A stretch of 64,000 nt of DNA from the NCBI GenBank assembly GCA_963753035.1, contig CAVWAW010000020.1:14040-78039 (forward strand), written 5' to 3'. The notes under the pieces are model-generated. The model was given only the letters and a program-made list of their open reading frames with translations, ran no database searches and was not told where the DNA came from. Positions 1-64,000 of this stretch are shown piece after piece; the first letter of the stretch is position 1; every line of letters starts with the position of its first letter. Source of the stretch: an uncultured Acidobacteriota bacterium (lineage in GTDB: Bacteria; Acidobacteriota; Thermoanaerobaculia; Thermoanaerobaculales; Sulfomarinibacteraceae). The translations under genes were made by a program, and so were the position numbers.

Positions 1-158
1 CGAAGCCCTGAAAGCCGCCTCATTGCGCGTTCTCGCCCTGCCGACCCAGACAGTTGAGGTCTCCTGGCCGCGAAAAGAGGCCGTAAGTCGTGAGTCGTAG
101 GTCTCGCCCGAGTTGCTTCGGCGCTGTCTGACTTCGTTCCTCGGCGATCGAAACGGGG

Positions 159-327
159 GCGCACAATGAAACCGCCAAGACGCAATGTGCGCCGAGGATT
201 CCCCCACAAAGTCCATCGCATCCGAAAACGACCGATTCAGGACTGAGGACCGGGTCGTCAAGTCAACAATGCGATGCTTTGCGGCACCCTCGCGGTTTTT
301 GCGTCTCTGCGGTTCCATTGTGAGCGC
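159..327. repeat. ~170-bp element with ~22-27-nt terminal inverted repeats, copy 1 of 3
   Basis: Left end gcgcacaatgaaaccgccaagacgcaa (159-185) is a near reverse complement of ttgcgtctctgcggttccattgtgagcgc (299-327). The same termini and the internal block atgcgatgctttgcgg recur at 17998-18170 and 55245-55418. Confidence 0.75.
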
Positions 328-502
328 CGGCATCGACCGCCGACCGACGAAGTCAAACGCCGATCGAGCAACGCGGGTCCGACTCACGGACCATGACACA
401 CTACTCACGACTCACTCCAACCGTCGATTCGGTCCGCCTTTGCCCTTGAGTTTCCACATCCCCTCCGCACTGCCTGCGCCTCCGTCCTGCTACCATTCGG
501 CC

Positions 503-1126
503 GTGGTCAATGTCATTCTGATTTCGGTGATCTGCGGCGCCGTCGCCTACCTGCTGCGAGCCACCCGGTTGGACGACCGTGAGGCTGTGGTGGTGTCGAA
601 GACCACGGCGTCGCTCGGGTTCGTCATTCTCGGCGCCATCGCCTGGCAGAGCGGCAATCCCATCGCCACCTGGTTGGTGGTCGGGTTGGTGCTCTGCGCC
701 GCCGGGGATGTGCTGCTGATCTGGGACCGCAGCTTTGATTTTGGTCTGATCAGCTTCCTGCTCGGCCATGTCGCCTACGTGGCTGCATTCAATGCCGCGT
801 CGCCGATCTCCGAATGGACTCGCTGGATGCTGATCCCCATCGCATTGGCCAGCGCCGGCGCCCTCGCGTGGATGTGGCCGCACCTGGGCCGACGCCGGTC
901 CTCGGTGAGCGCGTATGTCGTGGTGATCACCATCATGGTCTGGGGCGCGCTGGCGGTGACCACCAGTCGCATCATGGGCTGGCCCATCGCCGTCGGCGCC
1001 GTGCTTTTCTATCTTTCCGACCTCACGGTCGCCCGCGACCGTTTTGTCCAATCCGACTTCCTCAACCGCGCCGTGGGTCTGCCGATGTACTACGCGGCCC
1101 AGATCCTGATCGCGCTGTCGGTCTGA
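503..1126 (+). CDS. YhhN/TMEM86-family (lysoplasmalogenase-like) integral membrane protein
   Basis: Within ORF 185-1126. Multi-pass hydrophobic protein with CAAGDVLL and FLLGHVAYVAAF motifs typical of YhhN. The first ~106 codons of the ORF are largely encoded by the 159-327 repeat and adjacent spacer, so GTG 503 is proposed as the start (uncertain). Confidence 0.55.
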   Translation: MVNVILISVICGAVAYLLRATRLDDREAVVVSKTTASLGFVILGAIAWQSGNPIATWLVVGLVLCAAGDVLLIWDRSFDFGLISFLLGHVAYVAAFNAASPISEWTRWMLIPIALASAGALAWMWPHLGRRRSSVSAYVVVITIMVWGALAVTTSRIMGWPIAVGAVLFYLSDLTVARDRFVQSDFLNRAVGLPMYYAAQILIALSV

Positions 1127-1141
1127 GCGGGAGCCAATACC

Positions 1142-2466
1142 ATGCGATTTCTTCGATTGCTGATCATCTTTCTCATGCTCGCCCTGCCGGTATCCGCCCA
1201 GTCCACCTGGGAGAGCCACACGCGGACCGGCGAGTACGCCTTTGCGGTCGGCGACACCGATCGGGCCGAAACCGAGTTCCGGGCCGCCCTGACCATCGCC
1301 CAGAAACTCCCGCCGCCGGATCAGCGCCTCGAGAAAACCCTCGGTGATCTCGCGCGGCTCTATGAGAACCAAGGTCGGTTCGCCGAGGCCCTGCCCATGT
1401 ACCAGCTCCAGGTCGGGGCTGCCGAGTATCGTCTCGGTGGCGACACGGCGGAGCTTTTGGCGCCCCTCCTCGGGCTTTCCCGCGTGGCCATGCAATCAGG
1501 GGACATCCCTGCTGCCGAGGACGCTCTTCAGCGCTTCCGCACGGTGGCCGATCGCACCGACGCCGCCGATCCCGGCCAGCACTGGGTCGCCCTCGCCATG
1601 CTGGCCCGAACCTGCACCCTTCAGGGGCGCGACGACGAGGCCCTCGAGATCCAGCGGGAGGCGATCGCGGTCCTGGACGAGGCCCACGGCCCCACCGAGA
1701 TCGAACGCGCCACCGCGCTCGAGTCCCTGGCCCAGATGGAACTCCTCCACGGGAGCGCCGACGCGGCCGAGGCGCTGCTGGTCCGCGCCGCCGAACTGCG
1801 AGCGGCCGATGAGGAGGGCGGCGGCATCGCCGCCATGCTCACCGCGGCTGCCGGCACCGCCCTCGGCGCCGGTGAGTTCGACGTGGCCGAACGGTTGGCA
1901 GAGAAGGCCCTCGAGGCGTCGACCGCCGAAGGCCTCGATCTGGCTGCCCGTCAACACGATCCTGGCCGATATCGCGTGGATGCGGGTTCGCCGCGGGACG
2001 GACAATCTGGGCGATCTCTATCTCGGCGCCTCGCCCGGACCCGAGCTCGACGTCGCCTACGACCGGTTGATGAAGGTCCACGGTGCGGTCGACTCGCAGA
2101 CCGATCCCGCCATCATCCGCGAGAATCTGGCCCGTCTCGCCCAGGTTGCGGCCCTCCGCGGGGAGGTCGAGGACTCCGCCCACTGGCAGCGGATGTTCAT
2201 CGATCTTCAACGGCGAACTCACCGGGGCCGACTCCGCCGAAGCCATGGCTTCTCAGGAAAATCTCATCGGGCTCTTCACCACCGCGAATCAGCCGGACAA
2301 GGCGATGACCGCCAACGCCTGGCTCATCGCCATGCAGGAGCGGGCGTGGGGCGAGTCGAGTTCACGGCTCCGGCCGGCTCTCGAGCGCCAACTCGATCTC
2401 CTCACCCAAGCCGGCCTCAAGAAGGACGCCAAAGCGGTGAAGAAGCGGCTGAAAAAACTCAGATAA
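1142..2466 (+). pseudogene. Secreted TPR-repeat protein, reading frame broken twice
   Basis: Signal peptide MRFLRLLIIFLMLALPVSAQS followed by TPR-like helices (LARLYENQGRFAEALPMY...). The sensible protein continues through three frames: 1142-~1948, ~1949-~2205 and ~2206-2466, ending KKRLKKLR*. Confidence 0.6.
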
Positions 2467-2552
2467 TTAGGAATTATGAGTTATGAATTATGAATGATTC
2501 GTCGCAGACGTTTCCTCGGAGTGATGTGATGAAATTCATCATTCCTAATTCA

Positions 2553-3339
2553 TCATTCATAATTTGTGTCTAGTGCCGCCTTCAGATCCCTGAGCTTGGC
2601 CTTGATCAGCATCACGTTGTCCGGTCCCATGCGGAGAAACTGCCGCTGGGTTCCGCTGAGGTCCTCCAGGGACTCATCGACATAGACATAGGTCAGGACC
2701 TTGGGCTTGAGAGTTGGATTGCCGCTCGGCGGTGTGACTTCGAGAAGCTCTTCGATGGCGGCGTCGAGGCGATCCGAGAACCGGCTTCCCGGAGGAGAGA
2801 TCTCGGCGTAGGCATCGTCGATGAGCGGTTCGAGCTCGCGGTACAGCGCGACGGTTCCCTCGGTGTCGAGAGAAACAAAGACCTGGGTGGCCAGATCGTA
2901 GCGGGCATATGACTTCGGATCGACGGTGATCTCATCACCCTTCTTCACGACCTCGAACTTCCCTTTGGGCCGCATGAAACCGAGCTGGGTCGTCGGGCTG
3001 ATCCCGTTGGCGACGTTGTCTATCGTGGCGACAAAACCGTCGAACCAGATCGTCGTTGGCGAGCCACGCCGCCAGCTTCGGGTTGGCCGAGAGTTCGCTG
3101 ACCAGCTCGCGGACGATCACGTCAGAGGTCCTCAGAGTGGTCCCTTGGAGGCGTTCGGACAGCCGTTCCGGCAGAGTCGGGGTCGGGGTCGGCTCCGGCA
3201 CCGGGGTTGCCACCTCGACGACTTCCACAACCTCGTCCTGCAGTCCCGGCCGAATCCACATGAAATAGACCAGGGCCACAATGACGACCAATGCGACAAA
3301 AACAGCGACATAGGTTTTGGTGTTCGAGTTCATGGTCAT
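2553..3339 (-). pseudogene. DUF3014-like membrane-anchored protein, one frame break
   Basis: ORFs 2935-3339 and 2553-2975 join into one protein: N-terminal TM, then ...NPKLAAWLANDDLVRRF | VATIDNVANGISP...MRPKGKFEV...LRMGPDNVMLIKAKLRDLKAAL. The break falls in a 4-nt homopolymer (plus-strand aaaa, ~3033-3036). Confidence 0.6.
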
Positions 3340-3517
3340 CTCCCGTCGGCGTTCGATTCAGTAGATCTCTTCCTCTGACTATACGCGGTCTCAGCGGCGC
3401 GGGGTTCAAACTACCCGGAATGCCACAGGAATGCCTCGTCGCCGATGAAACCTCCGTCGGGGTCGGAAAATCTCGGTCTGTGGGCTTTGGGACGGCGAGG
3501 GCGACGACGCGACAAAG

Positions 3518-6262
3518 CTAGCGCAGCTTGAATCTCGCGATGACCGGGTCGTGGTCGGATGCTCGTCCGGACGCGGGGAACCTTGAGTTCACGTGAACGA
3601 CCTCGATCTCGGCGCCGTCGGCGAGGGTGGGGCTGACGATGATGTGGTCGAGAGTCTGCGAATTTCCCTGGTAGACATAGGTCCACTTCTCGGTCTCTGG
3701 CAACCGTTTGATGAGGTTCACCAGGGGTTCCATCGCAAGCTGTTCGATGGGATCGCGGAAATCAAAATCGTTGAGGTCTCCCAGAACAACAATGCGCACA
3801 CCGGGATCCGCTTCCAAGAGGTCGTCGACCAGACGCCGGATGAGGGAGGTCTGCGCTCCTCGCTGATCCTCGGACCACCGCACGGGTGGTTGGCGCCGAC
3901 CGAAGAGAGGGTCGTCCCCACCCTTGGATCTGAGATGGCAGACGATGAAAAAGAATGGTTCACCGTCGATTCCGAGTTGGACGATCAACGGTTTCCGGCT
4001 GCGGCTGAAGGCGGAATCCATGGGGCTGACGAGAGCCGGGTTGGGCTCGATGATCGGTCCCGCCATGACCTCGAGGGTTCCTTCATCCGACGACCGGTCC
4101 TCCACCGCGACTCGAGTCCGGTCGAAGAGCAGGGCGACCCGGATATTGGCCCCCGGCCGGCCACCATCGGCCTTGTCCGCCGGATCGATCTGACGCCAGC
4201 CGTACCGCGGACCACCAACAGCGACCACGGCGTCCACCAACTTGCCGAGGGTGCCCTCAGCACGGACCGTGCCGTCATCTTCGGGACCCGTGTCATCCTG
4301 GATTTCCTGCAGGGCGATGACGGTGGGAGCCCCCAACCGGTGAACGATGGTCTCCGCGAGTGCCCTGAACTTGCCCTCGTCGGAACCCTCAAAAAGGTTT
4401 TCAACGTTGAAGGTCGCCACGGTCACGTGGTCCTCGTCTGCAGCGAGGGTATTTGAAGCAGAATCGCCGGGTGCCCGGGTCTCAACCGACAGCGGCTCGG
4501 TGTTGAGCATCTTGTACGAGCCGTACGAATAATGAAGCACACCCTCGATTGCACCCGACAGGCGATCTCCGACCATCACGGCCGGGGGATCGTCGACCAA
4601 CCGATCGCTGATCATGACGCGTTCAGGGTGGTTGTTCTCTGGTTGGATCACCACGCCACCCCGCCGGCTGCGCGGTCGAGTGCCGGTTCCGTCGTCGCCG
4701 AGGACGACGATGTCGCCGTAATTCGACGTGGGACCGACGACCACCGCATCGTTGATCTGGACACGCATGCCTTCGAGGCTCTCGAAAAAGTCGATGGCGT
4801 CGGATTCCGGCTCGAAGAGCGTCAGCCCGTCGTCATCGATGTTCGGAGTGGGAATCTGCCGGCCCCCGACTCCCATGACAACCGGCGGCGGCAGTCCCTG
4901 GTTGCGATTGATGATTTCGAGCCCATCGGCGACCAATCGGGTGACCGGCAGCTCCATCCGCCAAATCGGTTCCTCGACTCGACCAGTCAGGCGAAGGACA
5001 TCACCGACGGAGACCGCCGGAGCGCCGTCGAGGGCGGTCACGAACAGCCCTTCCGACGTCGCGGGATCGTCGTCACCCGGTGTCTGCTGCAGCCAGAACG
5101 CCTGGCCCTTGCGCTGGCCGAGGATGGCGGTCACGGTGCCCTCGACACGGCCGACGCACCGGCCCACCAGCGGTGAAACATGGGCCGCGGCCTGGATTTC
5201 GCTGATCGACGCGTCGGGTCTGGTGGGTCGCGGGACGTCGACGCCCGACAAGGCCAGGACGAGCAACTGGTTCTCCTGGACATCGGGCTGGAAATTGTTG
5301 TCCGCCACCATGACGAGGGTGGGGCGGCCATCGGCCAGGAGCGGCCCGAACGAGAGTCCCTCGAGATTGTCGGGGTCGATTCCCAAATCGGCGAGATCCA
5401 CCACGAGACTCTTGCGGACGGGGTTCACCTCCGCCGGCATCGACCCGACACCGGTGATGTCATCCCCGGTTTCAAGATCGACGAGAAAGATCCGCACCGT
5501 ATTTCCGACGCCCGCCGAGAACGACCGCTCGACCACCAGCACACGATGCTCGTCGAGGGCGAGAATCTCGGAAACACCGATGGAGCGGTACGCCGTTGGT
5601 GGACGCGGCTCGTCCGGAACCGCCTCGACCTGGTACGCCCTCTCGGAGACGGCGCGCCGCGTAACGGGGTCGAAGACCACCAGTCTGACGACGGTCCCAT
5701 GATCAAGGTCGGCATTTGGGCCGTCCTGCACGAGGGCGCTCTCCACCGCCGCGATGATCCGGGCGCCATCCGGGCTGACACTCAAGCCTTCAAATCCGTG
5801 ATTGGACCGGACTCCTCTGCCATCGGCGGGAAGATAGGCCGACGGAATCTCGAGCTCATGGAGCATGGATCCGTCGAGGCTGAAAGCGATGATCCGAGGT
5901 GGGACCGATCGGTGCGCCTCGCCTTCGCTGGCGACCCACAGAATGCCGTTTCCAGCCAACGTAACCGCCTCGGGGTCGAGGTCTCCATCGGCAAACACCT
6001 CGCCCCGCTCGTTGCGTAGGGTGATGACTTCGAGCGGTCGGACGGTCGGGCCGTCGAGCTCGAGCTTGAGCGCATAGACCCTGGGTGGAGCGAGATAACC
6101 TCGATCATCGGTGAGCGCGTAGAAGAGATCGCATCCCGGGTCGTAGGTCAGACCCGAGAGACCACCGAGTTGGACCTTCTTATCGACCAGATCAACCGGC
6201 AGCTGGATTTCGGCGACGAGCGCCGTGACTTCCACATCCACCGCGAATGCGGGCGCCGCCAC
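3518..6262 (-). CDS. Extracellular nuclease of ExeM/NucH type with N-terminal phytase-like (esterase-like) domain
   Basis: 914-aa ORF. The N-terminus has GLSGLTYDP...YALTDDRG propeller-like repeats. The centre has ISEIQ..HVSPLVG..TSEGLFV. The C-terminus is an endonuclease/exonuclease/phosphatase fold (VATFNVENLF ... SDHDPV). A signal-peptide-like stretch lies just upstream of the first canonical start (see finding). Confidence 0.65.
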   Translation of the reverse strand: MAAPAFAVDVEVTALVAEIQLPVDLVDKKVQLGGLSGLTYDPGCDLFYALTDDRGYLAPPRVYALKLELDGPTVRPLEVITLRNERGEVFADGDLDPEAVTLAGNGILWVASEGEAHRSVPPRIIAFSLDGSMLHELEIPSAYLPADGRGVRSNHGFEGLSVSPDGARIIAAVESALVQDGPNADLDHGTVVRLVVFDPVTRRAVSERAYQVEAVPDEPRPPTAYRSIGVSEILALDEHRVLVVERSFSAGVGNTVRIFLVDLETGDDITGVGSMPAEVNPVRKSLVVDLADLGIDPDNLEGLSFGPLLADGRPTLVMVADNNFQPDVQENQLLVLALSGVDVPRPTRPDASISEIQAAAHVSPLVGRCVGRVEGTVTAILGQRKGQAFWLQQTPGDDDPATSEGLFVTALDGAPAVSVGDVLRLTGRVEEPIWRMELPVTRLVADGLEIINRNQGLPPPVVMGVGGRQIPTPNIDDDGLTLFEPESDAIDFFESLEGMRVQINDAVVVGPTSNYGDIVVLGDDGTGTRPRSRRGGVVIQPENNHPERVMISDRLVDDPPAVMVGDRLSGAIEGVLHYSYGSYKMLNTEPLSVETRAPGDSASNTLAADEDHVTVATFNVENLFEGSDEGKFRALAETIVHRLGAPTVIALQEIQDDTGPEDDGTVRAEGTLGKLVDAVVAVGGPRYGWRQIDPADKADGGRPGANIRVALLFDRTRVAVEDRSSDEGTLEVMAGPIIEPNPALVSPMDSAFSRSRKPLIVQLGIDGEPFFFIVCHLRSKGGDDPLFGRRQPPVRWSEDQRGAQTSLIRRLVDDLLEADPGVRIVVLGDLNDFDFRDPIEQLAMEPLVNLIKRLPETEKWTYVYQGNSQTLDHIIVSPTLADGAEIEVVHVNSRFPASGRASDHDPVIARFKLR

Positions 6263-6317
6263 GATCAGCGCGACGAAGACAACGACCGGGCGCGCAAAAA
6301 TCAGTTTGAGATTTCCC

Positions 6318-6893
6318 TTACTCGAGGGCGTGCTCGAGCTCGTCGAGCATCGCCTGCTCGGCTTTGGAGATCGCTCCCAGCCCCAGGAAACCGCCCGCAG
6401 CCTTGGCGATGGCCGTGGTCCTGGTCATCAACCGCTCCTTGAGCTCGTTGCCGACCACCGAATCCAGACGCTCTTCGATGGCGTGGGCGTATTCCTTCCA
6501 GGTGGCCAGGAGATCCGGCCCCGGTTTCTTATTGAGCCAGTTCTCGAGCAGATCGTGGTTGGCCGAACCCGGCTCGATGCCGCCCTCTTCCGCCGCCTTG
6601 ATGATGGCCTTGCGCTCTTTGTCCTGGATCTCGCCGTCGGCCCAGGCGACCGCGACCAGGGGCACGAGACTCAGCGCGGACATGGCGCTCACTTCGATTT
6701 CGAGCTCGATGAGGGCATCGATGAGCGCCTCGCTCTTGATGTTCGCTTCTTTGAAAGCCCGCCGTTTGGCCTCGACGGCTTCCGCTTTTTTGAGTTTCTC
6801 GAGGAGTCGGGCATTCTCTTTGGCGAAGAACGAATCTTCGAGGGCTTTTCCTGATTGCCTCAGACCGGTCGCGTCCGGACGTTGCATGCTCAT
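6318..6893 (-). CDS. TerB-like (tellurite-resistance TerB/DjlA-N superfamily) protein
   Basis: ORF 6318-6917. The internal ATG at 6893 is preceded by aaggaga. The C-terminal half (LVAVAWADGEIQDKERKAIIKAAEE...) matches the TerB-type helical pattern. Confidence 0.5.
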   Translation of the reverse strand: MSMQRPDATGLRQSGKALEDSFFAKENARLLEKLKKAEAVEAKRRAFKEANIKSEALIDALIELEIEVSAMSALSLVPLVAVAWADGEIQDKERKAIIKAAEEGGIEPGSANHDLLENWLNKKPGPDLLATWKEYAHAIEERLDSVVGNELKERLMTRTTAIAKAAGGFLGLGAISKAEQAMLDELEHALE

Positions 6894-7168
6894 GTGGCTC
6901 TCTCCTTCAAAAATCAAGCGTACTCGGGCCGATCTCGCCGCCGTTGTGAATTATGCCACAACCGAGAGTTTGAGGGTTTGAAGGTTTGAGGGGGTGAGCG
7001 CTCCCTTCGGTCACTGTGAGGAGTTAGAGGGTGAGCGCTCGCCTTGCTCGCTGAATAGGAGTCAGCGCTCCCTTCGGACGAGGGCGGGAAACACCCTCTC
7101 ACGTCTCACGTCATCCTCATGCAATATTCTGCAAGACGTCGAGGTGCCGCCTTACCACGACGGTCCAT

Positions 7169-7290
7169 CGCAGGCGGGGACGCCTGCGCTACAAGGTGAT
7201 TCGTACGGTTTGTAGCGCCCGCGTCCCCGCGGGCGGTGGTCCCGCGTGCGTCGATTCCTGCCACAACCTCGAATTTCGCAAGAGGCTCAG
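7169..7290. repeat. Hairpin repeat family 2, copy 1 (cgcaggcggggacgcctgcgctacaag ... ttgtagcgcccgcgtccccgcgggcg ... cgcaagaggctca)
   Basis: Near-identical ~120-bp unit at 14246-14365. Its core is an imperfect ~20-bp inverted repeat. It is embedded in a 500-bp intergenic region that also has short-period spacers (gtgagcgctcccttcgg, ctaaccttctcaccttctaacttcta). Confidence 0.75.
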
Positions 7291-7424
7291 GTCTCGTGTC
7301 TAACCTTCTCACCTTCTAACTTCTACCCCCTAACTCACGTCTAACTCTCTACCCACGATTGGCGCCTGCTGCGCCTTCAGCGTAGAATGCGCCCCTGTCG
7401 GCGCTTGCCGACCCGGGAGAAAAG

Positions 7425-9997
<2,573 letters not shown>

Positions 9998-10013
9998 AAC
10001 GACTCGAGGCCCC

Positions 10014-10368
10014 GAAGACAACCCGCCCCATCGGGGTGCCGGGTTTGACATTGTGTCGGAATGACCAACCGGCTTCGCGGCGCTCCCCGCACAATGTCAT
10101 ACCGGGCTCCCTCGGGGAGCGCGATGAAGTCTGCTCTCCCGGCTACGAGGCAGGCCGCCGGCGTCCGAGCAGCGTGGTCGCAGCCTTCTAAATTCTCGAC
10201 CCGCGCGACCACGCTGCTCGGGCGACGCTGGTCCGCCGGGACGCCACAGCGTCACGGCGGACCAGAAGGCCGGTGACGAAAGAACCTGATCCGGGACAGC
10301 GTCCGGGGCAGTGTCAGGAACAGCGGCGGGATTCAGCGGCAGGATTCAGCGGCAGGATTCAGCGGCAG
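10014..10368 (+). repeat. Composite repeat family 3, copy 1 (module X ~260 bp plus module Y with 13-nt tandem repeat)
   Basis: The stretch ccgccccatcggggtgccgggtttgacattgtg...cacaatgtcataccgggctccctcgg...gtggtcgcag...cgcgaccac...gaaggccggtgacga is shared with 10945-11303 (same orientation) and 62030-62375 (inverted). It ends in (cagcggcaggatt)x3.7 at 10321-10368. Confidence 0.8.
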
Positions 10369-10447
10369 TCAACAGTACTCAGCGACCGATGCGCTCTCCT
10401 GGACCCGATGTTCATGGTGACCTCCGGGTCGTTCTGGAGGGGTGTGT

Positions 10448-10529
10448 AGTCGATGGGATCTCCGGGGTCAAGGGGTGAAATGCATCGCCCGCGGCGGGCG
10501 ACCCCTTGACCCCGGAGATCCCATCGACT
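10448..10529 (+). promoter_or_regulatory. Perfect 29-bp inverted repeat (hairpin) immediately upstream of the four-helix-bundle gene
   Basis: agtcgatgggatctccggggtcaaggggt (10448-10476) is the exact reverse complement of 10501-10529, with a 24-nt loop. The ATG at 10541 follows 12 nt later. Confidence 0.7.
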
Positions 10530-10540
10530 TGGGGAAGGGC

Positions 10541-10915
10541 ATGAACGACCCCAAGGTCACCATGAACAACGCGCTCCCGAAGAACAACCTCATCGCCACC
10601 GAGAAGGCGATCGTTGCAGCGGCTGCGGCAATCTCGCTGGTGAAGCGAGTCCCCGCTCCACTCAAGACGATCGCGGATCAGGTCGTCCGATCGGCGTCAT
10701 CGGTTCCGGCAAACCTGTCCGAGGGGCACGGAAGAACGGGTCGTGATCGATTGCACCATTGGCGCATCGCATACGCATCAGCGAAAGAGGTCGACACGCA
10801 TCTCCGGCTTCTCACCGCGGTTGCTGCCATTCATCGCGAACATGCCGACGACGCTCTCCGTCGCTTCGACGAAGTCCGAGCCATCACCTGGCGCCTCCTC
10901 CACCCAAGACCGTGA
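10541..10915 (+). CDS. Four-helix-bundle protein (23S rRNA intervening-sequence protein family)
   Basis: 124 aa from ATG 10541 within ORF 10442-10915. The pattern ...IADQVVRSASSVPANLSEGHGR...R.HHWRIAYASAKEVDTHLRLL is typical of this family (S-ipaNIAEG, a.gS..E...). Confidence 0.7.
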   Translation: MNDPKVTMNNALPKNNLIATEKAIVAAAAAISLVKRVPAPLKTIADQVVRSASSVPANLSEGHGRTGRDRLHHWRIAYASAKEVDTHLRLLTAVAAIHREHADDALRRFDEVRAITWRLLHPRP

Positions 10916-10944
10916 GCCTAAGGCGCGATGCCTTCCTTACGAGC

Positions 10945-11303
10945 GCAAGACCCCGCCCCATCGGGGTGCCAGGTCCGGCATTGTGCCGGAACAACGCACC
11001 GGGGCCTCATCACGCTGCGCACAATGCCGTACCTGGCTCCCTCGGAGAGCGCCTCGAGGTCAGTTCTCCCGGCAACGAGGCAGGCCGTCGGCGTGCCATC
11101 GGCGTGGTCGCAGCCCTCCCCGCTTCCCCCGCGCGACCACGCCGATGGCGCGACGCTGGACCGCTGGGACGCCAAAGCGTCCCAGCGGTTCAGAAGGCCG
11201 GCGACGAGGGCAGGTCCCGGGGCAGCGTCAGGAACAGCGGCAGGATTCAGCGGCAGAGACAGCGTCCGGAGCAGCTACAGAAGCCGACCAGGACCCGCGG
11301 AAA
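10945..11303 (+). repeat. Composite repeat family 3, copy 2
   Basis: Collinear with 10014-10368 (module X), then the module Y variant gtcaggaacagcggcaggattcagcggcagagacagcgtccgg...gaagccgaccaggacccgcggaaa, which also occurs inverted at ~62290-62375. Confidence 0.8.
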
Positions 11304-11320
11304 CCCCGCAACACCGTGCG

Positions 11321-12718
11321 TTACTTCGAGGGCAGCCTCACCGTAACCACAAGCCCTCCCTCGGGGTGATTCGTCGCGCTGATCTCGCCTCCGTGCGCCC
11401 GCACCGCTCCGGCGGCAATGGCGAGTCCGAGGCCGGCCCCGCCCGTGGAGCGGTCGCGGGCCTCCTCGACGCGGTGGAATGGCTCGAAGATCCGTTCGAG
11501 CTCATCGGCGCCGACGCCGGGGCCGTGGTCGCGAACCGTCACCCGCACGCCACCATCATCGACGGCGAGGTCCACCTCGACCACCGAACCGTCCTCGGTT
11601 TGGTGCACGGCGTTGCGGATGACGTTGTCGAAGGCGCTGCGAAGCAGCATCGGTCGGCCGGAGATCCGGCAGCCGTCGCCCGGCACGAATCGCACCTCGG
11701 TCCCCTCGGCTGCGGCCTCGAACCCGGCGTCCCCGGCGACCTCGGCGAGCAACCCCTCGAGATCGAACTCGACCGAGTCGTCTCCGGTGTTGCCGGCTTC
11801 GAGCCGCTGCAACAGCAAGAGTTGACCAATGAGGTCATCGAGTCTGCCGGCCTCGCGTTCGATCCGGTCCAGAGCTCCGGCGGCGGCTTCACCGGCGCGG
11901 GACCGCGCCAGCTCGAGGGCCACCACGAGTCGCGCCAGAGGCGACCGCAACTCGTGTGAGACGTCGCGCAGCAATCGCTGCTGAGATTCCACCAGGACTT
12001 CGATACGCTCGGCCATGGAGTCGAAGTCGCGCGCGAGTTCGCCGATCTCGTCCCGGCGTCCGGTGACCTTTGCTTCGACTCTCGCGGTGAGATCACCGTC
12101 GCTCAGCGCGCGGGTCGCGCGCCTGAGTGGCGCAACGGGCGAACTGAGGTATCGGGCGAGCCAGAAACTCAGACCGCCGACCACCATAACGAGCACTCCC
12201 AGGCGCCAGGACAGCGCTTTTGGGTCGAGCAGGTGGACCAGCCGTGGAGGACTCTGATGGGCCGCCACCACGGCCAGGTTGCGGCCGGTGGGGTCCACCA
12301 CGGGACGAGCCACGAGATAGAGCATCCCCGATCGCTCAGAGATCTCCTCACCCGCTGACAGCACCCGATCGGAGATGTCGAGGACCTCCGGCGGCGCCTC
12401 GTCTCCGTGGAGCTCTCGCCCCGTCTCGTCGAGGATGAAGACCTTGGCGGGCGTCGACCGCCGTCCGGCCCCGCTCCCCGATCCACGCCCATGTCCGCGC
12501 CCCCGACCGAGCGGCATGCCGTCAACACCCACCGCCTCGATGTGTCCGGCCGCCCTGTCAACCGACGACCGGGCCCAGCTCTCGGCGTCCCGGTGCCAGT
12601 CGTCGATCCCGGGCCGAGAGCGCGTGAAGAGCGGCGAGGTGACGACGAGCACCACTACCACCACCGCCATGGCGAGCCAAAACCACAGGAAGATACGGAG
12701 AAACAGGCTCCGCATCAT
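11321..12718 (-). CDS. CpxA-like sensor histidine kinase (in this sequence fused in frame to the upstream regulator)
   Basis: Begins MMRSLFLRIFLWFWLAMAVVVV (CpxA-like N-terminus) and is preceded by gggagg. It has two TM segments, a HAMP region, an H-box (VSHELRSPL) and ATPase boxes (RNAVHQT, DHGPGV, GGAGLGLAI). Confidence 0.85.
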   Translation of the reverse strand: MMRSLFLRIFLWFWLAMAVVVVVLVVTSPLFTRSRPGIDDWHRDAESWARSSVDRAAGHIEAVGVDGMPLGRGRGHGRGSGSGAGRRSTPAKVFILDETGRELHGDEAPPEVLDISDRVLSAGEEISERSGMLYLVARPVVDPTGRNLAVVAAHQSPPRLVHLLDPKALSWRLGVLVMVVGGLSFWLARYLSSPVAPLRRATRALSDGDLTARVEAKVTGRRDEIGELARDFDSMAERIEVLVESQQRLLRDVSHELRSPLARLVVALELARSRAGEAAAGALDRIEREAGRLDDLIGQLLLLQRLEAGNTGDDSVEFDLEGLLAEVAGDAGFEAAAEGTEVRFVPGDGCRISGRPMLLRSAFDNVIRNAVHQTEDGSVVEVDLAVDDGGVRVTVRDHGPGVGADELERIFEPFHRVEEARDRSTGGAGLGLAIAAGAVRAHGGEISATNHPEGGLVVTVRLPSK

Positions 12719-13408
12719 CGCCTCCCGCCCGGGCGGGAAATACTGATAACCCACACCGCGGACGGTCTTGATCCTCTCGCCTCCACCCGGGGCCGGCCCG
12801 AGTTTGCGGCGGAGATTGGAGATGTGAACATCGAGGGAACGGTCGAAGGCGTTGGTGCGACGGAAAAGCGCCGCCTGCGAGAGCTCGTCGCGGCTGACGA
12901 CATTTCCCGCCGACCGGATCAAGACCTCGAGGATCGAGAACTCGACTCCGGTCAGGGCGATCTCCTCTTCGCCGACGGTCACGCCGCGCGTCCCGAGATC
13001 GACGACGATATCGTCGACGCCGATTCGATCGCTGACCTCGGGCTCGAGCGAAGCGCGGCGGAGAATCGCCCTCATCCGGGCCGCGAGTTCGCGGGGGTTG
13101 AACGGCTTCGCCAGATAGTCGTCGGCGCCCATCTCGAGCCCGACGATGCGATCCACATCCTCGCCCCGAGCCGTGAGCATGAGCACCGGCACGCCCGAGG
13201 TCTCGCGGAGTTTTCGCAGAACTTCGAACCCGGTGAGGCCGGGGAGCATCACGTCCAGGATGACCAGGTCGTGCGTTCCCTCGAGCGCTCGCCGGAGCCC
13301 ACTGTCACCGTTGTGAACGACATCGACGGTGAATCCCTCACCGACGAGATACTCGGACACGAGTTCCGAGAGCTCGACATCGTCATCGATCAGCAGAACG
13401 TCACTCAT
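12719..13408 (-). CDS. OmpR/CpxR-family response regulator (no stop codon before the kinase start)
   Basis: Receiver motifs DDD...DVMLPG...KPF and the winged-helix end IKTVRGVGYQY. The ORF 11321-13408 continues ...FPPGREA-MMRSL into the kinase. Confidence 0.85.
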
Positions 13409-13574
13409 GCAGCGATCCTAACCCACAACGATGACGAAGATGTATCTCGTTGACGTTTCTTAAGCTTTCCCCACGCTTCCTAAGACAAAACCGGTCAACA
13501 ATAAAGGTGCCGGCGGCGTACATTCTCAGACAGAAGAAACGCCGCAACGGCGGCCAAACACACGGAGGCACGAC

Positions 13575-14123
13575 ATGAAAGCAAGAACCATCATTCTCAC
13601 TATCGCGGCCGCGGCCCTGATCGCCGCACCCGCAGTTCTCGTCGCCCAGCAGGGACCGGGTGGTCCGGGCGGCGGAAGCTGCGACGGCACCGGACCGCAC
13701 GGCGGCGGCATGGGCGGCCCCCACGACGGCGGCGGACCCGGCGGACAAGGTCTGCTTCGGATCTTCAATCGAGTCGCGGACCGGCTCGAACTCACCGCGG
13801 ACCAACGCACGCAGATCGAGGCCATCATCGAAGCCCACCGCACCGCGACCCAGGGCCTGCGCGATCAATCTGCCGCAGCCCGCGCCGAGTTCCGCGACAA
13901 TCACGACTTCGGGGATTTTGACGAGGTCGAATACCGCGCCTTCTTCGAAGCTCAGGCCGAGATCCAGGTCGAGCTCCACCTCGATGGTGCGCGCGCCACC
14001 GCCGAGGCCTGGAACATTCTCACCCCCGACCAACAGGAGCAACTCCTCGAGATCCTCGAGCTCCTCCGCGATGGTCGCGGCGGCCCGCGTCACGGCGGCG
14101 GCAAACGAGTCGGTCAGAAGTAG
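13575..14123 (+). CDS. Spy/CpxP-family periplasmic protein
   Basis: Signal peptide MKARTIILTIAAAALIAAPAVLVA, a Gly/Pro-rich linker and two LTxxQ motifs (LTADQRTQIEAI, LTPDQQEQLLEI). It is transcribed divergently from the Cpx-like pair. Confidence 0.6.
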   Translation: MKARTIILTIAAAALIAAPAVLVAQQGPGGPGGGSCDGTGPHGGGMGGPHDGGGPGGQGLLRIFNRVADRLELTADQRTQIEAIIEAHRTATQGLRDQSAAARAEFRDNHDFGDFDEVEYRAFFEAQAEIQVELHLDGARATAEAWNILTPDQQEQLLEILELLRDGRGGPRHGGGKRVGQK

Positions 14124-14141
14124 ACATTCTTCCCTCGTGAC

Positions 14142-14173
14142 AGGCGGCCCCTTTCCGGGGCCGCCTTTCTTTG
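14142..14173 (+). terminator. Rho-independent terminator after the Spy/CpxP-like gene
   Basis: aggcggcccc-tttcc-ggggccgcct (10-bp GC stem) followed by ttctttg, 19 nt after the stop codon. Confidence 0.75.
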
Positions 14174-14245
14174 ATGCTGGATGCTGGATGGGATCATCGC
14201 ACGCAGCGGCAGCCCACAGATCACACGGATGAACACAGATTCGAT

Positions 14246-14365
14246 CGCAGGCGGGGACGCCTGCGCTACAAGGATGTTCGCGATTTTGTAGCGCCCGCGT
14301 CCCCGCGGGCGATGGTCCCTTGGCGTCGATTCCCGCCGCAATCCCGAATCCCGCAAGAGGCTCAC
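14246..14365. repeat. Hairpin repeat family 2, copy 2
   Basis: cgcaggcggggacgcctgcgctacaaggatgttcgcgattttgtagcgcccgcgtccccgcgggcgatggtccc...ccgcaagaggctcac aligns along its length with 7169-7290. Confidence 0.75.
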
Positions 14366-14604
14366 GTGACATCTGCGTCGATCTGCGCTATCTGCGGTTC
14401 CTCCGTTCGATGGCTCCGATGGGAACTTGGAAAGCGCGACTCTCGCATCTCTTTCCTCCCGTTCCAAAAACGTCTGAGTCCTTTTGATGATTCGCCATCT
14501 CGATAAGATGCCCTCGCACCCGAAAAGGTGTAAAAATCATGCAAATCTCATAAAAGCGAAACACTTGCGCCGGCCCTCCGTACAAGATCCGGAAGGAGGC
14601 GCCG

Positions 14605-16839
14605 GTGAGCGCTCACGACTATCGACAGGGTCGGAATTCGTCCCGAGGGATCATTTTTCTTGGGGTTATTTTGTTGTTCGTTTCCTCGATCGGCGCCGCG
14701 GAGCCGAATCTCCAGATCCCTCGAATCGATGAGCGAATCTCGGTCGACGGCGTCCTCGACGAGGCGGTGTGGGATTCGGCGTGGTCCATGACCCTCGACT
14801 ACGAGGTCCGTCCGGGCGAGAACACCCCCGCGTTGGCCAAGACCGAGGTGCTGGTCTATCACGATGAATCGAGGCTCTTTGTCGGCTTTCGATCATGGGA
14901 CCCGGAACCTTCCGCGATCCGCGCCCATCTGTCGGACCGGGACAACTTCGGCCCCGATGACGCCATCGGGATCGTCCTCGACACCTTCAATGACGAACGC
15001 CGGAACTATCTCTTCATGGTCAACCCCCTGGGTGTTCAGCTCGACACCATCGAGACCATGGATGGCAACACACCCTGGGACGGCATCTGGACCTCGGAGG
15101 CAACCATCACCGACTGGGGCTGGACGGCCGAGCTTGAGATTCCTTTTTCGACATTGAGGTTCCAACGTAGCGACGGGCCCCAGACATGGGGATTCGACGC
15201 CATCCGCATGTATCCCCGCAATCTCTCACACCAGATGGGCTCCTTCGCCCGCGATCGCAGCAACAATTGCTACCGATGCCAGGCGCACAAGATCGAGGGG
15301 TTCGCAGGGGTTTCGCCGGGCCGCAACCTGGAGATCGTTCCCACCCTCACCGCCTCCCGTACCGACACCCGCGAAGATCTTCCCGACGGCCCCATGGAGG
15401 GCGGCGACCCCGAGATCGAGCTCGGCGCCACCGTCAGGTGGGGCTTCACCCCGAATCTGACTCTGAGCGGCACGATCAACCCGGACTTCTCGCAGATCGA
15501 GGCCGATGCCCTCCAACTGAGCGTCAATCGCCCATTCGCGATCTTCTTTCCAGAACTCCGGCCGTTCTTCATGGAGGGCGCCGACTTCTTCTCGACGACC
15601 TTTGCCGCGGTCTACACCAGGATGATGCGTGAACCCGCATGGGGTCTCAAACTCACGGGGAAGGAGGGGCCTCACACCGTCGGGGCCTATGTCGTCGAGG
15701 ACGATGTCACCAATCTCATCATCCCCGGAAGCGAGAGCTCGGATTTCACCTCCCTCGACCAGGGGAACCTCGCGACGGTCCTGCGCTATCGCTACGACGT
15801 CGGCCGCCACTTCACCCTCGGCGGTCTCCTCACCAACCGCGATGGGAACGACTACCTCAATCGGGTCGCGGGCATCGACGCCGACATCCGCTTGACGCCC
15901 CGCGACCGGATCCTCGCCCAGATTCTCAATTCGAAGACCCGTTATCCCGACGAAGTTATCCAGGATTTCGATCAGCCCGAAGGGGAATTCGATGACCTTG
16001 CCGCCGAGGTGATCTACATGCACGACACCCGCACCTGGGAGTGGTGGGGGGTGTATTCGAATATCGGCGCCGATTTCCGCGCCGATCTCGGTTTCATGCC
16101 GTGGGTCAACCGCGTCATCTATGAAGCGGGGCTCGGCTACACCTGGAACGCCACCGAGGACAGCTGGTACACGAAGCTCAACCTGAAGAGCAAGATCGCC
16201 CACGTGGTCGACCAGACCGGATTCCTGCTTTTCCACGAGGATGTGGTCCAGTTCACCGTCGAGGGGCCTCTGCAATCGCACTCGGTGATCCGACCCAGCC
16301 GGGTCCGGGAGGGCTACAACGGTCAGATCTTTGATTTCAACCGCGTCCGTCTTCACACCTGCGGAAAACCCAACGGCCACAGCCATCTTTGGTTCAATCT
16401 CGAAGGCGGCGGCAAGGTCGACTACGCCAACACACGCCCCGGAGACTTCTTCAACTTCGATGGCGGCTTCTGGTATCGCCTCGGCCGCCATTTCTATATC
16501 GAGCCCAAGTACACCCGCGAACGGATGACGGTTGACGAGGGTTGGCTCTACACCACCGCCATCGCTCAACTCCAGACCTCGTGGCAGTTCAACCCCAGGT
16601 GCTTCATCCGGGCGATCATCCAATACGCGGATAATGAGTTCAATCCGGCCCTCTACAGCGACGGACGCGACCCGGAGTACCGCGGACTCTTCACCCAGTT
16701 CCTCTTCTCCTACAAACTCAACCCGCGCACCGTGCTCTTTGTCGGCTACTCGGACAACTCCGCCGCCAACCAGGACTACGGCTTCACCAAAACCGACCGC
16801 ACCATTTTTGCCAAGGTGGGTTACGCCTGGGTGCTCTGA
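14605..16839 (+). CDS. CBM9-like/DUF5916-type large secreted or outer-membrane protein
   Basis: GTG start after ggaaggagg, then a signal/anchor segment. The N-terminus IPRIDERISVDGVLDEAVWDSA...VYHDESRLFVGF...DDAIGIVLDTFNDERRNYLF resembles the carbohydrate-binding family 9-like domain that precedes DUF5916. The C-terminus ends ...FAKVGYAWVL. Confidence 0.45.
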   Translation: MSAHDYRQGRNSSRGIIFLGVILLFVSSIGAAEPNLQIPRIDERISVDGVLDEAVWDSAWSMTLDYEVRPGENTPALAKTEVLVYHDESRLFVGFRSWDPEPSAIRAHLSDRDNFGPDDAIGIVLDTFNDERRNYLFMVNPLGVQLDTIETMDGNTPWDGIWTSEATITDWGWTAELEIPFSTLRFQRSDGPQTWGFDAIRMYPRNLSHQMGSFARDRSNNCYRCQAHKIEGFAGVSPGRNLEIVPTLTASRTDTREDLPDGPMEGGDPEIELGATVRWGFTPNLTLSGTINPDFSQIEADALQLSVNRPFAIFFPELRPFFMEGADFFSTTFAAVYTRMMREPAWGLKLTGKEGPHTVGAYVVEDDVTNLIIPGSESSDFTSLDQGNLATVLRYRYDVGRHFTLGGLLTNRDGNDYLNRVAGIDADIRLTPRDRILAQILNSKTRYPDEVIQDFDQPEGEFDDLAAEVIYMHDTRTWEWWGVYSNIGADFRADLGFMPWVNRVIYEAGLGYTWNATEDSWYTKLNLKSKIAHVVDQTGFLLFHEDVVQFTVEGPLQSHSVIRPSRVREGYNGQIFDFNRVRLHTCGKPNGHSHLWFNLEGGGKVDYANTRPGDFFNFDGGFWYRLGRHFYIEPKYTRERMTVDEGWLYTTAIAQLQTSWQFNPRCFIRAIIQYADNEFNPALYSDGRDPEYRGLFTQFLFSYKLNPRTVLFVGYSDNSAANQDYGFTKTDRTIFAKVGYAWVL

Positions 16840-16859
16840 CAATTCGTAGGACGAATTGT

Positions 16860-17110
16860 GGTGGCGCTCGCCGGGCTCGCGCCAGTAGGGCCGTGCGGCC
16901 CGCGGTCGCTCCCGATCCCGCTCCCGATCCCGATCCCGATGGGATGTTCAGCGATCGCGGCCACTCCAGATAAATGCTCGAAATCGCCATCGACGATCGT
17001 GAGTCGTGGTCCGAGATCAGCGGCGGCGTCCGAAGCCGTGGCGGCGTCCGGGACAGCGACAGCGTCCGCGGCCGTGGCAGCGTCCGTGGCAGCGACTGCG
17101 ACAGGGGCAA
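16860..17110. repeat. Low-complexity/short-period repeat block related to module Y of family 3
   Basis: Contains (cccgat/cccgct)n at ~16905-16940 and gcggcgtccg/gacagcgacagcgtccg/ggcagcgtccgtggcagcgac at ~17010-17100. A 9-bp hairpin, acaattcgt-agg-acgaattgt, sits right at the preceding stop codon (16839-16859). Confidence 0.55.
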
Positions 17111-17337
17111 CGAAAACCTCCAACCCTCAAGTCCCCAGGTCCTCATGACCTCGTGAAACACCCGACCGCCAGGGAACATCAACTCAACCCAGCCTCAGAA
17201 ATTCACGGGGAACGAGCGCAGCGAACTTCAACGGGAATTCCTGAGAGCTCCCGGTTCGGCTTCCGGGAATGGAGGCCCTCCCGGCCGGTGAGGCGATGCT
17301 GATATCCTACGCCGTGTAATCCTCTGAGGGAGATTGA

Positions 17338-17952
17338 ATGCGCTACTACTACCACCCCGGATCATCCAACTGCCGCAAGGTGAGCGCCGTCATCGAGATG
17401 CTCGGTGTGGATGCAAAATACGAGTTCGTCGATCTGCCCAAGGGCAAACAGGCGCAAGCCGAATTTCTCGCCGTCAACCCCAACGGGATGGTGCCGGCGC
17501 TGGTCGATGGCGACACCACCGTTCTCGAGTCGAACTGCATCATCATCCACCTCGCCGAGAAAACCGGCTCCGATTTGTGGCCCGAGGCACACCGCCTCGA
17601 GATCCTCCGCTGGATGTTCTGGGAACAATCGCATTTCATGTACGCCGCCGGCACGGTCTTCTTTCAGAAGATCCTCAAACCGCTGCTCGGCCAGGAGCCC
17701 GACGAGGCCCGGGTCGAAGAAGGCATGGCCAAGTTCCGCCGCCACGCCCGGGCCCTCGATGATCACCTGAAAGGACGGGAGTGGCTGGTCGGCGACTCCA
17801 TCACCCTCGCCGATCTCGCCGTCGCGGCGCAGCTGACCTACGCCAAGGCCACCGATCTGCCCATGGACGAGTTCCCCGACGTCCAACGCTGGTACTCAGC
17901 CATCGAAGAACTCCCGGCGTGGATAGCCACCCACCCCGCCCTCGCGGGGTAA
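17338..17952 (+). CDS. Glutathione S-transferase
   Basis: 204 aa with an N-terminal thioredoxin-like GST fold (YYHPGSSNCRKV...VNPNGMVPALVDGD..LESNCII.HLAEK) and a C-terminal helical domain. Confidence 0.8.
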   Translation: MRYYYHPGSSNCRKVSAVIEMLGVDAKYEFVDLPKGKQAQAEFLAVNPNGMVPALVDGDTTVLESNCIIIHLAEKTGSDLWPEAHRLEILRWMFWEQSHFMYAAGTVFFQKILKPLLGQEPDEARVEEGMAKFRRHARALDDHLKGREWLVGDSITLADLAVAAQLTYAKATDLPMDEFPDVQRWYSAIEELPAWIATHPALAG

Positions 17953-17997
17953 GGTCCGCGTCCCATGGATCCTTCAGGCCGGCATCCGAGCCGGAGG

Positions 17998-18170
17998 GCA
18001 CAATGAAACCGCGAAGACGCCAGGGCCGCGAAGGTGCCACCAAGTTTTTCTGACCCATCGTAAAGCTCCACTCAGCGCCTCGCCTAAAGAAACACAGGGA
18101 GTCCGAGTCAAACATGCGATGCTTTGCGGAACCTTCGCGCGCTTCGCGTCTTTCCGGTTCGATTGTGCGC
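17998..18170. repeat. ~170-bp TIR element, copy 2 of 3
   Basis: Termini are gcacaatgaaaccgcgaagacgc (17998-18020) and gcgtctttccggttcgattgtgcgc (18146-18170). The internal atgcgatgctttgcgg matches copy 1. Confidence 0.75.
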
Positions 18171-18224
18171 ACCGGTGGTCAAAGACCGCAACCTGGCGCT
18201 GACGACAAAGCTTGCAGTTCAGTT

Positions 18225-19148
18225 TCAGCCGATGCGGTAGCGCGCGATGTCGGGATTGATCCCCGTCGCCTTGTACTTCTCCCAGGTGTAGAACCCGCTG
18301 CCGGTCTTGGCGCCGAGTTGACCGGATTCCACCAGGCGTTTGAGCAGGGGGCTCGGCTTGTAGAAGGACCCGAGCTCCTCTTCGAGGACCTCGCAGATAA
18401 AGAGCATGGTGTCGAGCCCGACATAGTCGGCGGTCATCAGCGGACCCATCTTGTGGCCCAGGCAGTAAGTGCACTTGTCGACATCGTCGACCGAGGCGAT
18501 CCCCTCTTCAATGACCCGGATGGCCTCGTTGACAAAGGGCACGAACATCCGGTTGATGGCGAAGCCTGCCTTGTCCTCGGCCGCGATTTCGATCTTGCCG
18601 AGGTCGTGGCAGAGCGCGACGATGGTCTTGTAGGTCTCGTCCGAGGTCGCCAGACCGCGGATGATCTCGACACCCTTCTGCATCGGCACCGGATTCATGA
18701 AGTGCATGCCCATGAACTTCTCTGGTTTGCCGAAGGCGGCGCCGAGCCGGGTGATGGAAATCCCGGACGTGTTTGAGACCAGGATGTTGTCGTAGCCGAG
18801 TTCGGCCAGCTTGCGATTGATCTTCTCTTTGAGCTCGGGCCGCTCCGGAACCGCTTCGATGATGAGGTCGCAATCGAGGAGGTCTTCGCTCTGGGTGGTG
18901 GTGCTCAACCGGCCGACCGCCTGATCCTTCGCGGCGCCATCGATGCCCTTTTCGCCACCCGATTTTTCAAAGGCCTTGACCAATCGATCCAGGCTTCTCG
19001 ATATGGAGTCGAGCCCCTTCTCGAGGACCCCTGCATCCACATCCATGACGACCGTTTCAAAACCGCTCTGCGCGGCTACCTGGGCGATTCCGTTGCCCAT
19101 GGTTCCGATACCGATGACACCGATCTTCTTCAGTCCGCTCTCACTCAT
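18225..19148 (-). CDS. 3-hydroxyacyl-CoA / 3-hydroxybutyryl-CoA dehydrogenase
   Basis: Start taken at the internal ATG (MSESGLKKIGVIGIGTMGNGIAQ, NAD Rossmann GxGxxG). Also has HFMNPVP and the C-terminal dimerisation domain (GPLMTADYVGLD). Confidence 0.85.
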   Translation of the reverse strand: MSESGLKKIGVIGIGTMGNGIAQVAAQSGFETVVMDVDAGVLEKGLDSISRSLDRLVKAFEKSGGEKGIDGAAKDQAVGRLSTTTQSEDLLDCDLIIEAVPERPELKEKINRKLAELGYDNILVSNTSGISITRLGAAFGKPEKFMGMHFMNPVPMQKGVEIIRGLATSDETYKTIVALCHDLGKIEIAAEDKAGFAINRMFVPFVNEAIRVIEEGIASVDDVDKCTYCLGHKMGPLMTADYVGLDTMLFICEVLEEELGSFYKPSPLLKRLVESGQLGAKTGSGFYTWEKYKATGINPDIARYRIG

Positions 19149-19287
19149 GCCGCGCCTCCCGTTTTTTCTGAGCCGCAATACTCGCCGCATTGCGGCAGTG
19201 CCGGTCATTGTAACGCGGCCCTCGGGGAGTTGTGTTACACCAGTTGACGGGACGGCAATCCCGGGCTATATACGGGATCCGGAGTCT

Positions 19288-19911
19288 ATGGTGATCATCG
19301 AAATCGACCCCACATATCCCGAGGCCTGGCTTATTGCCCGCGCTGCGGATGTGCTGCGCAAGGGTGGGGTCGCCATCATCCCCACCGACACCGTCTACGG
19401 TCTCGCCTGCGGCATCAGCTACGACAAAGCCATCAAGCGGATCTACGCCCTCAAGGATATGGACCCGAAGAAACCGCTGGCCATCCTGGTCAAGGACATG
19501 GCCACCGTGGGTGAGTACGCGCGCGGCGTCACCACTCCGTACTTCAGGTTGTTGAAACGAGTCTTGCCCGGACCCTACACATTCATCTTCGAGGCAACCT
19601 CAGAGGTGCCCAAGATCATGCTCCGGAAGCGGCGCACCATCGGGATTCGGATGCCGGATCATCCCATCACCCTGGCCCTGCTCGAGGAACTCGACGAACC
19701 GCTTCTGACGACATCGGTCCGCACCCCGGACGACCAGTGGGTCATCGAACCGGTGGAGGTCGAGTCGACCCTCGACGACCGGGTCGATGTCGTGGTCGAT
19801 GGCGGCCCACTGGTGGCTCAGCCCTCCACGGTGGTTGATCTCTCGGGAAGCGGGCCCGTCCTCGTCAGAGAGGGCAAGGGTGACGTCGCAGCGTTGGAGC
19901 TGTTCGGTTAG
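19288..19911 (+). CDS. tsaC: L-threonylcarbamoyladenylate synthase (YrdC/TsaC-type, single domain)
   Basis: 207 aa from ATG 19288. YrdC motifs GGVAIIPTDTVYGLAC, KDMDPKKPLAILV, PGPYTFIF and IGIRMPDHP. Confidence 0.75.
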   Translation: MVIIEIDPTYPEAWLIARAADVLRKGGVAIIPTDTVYGLACGISYDKAIKRIYALKDMDPKKPLAILVKDMATVGEYARGVTTPYFRLLKRVLPGPYTFIFEATSEVPKIMLRKRRTIGIRMPDHPITLALLEELDEPLLTTSVRTPDDQWVIEPVEVESTLDDRVDVVVDGGPLVAQPSTVVDLSGSGPVLVREGKGDVAALELFG

Positions 19912-20011
19912 CGAGCAGGTGAGGGGTGAGGAGTCAGGGGTTAGGAGTTAGACGTGCGGAACCCTCCTCACCCCTCACCAGCGACCGGAGGGAGCGCTCA
20001 CTCCTCACCCG

Positions 20012-21325
20012 CTACTCCGCTAAGCTGATGCCTTTCGCCTTGGGTCCGAGTTCGATGTCCTGCGGCAGATGGTGTCCGTTGACCCAGATGATCCGCTGCG
20101 CTTCGAGTTGGTAGCGCACCCGGCGCACCGCGCGGACGAGATCGTCGATGTTGTCCACCGGCCGCGAATCACCCCAACCCGGAGGCACGTGCTTCGCCGG
20201 ACCGGAAAGATCCCAGACGATGAGCGGCACTCTGAGGGCGCCGAGATACCTTCGGGCCGTCTCGGCGGAGAATCTGCTCCCGTCCTCACGCTCCTCGCCG
20301 AGCAGGAGAATCACGGCTCGCCGTCCATTACCCTCGGCGGCGCGGATACCGGCCACGGCGACGGCATCGGACATCATCAACGGACCCGCGAGGTGGGACG
20401 CCGGAGATGTCCCGATGGTCCCGGCCACGACCCCGTCCGACCCCGGGATCGGCTTGGCGGAGAAGGGAAAGAGCACCGTCGATGACGATCCCTCGCCGGA
20501 CACGACGGGCTCCGGCGACAGGGTCAGAAGATCCACGTCGTCCTCGAAGGTGTCGAGTGAGCGATTCTTCGAGGGATTCCTCCGCGCCTTCTTGCGTCGG
20601 CGTTCGAGCTCCGGATCCATGGCTGCCAGTCGATGGACGACGGTCGGATCGCGAACGACAACCACCCTCGCCCCCGGCTTTTCGACGGCCGCCACTCGAA
20701 TTTCGCCTCCGTCACCGACAAACCAGCCTTCCATGGCCTCGACGGATGGAAGTTCATCGAGATCTTCGAGGACCACCGCGACGGCGGTGAGCCCCGAATC
20801 GTGCTCGCCCTCGAACTCGGGCCCGAAGACGAGTTCGCGTCGGATGATGACATCGGAGGAGAACTCGAACTCCGCCGTCAGGACATGGACCCTTTGTTCT
20901 GGAACTCCGGTGAGATCGATACGATACGGCGGCCGCACCTTGAGGTCCCGACCGTCGAGTTCGACGAGGATCCTCCTCGGCTTATTGAACTCTGGGCTCG
21001 TCCATGTCAGCCGGGCCGCGGTCACGGTCCCGGACTCATCTCGAATGGCGACGATCTCGGCTTCCGCCGATTGACCGGGAAGATTGAGGAGCTTGCGGTC
21101 CCTGCCCAGCTCTCGACCGCCGGCGTCCAACGCCACCGCTTCGAACTCCGCCGGGAGGAGATTACGGCCGAAATCGATCTGTGTCGCCCAGGGGGCCGTC
21201 TCGATCTCAGCCACGATTTCGCCGTCAAGACGGAACTCGACCCTGGCGACCGGCCCGGACACGGTCACTTCGACATTCTGCACGCCGACGACCAGACCGA
21301 CAAAGAGGCTGAGAAACTCGATCAT
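20012..21325 (-). CDS. Hypothetical membrane-anchored protein (weak VWA-like C-terminal region)
   Basis: Start taken at MIEFLSLFVGLVVG (TM), which avoids overlap with the upstream gene. The C-terminal segment RRAVILLLGEEREDGSRFSAETARRYLGALRVPLIVWDL resembles a VWA-type fold. No catalytic motif recognised. Confidence 0.45.
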   Translation of the reverse strand: MIEFLSLFVGLVVGVQNVEVTVSGPVARVEFRLDGEIVAEIETAPWATQIDFGRNLLPAEFEAVALDAGGRELGRDRKLLNLPGQSAEAEIVAIRDESGTVTAARLTWTSPEFNKPRRILVELDGRDLKVRPPYRIDLTGVPEQRVHVLTAEFEFSSDVIIRRELVFGPEFEGEHDSGLTAVAVVLEDLDELPSVEAMEGWFVGDGGEIRVAAVEKPGARVVVVRDPTVVHRLAAMDPELERRRKKARRNPSKNRSLDTFEDDVDLLTLSPEPVVSGEGSSSTVLFPFSAKPIPGSDGVVAGTIGTSPASHLAGPLMMSDAVAVAGIRAAEGNGRRAVILLLGEEREDGSRFSAETARRYLGALRVPLIVWDLSGPAKHVPPGWGDSRPVDNIDDLVRAVRRVRYQLEAQRIIWVNGHHLPQDIELGPKAKGISLAE

Positions 21326-21356
21326 CGCAGGCAGTACGCAGATGTCATGGAAGAGG

Positions 21357-22523
21357 TTACCGGGCGCGCGAAACCGCGGCGTCAACGGCCCCGCGAATCT
21401 GAGCTGCGACCCTCTCAGGCGCATAGTGTGCACGCCAGACTTCGGTTCCCCGGGCGGCCTGGAGTCGCGCCGAATGGGGATCATCGAGAAGCCGGGACAG
21501 CTTCTCCACCCACTCATCCTCGCTTTCGGCCACGATCACCGCCGACGGATCCTCGAGCCCGCCCGCCGACCAGGGATCGGCCACCACCGGGATCCCCGCG
21601 GCCAGGGCTTCGAGAATCTTGATTGGGACTCCCGAACCGCTGGCCATGGGCGCGATGGCCACCCTTGATCGAGCCAGGAAGGTCCCGAGGTCATCGACAT
21701 CGCCAAAAACCTCGATCCCCGGCATCGACGCGAGCCGTTGGACGGCTGCAACGGGGCGGGCGCCCGCGAGAACCAATTTCGCTGAAGGTGCCCGGTAGTG
21801 AAGCCTCGGCCAAACGCGGTCGGCAAACCACAAGGCCGCGCGGACGGTCGGCCGATACCCGAGATTCCCCGATAGGAGAACCATCGGCTCAGCGGACAAT
21901 GGATCAGCCAGCGTGACATCCGCGCCTCCGGCAACCGCAACGACCACCCCACGGGCACCCGCTCCGAGAGCCCGCAGGTCCCGCCCGCTGACCGCGGTAC
22001 TGACGGCGGAGCCGGCGACCAACTCGGTTTCCCGGCGGCGACAGCGCTCGGCCTCCCAGCGGTATGCCGGCCGGGTCAGCCCGCCCGCCGACGCAGCCGC
22101 CCTCTGATAATGGAGGGCCATGCAATCGATGGCGTCGAAAATCACCGGCAGGCCGGGGTTGGCTCCCCTGATCGCATCGGCGGCCCAGCCGCAGCGGACC
22201 ATCTGGACCACCGCCACATCGGGCTGCCAGTGGCGCACGGCGTCAGCTACGAGTTTTTTCCCCGCAGCCGATGCGTAGAGTCCCTCCTGTGCCGGCCGAC
22301 CTGCGAGGACAGCGGCGCCGGCGCCGATGGCGCTTGCGACCCCGATTTCGGGAAGGAACCGGAGTTCGACATCCCCGATGGCTTGATCAGTGACGTCACC
22401 GGTCGGCGGACAGATGAGAAGCCGCTCGTAATCCGAAAGCGCGTCGAGCCACTGGGTCGTCCGCAGCTGATTCCCCCGCCAGGGCGGCCAGGGGAATCGG
22501 CTCGAGACCAGCAGCAGTTTCAT
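21357..22523 (-). CDS. Glycosyltransferase family 4 (GT-B)
   Basis: Starts MKLLLVSSRFPWPPWRGNQLR. The C-terminal half has the GT1/GT4 E-x7-E-like region (APMASGSGVPIKILEALAAGIPVV). Confidence 0.7.
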   Translation of the reverse strand: MKLLLVSSRFPWPPWRGNQLRTTQWLDALSDYERLLICPPTGDVTDQAIGDVELRFLPEIGVASAIGAGAAVLAGRPAQEGLYASAAGKKLVADAVRHWQPDVAVVQMVRCGWAADAIRGANPGLPVIFDAIDCMALHYQRAAASAGGLTRPAYRWEAERCRRRETELVAGSAVSTAVSGRDLRALGAGARGVVVAVAGGADVTLADPLSAEPMVLLSGNLGYRPTVRAALWFADRVWPRLHYRAPSAKLVLAGARPVAAVQRLASMPGIEVFGDVDDLGTFLARSRVAIAPMASGSGVPIKILEALAAGIPVVADPWSAGGLEDPSAVIVAESEDEWVEKLSRLLDDPHSARLQAARGTEVWRAHYAPERVAAQIRGAVDAAVSRAR

Positions 22524-22530
22524 GAGTCGG

Positions 22531-23640
22531 TCAAACCGTGTAGAACTCCGCAATCGCGCCCACGACCTCTTCAATCTCCCCTTCCGTGAGTTCCGGGAAG
22601 ACCGGCAGGGCGAGGACCTCGTGGCTCGCCTGCTCGGCAACCGGACAGTCGCCCTGGCTGTAACCAAGGTCGCTGAAACACGGCTGGAGGTGGAGGGGCA
22701 GGGGATAGTACACGGCGCATCCGATCCCACGATCGACGAGATGCTGGCGAAGTTCGTCACGCCTCGGTGCTCGAATCACAAACTGGTTGAAGGTGTGACC
22801 GCGGCGCGACAGGGCGAGGGGTAAACCCAAAACCCTGTCCAGGCCCTTTTGGGTGAAGAGATCGACATACCGCATGGCATTGGCTCGCCGACCCTGGATC
22901 CAGCCCTGCACATGGGGCAGCTTAACGCGAAGCACGGCGGCCTGAATGGCATCCAGACGGAAATTGCCCCCCACCAACGGGTGGAGATACGGCCCAGACT
23001 GGCCGTGGACGCGAAGCTCGCGGAGCTTGGACGCCAGTTCGGCGTCGTTGGTGGTCACCAGACCGCCATCGCCAAACCCGCCAAGATTCTTCGAGGGGAA
23101 GAACGAGAAGGCTCCCATGAGTCCGTGCCCGCCGACATACCTACCGTCGAAATCCGCACCCCAGGCTTGCGCGCAGTCCTCGAGGATCGGCACCTCGCCT
23201 GCCGCCTCGAAGATGGCGGTGAGATCGGCCGACTGGCCGAAGAGGTGGACCGGAATGATCGCCTTGGTATTTTTCGTCATCCGGGCCCGGATCGCTTCCG
23301 GATCGATATTGAAGTCGACGGGATCGATATCGACAAAGACCGGTGTCGCGCCGAGCCGAGCCACCACTCCGGCGGTGGCGAAAAAGCTGAAAGTAGGCAG
23401 TACGACCTCGTCGCCGGGGCCGATGTCGAGAGCCATGAGCGCCACGAGAAGGGCATCGGTTCCGGACGCCACCCCAACCGCGTGTTCGACCTTGAGCCAC
23501 TTGGCCGCCGAGCGCTCGAATTGGTCGACCTCGGGGCCGAGGATGAAGTACTGACTCGCAGCGACCTCGTTGAGGGTCCTCTCCATTTCGTCGCGCAGAG
23601 GTTCGTACTGGCGTTTGAGATCGAGCAGAGGAATGGGCAT
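22531..23640 (-). CDS. DegT/DnrJ/EryC1/StrS-family sugar aminotransferase (PLP-dependent)
   Basis: 369 aa with LLDLKRQYEPLRDE..., FILGPEV..FE, ASGTDAL and a PLP-lysine region FSFFPSKNLGGFGDGG. Confidence 0.85.
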   Translation of the reverse strand: MPIPLLDLKRQYEPLRDEMERTLNEVAASQYFILGPEVDQFERSAAKWLKVEHAVGVASGTDALLVALMALDIGPGDEVVLPTFSFFATAGVVARLGATPVFVDIDPVDFNIDPEAIRARMTKNTKAIIPVHLFGQSADLTAIFEAAGEVPILEDCAQAWGADFDGRYVGGHGLMGAFSFFPSKNLGGFGDGGLVTTNDAELASKLRELRVHGQSGPYLHPLVGGNFRLDAIQAAVLRVKLPHVQGWIQGRRANAMRYVDLFTQKGLDRVLGLPLALSRRGHTFNQFVIRAPRRDELRQHLVDRGIGCAVYYPLPLHLQPCFSDLGYSQGDCPVAEQASHEVLALPVFPELTEGEIEEVVGAIAEFYTV

Positions 23641-23766
23641 GGCGAGACTCCTTGGGTCTTCTTCGTGATGACGAGCCGACCATCGAGGCGGCCCCGACAG
23701 GGTACACGAAACCGGCCGGATTGCGTCTCACTCTGTTAGAATCTCGACCCTACGCGTGAGGAGGCT

Positions 23767-25095
23767 TTGATGCATATCTGTGTGGTGGGTACGGGCTATG
23801 TGGGACTGGTCACGGGAGCGTGCCTTGCCGACTTCGGCATCAACGTGACCTGCGTTGACAAGGACGAGCGGAAGATCGACATGCTGCTCCGCGGTGAGAT
23901 GCCGATCTACGAACCTGGCCTCGACGCGTTGGTGGAGAAGAACGCCAAGGCCGGACGTCTGCACTTCACCACCGATCTCGACCCGGCCATCCGAAGCGCA
24001 CTGGCGATCTTCATTGCCGTCGGCACCCCGCCCAAAGAGGACGGTTCGGCGGATCTGTCGTATGTCATCCAGGTTGCCGAATCCATCGCCGACAATCTCG
24101 ACGGATACAAGGTCATCATCACCAAGTCCACGGTTCCCACCGGGACCGGCCAGCTCATCGAGAAGACCATTTCCGAGCGCACCACGAGCAAACACCCGTT
24201 TTCGGTGGTTTCCAACCCCGAGTTCCTTCGGGAGGGCTCGGCCATCGAGGACTTCATGCGCCCCGACCGGGTGGTGATCGGCGCCCGCGATGACCAGGCC
24301 ATCGCCATCATGAAGGACATCTACTCGCCGCTTTTTCTCCGCGACACCCCGTTCGTCATCACAAATGTCGAGTCGTCGGAGCTCATCAAGTACGCGTCCA
24401 ACGCCTTTCTCGCCACCAAGATCACCTTTATCAACGAGGTTGCCGAGCTCTGCGAACTCATCGGCGCCGATGTCCACCACGTCGCCAAGGGGATGGGGCT
24501 CGATAACCGCATCGGCCCGAAGTTCCTCCACCCCGGTCCGGGTTACGGCGGATCGTGCTTCCCCAAGGACACCCAGGCCCTGACCGAAATCGCCCGCGAG
24601 GCCGGCCGACCCTTTGACATCGTCGAATCGGTGGTGGCCGTCAACGAGCGCATGAAGATCCGCGCGGTGGACAAGGTCCGCACCGCCCTCGGCAACAGCC
24701 TCGCCGGCAAGACCGTCGCCTTGCTCGGCCTCTCGTTCAAACCCGAGACCGACGATATGCGGGAGTCCGCGTCGATCCCCATCGCCGACACGCTCGTCAA
24801 CGAGGGCGCCAGGGTACGCGCCTTCGACCCGGTGGCCATGGACAACGCCAAGACCTTTCTCCCGGCATCGGTGGAGTATTGCGAAGACTCCTACGACGCC
24901 GCCTCCGGGGCCGATGCCCTGGTCATCGTCACCGAGTGGAACCAGTTCCGCTCCCTCGATATGGAGCGGATCAAATCAGCTTTGAAAGGCAACGTCATCG
25001 TCGATCTGCGCAACGTCTGCAGCCCCGAACGCATGGCGGAGAACGGGTTCGATTACTACGGTGTAGGCAGGGCGAAAGTGGATCTGCCCGTGTAG
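23767..25095 (+). CDS. ugd: UDP-glucose 6-dehydrogenase
   Basis: ICVVGTGYVGLVTGACLA (NAD fold), NPEFLREGSA, a catalytic Cys context (GGSCFPKD) and FKPETDDMRES. Confidence 0.9.
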   Translation: MMHICVVGTGYVGLVTGACLADFGINVTCVDKDERKIDMLLRGEMPIYEPGLDALVEKNAKAGRLHFTTDLDPAIRSALAIFIAVGTPPKEDGSADLSYVIQVAESIADNLDGYKVIITKSTVPTGTGQLIEKTISERTTSKHPFSVVSNPEFLREGSAIEDFMRPDRVVIGARDDQAIAIMKDIYSPLFLRDTPFVITNVESSELIKYASNAFLATKITFINEVAELCELIGADVHHVAKGMGLDNRIGPKFLHPGPGYGGSCFPKDTQALTEIAREAGRPFDIVESVVAVNERMKIRAVDKVRTALGNSLAGKTVALLGLSFKPETDDMRESASIPIADTLVNEGARVRAFDPVAMDNAKTFLPASVEYCEDSYDAASGADALVIVTEWNQFRSLDMERIKSALKGNVIVDLRNVCSPERMAENGFDYYGVGRAKVDLPV

Positions 25096-25188
25096 TCGCG
25101 TCGAGCTCGGGATCTGAGTACCGCGTCTTTTTCTTCCGATTGAAAACACCCAACCGTCCACGTTGACCCAGACACAGGAGAGACCAAC

Positions 25189-25968
25189 ATGACCTATCGA
25201 ATCACCATGTCGCTGTTGATGGCCGCCTCGCTCGGCATCGTCGGTGCATGTACCGCAGACCACCACGAGGACGAGAACGTCCAGAACCAGAATCAGATCG
25301 AGGCGGCCACCCAGAGCCAGGCAGCCGCCGCGGGCAACACTGCCACCGGCACGGTCGTGGAGACCATCGACGCCGCCAACTACACCTATGTTCGAGTCGA
25401 TACGGGAGACGAGGAGATCTGGGCCGCAGCCACACGATTCGAAGTGGCCGTGGGCGAGGTCGTGGTGGTTCCTCTTGAAATGCCGATGCAGGATTTTCAC
25501 AGTGAGAGCCTGGACCGCACCTTCCCCGTGGTCTATTTCACCTCGCAGATCATGCGTGAGGGCGAAGGCGCCTCTCCCGCCATGCCTCCGGGCCACCCCC
25601 AGGTGACCGGCGCAATGACTTCGTCCCATGACGAATCCAGCCCTGTGGAGCCTGTCGAGCCGGCCGATGGTGGAGTCACGGTCGCCCGCGTCTGGACCGA
25701 CACCGCAAAACTCGACGGGTCCGAGATTGCCGTGCGTGGACGCGTGGTCAAATACAACGGCGGCATTCTGGGCACGAACTGGATCCATCTCCAGGACGGC
25801 ACCGGTTCGGCTGCCGAAGGATCTCACGATCTCACCGTCACCACCCTCGGCACCGCAGCGGTGGGTGATGTCGTGACCGCCACCGGCACCCTGGTCACCA
25901 ACCAGGACTTCGGCGCAGGCTACACCTACGCCGTCCTGCTCAAGGACGCCGTCTTGGTCACCGACTAG
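25189..25968 (+). CDS. Lipoprotein of unknown function with two OB-like modules and a His/acid-rich N-terminus
   Basis: Lipobox LGIVGAC followed by TADHHEDEN. One module is GTVVETIDAANYTYVRVDTGDEEIWAAA. The second is an OB-like module, ...AVRGRVVKYNGGILGTNWIHLQDG...VTATGTLV. Confidence 0.5.
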   Translation: MTYRITMSLLMAASLGIVGACTADHHEDENVQNQNQIEAATQSQAAAAGNTATGTVVETIDAANYTYVRVDTGDEEIWAAATRFEVAVGEVVVVPLEMPMQDFHSESLDRTFPVVYFTSQIMREGEGASPAMPPGHPQVTGAMTSSHDESSPVEPVEPADGGVTVARVWTDTAKLDGSEIAVRGRVVKYNGGILGTNWIHLQDGTGSAAEGSHDLTVTTLGTAAVGDVVTATGTLVTNQDFGAGYTYAVLLKDAVLVTD

Positions 25969-26161
25969 GAGCCTGCACCGCATAAAATCGGCGGCGCCTT
26001 TCGGGCGGCATTTGGCCCGCTTTTCCTCTGGAAGTGGGCGCAATCCTCGACCGTCGGAGACGGATGTGTGCGAGGATACGGCGCTGATCGGCCATCGGCC
26101 GATCAGCCGAATTATCTTGCGATTCGACCGACAGGGTGCTACTAATTGATGTGTTCTCAAC

Positions 26162-26569
26162 ATGAATGTCGTCAACTCTTGGACACTGCCGGTCGCGCTC
26201 GCGTTGATGTTGATCGTCAGCGTCCACGGAGTTGAATACGTAGCGGCCGCTCAGATGCAGCCCAGCTCAGGCTGCAACGATTGCGACTGCACAAAAGAAT
26301 GCGGCTGCCGCGGCCCCGTCAAAAGTTGCGGTTGCGGCTCCAAAGGTCTTTCTGTCAAGGCACGTTGTCAGTGCGGGTGCTCAGAACAGATCCACATCAA
26401 CGTGGCGTCTTCATCAAAGAGCACACTCGTTCCGACCTCCCCCGTGGTCGGACCCTATCTGACGTGGTCCTTTACTCCAGAGTTCGGCACCCCACTTTCG
26501 TGGCGGTTGGCCTTCGAGCACGATCACCCGCCAAAAATCCTCTCCGAACAGGTCTCCCAGACAATCTAG
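26162..26569 (+). CDS. Small signal-anchored CxC-rich (metallothionein-like) protein
   Basis: 135 aa with an N-terminal hydrophobic segment, then 10 Cys in 37 residues: CNDCDCTKECGCRGPVKSCGCGSKGLSVKARCQCGC. Local GC is visibly lower than in neighbours and there is no obvious SD. Coding status is unproven. Confidence 0.45.
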   Translation: MNVVNSWTLPVALALMLIVSVHGVEYVAAAQMQPSSGCNDCDCTKECGCRGPVKSCGCGSKGLSVKARCQCGCSEQIHINVASSSKSTLVPTSPVVGPYLTWSFTPEFGTPLSWRLAFEHDHPPKILSEQVSQTI

Positions 26570-26797
26570 CTTCGGACATCGCCAACCGCTGGCATTTGCG
26601 GTTTTCGCGGTGTTGCGGACTCGCGGTCGTTGCCGACGGCCGACGCGAGGCTGAAAGAGCTCGAATCGCGTCGTCTTTCCAACGAACTCCGCGTTCCGAC
26701 ACCGTTTCGAACCCCGCAAGGGCTCATCGTTCACCGACCGAAGAACGATAGGCCGAGCCGATTAGCGGTGATGGCAGCCATTTCGGGAGGAGTTCAA

Positions 26798-29191
26798 ATG
26801 AAGTGCGTTGAATCCGTAGTCGGAGCACGACGTCTTGTCGTGATCTCCGTGCTTGCGATCGTGTGTTCATTGTCGCCCATTTCAATCAATCTCTCCGCGG
26901 AAGAAACAACGGCGTCGGGATCCGTCACCGGCCGAGTTCTCAGTATCGACGGAGGGTCAACCGACGGCATCGCGGGGATCAACCTCAAGCTGGACGGAGG
27001 AGGAGAACAGCCGCTGCGAACCGTCAGTCAGGGCGAGGGCCGGTTCTCATTCACGGATCTGAATCCCGGATCCTACACTCTCTCAATCGAAAGCCCCGGT
27101 TTCGACGCCCAGTCGACAACCCTCGATCTCCCGGCCGGTGGTGAAATCACCCACGACATCACCCTGTCCGCCGAATTCAGGGAGTCCATCACCATCACCG
27201 CCACCCGTACCGCGAGAGCCATCAACGAGGTCCCCGCCGCGGTCTCGGTCATCGGCAGGGATGTCATCGAAAAAACACCCATGACCAACATCAAGGAGGC
27301 CATCGTCGGGACCCCGGGAGTCCTCATCGAATCCAAGAGCCAGGGCTATGACGCCCGCCTCATCATCCGCGGCGCGGGTCTCAAGGCGCGTTACGCCATC
27401 CGCGAGGTCATGGTCCTGCTCAACGGGATCCCGATCACCGACCCCGACAGCCTCACCCGGCTCGATTTCGTCGACACCCACCTTGTCGACAGGATCGAGG
27501 TGGTTCGAGGTCCGAACTCCACCCTGTGGGGAATCAACTCCACTGGGGGAGCTATCAACGTGGTCACCAAGAGCCCCTTTGACGGCCATGGTGGCAGCGC
27601 CAGATTGGACCTGGGCACCTACGGCGCCCGCAACGCCCAGCTGGGCTACACCGCTGACATCGGCGACAAGACGTTCTTCAACGTCAACTTCAGCCGACGC
27701 CAGTCCACCAACGACTGGCGCGAGTGGAACGAGTTCGACACCACCCAGTTCACCGTCCAGCCGTCGTGGATCCTCGGCAAAGGTTGGGTGTGGGAGAACT
27801 TCATCAGCTACACCGATGCCAACCTCCAGCTTCCGGGCCGGCTCGTCGTCAATGACACGTACCACGTCGATCAGTGGACACCGTATATGGAAACCGGCTA
27901 TGTGGAACGCACGGCCGAACCGTGGAAGCACAGCTCGAGAAACTCGGAGATCCTTTTCTTCGGTTCGAAGCTCGTCAAGCGCTTTGGCGATGTTCAGTTC
28001 ATGCCGATTCTCTACCTCAACAAATGGAGCCACTTCCACCCAGTGACGGCGCGGATCAACGATGCCGACACCCTGGTCGGCGGCATCGATCTCCAGGCGG
28101 ACTGGGACCACGGCTTCGGGGTGCTCACCGGCGGCGTCACCGCCCGCATCGACAACCAGGATTCCCAGGCCTACACCTACGCCGATGTTCTTCAGACCCC
28201 CAGCGGCCGAATTCTCTCGACCTTGTCGGACGAACCCGGCGAGCTCATGCAGGATCTCGAACGAGGAACATCCCTCTATGGCATCTACGCCCAGGAGTCC
28301 ATGCACTTCGGATCCCGCTGGTTGCTGGATGTGGGCGCCCGCATCGACCGCATCACCTTTGACGTCAAGGGTTACGAGTGGCTCGACTACAATTGGAGCA
28401 GCGGCAGCTATGTCGATGGTGAAGGCCCCATCGACACGGTCGAGACCTACACCGCCTTCAGTCCCAGAATCGGCGCCGTCTTCAACGCGAGTGACGCCGT
28501 CCACCTCTACGGCAACATCTCCGCCGGCGCGCAGACACCCACCTCCGACGAACTCACTCTCAACCCGGATCTCAAGCTCACAACGGTGCAGAACTATGAG
28601 ATCGGCATCAAATCGAGCTGGAGGAACTTCGCGTTTGAAACATCGGTCTACTACAGCCCGGTGTTTGACGAGGTCGTCCAGGTGATCCAACCCTTCGGCG
28701 AGACCGAGTACGTCAATGCCGGCGAGACCGAGAAGAAGGGTGTCGAGGTCGCGCTCACCTGGATGCCTGCAACCGGCCTCTCGGTCGGCGGCAGCTACAC
28801 CTACTCGGATTACACCTACAAGGAGTTCTCCGAACCGGCCTTCGGCACCAACATCGACCGCAGCGGAAACCACCTTCCCTACATTCCAGAGAGCTACTAC
28901 TCGCTCTTTGCGGCCTATGTCGACCCGACCGGGGTGTATCTACGGGCCACCGCCAACACCTGGGGCGAATACTGGATGGACAACGCCAACACCGAGAAAT
29001 ACGAGGGATATGAATTCGTGACCGACCTGACGGTCGGCTGGCAGAACCACCGCTTCGAAGTCGCCTTGATCATTCAGAACTTCTTCGACCAACGGTACGC
29101 GGTGGAGGCGCAGAAGGACCTTTACGGAGCTCTCCGCTACTCCCCGGCAGCCCCGAGATTCATCCTCGGACGTTTCGCGGTCAAGTTCTGA
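26798..29191 (+). CDS. TonB-dependent receptor with N-terminal carboxypeptidase-regulatory-like domain
   Basis: ATG 26798 follows gggagga and precedes a signal peptide. There is a CarboxypepD_reg-like segment (GSVTGRVLS...GRFSFTDLNPGSYTL), a plug domain (VSVIGRDVIEKTP...IEVVRGPNSTLWG) and a long barrel ending ...LGRFAVKF. Confidence 0.85.
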   Translation: MKCVESVVGARRLVVISVLAIVCSLSPISINLSAEETTASGSVTGRVLSIDGGSTDGIAGINLKLDGGGEQPLRTVSQGEGRFSFTDLNPGSYTLSIESPGFDAQSTTLDLPAGGEITHDITLSAEFRESITITATRTARAINEVPAAVSVIGRDVIEKTPMTNIKEAIVGTPGVLIESKSQGYDARLIIRGAGLKARYAIREVMVLLNGIPITDPDSLTRLDFVDTHLVDRIEVVRGPNSTLWGINSTGGAINVVTKSPFDGHGGSARLDLGTYGARNAQLGYTADIGDKTFFNVNFSRRQSTNDWREWNEFDTTQFTVQPSWILGKGWVWENFISYTDANLQLPGRLVVNDTYHVDQWTPYMETGYVERTAEPWKHSSRNSEILFFGSKLVKRFGDVQFMPILYLNKWSHFHPVTARINDADTLVGGIDLQADWDHGFGVLTGGVTARIDNQDSQAYTYADVLQTPSGRILSTLSDEPGELMQDLERGTSLYGIYAQESMHFGSRWLLDVGARIDRITFDVKGYEWLDYNWSSGSYVDGEGPIDTVETYTAFSPRIGAVFNASDAVHLYGNISAGAQTPTSDELTLNPDLKLTTVQNYEIGIKSSWRNFAFETSVYYSPVFDEVVQVIQPFGETEYVNAGETEKKGVEVALTWMPATGLSVGGSYTYSDYTYKEFSEPAFGTNIDRSGNHLPYIPESYYSLFAAYVDPTGVYLRATANTWGEYWMDNANTEKYEGYEFVTDLTVGWQNHRFEVALIIQNFFDQRYAVEAQKDLYGALRYSPAAPRFILGRFAVKF

Positions 29192-29209
29192 TCAAAATGG
29201 AGTGAACCG

Positions 29210-29695
29210 ATGAAAAAGTTACTGGTTTTCATTTTCGCCGCCACCCTCTCGGTCGGAGCCGCGTGGTACCGGCACGGGGACTCCGCCCACGCCATGGGGA
29301 TGGTCTCCATCAAGGGAGGACGAGCCCTTCATCCCGTCCACCTGCCTATCGGAAAGGAGCGCTACACCCTGGTGATCACCGGCACCGTCATCCCACCATA
29401 CCGAGGCGATACAAAAGTGACGGTCGATGGTGGCGAACCGATCCCGTTCATCGTCCGCGGTTCAGACCCCATCATCGATCTCGCCCTGCGCCACCGCCCG
29501 TACTTCGAGGACGGGACCCTGACCGGGCTTCAACCGCGAGACCGATTCACCATCTGGGTGGTCATGGACCCGGACGAGCCCATGCCCGCCGGCAAACGCG
29601 ATGTCACGTTCACCGACACAGCCACGAACAAACCGGTGCTCAGGATCCCCGTGATCTTCGGAGGAGGCGGGGAGGGTCAACACCATGACCACTGA
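29210..29695 (+). CDS. Secreted hypothetical protein with C-terminal His-rich tail
   Basis: Signal peptide MKKLLVFIFAATLSVGAA, a beta-rich body and the tail GGGGEGQHHDH. It overlaps the next gene by 11 nt. Confidence 0.5.
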   Translation: MKKLLVFIFAATLSVGAAWYRHGDSAHAMGMVSIKGGRALHPVHLPIGKERYTLVITGTVIPPYRGDTKVTVDGGEPIPFIVRGSDPIIDLALRHRPYFEDGTLTGLQPRDRFTIWVVMDPDEPMPAGKRDVTFTDTATNKPVLRIPVIFGGGGEGQHHDH

Positions 29696-30527
29696 AACCT
29701 ACGGCGCGACGGCCGTTTCGTTCTGGTCCAAACACCGAACCCTGATCCTCATCTCCGGCATCGTGCTCTTCCTGCCACCGCTGGCGGCCATCGTCCAGCT
29801 GACCGGAGATACGAACTTCTGCGGCCGATGGTGTCCACGGATGTTCTTCGCGTGGCGGGAGGGCCAGTCCATGAGCGCATTTCTCATGGGCTTTGTCCGC
29901 GCCTACATGGGTGTCGCCCTGGTGGCGGCAATCCTCGTCACCACGCTGGCTTTCGGCCGCTACTGGTGCAGCCATCTGTGCCCGGTGGCCTCACCCCTCG
30001 AACTCGGGAGCCGGCTGATTCCGAACAAATTCAAGCTCAATTTTTCAGCAACCCCGGCGCCGTCGTTTCGGTACGGTTATCTGCTCATCTATCTCATCGC
30101 CCCGGCCATCGGGATCGGTTCTCTGTGTTGCAACTACTGCAATTTCGCTGCGGTGCCAAGGCTCTTCGCCGCACCGTTCTCCGAGGGTGATCTCATCTAC
30201 TTCCTGAGATTCCAGGGGGTCGTCAACTTCGGTCTCCTGCTCTTCCTCGGGATCTTCGCCAAGGGCGGCCGCGCATACTGCAACCTGCTCTGTCCGGTGG
30301 GAGCGCTGGATGCGCTCTCGAACAAGATCGGGGCACGATTCGGGCGCCGAATCCGCATCGACCATGATGCGTGCACCAACTGCGGCGACTGCTCGGTGGT
30401 CTGCCCGACCTGGGCCATCGATGTCACCGATCTCACCACCATCAACCAGCTTTCCTGCATGCCGTGCCGGCAGTGCCAGGATGTCTGCCAACACGGAGCG
30501 ATTTATTATGGCAAGCCGGCGGCTTAG
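29685..30527 (+). CDS. NapH/MauN/YccM-type membrane polyferredoxin
   Basis: Multi-pass membrane protein with three CX3CP motifs (CGRWCP, CSHLCP, CNLLCP) and two C-terminal 4Fe-4S motifs (CTNCGDCSVVCP, CMPCRQCQDVC). Confidence 0.75.
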   Translation: MTTETYGATAVSFWSKHRTLILISGIVLFLPPLAAIVQLTGDTNFCGRWCPRMFFAWREGQSMSAFLMGFVRAYMGVALVAAILVTTLAFGRYWCSHLCPVASPLELGSRLIPNKFKLNFSATPAPSFRYGYLLIYLIAPAIGIGSLCCNYCNFAAVPRLFAAPFSEGDLIYFLRFQGVVNFGLLLFLGIFAKGGRAYCNLLCPVGALDALSNKIGARFGRRIRIDHDACTNCGDCSVVCPTWAIDVTDLTTINQLSCMPCRQCQDVCQHGAIYYGKPAA

Positions 30528-30753
30528 TCTCGTTGCCGGCGTCATGGGCGTTTCGGCGGGGCTCGCGCCCTATCTGCCGACCGTCATCTGTCCGGGGGGG
30601 GCCTGCACCTCGTGCTTCGCATGTGTCGGCGCCGGCGGCGCCGCGGCGTCAGCGCTGGTTGTCGGACTCATCTCACGGAAGTTCGGTAAGCCCTCCTCGA
30701 GCAAAGACGAACCGGTGACCGCCAACATCAAAGGAGGATCTTCCGAAGGCTGA
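30508..30753 (+). CDS. 81-aa Tat-signal-like miniprotein with CX4CX2CX2C motif and C-terminal hydrophobic segment
   Basis: MASRRLSLVAGVMGVSAGLAP (SRRxSL), then VICPGGACTSCFACVGAGGAAASALVVGLI and a polar tail. ggag lies 9 nt upstream of the ATG. It overlaps the preceding gene by 20 nt. Confidence 0.4.
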   Translation: MASRRLSLVAGVMGVSAGLAPYLPTVICPGGACTSCFACVGAGGAAASALVVGLISRKFGKPSSSKDEPVTANIKGGSSEG

Positions 30754-30793
30754 CCCAATCTGAACACCGCTCGCGCGCGACCTCAGCGACGCG

Positions 30794-32950
30794 TCAGTAG
30801 GTCCACCCGGGGTGGTTCTTGCCGTGGCAGCGCAGAGTGCATTTGCCGTTGTGGGTTCCGGTGGACAAGTACTCCAGCGTCCCGTTGAAGGGAAAAACCA
30901 CCGAGGTGTCAAAGTTGATCAGCTTCGGATTGGCCGAGGCGTGTGGATCATGGCAGACATTGCAGGGGGTATCTTCCTCTCGAATGTGTTTGTCATGATC
31001 ATCGAAACTCGTCCCGTTGCTGATGCTGGTCCACGAGTGACATTTGAAACACAGAGCGAAATTCGCCGTGTTGAAATTCGTGCCGTCCACGGTGACATAG
31101 CGTCGTTCCAGCAGATGGGGCCAATCCGAGCCATGCGGGCCGTTGGCGCCCGAGCCTCCCGCCACCGGACCGTCGTCGTTGTTGTGACAGGTGGTGCAGC
31201 TCATGAGGCTGTTCTCGTCCCAGCCGTTGTTAATGATGAGTGACGGCACGGACGCGTTCGTTCCCTGCACCGCAACCGGGTGGTAGGACGCCATGGAACC
31301 GTCGAATTCCACCCGAACATTTGTTTCCGGGAACTGCCGCGGTGTCGGCGCTGAGGGCAGATTGGGGCTGTCGGCGTGACAACGGAAGCAGAGCTCGTAC
31401 TCATAGGATGCGGGATTCACCGCATTGCCCGCCAAGTTGACGCCCTGAACGCCCTCGAGCGGACCTGATGCGGGTCTCGGCGCTGTCGCCGCGCCGGGAA
31501 GGTTGATCCGACCCACCGCTTCGTGTGGGCCGTGGCAGTCTTCGCACTCGACATGGCGTGTCGTCACGACGGCGGACTCGCCCGGTTGGTGGACCTCCGA
31601 CGCCAACGACAATGGGTGGGCCGATGATTTCTGAAAATCGGCCCGCACATTTGCCGTCGCCGGACTGCCGTCGTGGCAGGTGAAGCAGAGGTTTTCTTCC
31701 AGATCCACCTGGAGCCGAGGATAGTCGCGATCGGTGTCGGCGTTATCGGGCCAGCCGTGCGCCTGGTGGCAGCCCGCGCAGGTCGCGGTCTGGGTCGAAT
31801 CGGTGATGGCCGGAAAGGTCGATCCGTATTGCCCACCGGGCCACAGCGCCCCTGTTGAACCGGAGTCGAAATGTGCCGCCGGAGTCGCGGTGTCGGCCAG
31901 GGTGTGGCACTCGATGCACAGCCCCACTCGATCGGCGCTCCGCAGCAACGAACCATCGTCCACCGGCGAATCATGGAGCTGATGGCAGGTCATGCAAGCG
32001 ATTCGATCGTTCGGATCGAGGGGCAGGGTCGTGGGCGGCTGGGTGCCCCCGGATGCGGGCACGGTGACGTCAACCGGGTGCGACCCGTCGCGAGCGAACT
32101 GGACGACACGGAGGCCGTGGCAGTCGTTGCACATGGCGCCCTCGTCGTTGTCGATGCGCATGAAGTGGCGGCCTTCGCCAGTTCCCGGCCCACCGTAAGG
32201 GGGCGCCGACGCATCGAAGGGTTCCTTGACCTGCTTGTGCTCGTTGTGGCAGGTCGAGCACATGGCCCGGCCGTCCTCGAGCCTGCCCGACATCTCCGGG
32301 GCGGCCGGTGGGAGGATCTCCGTCCTGACATAGATCCTCCAGACGTCGCCGGCCACGAAGGACGGCGGCGCATCGGCGTCGAAGAAACTCACGGTCACAC
32401 CTTCGTCGAGGGGAACATCGGCACCCGTGGTGAGCCCGGTCCCGCCTCCACCGAGGGTGTCGTTCCAGGAAAAAGCCGCGGTTCCGACATCTCCGGTTGA
32501 GGTCACCGTCAGGGTGTAGGTCTTGGGGAACTTGCCGTTGAACGCTCCACCGGGAACGACCTCACCCACCGAGGTGTTGCCGGCGTCCGATTTGATGTGG
32601 CCCGCCGCTCCCGCATCCCACCGGTGCGAGTTGCCCGACGGGGTCGTCCCCGACGGTAATCCTGGGCCGGGCAGTGCCTGGTCGGCGTCGATAAATGGAA
32701 AACCGCCCGCAAAGCCGCCGGCGACGTGGCAGCTCAGACACAGATTGCCGTTGCCGCCCACAGTGGTGAGGCTTCCACCGGCCGAGTTGTGCGTCGTGTG
32801 GCAACTCGAACAATCGATGTTCACCGAAGCATCATGCGCCGGGTCCAACGCCCGGGCGGCAGGAGCGACCAGAAGCAGGATCATCAGGAGAACCGGCCGC
32901 CCACCCTGGAGCCGTCGCCGCAGACTACGGGAACGTTTCAGACCAGGCAT
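30794..32950 (-). CDS. Secreted multiheme c-type cytochrome, 13 CXXCH + 1 CX3CH
   Basis: 718 aa with a signal peptide ending APAARA. Motifs in order: CSSCH, CLSCH, CSTCH, CNDCH, CMTCH, CIECH, CAGCH, CFTCH, CEDCH, CFRCH, CTTCH, CFKCH, CNVCH, then CTLRCH at the C-terminus. A 155-aa heme-free insert lies between hemes 2 and 3. Confidence 0.9.
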   Translation of the reverse strand: MPGLKRSRSLRRRLQGGRPVLLMILLLVAPAARALDPAHDASVNIDCSSCHTTHNSAGGSLTTVGGNGNLCLSCHVAGGFAGGFPFIDADQALPGPGLPSGTTPSGNSHRWDAGAAGHIKSDAGNTSVGEVVPGGAFNGKFPKTYTLTVTSTGDVGTAAFSWNDTLGGGGTGLTTGADVPLDEGVTVSFFDADAPPSFVAGDVWRIYVRTEILPPAAPEMSGRLEDGRAMCSTCHNEHKQVKEPFDASAPPYGGPGTGEGRHFMRIDNDEGAMCNDCHGLRVVQFARDGSHPVDVTVPASGGTQPPTTLPLDPNDRIACMTCHQLHDSPVDDGSLLRSADRVGLCIECHTLADTATPAAHFDSGSTGALWPGGQYGSTFPAITDSTQTATCAGCHQAHGWPDNADTDRDYPRLQVDLEENLCFTCHDGSPATANVRADFQKSSAHPLSLASEVHQPGESAVVTTRHVECEDCHGPHEAVGRINLPGAATAPRPASGPLEGVQGVNLAGNAVNPASYEYELCFRCHADSPNLPSAPTPRQFPETNVRVEFDGSMASYHPVAVQGTNASVPSLIINNGWDENSLMSCTTCHNNDDGPVAGGSGANGPHGSDWPHLLERRYVTVDGTNFNTANFALCFKCHSWTSISNGTSFDDHDKHIREEDTPCNVCHDPHASANPKLINFDTSVVFPFNGTLEYLSTGTHNGKCTLRCHGKNHPGWTY

Positions 32951-34175
32951 TCACATCTCCAGACTCGAAACCGTCATCAAAAATCGATCCCGTCGGGGGC
33001 GGGACTGTGAAATCGTCTAAACCGAAGACCTCGAGACGACCGCTGTTCACCGAGGACACGAACAACCGGTTGTGACCGTCGATGACCAGCCCGAACGGCG
33101 TCCGGAACTGCCCCGGGTGGTCTCCGATGCTGCCGATCACAGCCAACTCCGCGCCGGCTCCATCAAAGACCTTGACGTGGCTCTGGAAGGCGTCGGCGAC
33201 ATAGATTCTGCCGATCCCGTCTCCCCTCAGCCCTTGGATCCGGCCGAAGTTTCGGTCCCCGCCACCCTGAGCCCCGAAACAACGGAGGAAGGCGCCCTGC
33301 CGGTCAAAGACCTGAACCCGATCATTGTTCTGGTCACCGACAAAAACTTCGCCGTAGGGACTCACCCAGACGGCGGATGGAAAATCGAACTCTCCCGGGC
33401 CGCTTCCGCTCCCGCCGAATGATCGAAGCGGCAGACCATCCGGGTCGTAGACCTTGATCAGGTCCGCCTTGCCGTCGGCGACAAAGACCTCGCCGAAACC
33501 GGGGTCCGGATCGATGGCAATGTCGGTCGCACCCTGGAACTCACCGGCGCCGGCGCCGAGCGTGCCGCTGTGGTTCCACTGCTCGTCATAGATGTCCACC
33601 CGGCCGGTTGCATCGTCACTCACGTAGGTGTTTCCAAAATCGTCGACAGCGAGGGCGAGGGGTACACCCATTGCGCTGCGAACTTCGATGACCCGGCCGT
33701 GAACATCCATGATCACGATCGATCCCCGAGTCGGATCGGTGACGTAGACATTGTCACCGGAGTCGACGGCCAACCGCGCCGGCGCCCGCAGACTCTCCAG
33801 CTGAGAGCCCAGGACCTCGACCTCGGGAGGCGGCAGCACCGGTGTTCCATCCCAGGTGCACAGCTGTGCGGATGTCGTTCCCGGCAGGCCGAGAAAGACC
33901 ATGCCGGCAACAAAGACCACCGTCACACGCGCGATCCTGTAGGACCGCGCGGCGCCGGACCGACCTGCGCTCGCACCCCTCGGGTCGTCATCCACCACTG
34001 ATGGACGTCTCACTCCGGCTTCCTTTCTCGCAATGGCATCGTGCAAATAACCAAGAATCGTTCCGAATAATGATTGTCGCGAAAACGGCCATCCTCTTTC
34101 AGTGCCGTAGATCACCGACCCACTCGGACCCGCGAGGGTCACCGCATCCACATGAGTGGAATCGCCAAGCCTCAC
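32925..34175 (-). CDS. NHL-repeat beta-propeller protein (N-terminal TM anchor)
   Basis: Six NHL-like blades (NVYVTDPTRGSIVIMD, NTYVSDDATGRVDIYD, EVFVADGKADLIKVYD, EVFVGDQNNDRVQVFD, RIYVADAFQSHVKVFD, RLFVSSVNSGRLEVF). The start overlaps the upstream stop by 4 nt. Confidence 0.8.
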   Translation of the reverse strand: MRLGDSTHVDAVTLAGPSGSVIYGTERGWPFSRQSLFGTILGYLHDAIARKEAGVRRPSVVDDDPRGASAGRSGAARSYRIARVTVVFVAGMVFLGLPGTTSAQLCTWDGTPVLPPPEVEVLGSQLESLRAPARLAVDSGDNVYVTDPTRGSIVIMDVHGRVIEVRSAMGVPLALAVDDFGNTYVSDDATGRVDIYDEQWNHSGTLGAGAGEFQGATDIAIDPDPGFGEVFVADGKADLIKVYDPDGLPLRSFGGSGSGPGEFDFPSAVWVSPYGEVFVGDQNNDRVQVFDRQGAFLRCFGAQGGGDRNFGRIQGLRGDGIGRIYVADAFQSHVKVFDGAGAELAVIGSIGDHPGQFRTPFGLVIDGHNRLFVSSVNSGRLEVFGLDDFTVPPPTGSIFDDGFESGDVNAWSETFP

Positions 34176-35302
34176 TGGCGCCTGCTGTCCGGTCTGTCTT
34201 CCGGTCGCGGCGCCGCCTGGAAGCCCGTAGGATGCCTGCCAAGGCCGCTATCGCGCGCGGGATCGGCAAACCTCGGGTGACCCTTGCTGGTGAACATGGG
34301 TCCATAGCCGAGGGGGTCGTGATCGACTCCGTGGCAGGTGAGATAGCAACCCCCCATCCCCGCGGCCTCGGAAGTGTATTCGAGCCGCCCCGAACTCGAG
34401 GCCAGCACACCGGTGATCGCGGTGGGCTCATTGAAGCGGATGAGGGCCCGCCCAGCGGTCGCTCCGTGCGAATCGTGGCACAGAACGCACGCGGTTCGTT
34501 GGTCCACGACGTGCAGGCGGTGATACGGAAAGGGGTCGGAATCGAGGACGATCTTTCGATCGTGGCACTGATAGCACAGAGCGTAGGAGCTCTCCGATTC
34601 CGGCTGCCCATCCTGCAATGAGTAGTCCGCGCCGAGCAAACCCGGCACTCGACTCCCGTGCGGTCCGCGCGCACCTCGAACATCATCGTTGGTGTGGCAG
34701 TCCGAACAGTTGATCAGGGAATCCGACGTCAAAGGAGGCAAAAGGCTCGGGACCTCCCCGACACCGATGGCGAGCACCGGATGGAACGACGGATTCCTCG
34801 AATCGAAGAGCAGACCGATGTCATGAGGATCCGAGACCATGGCGGACCGGGTCCCATGACACGAAAGGCAGAGGTTCGCCTCGCTCGTGAAACCCCGTTT
34901 CGGCGAAGGTTTCTGCCGCCCGAGATCGAGGCCGGTTCCGTCCAAGCCCTGGAGCCGGCCGATACCATGAACGCTGTGGCAGTCGACACAACTCGCCCCG
35001 CGGTGGATCACCGGTTTGACCATTTCCACACGGATGTCCGCAGGATCGGCGCCGGAGTCCATTCCGAGTGCTTCCCGCCGGCCGGGCTCGGCCGCACCCG
35101 TCTGGTGGCATTCGATGCACATGGTGTCTCTGTCGGTCTTCAACATGGGGGTTCGGGAGGCCCCGTGACCCTGATGGCAAGGCGTACAGTCTTCGGCGAG
35201 CATCCCCGGCTCGAAGTGCTTGCCGAGATCAACGGCCGAAGCCACCGGGGCGATCAGGACAATCGCCACCGCGGCAGTTCTCAGGAATGACAGGCGATGC
35301 AT
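34172..35302 (-). CDS. Secreted multiheme c-type cytochrome, 7 CXXCH + 1 CX3CH
   Basis: Start taken at MHRLSFLRTAAVAIVLIAPVASA within ORF 34172-35374. Motifs: CTPCH, CIECH, CVDCH, CLSCH, CSDCH, CYQCH, CVLCH, then CYLTCH. The C-terminal half is paralogous to the end of the 718-aa cytochrome. Confidence 0.9.
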   Translation of the reverse strand: MHRLSFLRTAAVAIVLIAPVASAVDLGKHFEPGMLAEDCTPCHQGHGASRTPMLKTDRDTMCIECHQTGAAEPGRREALGMDSGADPADIRVEMVKPVIHRGASCVDCHSVHGIGRLQGLDGTGLDLGRQKPSPKRGFTSEANLCLSCHGTRSAMVSDPHDIGLLFDSRNPSFHPVLAIGVGEVPSLLPPLTSDSLINCSDCHTNDDVRGARGPHGSRVPGLLGADYSLQDGQPESESSYALCYQCHDRKIVLDSDPFPYHRLHVVDQRTACVLCHDSHGATAGRALIRFNEPTAITGVLASSSGRLEYTSEAAGMGGCYLTCHGVDHDPLGYGPMFTSKGHPRFADPARDSGLGRHPTGFQAAPRPEDRPDSRRQ

Positions 35303-35934
35303 AGCTCCCCCGGTTTTGCGGTGAGAAGGAAATCTCCGTACGGATCGCGGTGGGGATCGTGGCAGGTTGTGCACTGGATGCGATTCTCTTTATCGAGCTT
35401 CGCGAGGGGGTGATTCCGCATCTCCGACAACGATCTCAAGGGGACATCGCCCTTGGAGTTATTGGTTGTGACCAGGTGGTCCGTCACCATGAAGGAGACC
35501 GGGTGATCACCGCTCAGGTCACGGCCGAGATTCGATTCCGACGTCGATGGCATGGTGGTGATACCACCACGCATCTCGATCCGACCCGACGACACCGTCG
35601 ATCCGAGCGCGATGGTTCCGTCGTGGCAGGATAGGCAGAGTTTCGAGGAACCATTGGGCTGCGGCGCTTCCCCCGAGGAACTGTAGGCATCCATGGTCTC
35701 GCTCCAGTACATCTGGTAGCTGCCCCCCGGATTCTCCCGATTCCACAACGGCGCCTGGAAGACGGCGTTGTGGGTGGTGTGGCAGAAGACACACACCCTG
35801 GTCTCGGACACCGCTCTGACGGTACCGGGACCGGTCACTGAAAGATTGTGGGAGGTGTCGCGCACGCTTTCCTGGGACGAGGCCAGAACAGCCAGACCCA
35901 ACACCATCGTCAGGGTGATCGCTGCGCGTCTCAT
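35281..35934 (-). CDS. Secreted tetraheme c-type cytochrome (paralog 2)
   Basis: 217 aa with signal peptide ...LAVLASS. Motifs: CVFCHTTHN, CLSCHDG, CTTCHDPH, CIACHS*. It is collinear with the 39770-40381 product and has an ATGA overlap with the upstream NHL gene. Confidence 0.9.
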   Translation of the reverse strand: MRRAAITLTMVLGLAVLASSQESVRDTSHNLSVTGPGTVRAVSETRVCVFCHTTHNAVFQAPLWNRENPGGSYQMYWSETMDAYSSSGEAPQPNGSSKLCLSCHDGTIALGSTVSSGRIEMRGGITTMPSTSESNLGRDLSGDHPVSFMVTDHLVTTNNSKGDVPLRSLSEMRNHPLAKLDKENRIQCTTCHDPHRDPYGDFLLTAKPGELCIACHS

Positions 35935-36938
35935 TTCAGGTTTTCCCTTCGCTGGTAACGCATGAGTTGGACTCGTCGATTCCCGGTATCCGCAACGGCC
36001 ATATGACCGCGGCGATCGATGGCGAGGCCTCCGGGGGTCCAGAATTCCCCGGCCCCGAAACCACGACCTCCGATGATCAGGAGAAGCTGTCCATCCTGGT
36101 CAAAGACCTGAACCGCATCAAAGCGTGCGTCGGACACATAGAGGTGGCCGTCGGGATCGATCGCCAGCCCCTTGGCCAGGGCAAAATGACCAGACCCATC
36201 CCCGTGCTGGCCGAACTGAGAGAGATAATGAAGTTTGGCGTCGAGTTGCTGGATTCGGAAATTGAAGGGGTCGAGGACCCAGACAGTCCCGTCCGGCGCT
36301 TCGGCGACGGCGGTCGGAGTGTTGAACTCGCCATCGCCGGTTCCACGCCTACCTGACCTGGCCACTTCGAGTCCTCCCGTGCTGACACGAACCACCTGAC
36401 CGGTCTCGGCGTCGGTGATCAAAACGTCGCCATTCGCACACACGGCGAGCCCACCACAACGCTGCACAAAGCCTTGACTCACGACCTCGCCGAGCAGCAC
36501 GCCTTTGTGGTCGAAAGCGATGACCGCTCCGAGTTCCCGATCGGCAACCAGGATCTGATCCCCATCCGGGGTCGCGGCGATTGCGACCGGTTGCATGCCT
36601 TCAGGCAGCTTCAACCTGATCGCGGCGCTTCCATCGGTCTTGCCGCCGATCACCCAGTTCATGGCCGTGTCCACCACGAAGACCCGGTCTTTGGCGAGGG
36701 CCACGGCAACGGGCCGCGGCAGAGGCAACGTCTGCTGACGCCGCTCGGCGCCGGCCACTGCACGGAAGATCCGTCCCAGCCCCTTGGGGCGGAACTCATC
36801 GACGGTGGCCTGCCAGGCAACCTCGGCCGGAGCCTCTGCCGAAGGCGGCGGCCAGACCGGGCCTTCAGCACACATCCCCGGTGACGGCAGGCAACCCGCT
36901 CCGAGAAACACCACGAGTGCGATTCGTCGCACCCTCAT
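35931..36938 (-). CDS. NHL-repeat beta-propeller protein, lipobox-like signal (paralog of 40725-41774)
   Basis: N-terminus is MRVRRIALVVFLGAGC. NHL blades include QILVADRELGAVIAFD, VWVLDPFNFRIQQLD, HLYVSDARFDAVQVFD and HMAVADTGNRRVQLM. It has an ATGA overlap with the upstream barrel gene. Confidence 0.8.
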   Translation of the reverse strand: MRVRRIALVVFLGAGCLPSPGMCAEGPVWPPPSAEAPAEVAWQATVDEFRPKGLGRIFRAVAGAERRQQTLPLPRPVAVALAKDRVFVVDTAMNWVIGGKTDGSAAIRLKLPEGMQPVAIAATPDGDQILVADRELGAVIAFDHKGVLLGEVVSQGFVQRCGGLAVCANGDVLITDAETGQVVRVSTGGLEVARSGRRGTGDGEFNTPTAVAEAPDGTVWVLDPFNFRIQQLDAKLHYLSQFGQHGDGSGHFALAKGLAIDPDGHLYVSDARFDAVQVFDQDGQLLLIIGGRGFGAGEFWTPGGLAIDRRGHMAVADTGNRRVQLMRYQRRENLK

Positions 36939-38695
36939 CTTCGATGATCTCCGGCTCTGAATTGGAACAATCGCCTCACACCGACCCAGATCCTTCGGAA
37001 CCGGCGCTGTTCGAGTCCCGCCTCCTCGGTCCGCTGCTCTCGGACCCGAGCATAGAACGAGAGCTTGGCATAGTTGAATCGAAGTCCGAGCTCGGCGAAT
37101 TCATAGGTTCCGATATGATCGAAGATCCTGCGTTCCTCGGAGCGTACAAAACCGTCGAAGAGCAACCAATACGTCGGCCCCCAGCTGATGTTCGCCTGCC
37201 ACACATCGGTCAGAGTCGGGACTTCGCTTCCGACCATCTCAAACCGGTCGGCGGAGGCTCCGATGGTCACCCGTCCGAGCGCGATGTTGAGCTGGGCACG
37301 GGCGACATCCTCCTCGATCTCGAATCCCCGGTCCACCCGTACCCGGTTGCGATAGTCCAAGTCGAGCGACAACGCGGTTCGTTGGCTGGGTCGATACTCG
37401 AATATCACCCGTCCGCGGTAGCGCCGCCGGTCTAAACCGGCGAGAAACGCGCTCCCGATGGGAGGTTCGCCGATGCTGTAGTCCGGTATCGAGAGTTGGT
37501 TGTCAAAGTACTCGACGTCGAGAGTCACGCTCGAGCGAGGAAGCTGGTAGCGAACCGACCCGAAGATCAGGGAGCCGAAGGCCGATTCCTGTTCGAGCTC
37601 CTCCGGATCGGCCCTGAGATAGGTCACCCGGGGGTAGAGCGACACCCACCAACGGCCGTACTGCTTGCCCCATCTCAGTCCGAGGCCCGCCCGCGGCTGG
37701 GTCAGCCGTAAACCGTCACCGTATTCGTTGCTGAGGTAGCCGAGTTCGGCCTCGAGAAAGGTCGAGGGACTCAGCGGAGCGACGAGGTTGGCCGAGAGGT
37801 TACCGGTAATGATCTCTTCAACCGGGTCGGTCTCGACGCGGACCACGCGCATATCCGCCCTCAGGTCCCAGAAACCGAGTTGACTGTATCGGTGGCGCAA
37901 CTGGTTTCTGAACAGGTAGTTTGTCGTCCACGGCGAGAAATCACCGTGATTCTGGGCGGAGCGGTAGACATTTCCGATCAGGTCGGTGTGCCAGTAGACC
38001 TTTCCGGTCCGGTTGACGTCGAGGTCGAACCGTCCCGAACCGATCTCCTGCTGAAGACCACCTCCAAAGAGGTCGTTCTCCTTCCAAAGAAGCTGCAGCA
38101 TGGCATCGACTTTGCCGACGGCCGCCTGGGTGGACAGCTCGCTCCAGGCGGTGTCTTCATCACGCAGGGTGTCCGGCTGGTCCGCGTTGAAGCTCTGCTC
38201 CCAATGCCGAAGATTGAGACGGAACCACTGGCCGCCGAGAGCTCTCAGGCCATACCGCTGATAGTCTCGCACGCCATCGACGATCGCTCCCTGCTGGAGA
38301 CCCGTGACATCGGTACCCTGGCGACCCGCACCGACTTCGAGCGAGATCGCGCGGTTGTTGAAGAACCGGAGCGACCCGTCGTAATAGGTGTCGTCGACGT
38401 CGTTGTCCTGGGCGCCGGAAATCGTCTGATTCGACAGGGTTTTTGCAACACTGGCATCAAAGGTCATGAATCTCGGATCGACGAGGTGCCCGGCGACGGC
38501 CGCCCAGAGAACGGTCTGGAGATTCGATCTCTCGGCGGAAATGCCTCCGTATTCCTGTGAATCGCTCAGGTATTCCGCCGAGAGGCCAAGCGTGAAGGTC
38601 GCCCCGCTCGAGGCCCATGCGGACCCGGCGCAGCACCAAAGACAGATCACTGCGCAGATCCGGCGAGCGACGGGGTTCAGAATCTTTCGGCGCAC
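36935..38695 (-). CDS. Predicted outer-membrane beta-barrel protein
   Basis: 586 aa with a signal peptide ending SAWA and no Cys-heme motif. It has a long series of short alternating hydrophobic/polar strands rich in Y/R/G/D (FTLGLSAEYLS, LRFFNNRAISLEVGAG, RFDLDVNR, VSLYPRVTYLR, LSLDLDYRNRV, LGLRFNYAKLSFYARV) and a near-terminal ...IWVGVRRLFQF. Confidence 0.55.
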   Translation of the reverse strand: MRRKILNPVARRICAVICLWCCAGSAWASSGATFTLGLSAEYLSDSQEYGGISAERSNLQTVLWAAVAGHLVDPRFMTFDASVAKTLSNQTISGAQDNDVDDTYYDGSLRFFNNRAISLEVGAGRQGTDVTGLQQGAIVDGVRDYQRYGLRALGGQWFRLNLRHWEQSFNADQPDTLRDEDTAWSELSTQAAVGKVDAMLQLLWKENDLFGGGLQQEIGSGRFDLDVNRTGKVYWHTDLIGNVYRSAQNHGDFSPWTTNYLFRNQLRHRYSQLGFWDLRADMRVVRVETDPVEEIITGNLSANLVAPLSPSTFLEAELGYLSNEYGDGLRLTQPRAGLGLRWGKQYGRWWVSLYPRVTYLRADPEELEQESAFGSLIFGSVRYQLPRSSVTLDVEYFDNQLSIPDYSIGEPPIGSAFLAGLDRRRYRGRVIFEYRPSQRTALSLDLDYRNRVRVDRGFEIEEDVARAQLNIALGRVTIGASADRFEMVGSEVPTLTDVWQANISWGPTYWLLFDGFVRSEERRIFDHIGTYEFAELGLRFNYAKLSFYARVREQRTEEAGLEQRRFRRIWVGVRRLFQFRAGDHRR

Positions 38696-39759
38696 TCTCG
38701 AACCTCAATCGCCGCCTGGTCGACCAACTCCAGTTCGAATTCGTCGAGTCGGCGCTGTCTCTTTTCGCTGGTGATCCGTTCCTCCACCGCATCCCGCACG
38801 GTGGCGAGCTCGATCGGTTGTGATGGTCGGGTGCTGATCACTTGCAGGACATGGTAGCCGTGAATCGATTTCACCGGCTCGATCACCTCTCCGACCTCCG
38901 CTGAAAAGACCGCCTCATCGGCCGCAGGCAACAGCGATCCGCGGTGGACAAAGCCGATGTCTCCGACCTCATCCTGAAATCGAGGGGAGAGGCTCTCGAG
39001 ATCCGACTCACCCACTTCGAGCAACGAGGTGTCACCCCGACGGGCGTCTTCGGCAAGTAGGCGCGCGTGTTGCTCGGACTCCCGCCACTCCTCCTGGGTC
39101 GCAGACGGTGGAACGTTGACCAGGATGTGAACCACGTGACGGGCTTCCGGGGTCACATAGTCATCGCTGTTGAGGATGAAGAAGACCTCAACCTCGATCT
39201 CGGTTGGAGGTGTAACGCTGGAAACGATGGTCTCGTCAACCGCGTCGGCTACGGCATCCCGGTGGAGGGCCAGCCGGAATTCATCTTCGGCGATTCCCTT
39301 GGTCTCGAGGGCGGCGCGGTACTGCGCTTCGCTGGTAAATCGCGCCCGCACTTCCTGCCACGCCGCCGCTTCGGCCGCTTCATCGACATCGACGGGGTTT
39401 TCTTGCGCCCACTGCCGCTTGAGTTCTTTCAGCACCAGGGCCTCGATAGACTCGCACCTGAGTTCGGATTTTCGCTCAGTTGAGATCTGCCGATGGTAGC
39501 TTCCAACCGAAATCCGCACGGCCAGTTCGCGATCGAGTTCCCACGCCTCGAGCTGTCGGCCATTGACGGTCGCCACCGAATCGACCACCGCGGCTGACTC
39601 GCCAACCGAAGCGACAAAATGCATGGCGGCCGCTAAAATCACGACCGCGTTGAGCAACAGCCTGCCCGATGCGGCTTTCCCATGAGCGGCAGAAACCACC
39701 CCGAAAAAGGCACGGGGGGCGAAACGATCGCCCCCCGTGTCGCGAGCTTGCGTCATCAC
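38677..39759 (-). CDS. Parvulin-type peptidyl-prolyl cis-trans isomerase (SurA/PrsA-like), membrane-anchored
   Basis: N-terminal TM followed by a SurA-N-like helical region. PpiC domain: ARHVVHILV...GDIGFVHRGSLLPAADEAVFS.EVGEV..PVKSIHGYHVLQV. Confidence 0.8.
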   Translation of the reverse strand: MMTQARDTGGDRFAPRAFFGVVSAAHGKAASGRLLLNAVVILAAAMHFVASVGESAAVVDSVATVNGRQLEAWELDRELAVRISVGSYHRQISTERKSELRCESIEALVLKELKRQWAQENPVDVDEAAEAAAWQEVRARFTSEAQYRAALETKGIAEDEFRLALHRDAVADAVDETIVSSVTPPTEIEVEVFFILNSDDYVTPEARHVVHILVNVPPSATQEEWRESEQHARLLAEDARRGDTSLLEVGESDLESLSPRFQDEVGDIGFVHRGSLLPAADEAVFSAEVGEVIEPVKSIHGYHVLQVISTRPSQPIELATVRDAVEERITSEKRQRRLDEFELELVDQAAIEVRECAERF

Positions 39760-39769
39760 CAGGAGCGGA

Positions 39770-40381
39770 CTACTTCGCGTGGCAACGGATGCACATCAGG
39801 CTCCCGGCCGGATCTTCCACCAGAAGGGACGGGTTGCTCCCGACGGCCCCGCCGTTGTGCACGTCGTGGCAGGTAGCGCACTCCACCTTGTTGGCGAAGA
39901 GATAGTCCGCAATGTTCCCATCGGCGTAGACCGACGACGTGGGGTTGAGTTCGGGATCCTGACCCGCGCCCGTTCCTGCGCTGTAGGTCACGCTGATCGG
40001 GTGGTCGTTCGACAGATCGGTTCCAACCAAGGCTCCACCGGTGATGTAGGTATTGCCGCTGGTGTTGCCGCCGAAGTTCTCGAGCGCAACGGTGCCGTCG
40101 TGACAGGAAAGACACGCCTTGGAGACATCGGCCGGTTGCGGATCGACCACTCCATCGAGGGTGTCACTGGTGTACATCTGGAACGTCGCCGTGGTCACCT
40201 CGTGGTTCCACAGCGGCGCAACAAAGGCGGTCTCACCATCGTGGGTCGTGTGGCACGGCAGGCAGATGGTGCCGTTCGACCACGTTTCGCTACTGAAATC
40301 GTGTGCGCTGCCGGTAATCTGGGCGCTGGCGAAACCTGCGCTCAGGACAATGCAGAAGCTCACTACAAGCGCTCTCTTCAT
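39770..40381 (-). CDS. Secreted tetraheme c-type cytochrome (paralog 1)
   Basis: 203 aa from the ATG at 40381 (ggaggg 8 nt upstream) within ORF 39770-40507. Signal peptide is MKRALVVSFCIVLSAGFASA. Motifs: CLPCHTTHD, CLSCHDG, CATCHDVHN, CIRCHAK*. Five further His residues are available as distal ligands. Confidence 0.9.
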   Translation of the reverse strand: MKRALVVSFCIVLSAGFASAQITGSAHDFSSETWSNGTICLPCHTTHDGETAFVAPLWNHEVTTATFQMYTSDTLDGVVDPQPADVSKACLSCHDGTVALENFGGNTSGNTYITGGALVGTDLSNDHPISVTYSAGTGAGQDPELNPTSSVYADGNIADYLFANKVECATCHDVHNGGAVGSNPSLLVEDPAGSLMCIRCHAK

Positions 40382-40502
40382 GATTTTTGCCCTCCGTTCT
40401 CGAATCCAAAGAAACTCGATTCGAACCTTGCTGCCGGCGTGGGCCCTTCGCGTCAGATTGCGAACGGCCCGCAGGTTCGGTCGAATCTCATCAACTGACT
40501 GG

Positions 40503-40531
40503 AGCATATTTTGGATCTATTCCTAAATCAA
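40503..40531 (-). promoter_or_regulatory. Sigma70-like promoter candidate for the tetraheme-led operon
   Basis: On the minus strand: TTGATT (40531-40526), a 17-nt spacer, then TATGCT (40508-40503), about 120 nt upstream of the ATG and inside a 343-nt AT-richer gap. Sequence match only. Confidence 0.3.
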
Positions 40532-40724
40532 TGCTTGCACGCATGAACACGTGACGAAGCACACATAACTGACCGGGTTTTTGTCATGTACATGTAATGG
40601 ACCCATGAAGTAAAGACACCGTCTCAATAGCATGCACTCCAATCTCGCCCGATGATTCCGATCAAATCGCCGTTGGGCGCCGAATCGATATTCCGACCTC
40701 GCGCATCGTGATCTCGCCGGCTGA

Positions 40725-41774
40725 TCACTGCGGTGAACCAAGGAACCGAAAGAGCTGTACGCGGTGGTTGAGCGTATCGGCGACGACGAGGAGGTCGTCA
40801 CGCATGGCAATCCCCGAAGGCAGAGAGAATTGGCCCGGCCCCTGTCCGGGCTCTCCGAACCACATGAGCAATTCGCCGTCGAGGTTGAACATCTGAACGA
40901 GCTGAAACGCTCCATCCACCTCATACAACACGCCATTGGCGGCGTCGGCCACCAAACCACGAGGTCGGTTCAGGTCTCCGGGATTGTCACCCGCACTGCC
41001 GAATATCAAATCGAGATCACCGGCGGGATCGAAGACCTGAATCCGGAAATTCAGGTAGTCCGAGACATAAAGATAGCCATCGGCGTCAAAGGTCGCCGCC
41101 ACGGGAAAGTTGAATTCGCCCTCTCGGGCGCTGTGCTCATTGCCACCCCAGGTCATGACGGTTTCGCCGGTCGCGGTGTCGATCACATCGACCGCGTGGC
41201 GTTCGGTGTCGCACACCGCGATCCGATCGCCACCGGCCGTCACCGCAATCGAGGTCGGCCGGTCGAAAACCGATGCACCGCCATAGACCATCTTGAACTG
41301 GAGGGCCGCATCGTACGCGTAGACCGCCTGCGAGCTCGCGTCGCTGACATATAAAGTACCGTCATCGGCCACCGCGACGCCAACGGGTTGGAAGAGCGAG
41401 CCCGGAGCCGATCCCCGGAAGAGCTCGAACCGCTGTTCATCCTGGTTGATGATCACGACTCCCCGGAGATGTTGATCGACAACATAGAAGGTCTGGTCCG
41501 GGCCGATGGCAACTGCGGTCGGCGCCATCAGCGACGCCTCGACCTCCTCGTCGCCGACCAGGACCTTTTTCCAGGTGCGTTTCCGTTTGTCGACATCGCC
41601 TCGGGTGCCGATCGCACCGATCCATTCGATCACCGGTTCGGCCGGAGCCGGAGGATAGACAACCGATGTCGGCTCCGATGCGACTCGCTTGTCCGAAGGC
41701 GCACCACCGGAACTGCAGGACCAGAGGAGCGCTGCGACCACTGGAAAAAGAATGTATTTTGCTCGATGGCCCAT
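40725..41774 (-). CDS. NHL-repeat beta-propeller lipoprotein
   Basis: Lipobox AALLWSC. NHL blades include TFYVVDQHLRGVVIIN, TLYVSDASSQAVYAYD, YLYVSDYLNFRIQVFD, VLYEVDGAFQLVQMFN and LLVVADTLNHRVQLFR. Confidence 0.8.
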   Translation of the reverse strand: MGHRAKYILFPVVAALLWSCSSGGAPSDKRVASEPTSVVYPPAPAEPVIEWIGAIGTRGDVDKRKRTWKKVLVGDEEVEASLMAPTAVAIGPDQTFYVVDQHLRGVVIINQDEQRFELFRGSAPGSLFQPVGVAVADDGTLYVSDASSQAVYAYDAALQFKMVYGGASVFDRPTSIAVTAGGDRIAVCDTERHAVDVIDTATGETVMTWGGNEHSAREGEFNFPVAATFDADGYLYVSDYLNFRIQVFDPAGDLDLIFGSAGDNPGDLNRPRGLVADAANGVLYEVDGAFQLVQMFNLDGELLMWFGEPGQGPGQFSLPSGIAMRDDLLVVADTLNHRVQLFRFLGSPQ

Positions 41775-41794
41775 CAGTCAGTTCTCGCTCTCGT

Positions 41795-43546
41795 TCATTT
41801 GGGGTGGCATGCGATGCACAGCTCCGCCTGGTTGGTCGCTTTCCATGTAAACAACTTCGGGTTCGGCGCAGCATGGGGTTCGTGGCACAGCCTACAGGTC
41901 ATTTCCTGCCCGACCAGCGATTTCGCCACCTCGGTCCGACCCTCGCCATCGATGAGCCCCGAAACCGGATGTTCGGGGATCGGGTGGTCCTTTCGAAGAA
42001 AGGGATCGAGGCCGATCATTTCGAGATCCCGCGCGCGCTCGCCTCGCAACACGAATCCACCGTCAAGCCTGATGTTGCCGTTGGAGTCCACGTTGACCCT
42101 GTTCTTCAGGTGACACCCGTTGCACAGGTCGTTCCCCGACGCCCGTAGGAGATTCTCATTCGGGCCACCGTGGGGCTGGTGACAACTGTGGCATCCGATC
42201 CAAGAGATCGCCCGGTGCACGCTTTCGCCCTCGGCACCCGCCTGGTCCTCATGGCAGTCGAGGCAAACGCCGCCACCCGCGGCCCGCAGGAGTTTCGGCT
42301 GACGGGATGCATGGGGAGAATGGCAGTCCACGCACTCCATCGCCTCCATGGCGGGGTGGGGCACGGCGGCCGTCGCAATGGTCTCCGCCACGTCGTCGTG
42401 GCACATTTCGCACAACGCATTACCGCCACCGCCCTCGAGTTCCTGCGCCGTGCCTCCATGGCAATTGGTGCAGCCCTCGCGGAACGGCGGGTGGATCGAT
42501 CCGTTGGCGATGAGCGGCTTGCTCGACGAACCGTGGGGATCGTGGCAATCGAGGCAGTCGGTGGTCGCCATATCCGCCCCGAAGTGCAGCCGTTGAAGAT
42601 CGGGGTCCGCCGAATCGTGGCAGGTGCGACAGAGTTCGTCCCCGTCATCGAGCAACATCGCGGGCCGGTCGGAAGAATGCGCGTCGTGACATCCGTCGCA
42701 GCCATCTTCCAGCGCTGCGTGGGCGCCGGGGCCCTTCGCTCGCTCGGCGATGTCCGGGTGGCACGAGAAACAGAGCTCGCCGCCGTCGGCTTTGAGCAGG
42801 TGGGGTTGATCCGCAAGATGGGGATCGTGGCATTCGACGCACCGGCCCTGTTTGAGCGCGGTGTGCACCACTCGACCGCTCGTGTCCGCGAAATCGCCGT
42901 GGCACGCCTCACAGAGGGCGCCACCCTCCTGCAGTAAACGCACCCGTGTCCCACGCGGTGTTCGATGGCACGCATCGCACGAACCCTCCTCAAAGGGCAC
43001 GTGTCGCGTCGATCCACGCAGCATGTGGGCATTCTTCGATCCGTGCGCCTCGTGGCAGGTTCGGCAATCGGCGCGCCGCACGGGAATCGGGTGCGCGGCG
43101 TCGGTGTCATCCGCGTCGTGACACTCGGCGCAGATCCGGCCCGCCTCTACGCTGAGCATGGCGTCAAAATCGGTGCCGTGCGGACCATGACAGTTTCCAC
43201 AGTCATCGACCACCGGAGCGTGCGGCACGGCAATTTCACCGTTCGCGGCCGCCGTCAGACCATCGTGACAGACCAGACACAGCGCAGATCCGGACTCCAC
43301 CAACGCCACACTCATTTCACTTTCGCCGGCTTCAAAGACGTGGCAGCTCAGACAGTCGTCGACCGCGGGGGGGTGGGGAACCCGTACCGCGACGACCTCG
43401 TCGTGGCAGGTTTCACAGGTCGCCTTTTCAGGATCCACGAGCGTCGGGTGGTCCGCGGCCACGCCGGTTTCCGCGACTATGCCGGAGATCAGCACAATCG
43501 CCAGGCAGAAAACCATGCTGAAGGCGGGTCGGTGTTGTGATTCCAT
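41795..43546 (-). CDS. Secreted multiheme c-type cytochrome with 21 CXXCH motifs
   Basis: 583 aa with an N-terminal signal/anchor FSMVFCLAIVLISGIVA. There are 21 CXXCH (CETCH ... CIACHPK*), arranged mostly as pairs of type LCxxCHD ... (D/E)CxxCHx(P/A)H. Confidence 0.9.
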   Translation of the reverse strand: MESQHRPAFSMVFCLAIVLISGIVAETGVAADHPTLVDPEKATCETCHDEVVAVRVPHPPAVDDCLSCHVFEAGESEMSVALVESGSALCLVCHDGLTAAANGEIAVPHAPVVDDCGNCHGPHGTDFDAMLSVEAGRICAECHDADDTDAAHPIPVRRADCRTCHEAHGSKNAHMLRGSTRHVPFEEGSCDACHRTPRGTRVRLLQEGGALCEACHGDFADTSGRVVHTALKQGRCVECHDPHLADQPHLLKADGGELCFSCHPDIAERAKGPGAHAALEDGCDGCHDAHSSDRPAMLLDDGDELCRTCHDSADPDLQRLHFGADMATTDCLDCHDPHGSSSKPLIANGSIHPPFREGCTNCHGGTAQELEGGGGNALCEMCHDDVAETIATAAVPHPAMEAMECVDCHSPHASRQPKLLRAAGGGVCLDCHEDQAGAEGESVHRAISWIGCHSCHQPHGGPNENLLRASGNDLCNGCHLKNRVNVDSNGNIRLDGGFVLRGERARDLEMIGLDPFLRKDHPIPEHPVSGLIDGEGRTEVAKSLVGQEMTCRLCHEPHAAPNPKLFTWKATNQAELCIACHPK

Positions 43547-43906
43547 CTATTCTCCAGCAGCCGCCATCGGTCGCGGTCCCACCAATAGCGTGTTGACGTC
43601 TATTGGTTCTCGTCGCGGTTGTTAGCGCCCATTGTAGATCTTACTTCCAGATCCGAAAACCCGGAGCCGCAGCTTCTTGTTGTCGATCCTCGATCTCGTT
43701 CAACTTTTCGGAGGATCAAGCCACATCCCAGGTTCGCGGTCGGACTCCCCATCACGGTAGAGCCTCCCACATCCAATCGATGATGACTGTGTGATGAGGA
43801 TCACCAAATTGCAAGGTTGCTCAATCAAACACTTCATGAGCATCAAACCTCACGGTCGTGGATACCCGGTCTCCCGACACGAGCCCTCACGCGGTACACT
43901 CGCACC

Positions 43907-44311
43907 ATGGCTAGCGGTGCTTCCCTCCGTCTCGACATCTGGCTCGATGTAGCCTGCATCTACAAGACCAGATCACAGGCCCAGGCGGCCTGCAAGAACG
44001 GACGCGTGGAAGTCAATGGTGACAATGGCAAGGCCCACCGCGCGGTCCGACCGGGGGACGAGATCAAGATCTCGCTCCCCGGCGGTCGGAAGCGAACCAT
44101 CGAGGTCGTGGAAATCGAATCCACCAACGTCTCCAAAGCCCGCGCGCGCGAACTTTACATCGACCACACTCCGCCCCCGACCCCGGAAGAAATCGAACTC
44201 AGGAAGATGCAACGTCTCTCCTCGCCGCCTCGCCGCGACCGCGGCATGGGTGCGCCCAAGAAACAGGAACGCAGGCAACTGCGCCGGCTGAAAGAGGGCG
44301 AAGATCTCTGA
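43907..44311 (+). CDS. S4-domain RNA-binding protein (Hsp15/HslR-like)
   Basis: 134 aa from ATG 43907. S4 motif LRLDIWLDVACIYKTRSQAQAACKNGRVEVNG, then a basic C-terminal tail. Confidence 0.75.
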   Translation: MASGASLRLDIWLDVACIYKTRSQAQAACKNGRVEVNGDNGKAHRAVRPGDEIKISLPGGRKRTIEVVEIESTNVSKARARELYIDHTPPPTPEEIELRKMQRLSSPPRRDRGMGAPKKQERRQLRRLKEGEDL

Positions 44312-44343
44312 GGATTCGTTCAGCGAGACCCGATTAGCTACAA

Positions 44344-44380
44344 TCCTCCGGAGTCGCGCCCAACGCGCGACTCCGGAGGA
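44344..44380 (+). promoter_or_regulatory. 15-bp perfect hairpin that includes the Shine-Dalgarno of mtaD
   Basis: tcctccggagtcgcg (44344-44358) pairs with cgcgactccggagga (44366-44380) across a 7-nt loop. The ggagga in the 3' arm ends 4 nt before ATG 44385. Confidence 0.6.
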
Positions 44381-44384
44381 TCGT

Positions 44385-45704
44385 ATGGATACATCAAATT
44401 GGGACACTCTTGTCGTCGGCGGCACCATCCTAACCATGGAGCCCGGGAGCGAACCGATCCCGGACGGCGCCATCGCCATCGCCGACGGCAGGATCGCCGC
44501 TGTCGGCCTCGCCGAGGATCTGCTCGAGCACGCACCCACCGGCCAGGTGGTCAACGCCGGGGGATGCCTCATCCTGCCCGGTCTGGTCAACACCCACTCC
44601 CACCTCGCCATGAGTCTGCTCCGCGGCCTCGCCGATGATCTTCCTCTCATGGATTGGTTGGAGAACCATATCTGGCCGGCGGAGAAGACCCATATGGACC
44701 GCGAGGCCGTTCGACTCGGCACCGAGCTCGCGGTTGCCGAGCAGCTCCTCGCCGGAGTCACGACCACCACCGATATGTATTTCTTCGCCAACGAGGTCGC
44801 CGCGGTGCTCGCCGAAGCCGGAATGCGCGGGGTGATTGCCGAGTCGCTCATCGATTTCGCCACCCCTCGCTGCAAGACCCCCGAGGAAATGATGGAGAAA
44901 CAGCGGGAGCTCGCCCAGCAGTATCGGAAACACCCGCTGATTACGCCGTCCATCGCCGCACATGCGCCCTATTCGGTGAGCGCGAGCAATCTCGTAAAGG
45001 AGGCCGAACTCGCCGAAGAGCTCGGGGTCACCTTCCAGATCCACCTCTCGGAAACGCGATGGGAAGTGGAAAAGCTCATGGAAGAAAAGGGACGGTCTCC
45101 GGTCGCCTACCTCGCCGATCTCGGCGTGCTCTCCGAGCGAACCGTCGCCGCACACTGTGTCCACGTCTCACCGGAAGACATCGAAACCCTCGTCGAGTTC
45201 GAAGTCGGCGTCGCCCACAATCCCGTCTCCAACCTCAAGCTCGCTTCCGGCGTGGCCCCCGTTCCCACCATGGTCGAGGCAGGGGTCAAGCTCGGCATCG
45301 GCACCGACGGAGCGGCGTCAAACAACACCCTGGACCTTCTCCGCGATATGCAGCTGGCTTCGCTACTGCACAAGGGTGTGTTCGGAGATCCGACGGTTCT
45401 TCCCGCCCGCGCCATGATCGAGATGGCGACCATCGGTGGGGCCAGTGTTCTCGGGCTCGACGCCGAAATCGGCACCCTGACCGAGGGTAAACAGGCTGAT
45501 ATGGTGTGCTTTTCGGTCGATGGGCCGCACGCCACCCCGGTCTTCGATCCCTGGTCACATCTCGTCTACGCCGCGCGTTCCTCCGATGTCCGGCACGTGC
45601 TCGTCCAAGGCAAGCTCGTGGTCGGTAATCGGAACCTCAACACCATGGATCGGGAACGAATCGAGTCACAGGCGTGGGATTTCGCGCAGCTGCTCAAAAA
45701 GTAG
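44385..45704 (+). CDS. mtaD: 5-methylthioadenosine/S-adenosylhomocysteine deaminase (amidohydrolase)
   Basis: LPGLVNTHSHLAMSLLRGLADDLPLMDWL, HLSET, VAAHCVH and a GTDGAASNN metal/active-site pattern. Confidence 0.8.
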   Translation: MDTSNWDTLVVGGTILTMEPGSEPIPDGAIAIADGRIAAVGLAEDLLEHAPTGQVVNAGGCLILPGLVNTHSHLAMSLLRGLADDLPLMDWLENHIWPAEKTHMDREAVRLGTELAVAEQLLAGVTTTTDMYFFANEVAAVLAEAGMRGVIAESLIDFATPRCKTPEEMMEKQRELAQQYRKHPLITPSIAAHAPYSVSASNLVKEAELAEELGVTFQIHLSETRWEVEKLMEEKGRSPVAYLADLGVLSERTVAAHCVHVSPEDIETLVEFEVGVAHNPVSNLKLASGVAPVPTMVEAGVKLGIGTDGAASNNTLDLLRDMQLASLLHKGVFGDPTVLPARAMIEMATIGGASVLGLDAEIGTLTEGKQADMVCFSVDGPHATPVFDPWSHLVYAARSSDVRHVLVQGKLVVGNRNLNTMDRERIESQAWDFAQLLKK

Positions 45705-45714
45705 GGCATGAGCC

Positions 45715-46098
45715 CTAATTCGCCCCATGCTTCCCCAACTCGAAGGCACGCTCGAGGGCGTCGATATTCACCTTGATCTTGATGGGTCCGCTACGTACCG
45801 GGTTTTCCTCCTCCACCGGGTAGGCGGAACGAATCATTGCTGCCAACTTTGGGTCGACATCGAGAAACTGAACCCCGGCGTGATAGACCAAGTGGCCGTC
45901 TGACCCGGAGTTGGAGAAACCGGTGAGCTTGCAGTGAACGACCTTTGCCCTGATCCGCAGAAGACCGTTGGGCAACGGCAGCGAAATCCTGCACTCACCT
46001 CTCGGATTGAGGGCCGAAGCCAAGACGAGATGCGCGCCTTCGGGAGACACATCGATCACCCGGGCCGGCCGATTGCCCCAGAGATTGAATTTCGACAT
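45715..46098 (-). CDS. PilZ-domain protein
   Basis: 127 aa with NRPARVIDVSPEGAHL (partial RxxxR, then DxSxxG) and a beta-barrel-like remainder. Confidence 0.5.
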   Translation of the reverse strand: MSKFNLWGNRPARVIDVSPEGAHLVLASALNPRGECRISLPLPNGLLRIRAKVVHCKLTGFSNSGSDGHLVYHAGVQFLDVDPKLAAMIRSAYPVEEENPVRSGPIKIKVNIDALERAFELGKHGAN

Positions 46099-46308
46099 CG
46101 TGCGCCGGAGCGGCGCGACGAGAGTGACGGCGTTCGTCCATCAGGCTCTCCCCCCTTACCGGTTCCGGCCGGGCGTCCCCTCCAGCACAACCTCAGGTCG
46201 CGACGTCCGGTCAGTTGTTTTCGGTACTCGATGAGAATAGCCGATCCGTTCACCGTGGTCCAGACCCCGAACACGAGTAAGATTGAGGGCACCAACCAGG
46301 AGGACAGC

Positions 46309-47193
46309 ATGAGTTCCATCCCGAAAAAGATCCTCGTCGCGACGGATTTCTCGACCACAGCCGACACGGCGGAAAAAATCGCCTATCAACTCGCGTCTCT
46401 TCTGGAGGCCGAGCTCGATCTGGTCCACGTCAGGGTGATTCTGGAAGATCCGCTCATGGCGGAGGAGCAACAGATGGAAATCGAGCGCATGATGTCGTCG
46501 ACGGACGAGGCAACCCGGCAGGCCTTTGCCAGGGATCGGACCGGAGACCGCGGCATCACCGTCAGAACTCACCTGATCCGCAGCGTTTCGGCGGCGGAGG
46601 CGATCACCGCAACCGCTTCGGATCTCGACTGTGATCTCATCGTCATGGGAACCCATGGCCGACGCGGCATCAAACACATGCTGCTCGGCTCCGTTGCCGA
46701 GAACGTCATTCGAAGCGTCGATTTGCCGGTGCTCACGGTTCGTCCCGAAACCGCGTTTCCCGCCCACGGGCCCAAGAGGATCCTCGTCGCCCACGATTTC
46801 TCGGATCGCTCGGAGGGAGCCATTCGGGTTGCCGGCGATTGGGCCCGCGCCTTCGATGCGGACGTCACACTGCTCCACGTGGTGGAACCGGTTGTCTATC
46901 CCGAGTTCTACGCCATCAACGCCCTCTCAGACGATGTCATGACACGGCTCCAAGACCGCGCGTCCGAGGCTCTCGACGACGCCGCAATGGAGACTCTCCC
47001 TGACCTGCGGGTCACCACCCGGGTCAGCGTCGGCCGAGCGATCAAGACCATCGTCACCGAGGCGCGGCCCGAGAGCTTCGACCTCGTGGTCATGGGAACG
47101 CGCGGACTCACCGGACTGGAACAACTCATGCTCGGCTCGGTCGCCGAGGGGGTGCTGAGGCGGTGTCCGGTGCCGCTGCTCACAGTGAGCTGA
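46309..47193 (+). CDS. Tandem universal stress protein (UspA family)
   Basis: ATG 46309 follows aggagga. There are two Usp domains (KKILVATDFS...IVMGTHGRRGIKHMLLGSVAE and KRILVAHDFS...VVMGTRGLTGLEQLMLGSVAE). Confidence 0.8.
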   Translation: MSSIPKKILVATDFSTTADTAEKIAYQLASLLEAELDLVHVRVILEDPLMAEEQQMEIERMMSSTDEATRQAFARDRTGDRGITVRTHLIRSVSAAEAITATASDLDCDLIVMGTHGRRGIKHMLLGSVAENVIRSVDLPVLTVRPETAFPAHGPKRILVAHDFSDRSEGAIRVAGDWARAFDADVTLLHVVEPVVYPEFYAINALSDDVMTRLQDRASEALDDAAMETLPDLRVTTRVSVGRAIKTIVTEARPESFDLVVMGTRGLTGLEQLMLGSVAEGVLRRCPVPLLTVS

Positions 47194-47205
47194 GAGTCGT
47201 GATTC

Positions 47206-47781
47206 TCACGGCTCATCCTCAACCCGATTGAACCGATTCATCGCCGCATCGAGTCCGTCGGTGATGACGGCCTCGACCGCATCCGCGGCGCGGACAATCG
47301 CCGCGCCCACATCGTCGAGCTCATTCGCACCGAAAGGATCGGTGACGTACGTCGCCAAGTCATCCAAGACCTCATCGCCTCGGACACCGACGCGAAGTCT
47401 CGGATAGACCTTTCCCGCCACCTCACATAGATCCCTCAGGCCGTTGTGGGTCCCGGGTCCACCGCGCTTGCGGAGTCGAAGCCGGCCGATGGGCAAATCG
47501 ATGTCGTCGACCACCACCAGAATCTGTTCGGGTTCCAGGGCAAACCTCTCGAGCAACCACGAGAGCGCGGCGCCGGAACGGTTCATATAGGTCATGGGTT
47601 TGGCGGCGATCACTCCACGCCCGAGGTCGAGGGACCTGAGATCACTCAGGATATATGGTTCCCAGGAGCCGATGCCTCTCCGACAGCCGAGTTCGTCCAC
47701 GACCCGAAACCCGACATTGTGTCGGGTTTCGGCATAGCGCGGCCCCGGATTCCCGAGGCCGAGCACCAGTTCGATGGACAT
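47206..47781 (-). CDS. pth: Peptidyl-tRNA hydrolase
   Basis: LVLGLGNPGPRYAETRHNVGF..., GGPGTHNGLRD. Confidence 0.9.
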   Translation of the reverse strand: MSIELVLGLGNPGPRYAETRHNVGFRVVDELGCRRGIGSWEPYILSDLRSLDLGRGVIAAKPMTYMNRSGAALSWLLERFALEPEQILVVVDDIDLPIGRLRLRKRGGPGTHNGLRDLCEVAGKVYPRLRVGVRGDEVLDDLATYVTDPFGANELDDVGAAIVRAADAVEAVITDGLDAAMNRFNRVEDEP

Positions 47782-47802
47782 CCTTTCTGGGGGAAAGGAC
47801 GG

Positions 47803-48495
47803 CTATTCGCCCGCTGCCTCGTCGTCCTTGTCCTTGCCGATGAGCTCGGGCTCGGCGCCCTCTTCGATGACGAGGTCCTCGGCGAGTTCGTCCTCTTCCT
47901 CTTCCTCAACGAGTTTGGGCTGCTCAACGAGTACGACGACCCGGTTCGGGTCCTCGAGGAAACTACAGCTCTCGGGGAGCTTCTCCTCGAGATCAGCCAC
48001 GGTGACGACATCGCCGATCTCCATGTCGTCAATATCGATGTCGATATGGTCGAACATGTAACGCGGCAGAACCTCAACCGCGAGCTCGCGCGACTGGAAG
48101 TCGATGCGGCCGCCTTCACGGACACCCACGCTGTCGCCGATGAGTTCGATGCGGATGGTCACGTTGAGCTTGTGGCCGGCCGTGACGCGGATGAAGTCGA
48201 TGTGGACGAATTTGCCCGAGAGCGGATCGACCTGGAGTTCTTTGATCATCGCCTGCCGCTCGTCCGCCGAGCCTTTGAGCCTGAGGAGGAAGATGGTGTT
48301 CTCACCTGTATCCTGCTTGAGGATTTCCCTGACCTCGAGGTCGTCGACAGAAATCGCCACGGACGGCAGGTCGCCGCCGTAAAGCACGGCCGGGACCCGT
48401 CCTTCCGCGCGCAGACGACCCGAGGGACCGGTCCCCCTGTCTTCGCGCTTTTCGACGATCAGAGTGATATCAGCGGTTTGAATTGTCGTTGCCAT
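47803..48495 (-). CDS. rplY: 50S ribosomal protein L25/general stress protein Ctc
   Basis: Start at MATTIQT. RLRAEGRVPAVLYG is followed by the Ctc-type C-terminal extension and an acidic tail. Confidence 0.85.
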   Translation of the reverse strand: MATTIQTADITLIVEKREDRGTGPSGRLRAEGRVPAVLYGGDLPSVAISVDDLEVREILKQDTGENTIFLLRLKGSADERQAMIKELQVDPLSGKFVHIDFIRVTAGHKLNVTIRIELIGDSVGVREGGRIDFQSRELAVEVLPRYMFDHIDIDIDDMEIGDVVTVADLEEKLPESCSFLEDPNRVVVLVEQPKLVEEEEEDELAEDLVIEEGAEPELIGKDKDDEAAGE

Positions 48496-48550
48496 TCTCG
48501 ATGTCTCCTTACACACAGCCCCATCCCTGACGATGGGTCAAGAAATAGGG

Positions 48551-49498
48551 TTAAACAAACAGGCTCGAAACGGACGCTCCCTCGTGGATCCGGCGGATCG
48601 CCTCGCCGAGCAGCACGGCCACCGAAAGCTGCTCGATCTTCGGGCTCTGGGCCGCCTCCTCACTCAGGCTCAATGTATCGGTCACCAAAACCTTCTCGAT
48701 GGTGCTGGAGTTGATGCGTTCAACCGCCGGACCGGACAGGACCGGGTGGACCCCGGCAGCGTAGACCGAGCGGGCACCGCGTTCGGTGAGGGCCTTTGCC
48801 GAACCCACCAGGGTTCCGGCGGTGTCGATGATGTCATCGATGATGACGCAGTCTCGACCTTCCACATCACCGATCACGTTCATGATCTCGGCCTTGTTGG
48901 CCTCAGGTCGACGCTTATCCATGATCGCCAGGTCGCTCTTGAGTCGCTTTGCGAAAGCCCGCGCGCGTTCGACGCCGCCGGCGTCAGGCGAGACCAACAC
49001 GAGTCTCTCGAGGTTTTTACGGCGGATGGCTTCGATCAGGATCGGCGCGGCATACAGGTGATCCACGGGGATGTCGAAGAACCCCTGGATCTGTGCGGCA
49101 TGGAGATCGATGGTCAGCATCCGGCCGGCCCCGGCCGAAGTGATGAGATTGGCCACGAGCTTTGCGGTGATGGGAACACGCGGGGCGTCCTTGCGGTCCT
49201 GGCGCGCATACCCCATGTAGGGCATGACGACGCAGACCCGCGAAGGCGAGGCCCTGCGAAAGGCATCGAGGATGATCAGCAGCTCCATGAGGGACTCGTT
49301 CGCCGGTTGCCCGGTGGGCTGGACGATAAAGACATCGGCGCCCCGAACGTTGTCCTGAATCTGACAGAAGATCTCTCCATCGGAGAAGCTTCCGAGACGC
49401 AGGTGTCCCATCTCGATCTGCAGATAGCCGCAGATCGCCTCCGAAAGCGCCGGGTTAGCGCGACCGGAAAAAACCTGTAAAGGATGTTCTTTGAGCAT
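48551..49498 (-). CDS. prs: Ribose-phosphate pyrophosphokinase
   Basis: VFSGRANPALSEAI..., the YARQDRK loop and the PRPP-binding DCVIIDDIIDTAGT. Confidence 0.95.
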   Translation of the reverse strand: MLKEHPLQVFSGRANPALSEAICGYLQIEMGHLRLGSFSDGEIFCQIQDNVRGADVFIVQPTGQPANESLMELLIILDAFRRASPSRVCVVMPYMGYARQDRKDAPRVPITAKLVANLITSAGAGRMLTIDLHAAQIQGFFDIPVDHLYAAPILIEAIRRKNLERLVLVSPDAGGVERARAFAKRLKSDLAIMDKRRPEANKAEIMNVIGDVEGRDCVIIDDIIDTAGTLVGSAKALTERGARSVYAAGVHPVLSGPAVERINSSTIEKVLVTDTLSLSEEAAQSPKIEQLSVAVLLGEAIRRIHEGASVSSLFV

Positions 49499-49514
49499 CT
49501 TCGTGCCTGCCTCT

Positions 49515-49589
49515 TGGCTGGGGCGGAAGGATTCGAACCTTCGAATGCCGGATCCAAAGACCGGTGGCTTACCACTTGCCGACGCCCCA
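49515..49589 (-). tRNA. tRNA-Gln (anticodon TTG)
   Basis: Minus-strand sequence is TGGGGCGTCGGCAAGTGGTAAGCCACCGGTCTTTGGATCCGGCATTCGAAGGTTCGAATCCTTCCGCCCCAGCCA. It has a 7-bp acceptor stem, a 3-bp D stem, anticodon loop CTTTGGA, a T arm GAAGG/CCTTC with TTCGAAT, and an encoded CCA. It closely resembles E. coli tRNA-Gln. Confidence 0.9.
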
Positions 49590-49664
49590 AGCGTCGCGAA
49601 TTATAGCCGAGCGCACCTTCACCGGGGCAACCGGGCACAACGCCCGGCGCCGACACCGGCTCGA

Positions 49665-50063
49665 TTACTCAGCGTCGATATTCCTCCTGTCGATATCCAC
49701 GGTCCAGAAGTCCTCGCTGAAGAGTTTTGCCGAGAGTCGGTCCAAGACACTCGGCTTGCGGGAACCGCGTTCTTTTTTGTCTTTCTCGTGATTCGGCACC
49801 GCGAGATCGCGAACGGCGTTCACGTACTCCGCGATCACCCGTTCCTCGATGGCTTCCCGTGTTTCCTTGTTGAGGGGGTGGGCGATGTCCCGCATCTGTC
49901 CATTGCGCGCCTTGCGGGCGGGCATGGTCACGAAAAACTGATTTTCGCGACCTTCGATCACGCGCAGATCGTTGACGATGAAACAGTCATCGACCACGAT
50001 GCTCGCGAACGCTCGAATCTTGCCACCCTTGGCCGGGCTGACTCGCACTTCGGTCACTTCCAT
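49665..50063 (-). CDS. spoVG: Septation protein SpoVG
   Basis: MEVTEVRVSPAKGGKIRAFASIVVDDCFIVNDLRVIEG.....FVTMPARK... is the canonical SpoVG N-terminal domain. Confidence 0.9.
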   Translation of the reverse strand: MEVTEVRVSPAKGGKIRAFASIVVDDCFIVNDLRVIEGRENQFFVTMPARKARNGQMRDIAHPLNKETREAIEERVIAEYVNAVRDLAVPNHEKDKKERGSRKPSVLDRLSAKLFSEDFWTVDIDRRNIDAE

Positions 50064-50973
50064 CGCCTACCTCCATCACATCATCTTCAACGACAAGTCC
50101 TGCCGACCGGCGCGGCAGGGTCGAACCCACGTGCACGAACCAGTCCGCAGGCAGCTTGTCGGCGGCCCGACGTGCGGCCACCGGATCGTCGAAAACCGCG
50201 TAACTCGCCGCCCCGGAACCCGACAGAGAAGCGTGCAGCGGACTGCTCGAACGCAGCACCTGCAAGCCCTCGCCGACCTCCGGCCAAGACCTGACCACGA
50301 CCTCTTCGAGTTCGTTGGTCATGGCCCACCAATCCAGTTTCCCCCGCAGGCCAGCCGCGAAGGCGTACAAGTTACCTTTCTGTCGGTGCGAGGTCAACTG
50401 CTCATCATAGGAACGGTAGGCCTCCACCGTCGAAATAGACACCTTTGGGGCCACCACAACCGTTGCCAGTTCGGCCAGATCGGGAAGCGGGAAGACCTCG
50501 TCTCCGCGACCGATACCGAGGGCCAGACCACCGTGGAGGAAGAACGGAACATCGCTGCCGAGTGTTGCGGCGAGCCGGTGAAGACCCTGGCCATCGAGGT
50601 TGCAGCCCCACAGCCGATCAAGCAGCACGAGCGCTGCCGCAGCATTGGCCGACCCGCCGCCGAGCCCGCCGCCAACCGGGATGTTCTTGCTCAGAACCAA
50701 TCTGGTTCCGGTCGAAACGCTCGTCTCCTCGGCAAGCAGTCGCGCCGCCCGGAGCACGAGGTTGGTTTCACCGGATGCAACGGCGCCCTTCGGATCCACC
50801 TCGAGGGCCATCTCGCCGGGCGGAGCCTCCTCCGCAATGAGGCGGTCGAACAGGTCGATACTTTGAAAAAGGGTTCGGAGCTCGTGGAAACCGTCACGAC
50901 GTTGTCCCAGTATCTCGAGATGGAGATTGATCTTTGCCGGAACCGAGATCGAGAGCCGGTTTGCTCTCATCAT
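49987..50973 (-). CDS. ispE: 4-diphosphocytidyl-2-C-methyl-D-erythritol kinase
   Basis: Start ATG 50973 overlaps the upstream stop (ATGA). Motifs PAKINLHLEILGQRRDGFHEL and the GHMP motif NIPVGGGLGGGSANAAA. The ORF has no stop until 49987, so its last ~25 codons overlap spoVG by 77 nt (possible missed stop or indel). Confidence 0.85.
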   Translation of the reverse strand: MMRANRLSISVPAKINLHLEILGQRRDGFHELRTLFQSIDLFDRLIAEEAPPGEMALEVDPKGAVASGETNLVLRAARLLAEETSVSTGTRLVLSKNIPVGGGLGGGSANAAAALVLLDRLWGCNLDGQGLHRLAATLGSDVPFFLHGGLALGIGRGDEVFPLPDLAELATVVVAPKVSISTVEAYRSYDEQLTSHRQKGNLYAFAAGLRGKLDWWAMTNELEEVVVRSWPEVGEGLQVLRSSSPLHASLSGSGAASYAVFDDPVAARRAADKLPADWFVHVGSTLPRRSAGLVVEDDVMEVGDGSDRSASQPGQGWQDSSVREHRGR

Positions 50974-51719
50974 CGGCCACAGGGCGGGAAGTTGTCCGGC
51001 AGATCGGGCAGCGTCGCACCGGTGGGCCACTCCAACCTCTTCAGCACGAGTTCGGCCCACCGCCCATCGGGATTCTCGATTCTGATCGTACCGGGGACGG
51101 AACTCGCATGTGATCCGAGTTCGAGGTGCCAGCCATTCCCCCGGTCATCCTGATTCACCCAGACGTCCACGACCCGCCACGGATCCGAAACCAGACGGAC
51201 CGTGGCCACGAACTCGTCCTCGACGACCTCGACCGCGCCGTCCCCGTCGGGCCGCACCTCGCCGCCGCCGGTCGTCGGGAGCCGGCCCCCGAGAAGCCGA
51301 GCTGCGGGTTCCAACGGCAGGGCTCCGACACCGAGAATGTCCTCGAGGTCGTCGACCTCACGTCGGCAGCCCTTCTCCATGTCAAAGAAAACCGTTGGTG
51401 AGTCCGCTTCCCATGCCGTCAACGAAACCGCCGAGCCGAACGGTTCAGAGATCGTGAGCCGGCCGGCCCGCCCGGCGGTGACCATGGACAACCGCAGCCC
51501 GCCCGAGCGCGCGACCCTGAGATCATAAAGCGCCGCCATATCACCCACCGTGGGCCGATCGAGGCGCTCGATCGCCTCGATCAACTGTGGAGAATCGGCG
51601 CCGCTCGAACTCGCGCCCGTGCTTGAACAACCGACCGCGCCCAGGATCAAAATCAGCGGGGCGACAGCCCCGAACGCACGCCGGCGGCAGCTACGGCAGC
51701 GGCGCATCGTCGAGACCAT
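50970..51719 (-). CDS. LolB-like outer-membrane lipoprotein (positional and weak sequence call)
   Basis: Lipobox ILGAVGCSS and ~220-aa beta-rich body. It sits directly upstream of ispE-prs, as lolB does in Proteobacteria. Confidence 0.4.
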   Translation of the reverse strand: MVSTMRRCRSCRRRAFGAVAPLILILGAVGCSSTGASSSGADSPQLIEAIERLDRPTVGDMAALYDLRVARSGGLRLSMVTAGRAGRLTISEPFGSAVSLTAWEADSPTVFFDMEKGCRREVDDLEDILGVGALPLEPAARLLGGRLPTTGGGEVRPDGDGAVEVVEDEFVATVRLVSDPWRVVDVWVNQDDRGNGWHLELGSHASSVPGTIRIENPDGRWAELVLKRLEWPTGATLPDLPDNFPPCGR

Positions 51720-53613
51720 CGAGCAGCGATTTCACGTGCTCGGGGCTTTCGCAGCCCAGACTCAGCGCGAGCTGGAGGTACCGGCTCCCCTCCTCGATGT
51801 CTCCGTTCGCCAACAACACCTCGCCGAGATGGGCGAGCAGCGTGCCGTCGCCGTCGTTGAACTCGATGGCCCGACGGAGCCAGAACTCGGCCTCTTCCGT
51901 CGACCCGAGCCGGTAGTGGACCCAGCCCAGGGAGTCGAGATACGCGGGGTTCTCGGGATCGAGCTCCACGGCCCGATTGATCAGTTCGAGGGCCTCGGGA
52001 AGACGAACCTCGCGGTCCGCCCAGAGATACCCGAGGTAATTGGCTGCATTGGCGTCGCCCGGATCGGCCTCGAGGATCGCGAGAAAGACCACTTCCGCCT
52101 CGTCGAAGCGCTGAAGGCGCTCGAGCGACGCAGCCTGGACAAAGAGAACGTCGCGATTGTCGGGGAACCGCTCGCGCGCCGCGAGGGCTTCACGTTGGGC
52201 GTCCGACCATCTCTCCGCCGTCTGGAGCACCTGCAATCCGATCAGGACCGAAGTGGGGTCGTCACTGTCGAGAAGCGGACGCAGCCGTTGCCAGGCGCGC
52301 GGATCGGCGGAACGGATCCTGAACTCCGCTTCGACGGCCTGCGCGGCCAAAAGAGGGAGGTCCTTGAGCCGTGGCTGGAGGCGCATCAAGGCGCCGATCC
52401 CGCCGCTCCAGTCTTCCTCCTGCCGGAAAGACTCGCCAAGCAGCCGCACGTACTCCTCCCCAACTTCCTCCGGGTCGGCAATCCGCGCCAACCACTCCCG
52501 CGCGACGAGAGAGTTTCCCGCCACGAGTTCAATCCTGGCGCCGGTGACGGCACACCGGACAGCATCGGCGGACGCAGCGACAGCGGCGACCGGCTCCCAT
52601 GCGCGATCGAGCCAACGACGGGCCTCGTCGAGGTCATCCATTCTCGACAAGGCCCATGCCAAGGACAACTTGTAGTCGATCTCGGTCGGGTTCTTCTTGA
52701 GCAGGGATTTGAACTCGCGTACGGCTTCCGGGTATCGACCGGTGGCAGAAAGAAGATGGGCCCTGAGGGCGCGCCCTCGTTGGGAATCGGACACCTGTCG
52801 GAGAACCCGATTGACGACCTCGAGGGCTTCTGAAGGCCGGTTGTCGTCCCACAGGAGATACGCGACCCGCATCAGCTGATCGAGATCGTCATCGTCGAGT
52901 GACGGCAACAATAGATCGGCGGCGTCACCGGGTCGGTCGAGTTCGATCAAGAGATCCACGGCGCTGTCACGGCACTGATCTACCGTCATCGGACTGGTCG
53001 CACACACGGCAAAGAGCTCCGCAGCCTCCTCCCGACGGTCGAGTTGGAGCAGCAGGGTTGCATGGTACGAAATGAGCTGCGGTGATCCAGGACGGTTCTT
53101 GCGCAATGCCGCAATGGCCGCCTCGGCTTCCTCGATGCGATTCATCCGATGAAGAAGTTGACCAAGGGCCAGCAGCAGGTTCGGATCGTCGTCACGTTCG
53201 TCGAGCACGTCTTCGAGGGCCACCCTCGCATCTTCCATCCGGTCCGGTTTCTGGACCGAGTACTGGGAGAGGGCCGACGCGTAGACTCTGCGACCGTGCC
53301 AGTCGAGGTCGTCGACACCCTCGAGGAGGGCCACCGCACGATCCGCCATTCCGAGCCGGAAGAGCAGATTGGCAAAACCGATCCGCACCTCGACCACCGA
53401 AGGATCGTCACGAAGGGCACGATCATAGGCCTCGAGGGCCTCCCGAAAGCGCTCTTCGCTCTCGAGCAGCCGGGCTTCGAGAAATGCGACCAACCCGTCT
53501 GGCAGTGCATTATCCTGCGGGTCACCCACTCCTTGTTGGGCCCGCAGCGGTCCCGCCAGGACCACCAGGACCATGAACGCGATTGTGGTTGCCATTGCAA
53601 AACGTCGAGTCAT
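51691..53613 (-). CDS. Secreted TPR-repeat protein
   Basis: Start taken at MTRRFAMATTIAFMVLVVLAGPLRA. It contains more than 12 TPR-like units (e.g. EEAEFWLRRAIEFNDGDGTLLAHLGEVLLANGDIEEG). Confidence 0.7.
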   Translation of the reverse strand: MTRRFAMATTIAFMVLVVLAGPLRAQQGVGDPQDNALPDGLVAFLEARLLESEERFREALEAYDRALRDDPSVVEVRIGFANLLFRLGMADRAVALLEGVDDLDWHGRRVYASALSQYSVQKPDRMEDARVALEDVLDERDDDPNLLLALGQLLHRMNRIEEAEAAIAALRKNRPGSPQLISYHATLLLQLDRREEAAELFAVCATSPMTVDQCRDSAVDLLIELDRPGDAADLLLPSLDDDDLDQLMRVAYLLWDDNRPSEALEVVNRVLRQVSDSQRGRALRAHLLSATGRYPEAVREFKSLLKKNPTEIDYKLSLAWALSRMDDLDEARRWLDRAWEPVAAVAASADAVRCAVTGARIELVAGNSLVAREWLARIADPEEVGEEYVRLLGESFRQEEDWSGGIGALMRLQPRLKDLPLLAAQAVEAEFRIRSADPRAWQRLRPLLDSDDPTSVLIGLQVLQTAERWSDAQREALAARERFPDNRDVLFVQAASLERLQRFDEAEVVFLAILEADPGDANAANYLGYLWADREVRLPEALELINRAVELDPENPAYLDSLGWVHYRLGSTEEAEFWLRRAIEFNDGDGTLLAHLGEVLLANGDIEEGSRYLQLALSLGCESPEHVKSLLDGLDDAPLP

Positions 53614-53784
53614 ACGAGGTTCTTTTGCTCCATCCGCTCTATAGAAGCGTTCTTTGCCGCCGGTTCTTCCCGCAAACGCAGACGAGTTTACCTGGGATGC
53701 CCGACCGAACAAGTCTCAGATTGCGGCGGGCCGGGACCACCATGGCGCCGGCTCGCCCGAATTTGGGTGCTACACTTACGCGCT

Positions 53785-55170
53785 ATGACTGACGCTACGG
53801 CTTCCGACCCGCTTTTTTCCGATCTGACTTTTTCCGACGTCGACCTTCCCGAGGAACTCATCGAGGCGGTCAACGATCTCGGTTTCGAGCGACTCACCCG
53901 AGTGCAGGCTGAGGTACTTCCACTCTCCCTCGAAGGGCGCGACATCGTCGCTCAGGCTCAGACCGGATCGGGAAAGACCGCGGCCTATCTCCTGACACTC
54001 TTCAGCAGGATGATGCGGCAGGAGCGAAAATCGGAAATCCAGAATCCCCGCGGATTGATCATCGCCCCGACCCGCGAACTTGCAGTCCAGATCGCCTCGG
54101 ACGCCGAAAAGCTCTCGACCCACATACCCTTCAGCGTTCATGTGGTCTTTGGGGGCATCGACTACAAGAAGCAACAGAACCGGTTCGCCAACGGGGTCGA
54201 TCTGCTCATCGGGACGCCTGGACGCCTCATCGACTACCACCGCAAGGGGGCCTACTCGCTGCGCGACACCGAAATGGTCGTTGTCGACGAGTGTGACCGG
54301 CTCTTCGACATGGGCTTCGCCGAAGACCTCAGGTGGCTGCTCCATCGCCTCCCCTACACCGACAAACGCCAGTCCCTCATGTTCACTGCCACCCTTTCGC
54401 GGCGGGTCATGCAGCTCGGCTGGCGTGAGATGTCGAACCCCGCAGAGATCGTCATCAATCGCGAGCAGCTCACCCCCGAGACGGTGCACCAGGAGCTGTA
54501 TCACGTCGCGTCCCATGAGAAGCTCTCCCTCCTCCTCGGTCTGCTCAAACGAGAGGGCGGGGAACGGATCATGATTTTCCTCAACACCAAGCACGCCGCT
54601 CGGCGCTTGGTCGAGGACCTACGCCGGCACGGCTACATCGCCCGCGGTCTCACCGGAGACGTCATGCAGACCAAACGGCTCAAGGTGTTGGACGACTTCC
54701 GGGACGGCAATCTGCCGATTCTCGTCGCCACCGATGTCGCGAGCCGTGGGTTGCACATCGACGGCGTCACCCACGTCATCAACTTCGATCTGCCGCAGGA
54801 CGCCGAGGACTACGTCCACCGGATCGGCCGAACCGCCCGGGTTGGCGCCGAGGGCAAGGCCTTCACGCTCGCCTGCGACGACTATGTCTACTCCCTCGAT
54901 GCGGTCCACAAATACGTCGGTTACGAAATCCCCGTGTGCTTCGCACCCGAGGAACTCTTCGCGGAGGTCATCCCGTTCCGGCATAAACCGAAGCCGAGGC
55001 CCCAACGCGAAACCCGACGACCGCCGGCAAGAAGGCCCGCTGGCCGGCAGGCAAGCCCGCAGCAAGAAAATCGCCCGGATTCGAGTGACGACCAACCGAA
55101 AAAGAAGCGCAGGCGTCCCAGGCGGCGGAAGAAACCCGCCGAAGGCAGCGGGTCGCAGGGCGAATCGTAG
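53785..55170 (+). CDS. DEAD-box ATP-dependent RNA helicase (RhlB/RhlE-like) with basic C-terminal tail
   Basis: Q-motif region, AQTGSGKT, PTRELA, DECD (motif II variant), TAT (FTATLS), HRIGRTAR, and an Arg/Lys-rich tail. Confidence 0.9.
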   Translation: MTDATASDPLFSDLTFSDVDLPEELIEAVNDLGFERLTRVQAEVLPLSLEGRDIVAQAQTGSGKTAAYLLTLFSRMMRQERKSEIQNPRGLIIAPTRELAVQIASDAEKLSTHIPFSVHVVFGGIDYKKQQNRFANGVDLLIGTPGRLIDYHRKGAYSLRDTEMVVVDECDRLFDMGFAEDLRWLLHRLPYTDKRQSLMFTATLSRRVMQLGWREMSNPAEIVINREQLTPETVHQELYHVASHEKLSLLLGLLKREGGERIMIFLNTKHAARRLVEDLRRHGYIARGLTGDVMQTKRLKVLDDFRDGNLPILVATDVASRGLHIDGVTHVINFDLPQDAEDYVHRIGRTARVGAEGKAFTLACDDYVYSLDAVHKYVGYEIPVCFAPEELFAEVIPFRHKPKPRPQRETRRPPARRPAGRQASPQQENRPDSSDDQPKKKRRRPRRRKKPAEGSGSQGES

Positions 55171-55244
55171 TCGACATCCTGCGTCTGTTGGTCGACCGCC
55201 ACACAAGGGCAACCCGCGCCCAACGTTGATTCACGTGCTCTCCC

Positions 55245-55418
55245 GAGACAATGAAACCGCCAAGTCGCGAAGGACGCCAAGGCCCCGCAAAGCAACTCAT
55301 CTGACCTGGGCTCCTTCCGACCACCAACGCAACCGCTTTCATTGCAGCGTGCGATGAGTCAAAGGGATGGCTTTGCGGGATCTTTGCGCACGTTGCGTCT
55401 TGGCGGTTTCATTGTGCG
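55245..55418. repeat. ~170-bp TIR element, copy 3 of 3
   Basis: Starts gagacaatgaaaccgccaagtcgc and ends ...ttgcgtcttggcggtttcattgtgcg. The two ends are nearly perfect reverse complements. Confidence 0.75.
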
Positions 55419-55454
55419 ATCCAAAACGGAACGACGCCAAAAAACTCGGCTAAA

Positions 55455-56573
55455 GTGGTCTTGATGCAGCTACCCAGAACATCCGTCGTTGTCGCCCTCG
55501 CCATACTCACCGCCGGCCTCTGCTCGGCCAAGACGAGCCCGCCGACCGGTGTCCTCGCGGCGTCGGTGGGAGACTCGGTAGTCCTGGTCGAACCCACCAG
55601 CGGGCGGGCGGTTACGCTTGAAACCGGTCCCATCGGGTGGCTCTTCCCCGCCCCCGGGGGGATTCTCTTTGCCCCGGATGTCATCAACGCACGAACCTCG
55701 GTGATCAGTTTGCTCGCACTCGCGGTCGTCGACCGCCTCGACGGCCTCACCATGCCGTACTTCAGCGCCAACCCCGACCGCTACACCGCCATCACGGACG
55801 AAGTCGTCATGCTGAGCTACCCCGACCGCGCCGTCATCAAAACCATCAGGGCAAAGATCGCCCACCCGTGGCAGGTCATCATGGCACCTGACGGGGCGGC
55901 CATGATGATCCTCGAACGGCTGCCGGACGGGAGCACCGGGGTGCACATGACCACCGTCAACCTCATTACGAGCCAGGTGGTCTACCGACGGCCCTTGACC
56001 GGCGACATCCGCCACTTCGCGCTGTCGCCTCAACTCGGTGTCCTGGCTCTGGCCGACGCCGATACCAATCAGGTTCACCTCGTCGAGCCCGCAACCCTGA
56101 CACCCATTGCCGTCCGGGCCACCGCGGGCACGCCCATCGACGTCGCCTTTGCCCATGAGGGGAAAGTCATGGCGACCGCCATCGCCACCGTCGACGGCGT
56201 CGGCATCCTCGATCTCGCAGTCTTCAAGACCGGGAAAAAGGGCATGAAAATCGATAAAGAGTTCTCGATCCCCCTCGACGCGAGTCCGGTCCGGCTTGCC
56301 GCCTCGCCGGGCGGAACCTATGTCGCCGTCGCCCTCGAGGGCGGTTCGGTCGCCATCGTCGATGTCGGGGGCAGGGAGATCATCGGCAGCGGGACGCTCC
56401 CCGGAACGCCGCGCGATCTCCGCTGGTGCGACCCCACACGCGAAGGACCCATGATCGCCAACTGGACCGACGGCGAGACCCCAACGGAATTCGGGAGCTT
56501 TGTCCCCAAGGTCAGGGACGAAGGAGAATTGAGCGGTCTCGGCGAGCCGGTGCGGGAAAAAAAGCCGGACTGA
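55455..56573 (+). CDS. Secreted beta-propeller-like repeat protein (YncE/YVTN-like), function unknown
   Basis: Signal peptide, then repeated ~40-aa units of the type ...P..VAxSPDG..xxV.... (IMAPDGAAMMIL, FALSPQLGVLALAD, LAASPGGTYVAVAL). Confidence 0.4.
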   Translation: MVLMQLPRTSVVVALAILTAGLCSAKTSPPTGVLAASVGDSVVLVEPTSGRAVTLETGPIGWLFPAPGGILFAPDVINARTSVISLLALAVVDRLDGLTMPYFSANPDRYTAITDEVVMLSYPDRAVIKTIRAKIAHPWQVIMAPDGAAMMILERLPDGSTGVHMTTVNLITSQVVYRRPLTGDIRHFALSPQLGVLALADADTNQVHLVEPATLTPIAVRATAGTPIDVAFAHEGKVMATAIATVDGVGILDLAVFKTGKKGMKIDKEFSIPLDASPVRLAASPGGTYVAVALEGGSVAIVDVGGREIIGSGTLPGTPRDLRWCDPTREGPMIANWTDGETPTEFGSFVPKVRDEGELSGLGEPVREKKPD

Positions 56574-57550
56574 TGAGGGATTGGGCCCTGGAGGAGGGAT
56601 TCGATCTGATCGGGATCGCCGCAGCAGCGCCGGCCCGGACCGCACCACACCTCCAGACTTGGCTCGGCCGCGAGATGCACGCTCAGATGGGCTATATGGC
56701 CTCAACCGCGGTCCAACGGTCGCACCCCGAGCAGCTTCTGGAAAACTGTCAGTCGGTGATCGTGGTGGCCATGAGCTACCACGGCTCGCAATCGGATTCC
56801 GACGCCCTCCCCACGGATGAACGAGTGTGGATCTCGAGGTACGCATGGGGGCGCGACTATCACCGACTGATGAAGAAGCGCCTGGTTCGGCTGGGACGCC
56901 GTCTCGAAGACCACCACCCCGGCTGCTCGTGGCGGGCCGTGGTCGATACTGCGCCCCTGCTCGAACGCGAGTGGGCGGCCCGCGCGGGTCTCGGTTGGAT
57001 CGGCAAGAACACCATGCTCCTCAACCGCCGACTGGGCTCGGAGCTTTTTCTCGGTGCACTCCTCACCGATATCGAATTCGCGCCCGATGAACCAGTCACC
57101 GACCACTGCGGCAAGTGCACGGCGTGTCTCGACGCCTGCCCGACCGATGCCTTCTTGGAGCCCTATGTCCTGGACGCTCGACGTTGTATCGGATACCTCA
57201 CGGTGGAGCACCGCGGGGAGATTCCGGCCGAGTTCGCCCCCGCCATGGGCGACATGGTGGCCGGTTGCGATCGCTGCAACGAGGTCTGCCCGTGGACCAG
57301 AAGGGCGCCGGCGGATCTCCACCCCGAGTTCGCCCCGGCGCCGCACCGCTTCCGCCCCCTCTCTCCGAACTCGAAGCGCTCGATGAGGATGGATGGAAGC
57401 TCTGGCGGCAGGGCAGCGCCCTCGGCCGGATCCCGTTCAAACAGCTTCAAGCGAAGCTTGGCGGTAGCCAGGGCCAATCTAGATGGTAAGAAAAGGAATC
57501 AACGCAGAGGCGCAGAGACGCAGAGGCGCAGAGACATCGCAGACGAGTAG
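56573..57550 (+). CDS. queG: Epoxyqueuosine reductase (with a compensated double frame shift near the 3' end)
   Basis: The ATG overlaps the upstream TGA. Motifs: ISRYAWGRDYH, GLGWIGKNTMLLN, CGKCTACLDACPT, CDRCNEVCPW. The C-terminal QueG-like sequence PLSELEALDEDGWKLWRQGSALGRIPFKQL lies in another frame (~57361-57447). Confidence 0.85.
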   Translation: MRDWALEEGFDLIGIAAAAPARTAPHLQTWLGREMHAQMGYMASTAVQRSHPEQLLENCQSVIVVAMSYHGSQSDSDALPTDERVWISRYAWGRDYHRLMKKRLVRLGRRLEDHHPGCSWRAVVDTAPLLEREWAARAGLGWIGKNTMLLNRRLGSELFLGALLTDIEFAPDEPVTDHCGKCTACLDACPTDAFLEPYVLDARRCIGYLTVEHRGEIPAEFAPAMGDMVAGCDRCNEVCPWTRRAPADLHPEFAPAPHRFRPLSPNSKRSMRMDGSSGGRAAPSAGSRSNSFKRSLAVARANLDGKKRNQRRGAETQRRRDIADE

Positions 57551-57899
57551 ATTCAGCGTTCCACTCACGGGCGACGTTGGTCAACGCAAAGGCGCCAAGT
57601 CGCAAAGGCGCAAAGACATCGCATGATTGACTCATCGCACCATCGCAGCCTCTCATCACAGGGAACTCGCACCAATTCCAGGCGGAGCCGCTGCGCCGGG
57701 GCGCAGTGGGCCGTGGGATCGGGTGGGCGGGACGAACGCTGGAGTTCGGCACGGCCAGCCGATCCCACGGTGTCGGCGGTCGGAGACCGTCGTCGCCTCC
57801 GCCGCCTGAGAACCTCATCCGTGTCGATCCGCGAAATCCGTGTCCCATTTGCGATGATGTGATGCCTCTGCGTCTCTGCGTCTCTGCGCCTCTGCGTTG
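57500..57899. repeat. ~400-bp element bounded by ~36-nt inverted repeats of (gcagaggc/gcagagac) units
   Basis: caacgcagaggcgcagagacgcagaggcgcagagac (57500-57535) compared with gcctctgcgtctctgcgtctctgcgcctctgcgttg (57864-57899). A degenerate direct copy of the left arm is at ~57582-57629. Confidence 0.75.
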
Positions 57900-57935
57900 A
57901 AACTGCGATGCCCCCGTCTCCCGCGGACCGACGCC

Positions 57936-57959
57936 AAAAAACCCGCGCTGAGCGCGGGT
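57936..57959 (-). terminator. Rho-independent terminator of infC
   Basis: On the minus strand: acccgcgc-tca-gcgcgggt (8-bp stem) followed by tttttt, 24 nt after the infC stop. Confidence 0.8.
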
Positions 57960-57983
57960 CGGATGTGTGTTCTTCGTTTGAAT

Positions 57984-58529
57984 CTACTTTTTGAGGGGTC
58001 TCAACACCATGGTGAGATCGCGACCCTCGAGACGATCGGGCATCTTTTCGAGCTTGGCCACGTCCTCGAGGTCTGCGGCAACCCGCCGGAGCAGTTCGAA
58101 GCCGTTCTCCGGACGACGCATCTCGCGCATGCGAAACATGATGGTCACCTTGACGTGCTTTCCCTGATCGAGAAACTTGCGGGCCCGATTCGTTTTGGTG
58201 TTGAAATCGTGGATGTTGATGTTGGGTCGGTACTTGACCTCTTTGAGGTCGACCTGGTGCTGCTGCTTCTTGGCCTCACGCGCCTTCTTCTCCTGCTCGA
58301 AGCGAAAGCGCCCATAGTCCATGATCTTGCAGACGATGGGACGAGAGTTGGCGGCGACCTCTACGAGATCGAGCCCCACATCACGAGCCATTCTCAGGGC
58401 CTCGTCGACGGGGACCACGCCAACCTGTTCGCCATCGGCGCCGATGAGGCGGACCGGCGTGAGCCGGATTCGTTCATTGATTCGCACCTGGGGTGCTTCA
58501 GGATCGTCTCGGAACGCGAACTTGCGGAT
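57984..58529 (-). CDS. infC: Translation initiation factor IF-3, probable non-AUG (ATC) start
   Basis: RINERIRLTPVRLIGADGEQ.GVV....AL..A...GLDLVEV......PVCKIMDYGRFRFE... is canonical IF-3. The ORF track starts at GTG 58487, but the frame is open upstream to ATC-ATC (58532-58527), which is preceded by aaggagg. Confidence 0.9.
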   Translation of the reverse strand: MRKFAFRDDPEAPQVRINERIRLTPVRLIGADGEQVGVVPVDEALRMARDVGLDLVEVAANSRPIVCKIMDYGRFRFEQEKKAREAKKQQHQVDLKEVKYRPNINIHDFNTKTNRARKFLDQGKHVKVTIMFRMREMRRPENGFELLRRVAADLEDVAKLEKMPDRLEGRDLTMVLRPLKK

Positions 58530-58628
58530 GATTTGCCTCCTTTGTCTCTCGGTTGTCTCCGCACCCGGCCGAACCTTCGGCCAGGCTGAAATCGCAGTAT
58601 ATCAAACGAGAAGTCAATCAAACACAAT

Positions 58629-58652
58629 GCCGGGACGGATTCCCGTCCCGGC
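58629..58652 (-). terminator. Hairpin terminator candidate after the C25 peptidase gene
   Basis: gccgggacgg-att-cccgtcccggc lies 16 nt downstream of the stop. On the minus strand it is followed by attgtgtttgatt (moderately T-rich). Confidence 0.5.
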
Positions 58653-58668
58653 AGCCCATTGAGGGTCG

Positions 58669-61600
58669 CTAGAGTTCGCCGATCGCCATGGTCCAGTTGC
58701 CGCAGCCACCGACTTCGAAATCATCTCCGAAGAGCATGTCGCAGGGCGCAGTGGTCTCGATCTTGATATCGTCCACCCACCAACCGGTGCTCGATACACT
58801 ACTGTCGCAGCCGAAACGGAAGCGAATCCAGAGATCGCCGCCCGCGAGAGCGGAGAGATCGACCTCGACCTGCTGCAGCGGCCCGGAGCCCGCCCAGAAG
58901 TCCCGGCCGGCCAAGGGGTTCGAGCTGTAGGACCCGACCGCCCCGTTGTATCCGCCGGAGAGGAAAACGCCGCCCGCGGCTTCCACATCAACCCAGTTCG
59001 ACCCATCGGTCGACACCTCGAGGACGCCGCCGTCATAGTTGTTCTCCGTCGTGAAGTGGTGCCAGAACGAGAGCATCGGCGAACCGCCGCCGAGGGAGAA
59101 CGGTCCCGCCTCCAGGCGATCATCCTTGACGTTGTCTTCATCGGAAGTGAACCAGGAATGGGTGGGGGAACTCGTTCCGGCATCCGTGACAATGGCCCAA
59201 TTCGGCCCCGGTCCCGGGTCGACGACCGTGTCCACGGTCCACCCACCCTGCCCCGCTTCCACATCATCGTTGAGGGCGACGGCCTGGGTGAAGGTGGTGA
59301 ACGGCGCGGTGGGCGCGCTCATGCTCGAATTGCCCAGCGCGTCGGCCGAAGCAACCGTGACCGTGTAATCGGTGCATGGTTGCAGCCCGTCGAGGAGGAG
59401 TTCGTGATCAACGCCAAAGGCGACGTCGGTGACGATCAGGCCACCGGGATTGACCTGCGCCCAGGAATCTCCCGCCTCATCCGTGGTCCAACGCACCACC
59501 GCCGAGGTGGCGCCGACCTCGAAGACACCGATGTTGCTGATGGCTGGCCCGGCGCAGTCGAGGACCGCGGTGTCGGTCTTGGCGGCCGGCGAACCCGATC
59601 CCGTGTCAGCGTCGTTGTAGGTCACGGTCAGGATCTCGCCGTGCGCAACCGTGAGATCCGTACCCAGAGCGGCCGTTCCATGGAACTGGACGACCCCGAC
59701 TCCGATGCTCGACAACTCGACCGGGACCGACCCGCCCGAGGGCGACGAGAGAAAGACGTTGAACGGCGGATCGCCATCCAGATCTTCGTCAAAGACATCG
59801 ATGGCGACAGCCGAGTCACAGCGATAGATCGTGCCATCGAGCACCACCACCCCATCGGAGCCCGCCGCAACCATAGTCGTGGCGTCGGTGGGCAGATGGT
59901 TGTGAGCCGTGACCCGAACCAGAAGATCCGAGCCCGGCGATGGAGCGTCGATGGGGAAGTTCGCGACCCCTGCCGGGTCGGTCAGCCCCGCCCCGAGAAG
60001 AACGCCGTTCTGGGTCACGCCGACCATGGCCAGGGGGACCGGCCCCACCGCTCCATCACTCACGGTCACGCTGAAGGTGTCCGCCACCGGCGGCACCACC
60101 GGAGGTGCTCCGACGGTCATGGCAATGGGCGCTCTCGTGAAGGGATCCAGCGTCGGGTCGCCGTTGAGGTTGTACATGGGCCAGTAGTAGGTTTCGTTGC
60201 CGCCGCGAAGGGTCACCTCGGAGAGGCCTGCATAGCAGGCCGCGATGTTCGAGTAGAGACCGTCCCAATCGCCGATGTTCCCGACCATGTCGTCGTCGAA
60301 GAGGGCATCGAAGAAGCCCTTCTCGAGCCAGTCGTCCTCATCCCAGTAGGTCGAGTTGGAGCCGCCCCAATAGGAAACGAAGCCTTTGTCCGCAAGGGTC
60401 ACGGTGACCTCGCCGAAGACGTCGGCATTGGTCGCCCACTGATTGGAAAGACAACAGTGGCCGTGGCCGAGGGGGTACTGGTCGGCGTTGGCGAGGTTGG
60501 GCACATCGCTGCTGTAAAATGGCGGATCGCCCGCCATTCCACTCTGACCGCAGTGCGCCGAATACACCGCCCAGGCGCGGCCGGTGTTGAGATCGGCAAT
60601 GAGCTGGGCCGTGGTCGGGTTCTGCGTATCGCCAAACCAGACTTCGCACTCGGCGTTGTTGGGCGCCGGTTCCATGAGTTCGGCGACCACGTCTTCGTGG
60701 GTCGTCACGCCGTTTGGAATGTAGTCATCGCCGGCGAGAAAGAGCGCCCGGTTCAGCCACGCCGAATTGGCGGCGGTGGGTTGCTCGTAATGCAGGATCT
60801 TGTCGCGCATGTTGGCCAACTCGGTGCTGTCGTCGATAGGCCAACGGGCGATCATGAGATCCGGGTAGAGATCGCCGTCCATCTGGACATAGGGCAGATC
60901 CGTGCCGCCGGTTCCGCCGCCGGACGGCGTGTAGGTCGGCAGCGGCGACGGCGAGTCGCCGATCATGAGGATGTAAACCGGCGGCGTCGGGCCGTTGTAG
61001 AGCCCGGTGATGTAGCTCTTGATCGCCGTCGTCGTGGTTCCAGCGACGTCGGTGGTCACCACCGAAACGTTGTAACCGGTGCTGGTTTTCCACTCGACAA
61101 ACGGTGCGAGATCCGCGACGAACTGCGGCGGGGTGATGATGAGAAACTCCACCGGCGCGGCGTCGGGATAGGCCCACCCGCCGGCATCGGCGAAGTTGAG
61201 GTTGAGGGCGGCCGCATTCAGGAACGCATCGTAGTGGCGGCTCGACAACCGCTCTTTGACGGCTGCCGTCGCCGCGATATCGCCGCCCGAAATCTCGATC
61301 GTGACCCGCGTCCGTGTGGCGAACTCGACGGTCCCGGCGGCGACATCGTAGGTCACCGGCGAGGTAGTCAGGAGCATCATCTGATGGTCGCGGAACCCGA
61401 AGGGTCCGGTCATGGTCGGCCGAGAGCGATCGACGTTCCCGGCATAGGCCTTGGAATCGAAGCTGAACCGCCATGCGTCCGCTTCGGGGCAGTCGCACTT
61501 GGGCATGGGGAGCTGGGCGGGATAGACCGTGGTCGGAAGACCTTCGGTGGCGAGGTTCACGAGCGTCCGTTCGAGGACAGTTGTGGTCACCGATGCGGTC

Positions 61601-61905
61601 GCGCCACGGGGAACCTCGACAAAACGCCGCAGGGCGGGCAGCAGGGGCTCACCGGGCCGACCGATCTGGCCCAATCCGGGCACGCTCAGCTTGGCAAAAG
61701 CACCAGCAGCCTCGGTAGCGACGTTCTCAACGGACACACCGGGGATCACGAGATCGAACTCGACGGTGTTCACTCCCGTCCGCGCGACCTCAACCCGAGC
61801 TTCCGAGAACGGTCGGTCGTTGGTGAATTCAATCCACTGTTCGTCCGCAGCCGCAAAGCCGCCGATGACCAAAACAAGCATTCCAATGGCGATTCTGATT
61901 CGCAT
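58669..61905 (-). CDS. Secreted peptidase C25 (gingipain-like) family protein with Ig/FN3-like and jelly-roll C-terminal domains
   Basis: 1078 aa with a signal peptide and propeptide-like N-terminus. C25 core: FLIITPPQFV...WKTSTGYNV...YILMIGD...DLPY...ARWP...AVYSAHCG...GHGHCCLSNQW. This is followed by an FN3-like segment (VVRWTTDEAGDSW..YTVTV) and a MAM/LamG-like end. Confidence 0.75.
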   Translation of the reverse strand: MRIRIAIGMLVLVIGGFAAADEQWIEFTNDRPFSEARVEVARTGVNTVEFDLVIPGVSVENVATEAAGAFAKLSVPGLGQIGRPGEPLLPALRRFVEVPRGATASVTTTVLERTLVNLATEGLPTTVYPAQLPMPKCDCPEADAWRFSFDSKAYAGNVDRSRPTMTGPFGFRDHQMMLLTTSPVTYDVAAGTVEFATRTRVTIEISGGDIAATAAVKERLSSRHYDAFLNAAALNLNFADAGGWAYPDAAPVEFLIITPPQFVADLAPFVEWKTSTGYNVSVVTTDVAGTTTTAIKSYITGLYNGPTPPVYILMIGDSPSPLPTYTPSGGGTGGTDLPYVQMDGDLYPDLMIARWPIDDSTELANMRDKILHYEQPTAANSAWLNRALFLAGDDYIPNGVTTHEDVVAELMEPAPNNAECEVWFGDTQNPTTAQLIADLNTGRAWAVYSAHCGQSGMAGDPPFYSSDVPNLANADQYPLGHGHCCLSNQWATNADVFGEVTVTLADKGFVSYWGGSNSTYWDEDDWLEKGFFDALFDDDMVGNIGDWDGLYSNIAACYAGLSEVTLRGGNETYYWPMYNLNGDPTLDPFTRAPIAMTVGAPPVVPPVADTFSVTVSDGAVGPVPLAMVGVTQNGVLLGAGLTDPAGVANFPIDAPSPGSDLLVRVTAHNHLPTDATTMVAAGSDGVVVLDGTIYRCDSAVAIDVFDEDLDGDPPFNVFLSSPSGGSVPVELSSIGVGVVQFHGTAALGTDLTVAHGEILTVTYNDADTGSGSPAAKTDTAVLDCAGPAISNIGVFEVGATSAVVRWTTDEAGDSWAQVNPGGLIVTDVAFGVDHELLLDGLQPCTDYTVTVASADALGNSSMSAPTAPFTTFTQAVALNDDVEAGQGGWTVDTVVDPGPGPNWAIVTDAGTSSPTHSWFTSDEDNVKDDRLEAGPFSLGGGSPMLSFWHHFTTENNYDGGVLEVSTDGSNWVDVEAAGGVFLSGGYNGAVGSYSSNPLAGRDFWAGSGPLQQVEVDLSALAGGDLWIRFRFGCDSSVSSTGWWVDDIKIETTAPCDMLFGDDFEVGGCGNWTMAIGEL

Positions 61906-62029
61906 GCAAACCCCTCCGCCCGAATTCAGCCGGGCGCTTTGATCAGATCATGATGACAGTGTTGCAACTCTTGTCAATTCTGATACTTAGAACGATTCCT
62001 GATAACAATTGAACGCTGTGGATGTAACC

Positions 62030-62375
62030 CTCATCACCGGCCTTCTGGGCCGCCGGGACGCTTTGGCGTCCCGGCGGCCCAGCGTCGCACCATCGGCGTG
62101 GTCGTGTGTTGGTTGATTGAGAGGGCTGCGACCACGCCGATGGCGCGCCGACGGCCTGCCTCGTTGCCGGAGAGCAGACGCATCGCGCTCTCCCGGGGGA
62201 GCCCGGTATGACATTGTGCGGGGAGTGCCGCGAAACCGGTTTGTCGATCCGGCACAATGTCAAACCCGGCACCCCGTTGGGGCGTGAATTTCCGCGGGTC
62301 CTGGTCGGCTTCTGTCCCTGTCCCGTGTCGCTGTCGCTGTCGCTGAGTCCTGCCTCTGTCTCTGTCCCGGGCGCG
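62030..62375 (-). repeat. Composite repeat family 3, copy 3 (inverted relative to copies 1 and 2)
   Basis: The reverse complement reads ...gacagaagccgaccaggacccgcggaaattcacgccccaacggggtgccgggtttgacattgtgccgg...cacaatgtcataccgggctccc...gtggtcgcagccc...ccagaaggccggtga. Confidence 0.8.
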
Positions 62376-62389
62376 GATATACTCCCCCG

Positions 62390-64000
62390 GTGCCGCAACG
62401 CGCCCATTTCTCCACCGCCACCCTCTTAACGACATCGGCCTTTGCGTCGGGGATCGCGGCGCTGGTCCTCGAACTCCAATGGGGACGACAGCTCGCCCTC
62501 ACCTTCGGCGGCTCGCACAACGCCGTTGCCGCCGTGCTCACCGCATTCATGCTCGGACTCGGGCTGGGCAGTTGGCTCGGGGGACGGAGGGCCGATCGAC
62601 TCCAACGGCCGGCGCTGGCGATCGCGAGGATCGAGCTCGCCCTTGTCGTCCTAGGCCCGCTGCTCGCGTTGGTCCTGACACAACTCCCGGCCCTCGCCTC
62701 CCACTGGCTTCCCGGAATCGCCTCCGCCAACCACCCGCTCTTTGTCGCCTCACGGCTCGTGCTCGCGCTCGGGTTGCTCATTGTTCCCACCACGCTCATG
62801 GGCGCGACCTACCCGATTTTGGTGCGGGCGAACGCCGTCGACCTCAATCACCTCCACAGCGGCATCGGCCGACTCTATGCCGCCAACACCCTCGGTGGCG
62901 TTGTCGGCGTTCTTCTCGCCGGTTTCGCGGTGCTGCCGATCCTCGGGATCCCGGGATCCATCGCCCTGGCGGCGGGGGCCAATGCAGTTGCCGCCTGCGC
63001 CGCTCTGATTGCGTCCAGCCGCACCACCGACCCCCAGCCATCCGGCGATCGAAAACGGCAGCAACCCACCCACGGATCGGTCCGTCCGTCATGGGCCCTC
63101 CTGGCCGCAGCCGGCGGCTCCGGCGCCCTGGTCCTCGGCGCGGAGACCTTGTGGCACCGGGCGCTCAAGATGGTGCTGGCCAACTCGACCGCCACCTTCA
63201 CCCTGCTTCTCGCCCTCACGCTCACCGGACTCGGTCTGGGTGCAGTGGCAGGTTCGCCGCTGCTTCGGCGCGCCAGGGTCCTCGCCAACTGGTCCAGGCT
63301 CCAATTCGGCGCCGTGGCGCTGCTCGTCGTTCAGGCTGCGTTCATGCCGGAAATCGCCACCGTCGTTCGCCTCATCCGGCCGGACACCGGTTGGGCCCGG
63401 GTTCTGGTCCCCCCGCTGGTCGTCGGAGGCATTCTGGTGCTTCCCGTAACCCTGCTCTTCGGCGCCGCCTGGCCGTTGCTGCTCAAGGCCGCCACCCCGC
63501 GAATCGATGACGGCGGCCGGAACATCGGCCGCATGAGCGTCGTCAACTCGGTGGGCGCCGCCGTCGGAGCGGCGGTGGTCGGGCTGGCGATTCTCCCCAG
63601 CGCGGGTTTCGGCCACTCCATGCTCGCCATGGCGGCCCTCGGCTCGGGTCTCGTGGTCCTGGGTCTCTCGGCTGAGAAGGGCACCCGGTCCAGACCGACC
63701 AGGCGGATGAGGTCATTCGCCGGAGTCACCTGCGTCGCGCTGTTGGTCATCTCGGTGGTTTCTCCCTCCTTCGGCCGGGTTCCACTTCCCTCGATGGCGT
63801 TGAATCCTGGGGAAGTCGAGGTTCTCAGCTACGAGGAGACGTCATCGGGGACCGTGGTGGTCACCGAACACCCGGCAACCGCCGCCCGCTCCATGTATGT
63901 CGACAACAACGCCGTCATCGGCGCGAGCTACGACGCCCTCAAGGTGGCGCGGATGCTTGGACTCATCCCTACGGTCCTGCATCCGTCGCCGCGGCGCGCC
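62390..64000 (+). CDS. Fused MFS-like membrane domain/spermidine-synthase-like protein (3' end outside window)
   Basis: This frame is absent from the ORF track because it has no stop before the window end. It is open from GTG 62390. Translation: ...SAFASGIAALVLELQWGRQLALTFGGSHNAVAAVLTAFMLGLGLGSWLGG..., many TM segments, then ...EVLSYEETSSGTVVVTE...SMYVDNNAVIG, typical of the spermidine-synthase-like fusion family. Confidence 0.6.
   Translation, partial: MPQRAHFSTATLLTTSAFASGIAALVLELQWGRQLALTFGGSHNAVAAVLTAFMLGLGLGSWLGGRRADRLQRPALAIARIELALVVLGPLLALVLTQLPALASHWLPGIASANHPLFVASRLVLALGLLIVPTTLMGATYPILVRANAVDLNHLHSGIGRLYAANTLGGVVGVLLAGFAVLPILGIPGSIALAAGANAVAACAALIASSRTTDPQPSGDRKRQQPTHGSVRPSWALLAAAGGSGALVLGAETLWHRALKMVLANSTATFTLLLALTLTGLGLGAVAGSPLLRRARVLANWSRLQFGAVALLVVQAAFMPEIATVVRLIRPDTGWARVLVPPLVVGGILVLPVTLLFGAAWPLLLKAATPRIDDGGRNIGRMSVVNSVGAAVGAAVVGLAILPSAGFGHSMLAMAALGSGLVVLGLSAEKGTRSRPTRRMRSFAGVTCVALLVISVVSPSFGRVPLPSMALNPGEVEVLSYEETSSGTVVVTEHPATAARSMYVDNNAVIGASYDALKVARMLGLIPTVLHPSPRRA

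Follow-up and report, generated by a model that had tools for sequence, protein, structure and literature searches.

The DNA examined here, a window of 64,000 nucleotides, contains a conserved module made up of a Cys-rich leader ORF, a TonB-dependent receptor, an orphan 161-aa protein, a polyferredoxin and a 4-Cys miniprotein (Table 1). The somewhat favoured reading is that it takes up a thiophilic metal, probably copper, by a TonB-dependent route that is gated by the leader and includes an Fe-S reductive step. The module is self-contained and horizontally scattered, with hosts across anaerobic sediment bacteria, and is uncharacterised, having an Fe-S membrane protein where one studied system has a haem reductase. 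A preliminary description had considered that this might prove to be a known system; a search of the literature turned up no characterised system made up of these genes, and the database names of the homologues are generic only.

Table 1. Positions of the module's features and of its flanking elements in the window
Feature	Position	Strand	Remarks
His-rich lipoprotein	25189-25968	+	lipobox then TADHHEDEN; outside the module
Terminator-like hairpin with T-run	26002-26019		3' of the lipoprotein gene
Cys-rich leader ORF, 135 aa	26162-26569	+	alignment of 7 orthologues
Candidate ribosome-stalling codons, His-Pro-Pro-Lys	26525-26536	+	C-terminal region of the leader
Anti-Shine-Dalgarno-like stretch	26538-26548	+	UCCUCUCCGAA; inside the last leader codons
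Untranslated leader-receptor spacer, 228 nt	26570-26797	+	has a C-rich, G-poor stretch
Receptor ribosome-binding site region	26782-26800	+	GGGAGGAG at 26785-26792; ATG at 26798
TonB-dependent receptor, 797 aa	26798-29191	+	N-terminal CarboxypepD_reg domain, plug, barrel
Orphan 161-aa protein	29210-29695	+	N-terminal helix (signal or anchor) and Ig-like/cupredoxin-like beta sandwich
4-TM polyferredoxin	29685-30527	+	Fer4_5 (NapH/MauN/NosR/CcoG) superfamily
4-Cys membrane hairpin miniprotein, 81 aa	30508-30753	+
Cytochrome gene	30794-32950	-	ends 40 nt from the miniprotein stop

Extent and linkage of the module

Re-reading of the sequence places all the genes, spacings and motifs of the preliminary description where it had put them. 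The receptor and 161-aa genes are separated by 18 nt (29192-29209), the 161-aa and polyferredoxin genes overlap by 11 nt (29685-29695) and the polyferredoxin and miniprotein genes by 20 nt (30508-30527), the receptor gene lying inside a longer ORF (26630-29191) and the miniprotein gene inside another (30310-30753). The leader ORF, the miniprotein and the 161-aa protein have no family in Pfam or NCBIfam, and dN/dS against close orthologues (0.26-0.38, 0.19-0.61 and 0.12-0.20, respectively) indicates that all three are real coding genes.

Neighbourhood searches from the 161-aa protein and the polyferredoxin, as proposed at the outset, found the gene set co-conserved in two surveys, one of 27 genome loci retrieved with the 161-aa protein and another of 80 metagenome loci retrieved separately with the polyferredoxin. 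In the genomes the receptor, the 161-aa protein and the polyferredoxin are adjacent at 26 of the 27 loci (tblastn), a receptor-type gene starting downstream at the other (L033), and the miniprotein is present at 24. In the metagenomes the 161-aa gene stands directly upstream of the polyferredoxin at all 64 loci with room for it, the receptor is upstream at 40 of 40 and the miniprotein motif downstream at 68 of 70. These four genes form an obligately linked set and, given the co-conservation of 26798-30753 in several phyla, the module is almost certainly a real operon, as had been proposed. The unit must nevertheless be redrawn, as the His-rich lipoprotein with which it had begun is excluded: its family is large and independent of the cassette (at least 2456 clusters, where the 161-aa protein has 79) and a terminator-like hairpin lies 3' of its gene. 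Outside the window, it is found with the cassette at just three of the 27 genome loci.

The statement that TonB and ExbBD genes are lacking is true locally, but ExbB, ExbD and TonB trail the cassette at 12, 12 and 14 of the 27 genome loci (Pfam-confirmed on L019), and exbB does so at 15 of 41 metagenome loci; many lineages thus add ExbB-ExbD-TonB to the module. Elsewhere the genome of the window has nine TonB_C and five ExbD matches. Besides these genes, the extras found in other phyla are YHS inserts, NosL (52 bits, upstream at L017, L019 and L021) and RAPP-ended leaders. Cys/Met-rich lipoproteins (YVCGCPMMCCN) lie between leader and receptor at L018, L022, L024 and L026, the last of which also has a divergent multicopper-oxidase-like gene. 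COX1-family genes occur in 19 of 28 cassette genomes; five of the other nine have Cu-oxidase_2 and four do not (MAGs of unstated completeness). Given that cuproenzymes are common, their presence is weak evidence.

The leader ORF and its RNA

The CxC ORF, first taken for a structural or accessory miniprotein, resembles a regulatory leader instead. It has a hydrophobic N-terminal segment, eight invariant Cys in CxC/CxxxC runs and a C-terminal W-x-L-x2-E-x2-H-P-P that is invariant in the seven aligned orthologues (H122-P123-P124 in 7/7), with HPP[RK] seen at five further metagenome loci. It has no match to DUF2946 or to any other Pfam family, and the sole DUF2946 hit among the leaders is that of L026 (12.5 bits, E 0.66). 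Upstream Cys-rich ORFs that are hydrophobic at the N-terminus and bear a Pro motif at the C-terminus are present at 14 of the 22 genome loci with upstream sequence, ending in HPP[RK] (6), RAPP (5; L012, L018, L022, L024, L026) or another PP-rich motif (3). The remaining eight have no such leader, nor do nine of 19 metagenome loci, where two of the ten positives look spurious. CruR, with CXXC and RAPP, is described at the head of a Cu-repressed TBDT operon (PMC9426467), and CutF as having a signal sequence, CxxxC and a proline-rich end (PMC9973294); by analogy with the RAPP and proline-rich motifs of these two leaders, HPPK may stall the ribosome. A Cys-rich leader is no proof of copper, since DUF2946 relatives are reported also to head Co/Zn/Cd systems, for example CzcI (PMC9973294).

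The anti-Shine-Dalgarno-like stretch pairs with 26782-26791 through ten pairs and one bulge in both the MFE and centroid folds of 26520-26815, and none of 200 shuffles is as stable as the whole fold (z = -3.0). CCUC(U/C)CC lies 3' of HPP[RK] at all 12 related loci, only six of which have a duplex that outperforms 95% of shuffles; at L013 one of the paired positions has become A/A. The spacer has a C/G ratio of 1.5-1.7 (78-nt windows starting at 26650-26670), and a long leader-receptor spacer is likewise described for cruR (PMC9426467). No Rfam family is present in 24500-31500 at E <= 1, and a search of this stretch and of nine loci found no riboswitch, whether cobalamin, NiCo or other. It is suggested that the leader gates expression: a ribosome paused at HPPK would cover the anti-Shine-Dalgarno stretch which, when uncovered, would pair with the receptor ribosome-binding site, and the pause would be altered once the Cys-rich peptide, still nascent, bound metal, as in CruR and CutF. 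Control of expression by the leader is, on balance, probable.

Putative cargo and redox step, and alternative readings

The receptor matches the Pfam plug (6.2e-23), barrel (5.9e-38) and CarboxypepD_reg (4.5e-12) models, and TonB-dependent import by the module is very likely. The mature protein has no Cys, and the family-invariant residues are W410-x-H412-x-H414-P415, H438 and M205; it may carry a metal or metal chelate into the periplasm. There the membrane-anchored 161-aa protein would take over the metal through His/Met/Asp ligands, its invariant residues being D24-S25-x-H27 (GDSAHAMG), H41 and H159, the last in the His-rich tail, together with one nearly invariant Met. Its fold gives only generic beta-sandwich matches (best Z 8.2). 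In relatives of about 204 aa a YHS insert (PF04945; 44.8 bits in P0078) with three Cys may supplement these ligands; YHS domains, which occur in Cu-ATPases, have been proposed to bind metals, and one of them probably senses Cu (PMC4626032). The His-rich ends first described for the lipoprotein, after the lipobox, and for the 161-aa protein (GEGQHHDH) are both in the sequence, and such tails are also compatible with Ni or Zn.

The polyferredoxin (Fer4_5, 8.6e-17) is 55-63% identical across phyla, and its three CX3CP motifs (C46-C50-P51, C95-C99-P100, C199-C203-P204) and two CxxCxxCxxxC ([4Fe-4S]) motifs are as originally described; an invariant CCxxC (148-152) was absent from that list. The proposed joining of an outer-membrane active transporter with a membrane Fe-S protein of the NapH/NosR/CcoG superfamily is supported. 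There are four hydrophobic segments, with 16 Lys and Arg in the N-terminus, loop 2 and C-terminus against four in loops 1 and 3, and from hydropathy alone the first CX3CP and the CCxxC are predicted to face the periplasm, in a region where pLDDT is under 50. The miniprotein consists of a basic N-terminus, a hydrophobic segment, C-x4-C-x2-C-x2-C, a second hydrophobic segment and a basic tail. Its earlier label as a Tat substrate is rejected: among the 24 aligned sequences only those of the acidobacterial branch carry the twin arginine, the others starting MKK, MEK and similar, and a hydrophobic segment follows the Cys motif.

Prediction of a complex between these two proteins scored 0.48 (runs 0.40-0.51; best of three controls 0.00), with at least 83% of contacts in agreement and a partner pLDDT of at least 64, and lends a complex weak support. 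The mark used is reached by 116 of 157 solved complexes and two of 215 mismatched pairs, at 0.60 or under by only 18 of the 157 and by both passing mismatches, counts that hold only roughly because the analysis's own alignments were used. Within the proposed mechanism, the metal would move to a cysteine-lined site at the periplasmic face of the inner membrane, formed by the first CX3CP and CCxxC of the polyferredoxin and the four Cys of the hairpin, and the cytoplasmic [4Fe-4S] domain would donate electrons that might, for instance, convert Cu(II) to Cu(I) or keep the thiols reduced. The polyferredoxin would replace CrpH, the haem-b PepSY_TM reductase of Bordetella, and resemble the cupric reductase CcoG.

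Reductive processing of an imported metal, the first hypothesis of the preliminary description, is still the best reading and is strengthened by the YHS inserts, the NosL neighbours, the CruR/CutF-type leaders and the cruR-crtA-crpH parallel. We infer both the cargo and the redox step: a metal is likely, a redox step is evenly balanced and copper itself falls at or just short of an even chance, no part of the module passing membership tests for copper families (CrtA, OprC/NosA, DUF2946). The same architecture and logic could serve Ni, Co, Zn, a Cd-like metal or Fe, and Czc systems are reported also to be headed by DUF2946-type leaders (PMC9973294). The His-rich tail and the His-based invariants of the receptor and 161-aa protein would suit such a cargo, as would hosts that, per genome records, are anaerobes with high Ni/Co demand, the nine cassette genomes without COX1, and a receptor nearest to siderophore-type models (TIGR01783, 185 bits, cut-off 223.5). 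Another metal is nevertheless unlikely, given that Ni, Co and Zn need no redox step, that anoxic habitats are rich in Fe(II), that the riboswitches sought are absent from the window stretch and nine loci examined, and that Cu(I) chemistry is what the NosL, YHS, multicopper-oxidase and Cys/Met-rich neighbours suggest.

A non-metal redox-active cargo (a quinone/PQQ-like cofactor, corrinoid or sulfur/polysulfide), reduced after import by the polyferredoxin and 4-Cys protein, is improbable. YncD and the PQQ transporter PqqU are the nearest solved receptors (E about 2e-33), yet the PqqU model gives 139.5 bits against a cut-off of 1200. In favour of such a cargo, the function of the NapH/NosR relatives is electron transfer and not metal handling, and the cassette has no inner-membrane transporter of known family; against it, the YHS inserts, the neighbouring NosL genes and the Cys-rich leaders with Pro ends are all features linked to metals, and the riboswitch search of the window stretch and nine loci was empty. 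Sensing or detoxification of a metal, for example through its sequestration in the periplasm or its reduction prior to export, is very improbable as the role of the module: TonB-dependent receptors accompanied by their own ExbB-ExbD-TonB genes act in import, and the cassette has no conserved efflux pump, P-type ATPase or multicopper oxidase. Such a role would accord with reports that CutF-type leaders turn on detoxification genes (PMC9973294) and that CcoG overproduction promotes Cu tolerance (PMC7558416). Scarcely credible, and already disfavoured, is the earlier suggestion that the convergent multihaem cytochrome/NHL locus draws its metal or electrons from the module: the two adjoin in the window, at the 40 nt originally given, and again at L008, L011 and L013, but these three, close relatives with 67-97% protein identity, are the only ones of the 27 genome loci to combine them, other lineages have different neighbours (two-component systems, a second receptor, PntAB and others), and the convergent orientation means that locus and cassette are not co-transcribed.

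Comparison with known systems

The module resembles the copper-acquisition operon cruR-crtA-crpH of Bordetella pertussis (PMC9426467, PMC12914433, PMC13038864) in its layout of a Cys-bearing leader with a candidate Pro-containing arrest motif at the C-terminus, a long spacer, a receptor and an inner-membrane redox protein, in the ExbBD-TonB genes that adjoin some family members and in a tie to respiratory oxidase copper supply, crpH being reported to overlap functionally with the polyferredoxin gene ccoG and to show a synthetic phenotype with it (PMC13038864). CrtA is reported to import chelated Cu, a PepSY_TM gene being present at more than 75% of crtA loci (PMC12914433). Unlike CruR, the window leader has no DUF2946 match and carries HPPK, not RAPP; the receptor falls outside the CrtA family (9e-17 to 9rvq, plug only); and a 4-TM Fe-S polyferredoxin stands in the place of the di-haem PepSY_TM protein. 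Nothing in the Bordetella operon corresponds to the two other obligate genes, for the 161-aa beta-sandwich and the 4-Cys hairpin, and the hosts, unlike Bordetella, are anaerobic sediment bacteria.

CcoG is described as having two [4Fe-4S] clusters and two Cu sites and as reducing Cu(II), not Fe(III) (PMC7558416). The polyferredoxin shares with CcoG/FixG/RdxA the Fer4_5 superfamily, CX3CP, two [4Fe-4S] clusters and the proposed Cu(II) to Cu(I) role (PMC7558416). It differs in having no FixG_C domain, a Fer4_18 score of just 18.5 bits (cut-off 27), no ccoGHIS context, and an extra invariant CX3CP and CCxxC, predicted to be periplasm-facing. CcoG has a periplasmic Ig-like domain of unknown function, whereas the Ig-like protein of the module is a separate gene just upstream, whose match to FixG-related 2r39 (Z 7.1), level with many others, is no closer than to unrelated beta sandwiches.

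The best NCBIfam matches of the polyferredoxin are TIGR02163 and NF007013, and with NapH/MauN/NosR it shares four TM helices, CX3CP and a C-terminal two-cluster ferredoxin domain. It scores just 62-67 bits against cut-offs of 213-234, however, has a third CX3CP and a CCxxC, has no nap, mau or nos partner genes and is obligately linked to a TonB-dependent receptor. MerF/MerT-type proteins are very small membrane proteins with conserved Cys in or between TM helices, thought to pass a thiophilic metal across the inner membrane. The miniprotein is likewise a very small membrane protein with conserved Cys between its hydrophobic segments and may have a similar part in metal transfer; no search in this analysis matched the two in sequence, and it differs in its C-x4-C-x2-C-x2-C pattern and constant pairing with a polyferredoxin.

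With OprC/NosA the receptor shares its outer-membrane TonB-dependent type and a copper-flavoured context (PMC7558416); it gives no hit to TIGR01778 (E <= 0.001), is His-based in its invariant residues and, having no Cys, does not have the CxxxM-HxM site. With CutF of Rhodobacter capsulatus the leader has no detectable sequence homology but shares an exported peptide, a Cys motif and a proline-rich C-terminus (PMC9973294). The logic would also be alike: stalling in CutF is reported to govern access to the next gene's Shine-Dalgarno sequence through RNA structure (PMC9973294), as stalling at HPPK may do in the module. What CutF turns on in the presence of Cu is a multicopper oxidase that detoxifies (PMC9973294), whereas the genes downstream of the module's leader form an uptake system.

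Gene content and spread of the cassette

The cassette, which runs from a probable Cys-rich leader ORF through a receptor, a 161-aa protein and a polyferredoxin to a miniprotein, is best read as a module for TonB-dependent uptake of a thiophilic metal, probably copper, under the control of its leader. Its inner-membrane redox partner would be the Fe-S polyferredoxin, acting alongside the 4-Cys hairpin miniprotein and the orphan 161-aa beta-sandwich protein of the periplasm. The preliminary description of this region was largely right: every ORF that it named is present where it had been placed, and it was also correct on the spacing, with a gap of 18 nt, overlaps of 11 and 20 nt and 40 nt to the convergent cytochrome gene. 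Nevertheless, the unit needs to be redrawn, with the lipoprotein and the proposed link to the cytochromes left out.

Features of the cassette and the preceding lipoprotein gene (window positions)
Feature	Position	Detail
Lipoprotein	25189-25968	lipobox VGAC then TADHHEDEN
Cys-rich ORF	26162-26569	135 aa, ten Cys
TonB-dependent receptor	26798-29191	GGGAGGAG just 5' of ATG
Orphan beta-sandwich protein	29210-29695	161 aa, C-terminal GEGQHHDH
Polyferredoxin	29685-30527	280 aa
4-Cys miniprotein	30508-30753	81 aa

Only in the close relatives L008, L011 and L013 is the cassette found together with the lipoprotein gene and the cytochrome/NHL locus, a terminator-like hairpin with a T-run lies between the lipoprotein gene and the Cys-rich ORF, and the lipoprotein belongs to a large family with at least 2456 clusters among 8000 scored candidates. 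This family is unnamed, one source tagging members 'UPF0212', apparently a mislabel; the window's member is His-rich and has two OB/TOBE-like halves (TOBE 18.6 bits, under the cut-off), and in four genomes a UDP-glucose dehydrogenase precedes the gene. The minus-strand run at 30794-43546 alternates multihaem c-type cytochromes (paired CXXCH, weak MtrC/DmsE-like matches) with NHL/six-bladed propeller proteins and looks like an extracellular or periplasmic electron-transfer locus.

The genes from the receptor to the miniprotein are co-conserved in neighbourhood searches seeded on the 161-aa protein and on the polyferredoxin, which upholds the core of the proposed unit. The search with the 161-aa protein gave 79 clusters, all unnamed or labelled 'hypothetical' or 'YHS domain-containing'. 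An alignment (A1) built from 20 members retrieved 27 loci from species-representative genomes, whose record titles name Acidobacteriota (Thermoanaerobaculales and others), Desulfobacterota, Nitrospirota, Schekmanbacteria, unclassified bacteria and one Rikenellaceae. Receptor, 161-aa protein and polyferredoxin genes are adjacent in 26 of the 27; at the other, L033, a receptor-type gene starts downstream. L033, on the Rikenellaceae contig, is the sole Bacteroidota example found and has a permuted order of 161-aa protein, polyferredoxin, miniprotein and receptor-type gene. The 4-Cys miniprotein follows the polyferredoxin at 24 of the 27 loci (absent in L013, L022 and L031), and genes for ExbB, ExbD and TonB follow the cassette at 12, 12 and 14 of the 27 respectively, confirmed by Pfam on L019. 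A second TonB-dependent receptor gene lies in or beside the cassette at L012 (9927-12221), L014 (1151-3265), L020 (2510-4453) and L024 (7787-9958).

Because seeding on one gene introduces bias, a second scan compared the polyferredoxin alignment (A3) with metagenome contigs, and the best 80 of 296 relatives were kept. Counting among these 80 only the loci whose flank is long enough, the 161-aa gene is directly upstream at all 64 (520 nt or more available), a receptor is upstream at all 40 (1500 nt or more), the miniprotein motif comes downstream at 68 of 70 (260 nt or more), and exbB comes next at 15 of 41 (1200 nt or more). The module is rare and its distribution patchy: the A1 profile found just 96 matches at E <= 1e-3 among 1.84 billion 50%-identity representatives, and among 401 sampled genomes of the phylum (three from the same family) the 161-aa profile matched in the window's own genome alone. 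The three small cassette genes have dN/dS between 0.12 and 0.61 against close orthologues and are under purifying selection. Neither the source annotations nor the literature searched describe the gene set. No RNA run was present among 19 listed sequencing runs matching the cassette region. Four DNA runs contain at least half of the sampled words of 26100-30800; they come from three studies and carry the label sediment or marine sediment metagenome, and the run richest in these words may be the source sample.

The probable leader ORF and possible control of the receptor

The first gene, taken in the preliminary description for a CxC miniprotein, is probably a leader. The known case is CruR, a DUF2946 protein described as combining a CXXC motif with RAPP, an arrest motif at the C-terminus, and as heading, across a long spacer, the copper-repressed cruR-bfrG-bp2921 operon (PMC9426467). 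The window ORF shows the CruR/CutF architecture, with a hydrophobic segment at residues 3-21, eight invariant Cys, an invariant HPP and a 228-nt spacer, and within its clade the eight Cys and W-x-L-x2-E-x2-H-P-P do not vary; RAPP itself is absent from it. Similar Cys-rich ORFs, which begin with a hydrophobic segment and carry a Pro motif close to their C-terminus, stand upstream at 14 of the 22 genome loci with upstream sequence and are absent at the other eight; they end in HPP[RK] at six loci, in RAPP at five (L012, L018, L022, L024 and L026) and in other PP-rich motifs at three. They also occur at 10 of 19 metagenome loci, two of the 10 being doubtful. Homology to CruR is nevertheless unsupported, since the DUF2946 model (PF11162) has no match on the window ORF at E <= 1, nor in a six-frame search of the genome, and barely touches the L026 leader (12.5 bits, E 0.66). 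At four Desulfobacterota-type loci, a family of small lipoproteins with the motif YVCGCPMMCCN...C-x-CN, matching no Pfam family, lies between the RAPP leader and the receptor (L018 5264-5638, L022 5333-5617, L024 3261-3587 and L026 5334-5615).

The RNA of 26520-26815 folds at -115.3 kcal/mol (z = -3.0), and none of 200 shuffles was as stable. In both the MFE and the centroid folds UCCUCUCCGAA (26538-26548), the codons right after HPPK, pairs with UUCGGGAGGA (26782-26791), which includes the Shine-Dalgarno (SD) sequence of the receptor. Pausing of a ribosome at the PPK codons would mask this anti-SD stretch, leaving the receptor SD free. The sequence CCUC(U/C)CC follows HPP[RK] at all 12 related loci; the anti-SD/SD duplex is better than 95% of shuffles at only six of the 12, and in L013 one paired position is an A/A mismatch, so that control of the receptor by this pairing is suggestive. 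A further feature of the spacer, a stretch rich in C and poor in G (C/G 1.5-1.7), is compatible with a candidate Rho loading site. The alternative that the Cys-rich protein is a metallothionein or the precursor of a peptide metallophore was rejected, because a leader better accounts for the C-terminus that ends in Pro, for the spacer and for the pairing with the SD. Riboswitch control was also rejected, Rfam giving no match at E <= 1 in 24500-31500 and none at gathering score at nine loci. A sigma-70 promoter scan gave no sites, a scan that says little for this phylum.

Receptor, polyferredoxin and their small partners

The receptor is a TonB-dependent receptor, with a plug (PF07715, 81.8 bits against a cut-off of 23.9) and a 22-strand barrel (PF00593, 132.3 bits against 27) behind an N-terminal CarboxypepD_reg domain. 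Across 25 orthologues W410-x-H412-x-H414-P415, H438 and M205 are invariant. Its closest solved relatives are YncD and PqqU (about 2e-33). Membership of the CrtA (BfrG) subfamily was considered, given a phmmer E of 9.1e-17 with CrtA (PDB 9RVQ), and rejected because the similarity is limited to the plug (best stretch, residues 129-289 only) and does not span the whole barrel. Nor is it an OprC/NosA copper receptor: the whole-genome search with TIGR01778 (cut-off 472 bits) left the receptor unmatched at E <= 0.001, and the mature protein has no Cys, while the CxxxM-HxM copper site requires one. An OprC/NosA-like receptor does occur elsewhere in the same genome (G000:C18:17982-19848), in four pieces (116.6, 114.7, 83 and 52.1 bits) over two reading frames, and may be frameshifted or misassembled.

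The polyferredoxin belongs to the Fer4_5 superfamily (PF12801, 61.3 bits in two stretches, cut-off 22) and is 55-63% identical across phyla. It has the NapH/MauN architecture, with four TM segments by hydropathy, three CX3CP motifs, of which two are required, and two C-terminal [4Fe-4S] motifs, and its best NCBIfam matches are to NapH. These scores are, however, far under the curated cut-offs (TIGR02163, 62.4 bits against 213.05; NF007013, 66.9 against 234), and no nap, mau or nos partner genes were found among 87 flank proteins scanned, the neighbours being the receptor, the 161-aa protein and the miniprotein; assignment to NapH/MauN was therefore rejected. CcoG/FixG was rejected as well, given a Fer4_18 score of 18.5 bits (cut-off 27), no FixG_C and a context other than ccoGHIS. 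The protein ends after its ferredoxin domain. Invariant in 24 polyferredoxins are C46/C50/P51, C95/C99/P100, C148/C149/C152, C199/C203/P204 and two CxxCxxCxxxC motifs. Lys and Arg number 16 on the N-terminus, loop 2 and the C-terminus against four on loops 1 and 3. If its Fe-S domain is cytoplasmic, as the lack of an export signal would require, the first CX3CP and the CCxxC are predicted to face the periplasm. These two stretches are the least confident in the structural model (pLDDT under 50), of which Foldseek matched the ferredoxin domain alone (E >= 0.05).

In 24 aligned miniproteins only C28, G30, C33, C36 and C39 are invariant. The Cys sit between two hydrophobic stretches with basic residues at either end, an arrangement that suggests a membrane hairpin with the Cys at its periplasmic turn. 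The earlier assignment of this protein to the Tat pathway does not hold, since only the acidobacterial branch has the twin arginine; in addition, the Cys motif is followed by a second hydrophobic segment and a basic tail. A prediction of the polyferredoxin-miniprotein complex from custom alignments scored 0.48 (runs 0.40-0.51), the best of three controls scoring 0.00, and the runs share at least 83% of their contacts, with partner pLDDT of at least 64. The mark for such scores is reached by 116 of 157 solved complexes and by two of 215 mismatches, and scores of 0.60 or less that reach it comprise only 18 of those 157 complexes plus both passing mismatches. The modelling thus weakly supports a complex.

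The 161-aa protein is modelled by AlphaFold as an N-terminal helix and a beta sandwich (pLDDT 87, pTM 0.76). D24, S25 and H27 (in the motif GDSAHAMG), H41 and H159 of the His tail are invariant and M29 nearly so. No family was assigned from the fold, the matches being generic Ig-like or cupredoxin-like ones: Foldseek gave a best E of 1.3e-4 (TM 0.27) and cupredoxins at about 1e-3 (TMq 0.32-0.36), and VIA a best Z of 8.2, in the tool's 'common arrangement' range, with FixG-related 2r39 at 7.1 and PmoB at 7.0. The 96 profile matches hold no bridge to a known family, and hhalign of A1 with the second polyferredoxin of the genome (L002), run with a split CcoG in mind, gave a probability of 0.2, although L002 is itself not CcoG and so has no bearing on that idea. 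The longer relatives, of about 204 aa, contain a YHS insert (PF04945; P0078 44.8 bits, P0064 27 bits and so under the cut-off of 30.3); the window's protein falls outside YHS, with neither Cys nor insert. Searches of Pfam and NCBIfam gave nothing significant for the 161-aa protein, the miniprotein, the Cys-rich protein or the lipoprotein, and the ESM Atlas gave unnamed clusters only for the first two (best 0.80 and 0.96). Three long proteins, P0363 (2513 aa), P0381 (1063 aa) and P0400 (2278 aa), have 8-16 stretches that match the 161-aa profile and may be repeats of this type of beta-sandwich domain in surface proteins.

Cargo and relation to known copper systems

Several features point to copper or another thiophilic metal as the cargo: the YHS inserts in relatives of the 161-aa protein, YHS being proposed as a metal-binding module and probable copper sensor (PMC4626032); NosL upstream in L017, L019 and L021; the Cys/Met-rich lipoproteins between leader and receptor at four loci; a divergent multicopper-oxidase-like gene in L026; and the CruR/CutF-type leaders. 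A TonB-dependent receptor with a membrane reductase is reported to import chelated copper for haem-copper oxidases (PMC12914433, PMC13038864), and CcoG, which shares a superfamily with the cassette polyferredoxin, is described as a Cu(II)-specific reductase (PMC7558416). Against copper, no part of the cassette falls within a copper family, the nearest receptors are YncD and PqqU, the His-rich features fit Ni and Zn, and DUF2946 relatives are reported also to head Czc systems (PMC9973294). Of the 28 cassette genomes, 19 have COX1-family genes and five of the nine without them have Cu-oxidase_2 matches, counts that are weak either way because cuproenzymes are common and MAGs incomplete.

It is conceivable, if rather unlikely, that the polyferredoxin and the 4-Cys hairpin together form a copper importer of a new type in the inner membrane. 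Such a haem-free Fe-S/thiol device would reduce Cu(II) at a site of nine cysteines facing the periplasm and pass Cu(I) through the membrane; the beta-sandwich protein would feed it, and a metal-sensing stalling leader would gate it. If true, this would supply the inner-membrane step that is missing from the picture of how anaerobes acquire copper.

How bacteria acquire copper is poorly understood. In anoxic sediment, sulfide leaves copper and other thiophilic metals extremely scarce. The cassette gives testable candidates for inner-membrane metal entry, for a second class of bacterial cupric reductase partners and for a new branch of metal-sensing arrest peptides. Among TonB-dependent systems under leader control, the only one studied is CruR-CrtA-CrpH of Bordetella, which was characterised in 2022-2026 and comes from aerobes; the cassette would build the same logic from different parts in anaerobic sediment bacteria, with an Fe-S polyferredoxin replacing the haem reductase, two orphan families (a predicted beta-sandwich metal handler and a 4-Cys membrane hairpin) and a putative non-DUF2946 stalling leader. 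In summary, the cassette would resemble cruR-crtA-crpH in its working but lies outside those families.

Follow-up and report, generated by a model that had tools for sequence, protein, structure and literature searches.

In this study, we analysed a DNA window of 64,000 nucleotides (the term denotes the whole stretch), probably derived from a Thermoanaerobaculia (Acidobacteriota) bacterium. Ten open reading frames (ORFs) were found on the minus strand, all of them lying where the initial annotation had placed them, with 49 CXXCH and 2 CX3CH motifs (51 haem motifs in total) distributed as 21, 4, 4, 7+1 and 13+1 over five cytochromes. The features of the locus, in the order of transcription, are as follows.

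g1, 41795..43546, minus strand: 21-haem periplasmic cytochrome, MtrA/DmsE-like, 11 paired-CXXCH units, Sec signal peptide
g2, 40725..41774, minus strand: NHL six-bladed beta-propeller lipoprotein, paired with g1 (NHL E 4e-24)
Non-coding region 5' of g3, 40382..40724, minus strand: 343 nt, probable g3 promoter or 5' leader
g3, 39770..40381, minus strand: A-type OmcE-family tetrahaem cytochrome, 203 aa, SPI signal
Hairpin and T-run, 39701..39739, minus strand: terminator- or attenuator-like, 12 bp stem with 10 G-C pairs, 30 nt past the g3 stop
g4, 38677..39699, minus strand: periplasmic SurA-N and parvulin PPIase chaperone (longest ORF from 39759)
g5, 36935..38695, minus strand: large outer-membrane (OM) beta-barrel, proposed conduit sheath or secretion-anchor pore
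g6, 35931..36938, minus strand: NHL beta-propeller, probable lipoprotein, paired with g7/g8 (NHL E 3e-22)
g7, 35281..35934, minus strand: B-type OmcE-family tetrahaem cytochrome, 217 aa
g8, 34172..35302, minus strand: octahaem cytochrome (7 CXXCH + 1 CX3CH) with its own signal peptide
g9, 32925..34013, minus strand: NHL/DUF5128 beta-propeller, paired with g10 (longest ORF from 34175)
g10, 30794..32950, minus strand: 14-haem cytochrome (13 CXXCH + 1 CX3CH) with a haem-free insert at about residues 77-230

Profile searches recovered Paired_CXXCH cytochromes, three NHL propellers, a SurA_N and Rotamase PPIase and the 586-aa protein, and returned no catalytic subunit or NapC/NrfH/NrfD-type protein above threshold in the locus, which also encodes no link to the quinone pool. 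No CXXCK motif occurs in the five cytochromes, each of which has sufficient His for bis-His ligation. Thus, ORF, motif and domain searches agree with the initial annotation on the ten genes, the 51 haem motifs, the three NHL proteins, the PPIase and the lack of CXXCK. Signal peptides and lipoboxes were called by eye and by regular expression, and no lipobox was seen in the cytochromes by these means. On a crude ORF map of the 64-kb window, no ORF outside the locus carries CXXCH.

The spacings first reported (+10, -4 and so on) derive from the longest ORFs. Since the annotated lengths in relatives are about 340 aa (321-344 aa) for the PPIase and 357-361 aa for the third NHL protein, the likely starts, as far as such comparison tells, are GTG 39699 for g4 and about 34013 for g9. 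With these starts, the g3-g4 spacing becomes about 70 nt, with a strong hairpin inside, and that of g8-g9 about 150 nt. Five overlaps remain (g4/g5 19 nt, g5/g6 4 nt, g6/g7 4 nt, g7/g8 22 nt and g9/g10 26 nt), but the two gaps mean that the earlier description of eight tightly spaced, translationally coupled genes was overstated.

In the loci of relatives, the ten genes shift as one block between unrelated flanks, and the core is kept, with a barrel identity of 53-57%. A Sulfomarinibacteraceae MAG (L001) carries all ten genes, and a module form of the cluster is present in more than 12 phyla.

Both tetrahaem cytochromes match OmcE over their full length. The B-type g7 matched the OmcE nanowire subunit 7TFS at E 3.8e-31, and its AF2 model (pLDDT 83) gave 7TFS as the sole significant fold match (TM 0.64/0.68, E 1.3e-9), while g3 matched 9YUQ (probably the OmcE of D. 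soudanensis WTL) at E 5.7e-20 and 7TFS at E 7e-18. The G. sulfurreducens OmcE used here (P0172) is 98% identical to the reconstructed 7TFS chain. The four CXXCH motifs and the four distal His show no variation among g3, g7, G. sulfurreducens OmcE and a diverse set of homologs, a combination described by Petersen et al. as the signature of OmcE homologs. These results bear out the initial reading of a cluster for extracellular electron transfer (EET) or cytochrome filaments akin to the Geobacter omcE/omcS loci, the filament itself being what we infer from them. Nevertheless, OmcE-likeness alone is insufficient for filament formation. At E<=1e-5, the OmcE-like family numbers more than 5,000 proteins, of which, to our knowledge, only two have been shown to polymerise. 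Identity of g3 and g7 to Geobacter OmcE is only 32-35%, the two are roughly equidistant from the proven filament subunits, and in the tree no bootstrap support was obtained for grouping OmcE with either the A-type or the B-type. Moreover, in most phyla the B-type domain retains these eight ligands although it is one part of a larger, fused 12-haem protein. This dodecahaem protein is widespread, and g7 corresponds to its N-terminal domain encoded by a separate gene. g3 clusters with stand-alone A-type tetrahaems from other phyla.

The omcE-like layout belongs to g3 and not to g7. A long gap 5' of g3 is also found in relatives (273-628 nt). Near-consensus sigma54 -24/-12 elements precede the g3 orthologs of L073 (12/12), L004 and L087 (11/12 each) and L003 (10/12), but only 6/12 positions match in the window and L001, which have in common a TGTGT-N6-TCAC palindrome (40550-40565 in the window). 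Rfam gave no match in the 343-nt region, and the window itself yielded no promoter. Behind g3, the hairpin (39739-39711) folds with a dG of -31 kcal/mol and is one of the roughly six strongest when 15,988 windows across the 64 kb are compared. Equivalent hairpins with other stem sequences occur in L001, L003, L073 and L083, and in 37 A-type loci of other phyla the downstream hairpin has a median of -29.4 against -16.5 in controls (p 5e-18), the long upstream gap being present there as well. The proven omcE of Geobacter has a 577-nt upstream gap and an intrinsic terminator 3 nt past its stop. With an upstream region to itself and a terminator-like hairpin after its stop, g3 is probably expressed in excess, although the hairpin could serve mRNA stabilisation instead of transcription attenuation. 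We propose that g3 is the omcE equivalent, namely the major extracellular or filament subunit.

Among the larger cytochromes, g1 harbors 21 CXXCH motifs (Paired_CXXCH_1 x11, E 4e-94), a count kept in L001, L004 and L087. It scored 200.8 bits against TIGR03508 of the DmsE family (cut-off 192.2) and E 7e-15 against PDB 6R2Q_A, which we take to be MtrA; within the Geobacter omcE locus, it is most similar to an 11-haem cytochrome of 370 aa. The octahaem g8 shares 31% identity with g10 residues 391-718 (E 5e-38), and the g7+g8 counterpart is one fused 12-haem protein in 66 out of 73 loci of other phyla. Judged by these alignments, g8 represents the C-terminal half of a dodecahaem that has been split, and it is paralogous to the C-terminus of g10. 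The g7/g8 split is kept in L001, L003-L005, L087, L073 and L083. Residues 516-673 of g10 matched PF22113 (42.2 bits, cut-off 30), an MtrC/MtrF domain II/IV-like region.

The 586-aa g5 had been predicted as a beta-barrel, and its AF2 model (pLDDT 77) is in keeping with this, being all-beta with a signal peptide and about 28 strands. Its best PDB fold match is MtrB, 6R2Q_B (E 1.2e-8, TMq 0.48), followed by LptD and ushers, while its sequence found no Pfam, NCBIfam or PDB match and only 26 representatives among 1.84e9 proteins. Alignment to a 52-member barrel family from the same position in other phyla nonetheless gave an hhalign probability of 95.8% (E 7e-9, 524 columns) against 0.3% for the reversed control, which places g5 as a divergent member of a cluster-specific barrel family of many phyla. 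No sequence relationship was detectable between g5 and the 752-aa protein adjoining omcE in Geobacter.

The NHL proteins are related to the NHL protein of the Geobacter omcE cluster (1e-43 to 4e-31, g2 being the best at 1e-43) and have the lipobox and WPPxP motif in common with it. In g2, the lipobox LLWSC, kept in orthologs including the Geobacter NHL, is followed by a WPPxP..PRIxW-type motif. In addition to g2, the only NHL protein first annotated as a lipoprotein, g6 also has a lipobox-type Cys (window, L003, L004 and L005), kept by most orthologs; g9 has no canonical lipobox. The pair g9 and g10 travels together (inverted in L005, both present in L059 and L066) and is absent from L003, L004 and L087. 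The domains of g4 are Rotamase, Rotamase_2 and SurA_N_3, and its gene lies immediately 5' of the barrel gene in L001-L005, L073 and L083. An NHL gene lies immediately 5' of the dodecahaem/g7 gene in 44 of 45 loci. The PPIase is absent from the Thermoanaerobaculia locus L087 and from most phyla and is a lineage-specific addition to the cluster. A prolyl isomerase is not without precedent in such systems, as expression of OmcZ nanowires in Shewanella requires one, the PPIase of the omcZ operon.

The computations covered homology and fold, ligand conservation and synteny, as well as transcription-unit layout and lipoboxes. From these we infer where the proteins reside, that g1 and g5 form a complex, that subunits polymerise, what the NHL proteins and the PPIase do, and which way electrons flow. 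All ten proteins would be Sec-exported. g1, with 21 haems and about two MtrA lengths, would carry electrons over the periplasm and insert into the ~28-strand g5, forming a trans-outer-membrane conduit, and outside, electrons would pass to the OmcE-family cytochromes. There, g3 probably polymerises into a haem-stacked filament via inter-subunit His-haem ligation, while g7+g8 and the 14-haem g10 may be cell-surface or base cytochromes. With one NHL propeller per large cytochrome (g1-g2, g6-g7/g8 and g9-g10), at least two of them presumably lipoproteins, these proteins could be scaffolds or assembly factors, and the SurA-like g4 may chaperone the coil-rich cytochromes, the barrel or both. We are confident that the locus is an outer-membrane EET module. 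The whole package, a self-contained OmcE-type module working by the mechanism proposed, is rather probable, and the chances that g3 and/or g7 make a filament are evenly balanced; such a filament is plausible.

Less likely is a porin-cytochrome complex of the Mtr/Pcc/DFE type that is discrete and forms no filament, with g1 in g5 and monomeric g3, g7, g8 and g10 held at the surface by the NHL proteins. In this arrangement, the OmcE-like tetrahaems would be merely small surface or shuttle cytochromes. It draws on the MtrB-like fold of g5, the MtrA-likeness of g1, the above-cut-off MtrC/MtrF-like region of g10, the placement of the B-type domain in a 12-haem protein in those 66 of 73 loci, and the 12- and 14-haem OM-fraction proteins of D. 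ferrophilus, read as an integral, NHL-stabilised OM complex. However, g3 as a separate unit with its hairpin has the excess-subunit layout of the proven omcE, both solved structures of the tetrahaem family (7TFS and 9YUQ) are filaments, and the cytochromes lack a lipobox for MtrC-style tethering.

Equally tentative is the view that the same hardware, in either architecture, serves mainly electron uptake from FeS, Fe(0), reduced minerals or a syntrophic partner. As bis-His multihaem chains are generally reversible, sequence cannot decide the direction of flow. The D. ferrophilus clusters of like composition are induced by electron-donor starvation and tied to cathodic electron uptake, and Ca. 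Sulfomarinibacter are predicted respirers of sulfite/sulfate and sulfur intermediates in sulfidic sediments. Against this, Flieder et al. (10.1101/2020.10.01.322446) describe Thermoanaerobaculum aquaticum, a relative in culture whose cluster is syntenic, as a reducer of Fe(III)/Mn(IV) oxides, and propose the Ca. Sulfomarinibacter genes as candidate metal-oxide reduction machinery. A periplasmic respiratory enzyme, such as a multihaem reductase that acts on a soluble sulfur or nitrogen compound and is served by accessory proteins, is disfavoured and highly improbable. Despite weak, sub-threshold likeness to NrfB, NrfH and octahaem-type models, the cytochromes lack CXXCK and any other catalytic haem motif, no family of catalytic subunits scored above cut-off, His suffices for bis-His ligation in all cytochromes, a dedicated ~28-strand OM barrel is kept in the cluster, and homology runs to extracellular OmcE.

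Coming back to the OmcE-type module we favour, a close counterpart is the Geobacter omcE cluster. There, too, the tetrahaem belongs to the OmcE family and is identical in haem-ligand signature and in fold, the NHL beta-propeller lipoprotein(s) share the N-terminal motif, one of the multihaem cytochromes (11 haems) resembles g1, a large OM barrel devoid of haem and with aromatic C-terminal residues is encoded beside the subunit gene, and the latter has a long 5' gap and a 3' hairpin. The Geobacter cluster differs in having one tetrahaem instead of two paralogs, 11- and 8-haem partners instead of 21-, 8- and 14-haem ones, and no PPIase (Geobacter locus L006, 20.7 kb), whereas a glycosylation gene set is missing from the locus here. 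The composition equals the minimal omcE cluster of Petersen et al. (2025), whose list of five phyla does not include Acidobacteriota.

In D. ferrophilus IS5, DFE_448-451 and DFE_461-465, likened here by published description alone (PMC5815863), interleave multihaem cytochromes with two NHL beta-propellers, contrary to the earlier statement that porin-cytochrome conduits lack interleaved NHL proteins. Their 12- and 14-haem OM-fraction proteins (14 haems in DFE_461) correspond in haem number to g7+g8 and g10, and small predicted extracellular cytochromes are found there as well; the dodecahaem is split here, and the system there was studied for electron uptake. The omcS-companion (osc) operon of G. 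sulfurreducens, as far as it is described in PMC13194489 (citing Shen et al. 2025), also combines a nanowire subunit gene with a folding factor (OscH), secretion or channel proteins (OscE/F/G) and a morphology factor (OscD). The NHL, PPIase and porin-like companions of omcS/omcE named in the initial annotation are borne out by published work. An OmcS-like hexahaem is lacking here: searching PDB sequences with each of the five cytochromes brought up no OmcS entry. OscH is reportedly a prolyl isomerase and OscD a beta-propeller. MtrCAB (6R2Q) resembles the locus in g1, the fold of g5 and the g10 region, but MtrB and g5 have no sequence similarity (their fold alignment shows 9% identity), the haem number of g1 is 21 against 10, no MtrC-type decahaem lipoprotein occurs here, and MtrCAB has no counterpart of the NHL propellers, the PPIase or the OmcE-type tetrahaems.

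The locus type is not new, being already catalogued in this lineage and part of a widespread, partly characterised family described by Petersen et al. (2025), Deng et al. (2018; PMC5815863) and Shen et al. (2025). The 'extracellular cytochromes & associated genes' loci of Ca. Sulfomarinibacter and Thermoanaerobaculum (Flieder et al. 2020, bioRxiv, Table S4, Fig. S7A) list, by tabulated order, a multihaem cytochrome, NHL, extracellular cytochrome c, PPIase-like protein, hypothetical beta-barrel(s) and multihaem cytochromes consecutively in the same lineage. The novelty of the gene order was therefore overestimated at first, since this order and NHL-interleaved porin-cytochrome systems had been published. 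That work precedes the OmcE structure, makes no link between the tetrahaems and OmcE nanowires, labels the NHL proteins 'beta-barrel', and mentions neither that the dodecahaem is split nor that there are two tetrahaem paralogs or a hairpin after g3. The details that our data add are the split dodecahaem, the omcE-like layout of g3, the barrel family across phyla and the lineage-specific PPIase.

We found all ten minus-strand ORFs of the locus (30794-43546) where the initial annotation had placed them: in order, a 21-haem cytochrome (g1), an NHL lipoprotein (g2), a tetrahaem cytochrome (g3), a SurA-like parvulin PPIase (g4), a 586-aa putative barrel (g5), an NHL protein (g6), a second tetrahaem (g7), a 7+1-haem cytochrome (g8), a third NHL protein (g9) and a 13+1-haem cytochrome (g10). 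The haem count was likewise reproduced, as the five cytochromes carry 21, 4, 4, 7+1 and 13+1 motifs (49 CXXCH and 2 CX3CH, 51 in all), with no CXXCK, no lipobox and a His count sufficient for bis-His ligation in each. Domain searches with Pfam and NCBIfam recovered the expected Paired_CXXCH multihaem cytochromes, three NHL propellers and a SurA_N plus parvulin PPIase, gave no family for g5, and agreed with the earlier claim of missing enzymes in that no catalytic or quinol-dehydrogenase family scored above threshold in the locus. No further ORF with CXXCH was found elsewhere in the 64-kb window on a crude ORF map, and no Rfam family was found in the locus. Of the NHL proteins, g2 has the lipobox-type Cys expected of the proposed lipoprotein, and g6 carries one that had been overlooked; both cysteines are kept in orthologs, and g9 lacks one.

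The proposal that the last eight genes form one coupled series stood only in part. The counterparts in relatives are shorter, at 321-344 aa for the PPIase and 357-361 aa for the third NHL protein, so the true starts are probably GTG 39699 for g4 and ~34013 for g9. With these corrected starts, and with a hairpin between g3 and g4 that is among ~6 sites of such strength in 15,988 windows across the 64 kb, the locus is better divided into three units: g1-g2, g3 by itself, and g4-g10, in which another gap precedes g9; the overlaps remain within g4-g8 and at g9/g10.

Hairpin in the g3-g4 spacer
39739-39701, minus strand, hairpin followed by a T-run (terminator scan), 12-bp GC-rich stem, -31 kcal/mol

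Both tetrahaem proteins, which carry four CXXCH and an SPI-type signal peptide each (the class being defined as secreted proteins of ~200-230 aa), are homologous over their full length to solved OmcE-family structures. In PDB sequence searches g7 matched 7TFS (E 3.8e-31) and 9YUQ (E 1e-19), and g3 matched 9YUQ (E 5.7e-20) and 7TFS (E 7e-18); the two are 33% identical to each other. The entry 7TFS is the G. sulfurreducens OmcE nanowire, as its reconstructed chain is 98% identical to G. sulfurreducens OmcE (P0172) and the Foldseek entry label agrees, and 9YUQ (218 aa, 16 chains) probably represents the OmcE that Petersen et al. described from D. soudanensis, being 39% identical to Geobacter OmcE where 41% was reported for the D. 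soudanensis protein. The AlphaFold2 model of g7 (pLDDT 83) is mostly coil, and its sole significant PDB fold match is 7TFS, with TM 0.64/0.68. Petersen et al. described the OmcE signature as four CXXCH plus four further His that complete bis-His ligation; neither H29, H55, H144 and H195 (g7 numbering) nor the four CXXCH vary among g3, g7 and Geobacter OmcE or across the alignments of 14 and of 100 homologs. By distance, g3 falls with the stand-alone tetrahaems like itself (A-type) and g7 with the B-type, usually the N-terminal domain of a fused dodecahaem, and the proven OmcE subunits lie at about the same distance from each, all three groups retaining the eight haem ligands. The strict A, B, A+OmcE and B+OmcE bipartitions were each unrecovered in NJ bootstrap (0/200), the position-defined sets being heterogeneous. 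Given this equidistance and the unrecovered bipartitions, we do not claim by phylogeny that g3 or g7 is orthologous to OmcE, and because the B-type domain lies within a 12-haem protein in most phyla, homology by itself is no proof of a filament. A protein 73% identical to g7 (P0041) is deposited in identical form as 'Gemmatimonadota bacterium' and as 'Acidobacteriota bacterium', a double label that suggests mis-binned MAG contigs carrying the cluster.

Although the sequences leave the omcE equivalent undecided, owing to the equidistance and the shared ligands, the gene layout does discriminate g3 from g7. The g7 gene shares 4 nt with g6 and 22 nt with g8, whereas g3 is set apart by 343 nt on its 5' side and by the strong hairpin on its 3' side; in Geobacter, the proven omcE lies behind a gap of 577 nt and has a canonical intrinsic terminator 3 nt past its stop. 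In L001 (another Sulfomarinibacteraceae MAG), L003, L073 (Acidobacteriota) and L083 (Nitrospirae), the g3 ortholog is followed by an equivalent hairpin whose stem sequence is unrelated. In 37 other-phylum loci among those listed, the best hairpin within 120 nt 3' of the A-type gene had a median energy of -29.4 kcal/mol, compared with -16.5 for control windows, and 81% of the A-type 3' regions reached -25 kcal/mol or lower against 5% of the controls (Mann-Whitney p = 5e-18). Upstream of the g3 ortholog in relatives, sigma54 -24/-12 elements match the consensus at 12/12, 11/12, 11/12 and 10/12 positions, with 2 of 973 background sites scoring at least 10.

Near-consensus sigma54 elements in relatives
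L073:~5320-5336, Acidobacteriota locus
L004:~8140-8155, related locus
L087:~6232-6247, another Thermoanaerobaculia MAG
L003:~670-686, related locus

A HisKA and sigma54-activator pair, that is, a sigma54-dependent two-component system, adjoins the cluster in L004 and L087. In both the window and L001, g1 and g3 lack an upstream sigma54 element, and a sigma70 promoter scan of the window gave nothing on the coding strand. A CRP/FNR-like palindrome, TGTGTGCTTCGTCACG, lies ~170 nt upstream of g3 (40550-40565, minus strand) and is kept in L001 as TGTGTGCGTGGTCACA; it is the sole zero-mismatch match in the window, but with 7 matches where 5 are expected the pattern shows no enrichment, and it is only a lead. 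From its layout we take g3 to be the subunit gene, expressed separately and probably at a high level.

The g1 protein scored 200.8 bits on TIGR03508 (DmsE family, cut-off 192.2), a sum over seven matched stretches in a protein twice the size of the model, and it matched 6R2Q_A, which we take to be MtrA, at E 7e-15 in the PDB sequence search, so that on sequence it classes as an MtrA/DmsE-like cytochrome; its count of 21 haems is kept in three other Thermoanaerobaculia loci. The barrel prediction for g5 was borne out by AlphaFold2, which gave a signal peptide and ~28 strands (pLDDT 77). In fold it comes closest to the 26-strand MtrB barrel, at a TM of only 0.44-0.48, with 9% identity and no sequence-family match; LptD, ushers and TonB-dependent transporters rank next. 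The closest g5 homologs are 92% identical. The sole g5 homolog with a named source is that of L001, from Candidatus Sulfomarinibacteraceae (Acidobacteriota, Thermoanaerobaculia), and an exhaustive profile search with the g5 alignment returned only 26 representatives and thus no bridge to a named family. The g8 protein and the last 330 residues of g10 are paralogous (31% identity, E 5e-38), and an isolated region of g10 resembling MtrC/MtrF domain II/IV passes the Pfam cut-off. Between its haems 2 and 3, g10 also holds a Gly/Thr-rich haem-free insert of ~150 residues (residues ~77-230, window 32261-32720) with no family match and a sole PDB match that is spurious, which could be a surface-exposed or substrate-binding domain.

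Scanning a genome collection, we obtained at least 80 loci from Planctomycetota, Calditrichota, Bacteroidota, Ignavibacteria/Chlorobiota, Verrucomicrobiota, Zixibacteria, Eisenbacteria, Binatia, Nitrospirota, Acidobacteriota, Myxococcota, Pseudomonadota and Desulfobacterota. Searched by tblastn with the products of g1-g10, these loci showed two recurrent modules: one of an A-type tetrahaem, an NHL protein, a small and usually pentahaem cytochrome and a barrel, the other of an NHL protein and a cytochrome that resembles g7 in its first part and g8/g10 in the rest (the dodecahaem). Either module may come first, and the architecture occurs in more than 12 phyla. In 66 of the 73 other-phylum loci among those listed, the g7-like and g8-like parts are fused in a ~570-aa ORF with 11 CXXCH and 1 CX3CH, hence 12 haems.

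Examples of the fused dodecahaem gene
L012:9983-11590
L023:9986-11707

Collecting B-type ORFs by their position had yielded only 3, which drew attention to the fusion. Among the loci listed, g7 and g8 are split only in the lineage of the window, L087, L073, L083 and L009 (Brocadiia), and since g8 has its own signal peptide in the window, this is a true fission/fusion difference and not a frameshift. The ORF at the barrel position of the recurrent architecture is ~680 aa long, haem-free and ends in an aromatic residue; 52 such haem-free ORFs among the loci listed form one family by phmmer, and the g5 group aligned to their profile in hhalign at 95.8% (E 7e-9, 524 columns), against 0.3% for a reversed-sequence control. 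Co-conservation of the accessory genes with the cytochromes, as initially expected, held for the NHL genes, one of which precedes the last cytochrome in 44 of the 45 listed loci with enough flank, and was narrower for the PPIase, which among the loci listed stands beside the barrel only in the lineage of the window, L073 and L083; L087 lacks it in an otherwise identical gene order. The pair of g9 and g10 type (NHL and 14-haem protein) is inverted as a pair in L005 (L005:5652-8793), and absent from L003, L004 and L087, and in two MAGs, one of Verrucomicrobia and one of Victivallales (L059, L066), it follows the dodecahaem gene; it behaves as a mobile module.

The locus is flanked on one side by a convergent gene group and on the other by S4-domain, amidohydrolase, PilZ and Usp genes. 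Relatives do not keep the convergent group next to the cluster, so it is probably unrelated; for the same reason, as well as its orientation and membership of that group, its Fer4_5 membrane protein (29685-30527) was rejected as the quinol dehydrogenase of the cluster.

Features outside the locus
26630-30527, plus strand, TonB-receptor gene group: CarboxypepD_reg TonB-dependent receptor, small 161-aa protein (no family match), NapH-like Fer4_5 polyferredoxin
10233-10260, 11161-11188 and 62050-62077, three copies of a perfect GC-rich palindrome repeat of ~40 nt, core CCGCNGGGACGCCANAGCGTCCCNGCGG
44337-44384, minus strand, strongest hairpin of the window, -42.8 kcal/mol, 20-bp stem, in the 73-nt spacer of the S4-domain and amidohydrolase genes
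25881-25976, minus strand, tRNA-Leu(gag), 96 nt, ARAGORN, no Rfam report at gathering threshold
49515-49589, minus strand, tRNA-Gln(ttg), ARAGORN and Rfam agree

The repeat, of which no copy is expected by chance and whose hairpins reach -33 to -43 kcal/mol, looks like a REP-type intergenic element, and the strongest hairpin is probably a bidirectional terminator. The tRNA-Leu(gag), given the missing Rfam report and its overlap with an ORF, may be a false positive.

The original reading of the locus as an extracellular electron-transfer and filament-type cluster is supported by the OmcE homology and by the cluster composition. We hold it very probable that the locus is an extracellular electron-transfer module, and give about even chances to a filament formed by g3 and/or g7. 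In such a system, g1 and g5 would form a trans-outer-membrane conduit, g3 would be an extracellular OmcE-type cytochrome that probably polymerises, g7+g8 and g10 would act as surface or base cytochromes, each with its cognate NHL propeller, and g4 would serve as a periplasmic chaperone. The main rival, a discrete porin-cytochrome complex without filaments, draws on the fused dodecahaem and on the D. ferrophilus data; we consider it rather unlikely. Within a single wire, a division of labour is also conceivable, if decidedly improbable: g3 would be the bulk, over-expressed subunit, and g7, an OmcE-like module freed by fission and still translationally coupled to g6 and g8, the base or initiator, or an electrical adaptor from the g3 polymer to g8, the barrel and g1. 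A periplasmic respiratory enzyme is rejected, the locus having no catalytic motif or subunit.

Should the filament-type reading be right, OmcE-type wires would extend to Acidobacteriota (Thermoanaerobaculia), which are abundant in marine sediments, and the metal-oxide respiration proposed for them, or their electron exchange with minerals or partners, would have a concrete molecular basis. Petersen et al. raised the question of how OmcE filaments are initiated, anchored and terminated, with no candidate in the Desulfuromonadia omcE operons. The division of labour, if true, would answer it; extended further, it would make the fused dodecahaem, present in more than 12 phyla, a general 'socket' for A-type tetrahaem filaments and take OmcE-type nanowires far beyond the five phyla on record. 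The comparative results nominate the g3-type and g7-type genes and the three cognate NHLs for tests of nanowire initiation, anchoring and secretion, and the roles of paralogs and NHLs are now experimentally addressable, with Thermoanaerobaculum aquaticum as a cultured test organism. The comparative results, namely the two-module architecture, the cluster-specific barrel family, the A-type layout and the fission/fusion variants of the dodecahaem, may outweigh the locus itself.

The locus type has been catalogued in this lineage already. In 2020, Flieder et al. reported syntenic cytochrome and beta-barrel clusters both in MAGs of marine Acidobacteriota and in Thermoanaerobaculum aquaticum, an isolate that reduces Fe and Mn, and proposed them as metal-reduction machinery, their Table S4 giving the order multihaem cytochrome, NHL, extracellular cytochrome c, PPIase-like, hypothetical beta-barrels and multihaem cytochromes (bioRxiv 10.1101/2020.10.01.322446); L001 has all ten genes in the order of the window, with different flanks. 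In the searchable literature we found no link of Thermoanaerobaculum to OmcE or nanowires, and no earlier mention in the searched literature of the OmcE identity of both Acidobacteriota tetrahaems, the split dodecahaem, the pan-phylum barrel family or the conserved subunit-like A-type layout. The cluster type itself is known from Desulfuromonadia (omcE), D. ferrophilus (DFE) and, partly, the osc operon.

In comparison with these and other systems, the locus shares with MtrCAB an MtrA/DmsE-family periplasmic cytochrome, for which g1 is the counterpart, but lacks an MtrC/OmcA-type decahaem surface lipoprotein, its cytochromes having no lipobox and their TIGR03507 matches lying far below cut-off. 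From the osc operon, the OmcS-like hexahaem is absent, OmcS not being among the PDB matches of the five cytochromes, and there are equivalents at domain level: g4 for OscH, reportedly a prolyl isomerase, g2/g6/g9 for OscD, said to be a beta-propeller, and g5 for OscEFG. Dedicated prolyl isomerases are a known part of nanowire operons: one is required for OmcZ nanowire expression, and OscH is named as the OmcS folding factor in PMC13194489 (citing Shen et al. 2025).

In D. ferrophilus IS5, DFE_449 (12 haems) and DFE_461 (14) are induced under donor starvation and occur in the outer-membrane fraction, encoded beside NHL propellers and predicted extracellular cytochromes (PMC5815863). By published description alone, DFE_448-451 and DFE_461-465 agree with the locus in composition and in the haem numbers 12/14, and these clusters do interleave NHL propellers (PMC5815863), so that, contrary to the initial statement, such propellers had already been described in porin-cytochrome systems.

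A further parallel by neighbourhood is the G. sulfurreducens omcE locus (L006), ordered ResB, CcsB, 11-haem cytochrome, 8-haem cytochrome, NHL lipoprotein, OmcE, 752-aa protein and glycosyltransferases. Its 11-haem cytochrome is matched by g1 (30% identity), its NHL protein by all three NHLs of the locus (1e-43 to 4e-31), the NHLs having in common a lipobox and then a WPPxP..PR(I/V)xW motif, and its OmcE by g7 and g3; the PPIase of the window has no counterpart in L006. The 752-aa protein is haem-free and ends in FF, and no sequence link to g5 was obtained by tblastn, jackhmmer or hhalign (0.6% and 1.6%, the Geobacter profile being a single sequence), so the correspondence of the two barrels is only positional and structural. 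Every part of the minimal omcE cluster, which comprises two multihaem cytochromes, two beta-propeller lipoproteins, the OmcE subunit and a large beta-barrel (Petersen et al. 2025), lies adjacent in the locus of the window, which adds a third NHL protein, a second tetrahaem, the PPIase and the 14-haem protein.

Follow-up and report, generated by a model that had tools for sequence, protein, structure and literature searches.

A probable OmcE-type cytochrome nanowire gene cluster with two divergent tetrahaem subunits in an uncultured Acidobacteriota bacterium

Introduction

Cytochrome nanowires have been directly observed in only a handful of organisms, which leaves open how widely they really occur and how they are assembled. 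A stretch of 64,000 nucleotides from an uncultured Acidobacteriota bacterium (the window) encodes two small tetrahaem cytochromes, T1 and T2, and raises the question whether these are subunits of such filaments and, if so, of which kind. A first-pass annotation had proposed possible filament subunits on the basis of a likeness to OmcS. Our analysis supports filament subunits via OmcE instead, through full-length homology to two solved nanowires and through the accessory genes of the locus. OmcE is assembled into conductive extracellular filaments by Geobacter and Desulfuromonas. We consider the minus-strand block 43546–30794 to be probably an OmcE-type cytochrome nanowire cluster in which T1 and T2 polymerise. 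This is a known kind of system, here in an uncultured lineage for which a partial literature search found no earlier report of it.

Results

The locus comprises the following features, given in the order of the minus strand.

41795–43546, minus: first gene of the cluster, a periplasmic/outer-membrane multihaem cytochrome of 583 aa with 21 CXXCH (11 Paired_CXXCH_1 repeats, E 4e-94)
40725–41774, minus: 349-aa NHL-repeat beta-propeller, probably a lipoprotein (LLWSC, lipobox-like Cys at the N-terminus; Pfam NHL E 4e-24)
40382–40724, minus: 343-nt upstream region of T1 (Shine–Dalgarno sequence GGAGGG; weak sigma-70-like TTGATT-17-TATGCT, 40531–40503)
39770–40381, minus: T1, secreted OmcE-family tetrahaem cytochrome of 203 aa, PLWNH subfamily (phmmer, family profile, Foldseek)
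39711–39739, minus: terminator-like hairpin 31 nt past the T1 stop codon, with a T run behind its 12-bp stem (10 G–C pairs)
38677–39759, minus: SurA/PpiC-type peptidyl-prolyl isomerase with N-terminal membrane anchor or signal (Pfam Rotamase E 6e-13, SurA_N_3 E 2e-7)
36935–38695, minus: 586-aa large outer-membrane beta-barrel, ∼28 strands predicted (AF2, Foldseek, hhalign)
35931–36938, minus: 335-aa NHL beta-propeller, probably a lipoprotein (LGAGC; Pfam NHL E 3e-22)
35281–35934, minus: T2, secreted OmcE-family tetrahaem cytochrome of 217 aa, PLWNR subfamily (phmmer, NJ tree)
34172–35374, minus: multihaem cytochrome of about 376–400 aa with 7 CXXCH (Paired_CXXCH_1 E 4e-21)
32925–34175, minus: third NHL/six-bladed beta-propeller, listed ORF of 416 aa (Pfam DUF5128 and NHL; 332–350 aa in relatives)
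30794–32950, minus: multihaem cytochrome of 718 aa, probably exposed at the surface, with 13 CXXCH and a region like MtrC/MtrF domain II/IV (Paired_CXXCH_1 E 8e-30; Mtrc-MtrF_II-IV_dom E 8e-11)

The gene order is common to the window and the related loci L001, L003, L083 and L085, in all four of which the 583-aa cytochrome gene keeps its position. The stop codon of the 335-aa NHL gene overlaps the T2 start (ATGA), and in relatives the 7-haem cytochrome is a 376-aa product whose gene shares 22 nt with the end of T2. The SurA/PpiC-type gene probably starts at GTG 39699, 3' of the hairpin.

T1 starts with ATG 40381 behind a Shine–Dalgarno sequence (GGAGGG, 8–13 nt upstream), and its signal peptide ends in ASA, before QI. 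Four CXXCH sites follow at C40, C90, C168 and C197; T2 likewise carries a signal peptide and four such sites, and is 33% identical to T1. The motifs described earlier were confirmed. C..CHTTH[DN] at the first haem has exactly three matches when the window is translated in all six frames (40238–40264 in T1, 35767–35793 in T2 and 32786–32812 in the 718-aa cytochrome), the C-termini read LMCIRCHAK and ELCIACHS up to the stop codon, histidines outside CXXCH number five in T1 (H27, H47, H60, H127, H175) and six in T2, and the gap upstream of T1 measures 343 nt. A distance of ∼20 residues between signal cleavage and first Cys applies to T1, but not to T2 (∼27) or the 718-aa protein (∼13). The motifs are not due to chance, since they are kept across thousands of homologues.

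Only two OmcE nanowire subunits have been solved, that of Geobacter sulfurreducens (7TFS) and that of the Desulfuromonas soudanensis bundle (9YUQ). T1 matches both over its full length (phmmer E 5.7e-20 for 9YUQ and 7e-18 for 7TFS) and T2 matches them end to end (E 3.8e-31 for 7TFS and 1e-19 for 9YUQ), while a profile of the family reaches the two with E values of 1.1e-46 and 3.8e-42. The pairwise and HMM alignment with OmcE that had been suggested as a check thus joins both tetrahaems to it end to end (phmmer E 1e-18 to 4e-31). The two solved subunits are 39% identical to each other, and T1 and T2, at 33–36% identity to them, lie about as far off as these two lie from one another. The sole PDB match of the T1 model in Foldseek was again the OmcE nanowire 7TFS (E 9e-5, probability 1.00, TM 0.38), the haem-free AF2 model itself being poor (pLDDT 65.8). 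By their full-length sequence similarities, T1 and T2 are relatives of OmcE. A crude NJ tree places T2 together with both solved OmcEs, and as judged from such comparisons T2 is the closer of the pair to G. sulfurreducens OmcE.

The likeness to OmcS fared differently. It had been proposed that T1 and T2 are OmcS-type subunits in which the histidine of the CHTTH motif acts as OmcS His16. OmcS and the two tetrahaems do carry CxxCHT(T/P/M)H(N/D) near the N-terminus (CEGCHTMHNS in OmcS), the haems of OmcS and OmcE have been published as superimposable, and the family profile scores OmcS with E 9.8e-8. However, MtrA scores similarly (2.6e-5), which argues for a similarity at the level of modules, and the profile score is the sum of four to five short doubled-CXXCH stretches with individual E values of 0.9 or worse. 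The N-terminus of OmcS aligns to profile positions 170–203, which hold the last haem pair, and not to the first haem site. As a single sequence T2 reached OmcS with E 7 and T1 gave no match, and a search with the N-terminal fragment did not return OmcS at E≤10. Published work also finds OmcS and OmcE without sequence similarity. OmcS moreover has six haems in ∼400 aa, and T1 and T2 four in ∼200 aa. On the outcome of the single-sequence, fragment and profile searches, membership in the OmcS family was rejected, and we regard an OmcS-type subunit as highly improbable.

Nor does CxxCHxxH serve as a marker of filaments: the pattern follows 21 of the 49 CXXCH sites of the cluster and represents the generic doubled-CXXCH module. 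The 718-aa cytochrome, with CSSCHTTHN at its N-terminus, was considered as an N-terminal mimic of OmcE and dismissed, its BLAST matches being of that generic module only. A relation to the archaeal tetrahaem filaments PcECN (8E5F) and AvECN (8E5G) found no support, as neither T1, T2 nor the family profile matched them in sequence at E≤10.

The haem ligands are conserved. In an alignment of 17 sequences the four CXXCH sites and four distal histidines (H27, H47, H127 and H175 of T1) are invariant; among 97 sequences H27, H47 and H127 remain so, H175 is at least 90% conserved, and some CXXCH or histidine columns likewise reach only at least 90%. Four CXXCH histidines together with four invariant distal ones are therefore enough for bis-His ligation of four haems, and this pattern of four CXXCH and four further histidines has also been published for OmcE homologues. 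The first-pass annotation had reasoned that a spare histidine was available for a bond between subunits. This argument loses its basis, since every subunit in OmcE donates one histidine and accepts another, which makes eight sufficient without a spare; furthermore, the extra histidines of T2 are conserved only among its close relatives.

The T1 subfamily, itself very large, retains a ninth histidine, H60, within PLWNH (109 of 120 matches), where OmcE and T2 read PLWNR. H60 could ligate the interface haem of T1 itself, making T1 a monomer or a cap, and thus counts against polymerisation. T1 might accordingly be a non-polymerising, soluble or surface-bound monomeric tetrahaem that transfers electrons in a porin-cytochrome conduit, in which the barrel would sheathe, for example, the 583-aa MtrA/DmsE-like protein in the way that MtrB does MtrA, and the ninth histidine could complete bis-His ligation inside one molecule. 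The family is also very large, annotated mostly as 'cytochrome c3 family' and mostly uncharacterised, with only two members observed as filaments. On the other hand, T1 has full-length homology to two proteins that are known only as filaments, and none of its four distal histidines, one of which must be the interface ligand, varies among the 17 aligned sequences. Natural fusions, in which two to four T1-type modules follow each other without linker in one protein, also speak against a monomer. At their junctions the last CXXCH is followed by 8–9 residues and then by the HD[FL]S histidine of the next module, and the same spacing results when two copies of mature T1 are set end to end. Such fusions suggest that the modules abut head to tail.

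The composition of the cluster bears on the same question. Besides OmcE, the published minimal OmcE cluster contains a large beta-barrel and two each of multihaem cytochromes and beta-propeller lipoproteins; a gene for such a lipoprotein is a hallmark of OmcE clusters, and published work picks out nanowire-competent OmcE homologues by these accessory genes. Every component of this minimal cluster is found in the window, with three NHL propellers and the 21-, 7- and 13-haem cytochromes. Over 79 loci of many phyla, the usual module consists of a T1-type gene, an NHL gene, a cytochrome with 5 haems, a barrel of ∼660 aa whose last residue is F or W, a further NHL gene and an 11-haem cytochrome.

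For the 586-aa barrel there was no match in Pfam or NCBIfam. Its AF2 model (pLDDT 81.8) shows a signal helix and 28 strands, and its top Foldseek match is MtrB (6R2Q_B, E 2.5e-8, TMq 0.55, 9% identity), followed by LptD and the FimD/PapC ushers. MtrB is a cytochrome sheath rather than a filament secretor, so that the modelled fold would count against a nanowire and for a monomeric T1 in an Mtr-like conduit. In line with the latter, the 583-aa cytochrome reaches 200.8 bits with the DmsE/MtrA-family model TIGR03508, slightly over the cutoff of 192.2 bits, and the 718-aa cytochrome has its MtrC/MtrF-like domain. The fit of the 583-aa protein to MtrA is loose, however, because the score is summed over seven repeat matches in a protein with 21 haems, and the same cluster architecture surrounds proven OmcE genes. 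Taken together, we consider a T1 that does not polymerise to be unlikely, and prefer the OmcE-type nanowire.

Compared by hhalign with the ∼660-aa barrel family of 58 other loci, the window's barrel gave a probability of 94.8% (E 5e-8) and, by this profile–profile comparison, is a remote homologue of that family. When the barrel and the PpiC protein were used as jackhmmer queries, the ORFs of 82 loci yielded just the three closest relatives, and a word-based homologue search with the barrel gave 26 relatives, all close.

Beyond the canonical OmcE cluster, the locus and its family show a T1/T2 pair sharing one barrel, a SurA/PpiC-type gene after T1, the PLWNH histidine, a strong hairpin and tandem fusions. 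The SurA/PpiC-type gene is present in L001–L003 and L085/86 and absent from L083 and the other 79 loci. The two divergent OmcE-family genes flank the single barrel, a pairing kept in L003, L083 and L085, and about a quarter of the 79 loci have at least two OmcE-like genes (counted by eye). It is conceivable, if rather doubtful, that a PLWNR-type T2 and a PLWNH-type T1 build one two-component nanowire as its major and minor subunits, served by a single ∼28-strand barrel and a SurA/PpiC-type chaperone dedicated to it. The shaft would consist of one of the two, and the other would start, terminate or anchor it at the barrel, which can be likened to the minor pilins of chaperone-usher pili. Besides the conserved pair, the retained H60 favours such an arrangement: with four haems and nine conserved histidines, T1 is a candidate 'stopper' that could supply a histidine for the last, unsatisfied haem and still ligate every haem that it carries itself. 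An OmcE-like protein with four haems and nine histidines was described as the ideal stopper by Petersen et al., who found none in Desulfuromonadia OmcE operons.

The count of nine is weak evidence, however, as G. sulfurreducens OmcE also has nine histidines, one of them non-conserved and in a loop. Moreover, in most loci a T1-type gene is the sole OmcE-like gene beside barrel, propellers and multihaem cytochromes, so that its product cannot be merely a cap there. An own upstream region and a strong terminator, as expected of an abundant subunit, also belong to T1 and not to T2.

The sequence upstream of T1 had been called promoter-like, which proved too generous: a minus-strand scan gave no sigma-70 match above threshold, and the best candidate found by eye, TTGATT (40531–40526), 17 nt and TATGCT (40508–40503), agrees in 8 of 12 positions. 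The region is partly conserved in L001–L003. Sigma-54 sites were looked for before the T1-type gene, with none in the window, L001 or L003; L083 and L085 have good −24/−12 sites there (10/12) and a sigma-54 activator upstream. The hairpin at 39711–39739 (−31 kcal/mol) is the best terminator-like site between 30500 and 44000, and its position is conserved in relatives, with two-sided changes in 4 of 14 pairs. Hairpins 3' of OmcE-like genes are generally stronger (median −17.7 kcal/mol) than those after NHL or multihaem genes (−12 to −13 kcal/mol; Mann–Whitney p 3e-9), in a comparison that drew its genes from the same loci and did not control for downstream sequence being intergenic or coding. 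Due to its own upstream region and the strong downstream hairpin, we infer that T1 is a separately and abundantly expressed subunit.

Discussion

We propose that the cluster encodes an OmcE-type nanowire which would be assembled as follows. T1 and T2 would be exported via Sec and would each receive four c-type haems from the cytochrome c maturation system. Each haem would be ligated by two histidines, one from CXXCH and one from the distal set (H27, H47, H127 and H175 in T1), and, on the model of the solved OmcE filaments, one distal histidine per subunit would bind a haem in the subunit that follows. The resulting head-to-tail polymer would be extracellular, its haems closely stacked in an insulated chain. 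Passage through the outer membrane, or anchoring there, may fall to the ∼28-strand barrel, while the NHL beta-propeller lipoproteins and the SurA/PpiC-type protein may act in assembly or chaperoning, and the 21-, 7- and 13-haem cytochromes could deliver electrons from the periplasm to the filament base. T1 would be the subunit of a sister subfamily, separately and abundantly expressed and also polymerising.

A complete OmcE-type gene set in an uncultured Acidobacteriota lineage, probably Thermoanaerobaculia-like by the names attached to three homologues, bears on the distribution of these systems. The same module occurs in MAGs of many more phyla than the five listed in a 2025 preprint, including Calditrichota, Bacteroidota/Ignavibacteria, Gemmatimonadota, Planctomycetota, Verrucomicrobiota, Kiritimatiellota and Deferribacterota. 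The T1/T2 pair at one barrel, together with a PPIase-type chaperone, offers a genetic system for the start, stop and anchoring of filaments, and the linker-free fusions suggest a mode of subunit contact. If the two-component arrangement were true, it would supply the operon-encoded 'stopper' or tip subunit which Petersen et al. sought and did not find in OmcE operons. For annotation some caution is advisable, since in a family of this size homology alone is no proof that every member polymerises.

Comparison with known systems

The hexahaem nanowire OmcS (6EF8/6NEF) shares with the proposed filament an insulated wire of bis-His haems, one inter-subunit histidine ligand and doubled-CXXCH modules of the type CxxCHxxH(N), and differs from T1 and T2 in haem number, in size, in fold and in the lack of significant single-sequence similarity. 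MtrAB conduits (6R2Q) resemble the locus in the gene for a large MtrB-fold barrel beside genes for MtrA/DmsE-like and MtrC-like cytochromes. In contrast to them, the window's barrel has ∼28 predicted strands and no sequence similarity to MtrB, the 9% identity being that of the structural alignment, and its cluster contains OmcE-type subunits and NHL propellers, which to our knowledge Mtr clusters do not. With chaperone-usher pili there is only an analogy: an outer-membrane barrel with ushers among its fold matches, a gene for a chaperone-like protein of the periplasm, an attenuating hairpin behind a subunit gene and, possibly, a division into major and minor subunits. Subunit and chaperone are not homologous, however, and OmcE haem subunits join by a His–Fe bond instead of donor-strand exchange.

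The closest counterparts are the two OmcE systems. G. sulfurreducens OmcE (7TFS), whose gene we take to be GSU0618, has like T1 and T2 about 200–230 aa, a Sec signal, four CXXCH and four further conserved histidines, and shares with them the motifs HD[LF]S, CxxCHTPH, PLWN, CLSCHDG, DHP and a terminal doubled CXXCH; its cluster likewise encodes a large beta-barrel, beta-propeller lipoproteins and multihaem cytochromes. Identity to T1 and T2 is just 34–36%, and T1 has PLWNH in place of PLWNR. The window differs from that cluster by two OmcE-family genes instead of one, three propellers, three large cytochromes and the SurA/PpiC gene, and has no glycosylation gene block inside the 12.7-kb cluster itself; its 586-aa barrel is shorter than those of other loci (about 650–900 aa). 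The OmcE of D. soudanensis WTL (DSOUD_2954, 9YUQ) forms antiparallel nanowire bundles, and its bundling-interface loops have been published as not conserved among homologues, so that bundling cannot be inferred for T1 and T2. At 33–35% identity it uses the same eight histidine ligands as T1 and T2 and, like them, is encoded in a cluster without glycosylation genes, which in D. soudanensis is the minimal one.

Cluster genes and sequence features

The tetrahaem cytochrome T1 and its paralogue T2 are encoded in a minus-strand block (43546-30794).

Genes of the minus-strand cluster
Gene 1, (-), 21-haem cytochrome, 583 aa
Gene 2, (-), NHL propeller, 349 aa, lipobox-like LLWSC
Gene 3, 39770-40381 (-), T1, tetrahaem, 203 aa, ATG 40381, GGAGGG 8-13 nt upstream
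Gene 4, 38677-39759 as listed (-), SurA/PpiC-type isomerase, 360 aa as listed
Gene 5, (-), predicted large barrel protein, 586 aa, no family hit
Gene 6, (-), NHL propeller, 335 aa
Gene 7, 35281-35934 (-), T2, tetrahaem, 217 aa, contains CVFCHTTHN, C-terminus ELCIACHS
Gene 8, (-), 7-haem cytochrome
Gene 9, (-), third NHL propeller
Gene 10, 30794-32950 (-), 13-haem cytochrome, 718 aa, MtrC/MtrF-like domain

The signal peptide of T1 ends with ASA, followed by QI; the protein has four CXXCH sites (C40, C90, C168, C197) and the C-terminus LMCIRCHAK. Outside CXXCH, T1 contains five histidines and T2 six. A six-frame scan and ORF reading bore out the first-pass annotation in these counts, the haem motifs, the C-termini and the 343-nt gap upstream of T1. 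C..CHTTH[DN] has exactly three matches in the six-frame translation of the window: T1, T2 and the N-terminal part of the 718-aa cytochrome. Pfam and NCBIfam returned only generic doubled-CXXCH and c7/c3-type domains for T1 and T2.

Homology to OmcE filaments

A search of solved structures decides, at the level of sequence, the identity of T1 and T2. T1 gave full-length alignments with 9YUQ, the OmcE nanowire bundle from Desulfuromonas soudanensis WTL (E 5.7e-20), and with Geobacter sulfurreducens OmcE (7TFS, E 7e-18), and T2 matched 7TFS at E 3.8e-31 and 9YUQ at E 1e-19; the alignment with OmcE proposed earlier as a check thus yielded full-length homology for both proteins. A family profile of 97 members reached the two solved OmcEs at 1.1e-46 and 3.8e-42. 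Identity between these two proven filament formers is only 39%, and T1 and T2 are about as distant from them (33-36%). T2 clusters with both solved OmcEs, and T1 falls into a broad sister group, in a crude neighbour-joining tree drawn without support values. The AF2 model of T1, built without haems, is poor (pLDDT 65.8), and its sole PDB match, the OmcE nanowire (E 9e-5, TM 0.38), weakly corroborates the assignment. Membership of T1 and T2 in the OmcE family is near certain.

The first-pass annotation had proposed possible filament subunits with an OmcS-like first haem site. By single-sequence search, OmcS showed no significant similarity (E 7 for T2, none for T1), and it was absent at E<=10 with the N-terminal 47 residues of mature T1 as query. 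The E value of 9.8e-8 between family profile and OmcS is summed over 4-5 short stretches, each alone at E 0.9 or worse, and MtrA reached 2.6e-5 in the same way. In the profile, the OmcS N-terminus (AECEGCHTMHNS...CLNCHQ) is matched by the final doubled-CXXCH module rather than by the first haem site. With all three kinds of search against it, the OmcS reading was rejected. Nor can CxxCHTTH serve as a hint of filaments, since CXXCHxxH occurs at 21 of the 49 CXXCH sites of the cluster and is thus generic to the doubled-CXXCH module, the only level at which the N-terminus of the 718-aa cytochrome resembles T1 and T2. The idea of filament subunits is therefore retained through OmcE homology and the gene cluster, but not through OmcS.

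Haem ligands and subunit contacts

The four CXXCH, H27, H47, H127, H175 (T1 numbering) and the PLWN motif are invariant in an alignment of 17 sequences from both subfamilies; in the 97-sequence alignment, conservation is >=90% rather than complete in some ligand columns, among them H175 and the last two CXXCH. Eight conserved histidines for four haems is the pattern described for OmcE homologues, where one histidine per subunit binds a haem of the neighbouring subunit. Since each subunit donates one histidine and accepts one, a spare histidine, as invoked earlier for the inter-subunit bond, is not needed. The additional histidines of T2 (H153, H175) are conserved only in close relatives within the 17-sequence alignment, but H60 of T1 differs in this respect, PLWNH occurring in 109 of the 120 best T1 matches. 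PLWNR is found in 98 of the 120 best T2 matches and in both solved OmcEs. T1 fits the published description of a 'stopper' with nine histidines and four haems, and T1 and T2 could be different parts of a single filament, one forming the shaft and the other a cap or anchor. This is rather unlikely, however; the T1-type gene is the only OmcE-like gene in most clusters among the loci listed.

In five proteins among the best 150 representatives (P0267, P0268, P0269, P0276, P0294), 2-4 T1-type modules share a polypeptide that has up to 16-20 CXXCH sites and, in some cases, C-terminal non-haem domains. Most junctions lack an added linker, the last C..CH being followed after 8-9 residues by the H[DN][FL]S histidine of the next module (e.g. 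CLTCHDLGITGSAHDFS), and mature T1 joined end to start has equal spacing (CIRCHAK followed by QITGSAHDFS). As a Rosetta-stone-style hint, this would point to head-to-tail contact between free subunits, with the N-terminal histidine near the last haem of the preceding unit.

Barrel and proposed function

The AF2 model of the 586-aa protein (pLDDT 81.8) consists of 28 beta strands preceded by a signal helix, with MtrB as best PDB match (E 2.5e-8, TMq 0.55), then LptD, FimD/PapC ushers and TonB-dependent receptors; with these strands and barrel-type matches, the protein is, according to the model, a very large outer-membrane barrel. Its resemblance to MtrB, and the 583-aa cytochrome passing the DmsE-family cutoff, would suit T1 as a monomer with an MtrAB-like conduit, which we consider rather unlikely; an OmcE-type nanowire system is the best-supported reading of the cluster. 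In such a system T1 and T2 would be exported by Sec, receive four haems each on maturation and assemble extracellularly into polymers via one inter-subunit His-Fe bond per subunit. The large barrel would serve as passage or anchor, the propellers and the PpiC-type protein as assembly factors, and the large cytochromes as electron input to the filament. T2 is likely to polymerise; for T1 this is somewhat less certain.

Expression signals

Upstream of T1, the 343-nt gap and the SD noted earlier were found, the latter as GGAGGG, but the promoter-like sequence is weak: the scan yielded no passing sigma-70 site for the minus strand, and the best candidate by eye (TTGATT-17-TATGCT, 40531-40503) matches at 8/12 positions. 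Of the terminator-like sites in 30500-44000, a hairpin with T run at 39739-39711 ranks first; its stem has 12 bp, 10 of them G-C pairs, and it lies 31 nt past the T1 stop codon. Because it lies inside the listed PpiC ORF, the true start of the PpiC/SurA-like gene is probably the in-frame GTG 39699 just past the T run, rather than the listed GTG 39759; the product from there would open with a typical signal or anchor sequence. The hairpin position is retained in four of five sequences compared, with two-sided changes in 4/14 pairs. When each gene at 82 loci is scored by its strongest 45-nt fold in the 90 nt that follow, the median is -17.7 kcal/mol for OmcE-like genes, -12.0 for multihaem and -13.1 for NHL genes (Mann-Whitney p 2.8e-9, downstream coding and intergenic sequence pooled), and T1 reaches -31 kcal/mol. 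This difference fits a subunit made in excess over accessory genes. T2, unlike T1, overlaps neighbouring genes at both ends.

At the homologous loci L083 and L085, genes for a histidine kinase and a sigma-54-dependent activator lie ahead of the cluster (843-2237 and 228-1586), and a 10/12 match to the sigma-54 -24/-12 element lies just upstream of the T1-type gene (6232 and 5384). Site and kinase/activator pair are absent in the window and at loci L001 and L003.

Distribution

T1 has >7,500 relatives at E<=1e-5 among 90% clusters, at least, among the matches listed, and 2,459 at E<=1e-10 among 50% clusters; T2 has >5,300. The gene order of the window is retained in L001 (T1 91% identical) and L003 (77%). 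L083 and L085/86 keep it from the 58x-aa cytochrome through the cytochrome after T2, with no third propeller or 718-aa cytochrome thereafter. L083, a Thermoanaerobaculia MAG (T2 60% identical), is without the PpiC gene; for L085/86 (T2 73% identical) the protein cluster is labelled Gemmatimonadota by a source. A barrel homologue (71% identical) is labelled Candidatus Sulfomarinibacteraceae (Acidobacteriota, class Thermoanaerobaculia), which makes a Thermoanaerobaculia-like host probable, though not certain.

A genome scan gave at least 79 loci in many phyla, the commonest layout among those listed being T1-type gene, NHL, 5-haem cytochrome, ~660-aa protein, NHL, 11-haem cytochrome; a Geobacter sp. 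MAG (L059) has it around a PLWNH-type gene. The ~660-aa proteins form one family, in 58 of the loci listed, and most of ten printed end in an aromatic residue, like outer-membrane barrels. Jackhmmer gave no connection between this family and the barrel of the window; profile-profile comparison gave 94.8% probability (E 5e-8, 307 columns).

Long N-terminal extensions occur in the cluster barrels of a Desulfobulbaceae MAG (L058:12749-15646) and the Geobacter sp. MAG (L059:12627-15368), one of ~30 copies of (A/S)TP(S/G)L(I/L)(A/G)Q, the other of ~270 aa. OmcE-like proteins that are of comparable length but have five CXXCH are encoded at eight loci (L020, L025, L026, L033, L035, L043, L045, L057), often with no NHL, barrel and multihaem genes nearby; they agree with a five-haem 'OmcE-like' family whose possible existence Petersen et al. 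mention.

Other genes of the window

The gene for a polytopic protein of 280 aa (29685-30527, +), which carries Fer4_5 and 4Fe-4S dicluster domains, adjoins the last cytochrome gene, a position kept in L001 and L003; we judge the protein NapH/MauN-like, and it may provide inner-membrane electron input. One 695-aa ORF (11321-13408, -) with receiver, OmpR-type DNA-binding, HAMP, HisKA and HATPase domains either joins two separate genes or encodes a fused two-component protein. Further envelope or secreted proteins are a TonB-dependent receptor with CarboxypepD_reg domain (26630-29191, +), a 1078-aa C25 (gingipain-type) peptidase (58669-61905, -) and a 914-aa phytase-like and endonuclease/exonuclease/phosphatase protein (3518-6262, -).

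Comparison with known OmcE clusters

Keyword searches, covering part of the literature, returned no report of a dedicated PpiC-type gene, linker-free tandem fusions, the division into PLWNH and PLWNR types, the range of phyla that have the module, or the conserved occurrence of two divergent subunits with a single barrel. OmcE nanowires, their gene cluster and their wide distribution are already published, and the cluster of the window is thus a known kind of system. Petersen et al. chose nanowire-competent homologues by the presence of barrel and propeller, and according to them even the smallest OmcE clusters invariably encode a large beta-barrel and OmcE together with two beta-propeller lipoproteins and two multihaem cytochromes. 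From the barrel to the 718-aa cytochrome, with T2 at the centre, the window has this set and no more; the genes present in addition are T1, the PpiC gene, one propeller and the 21-haem cytochrome.
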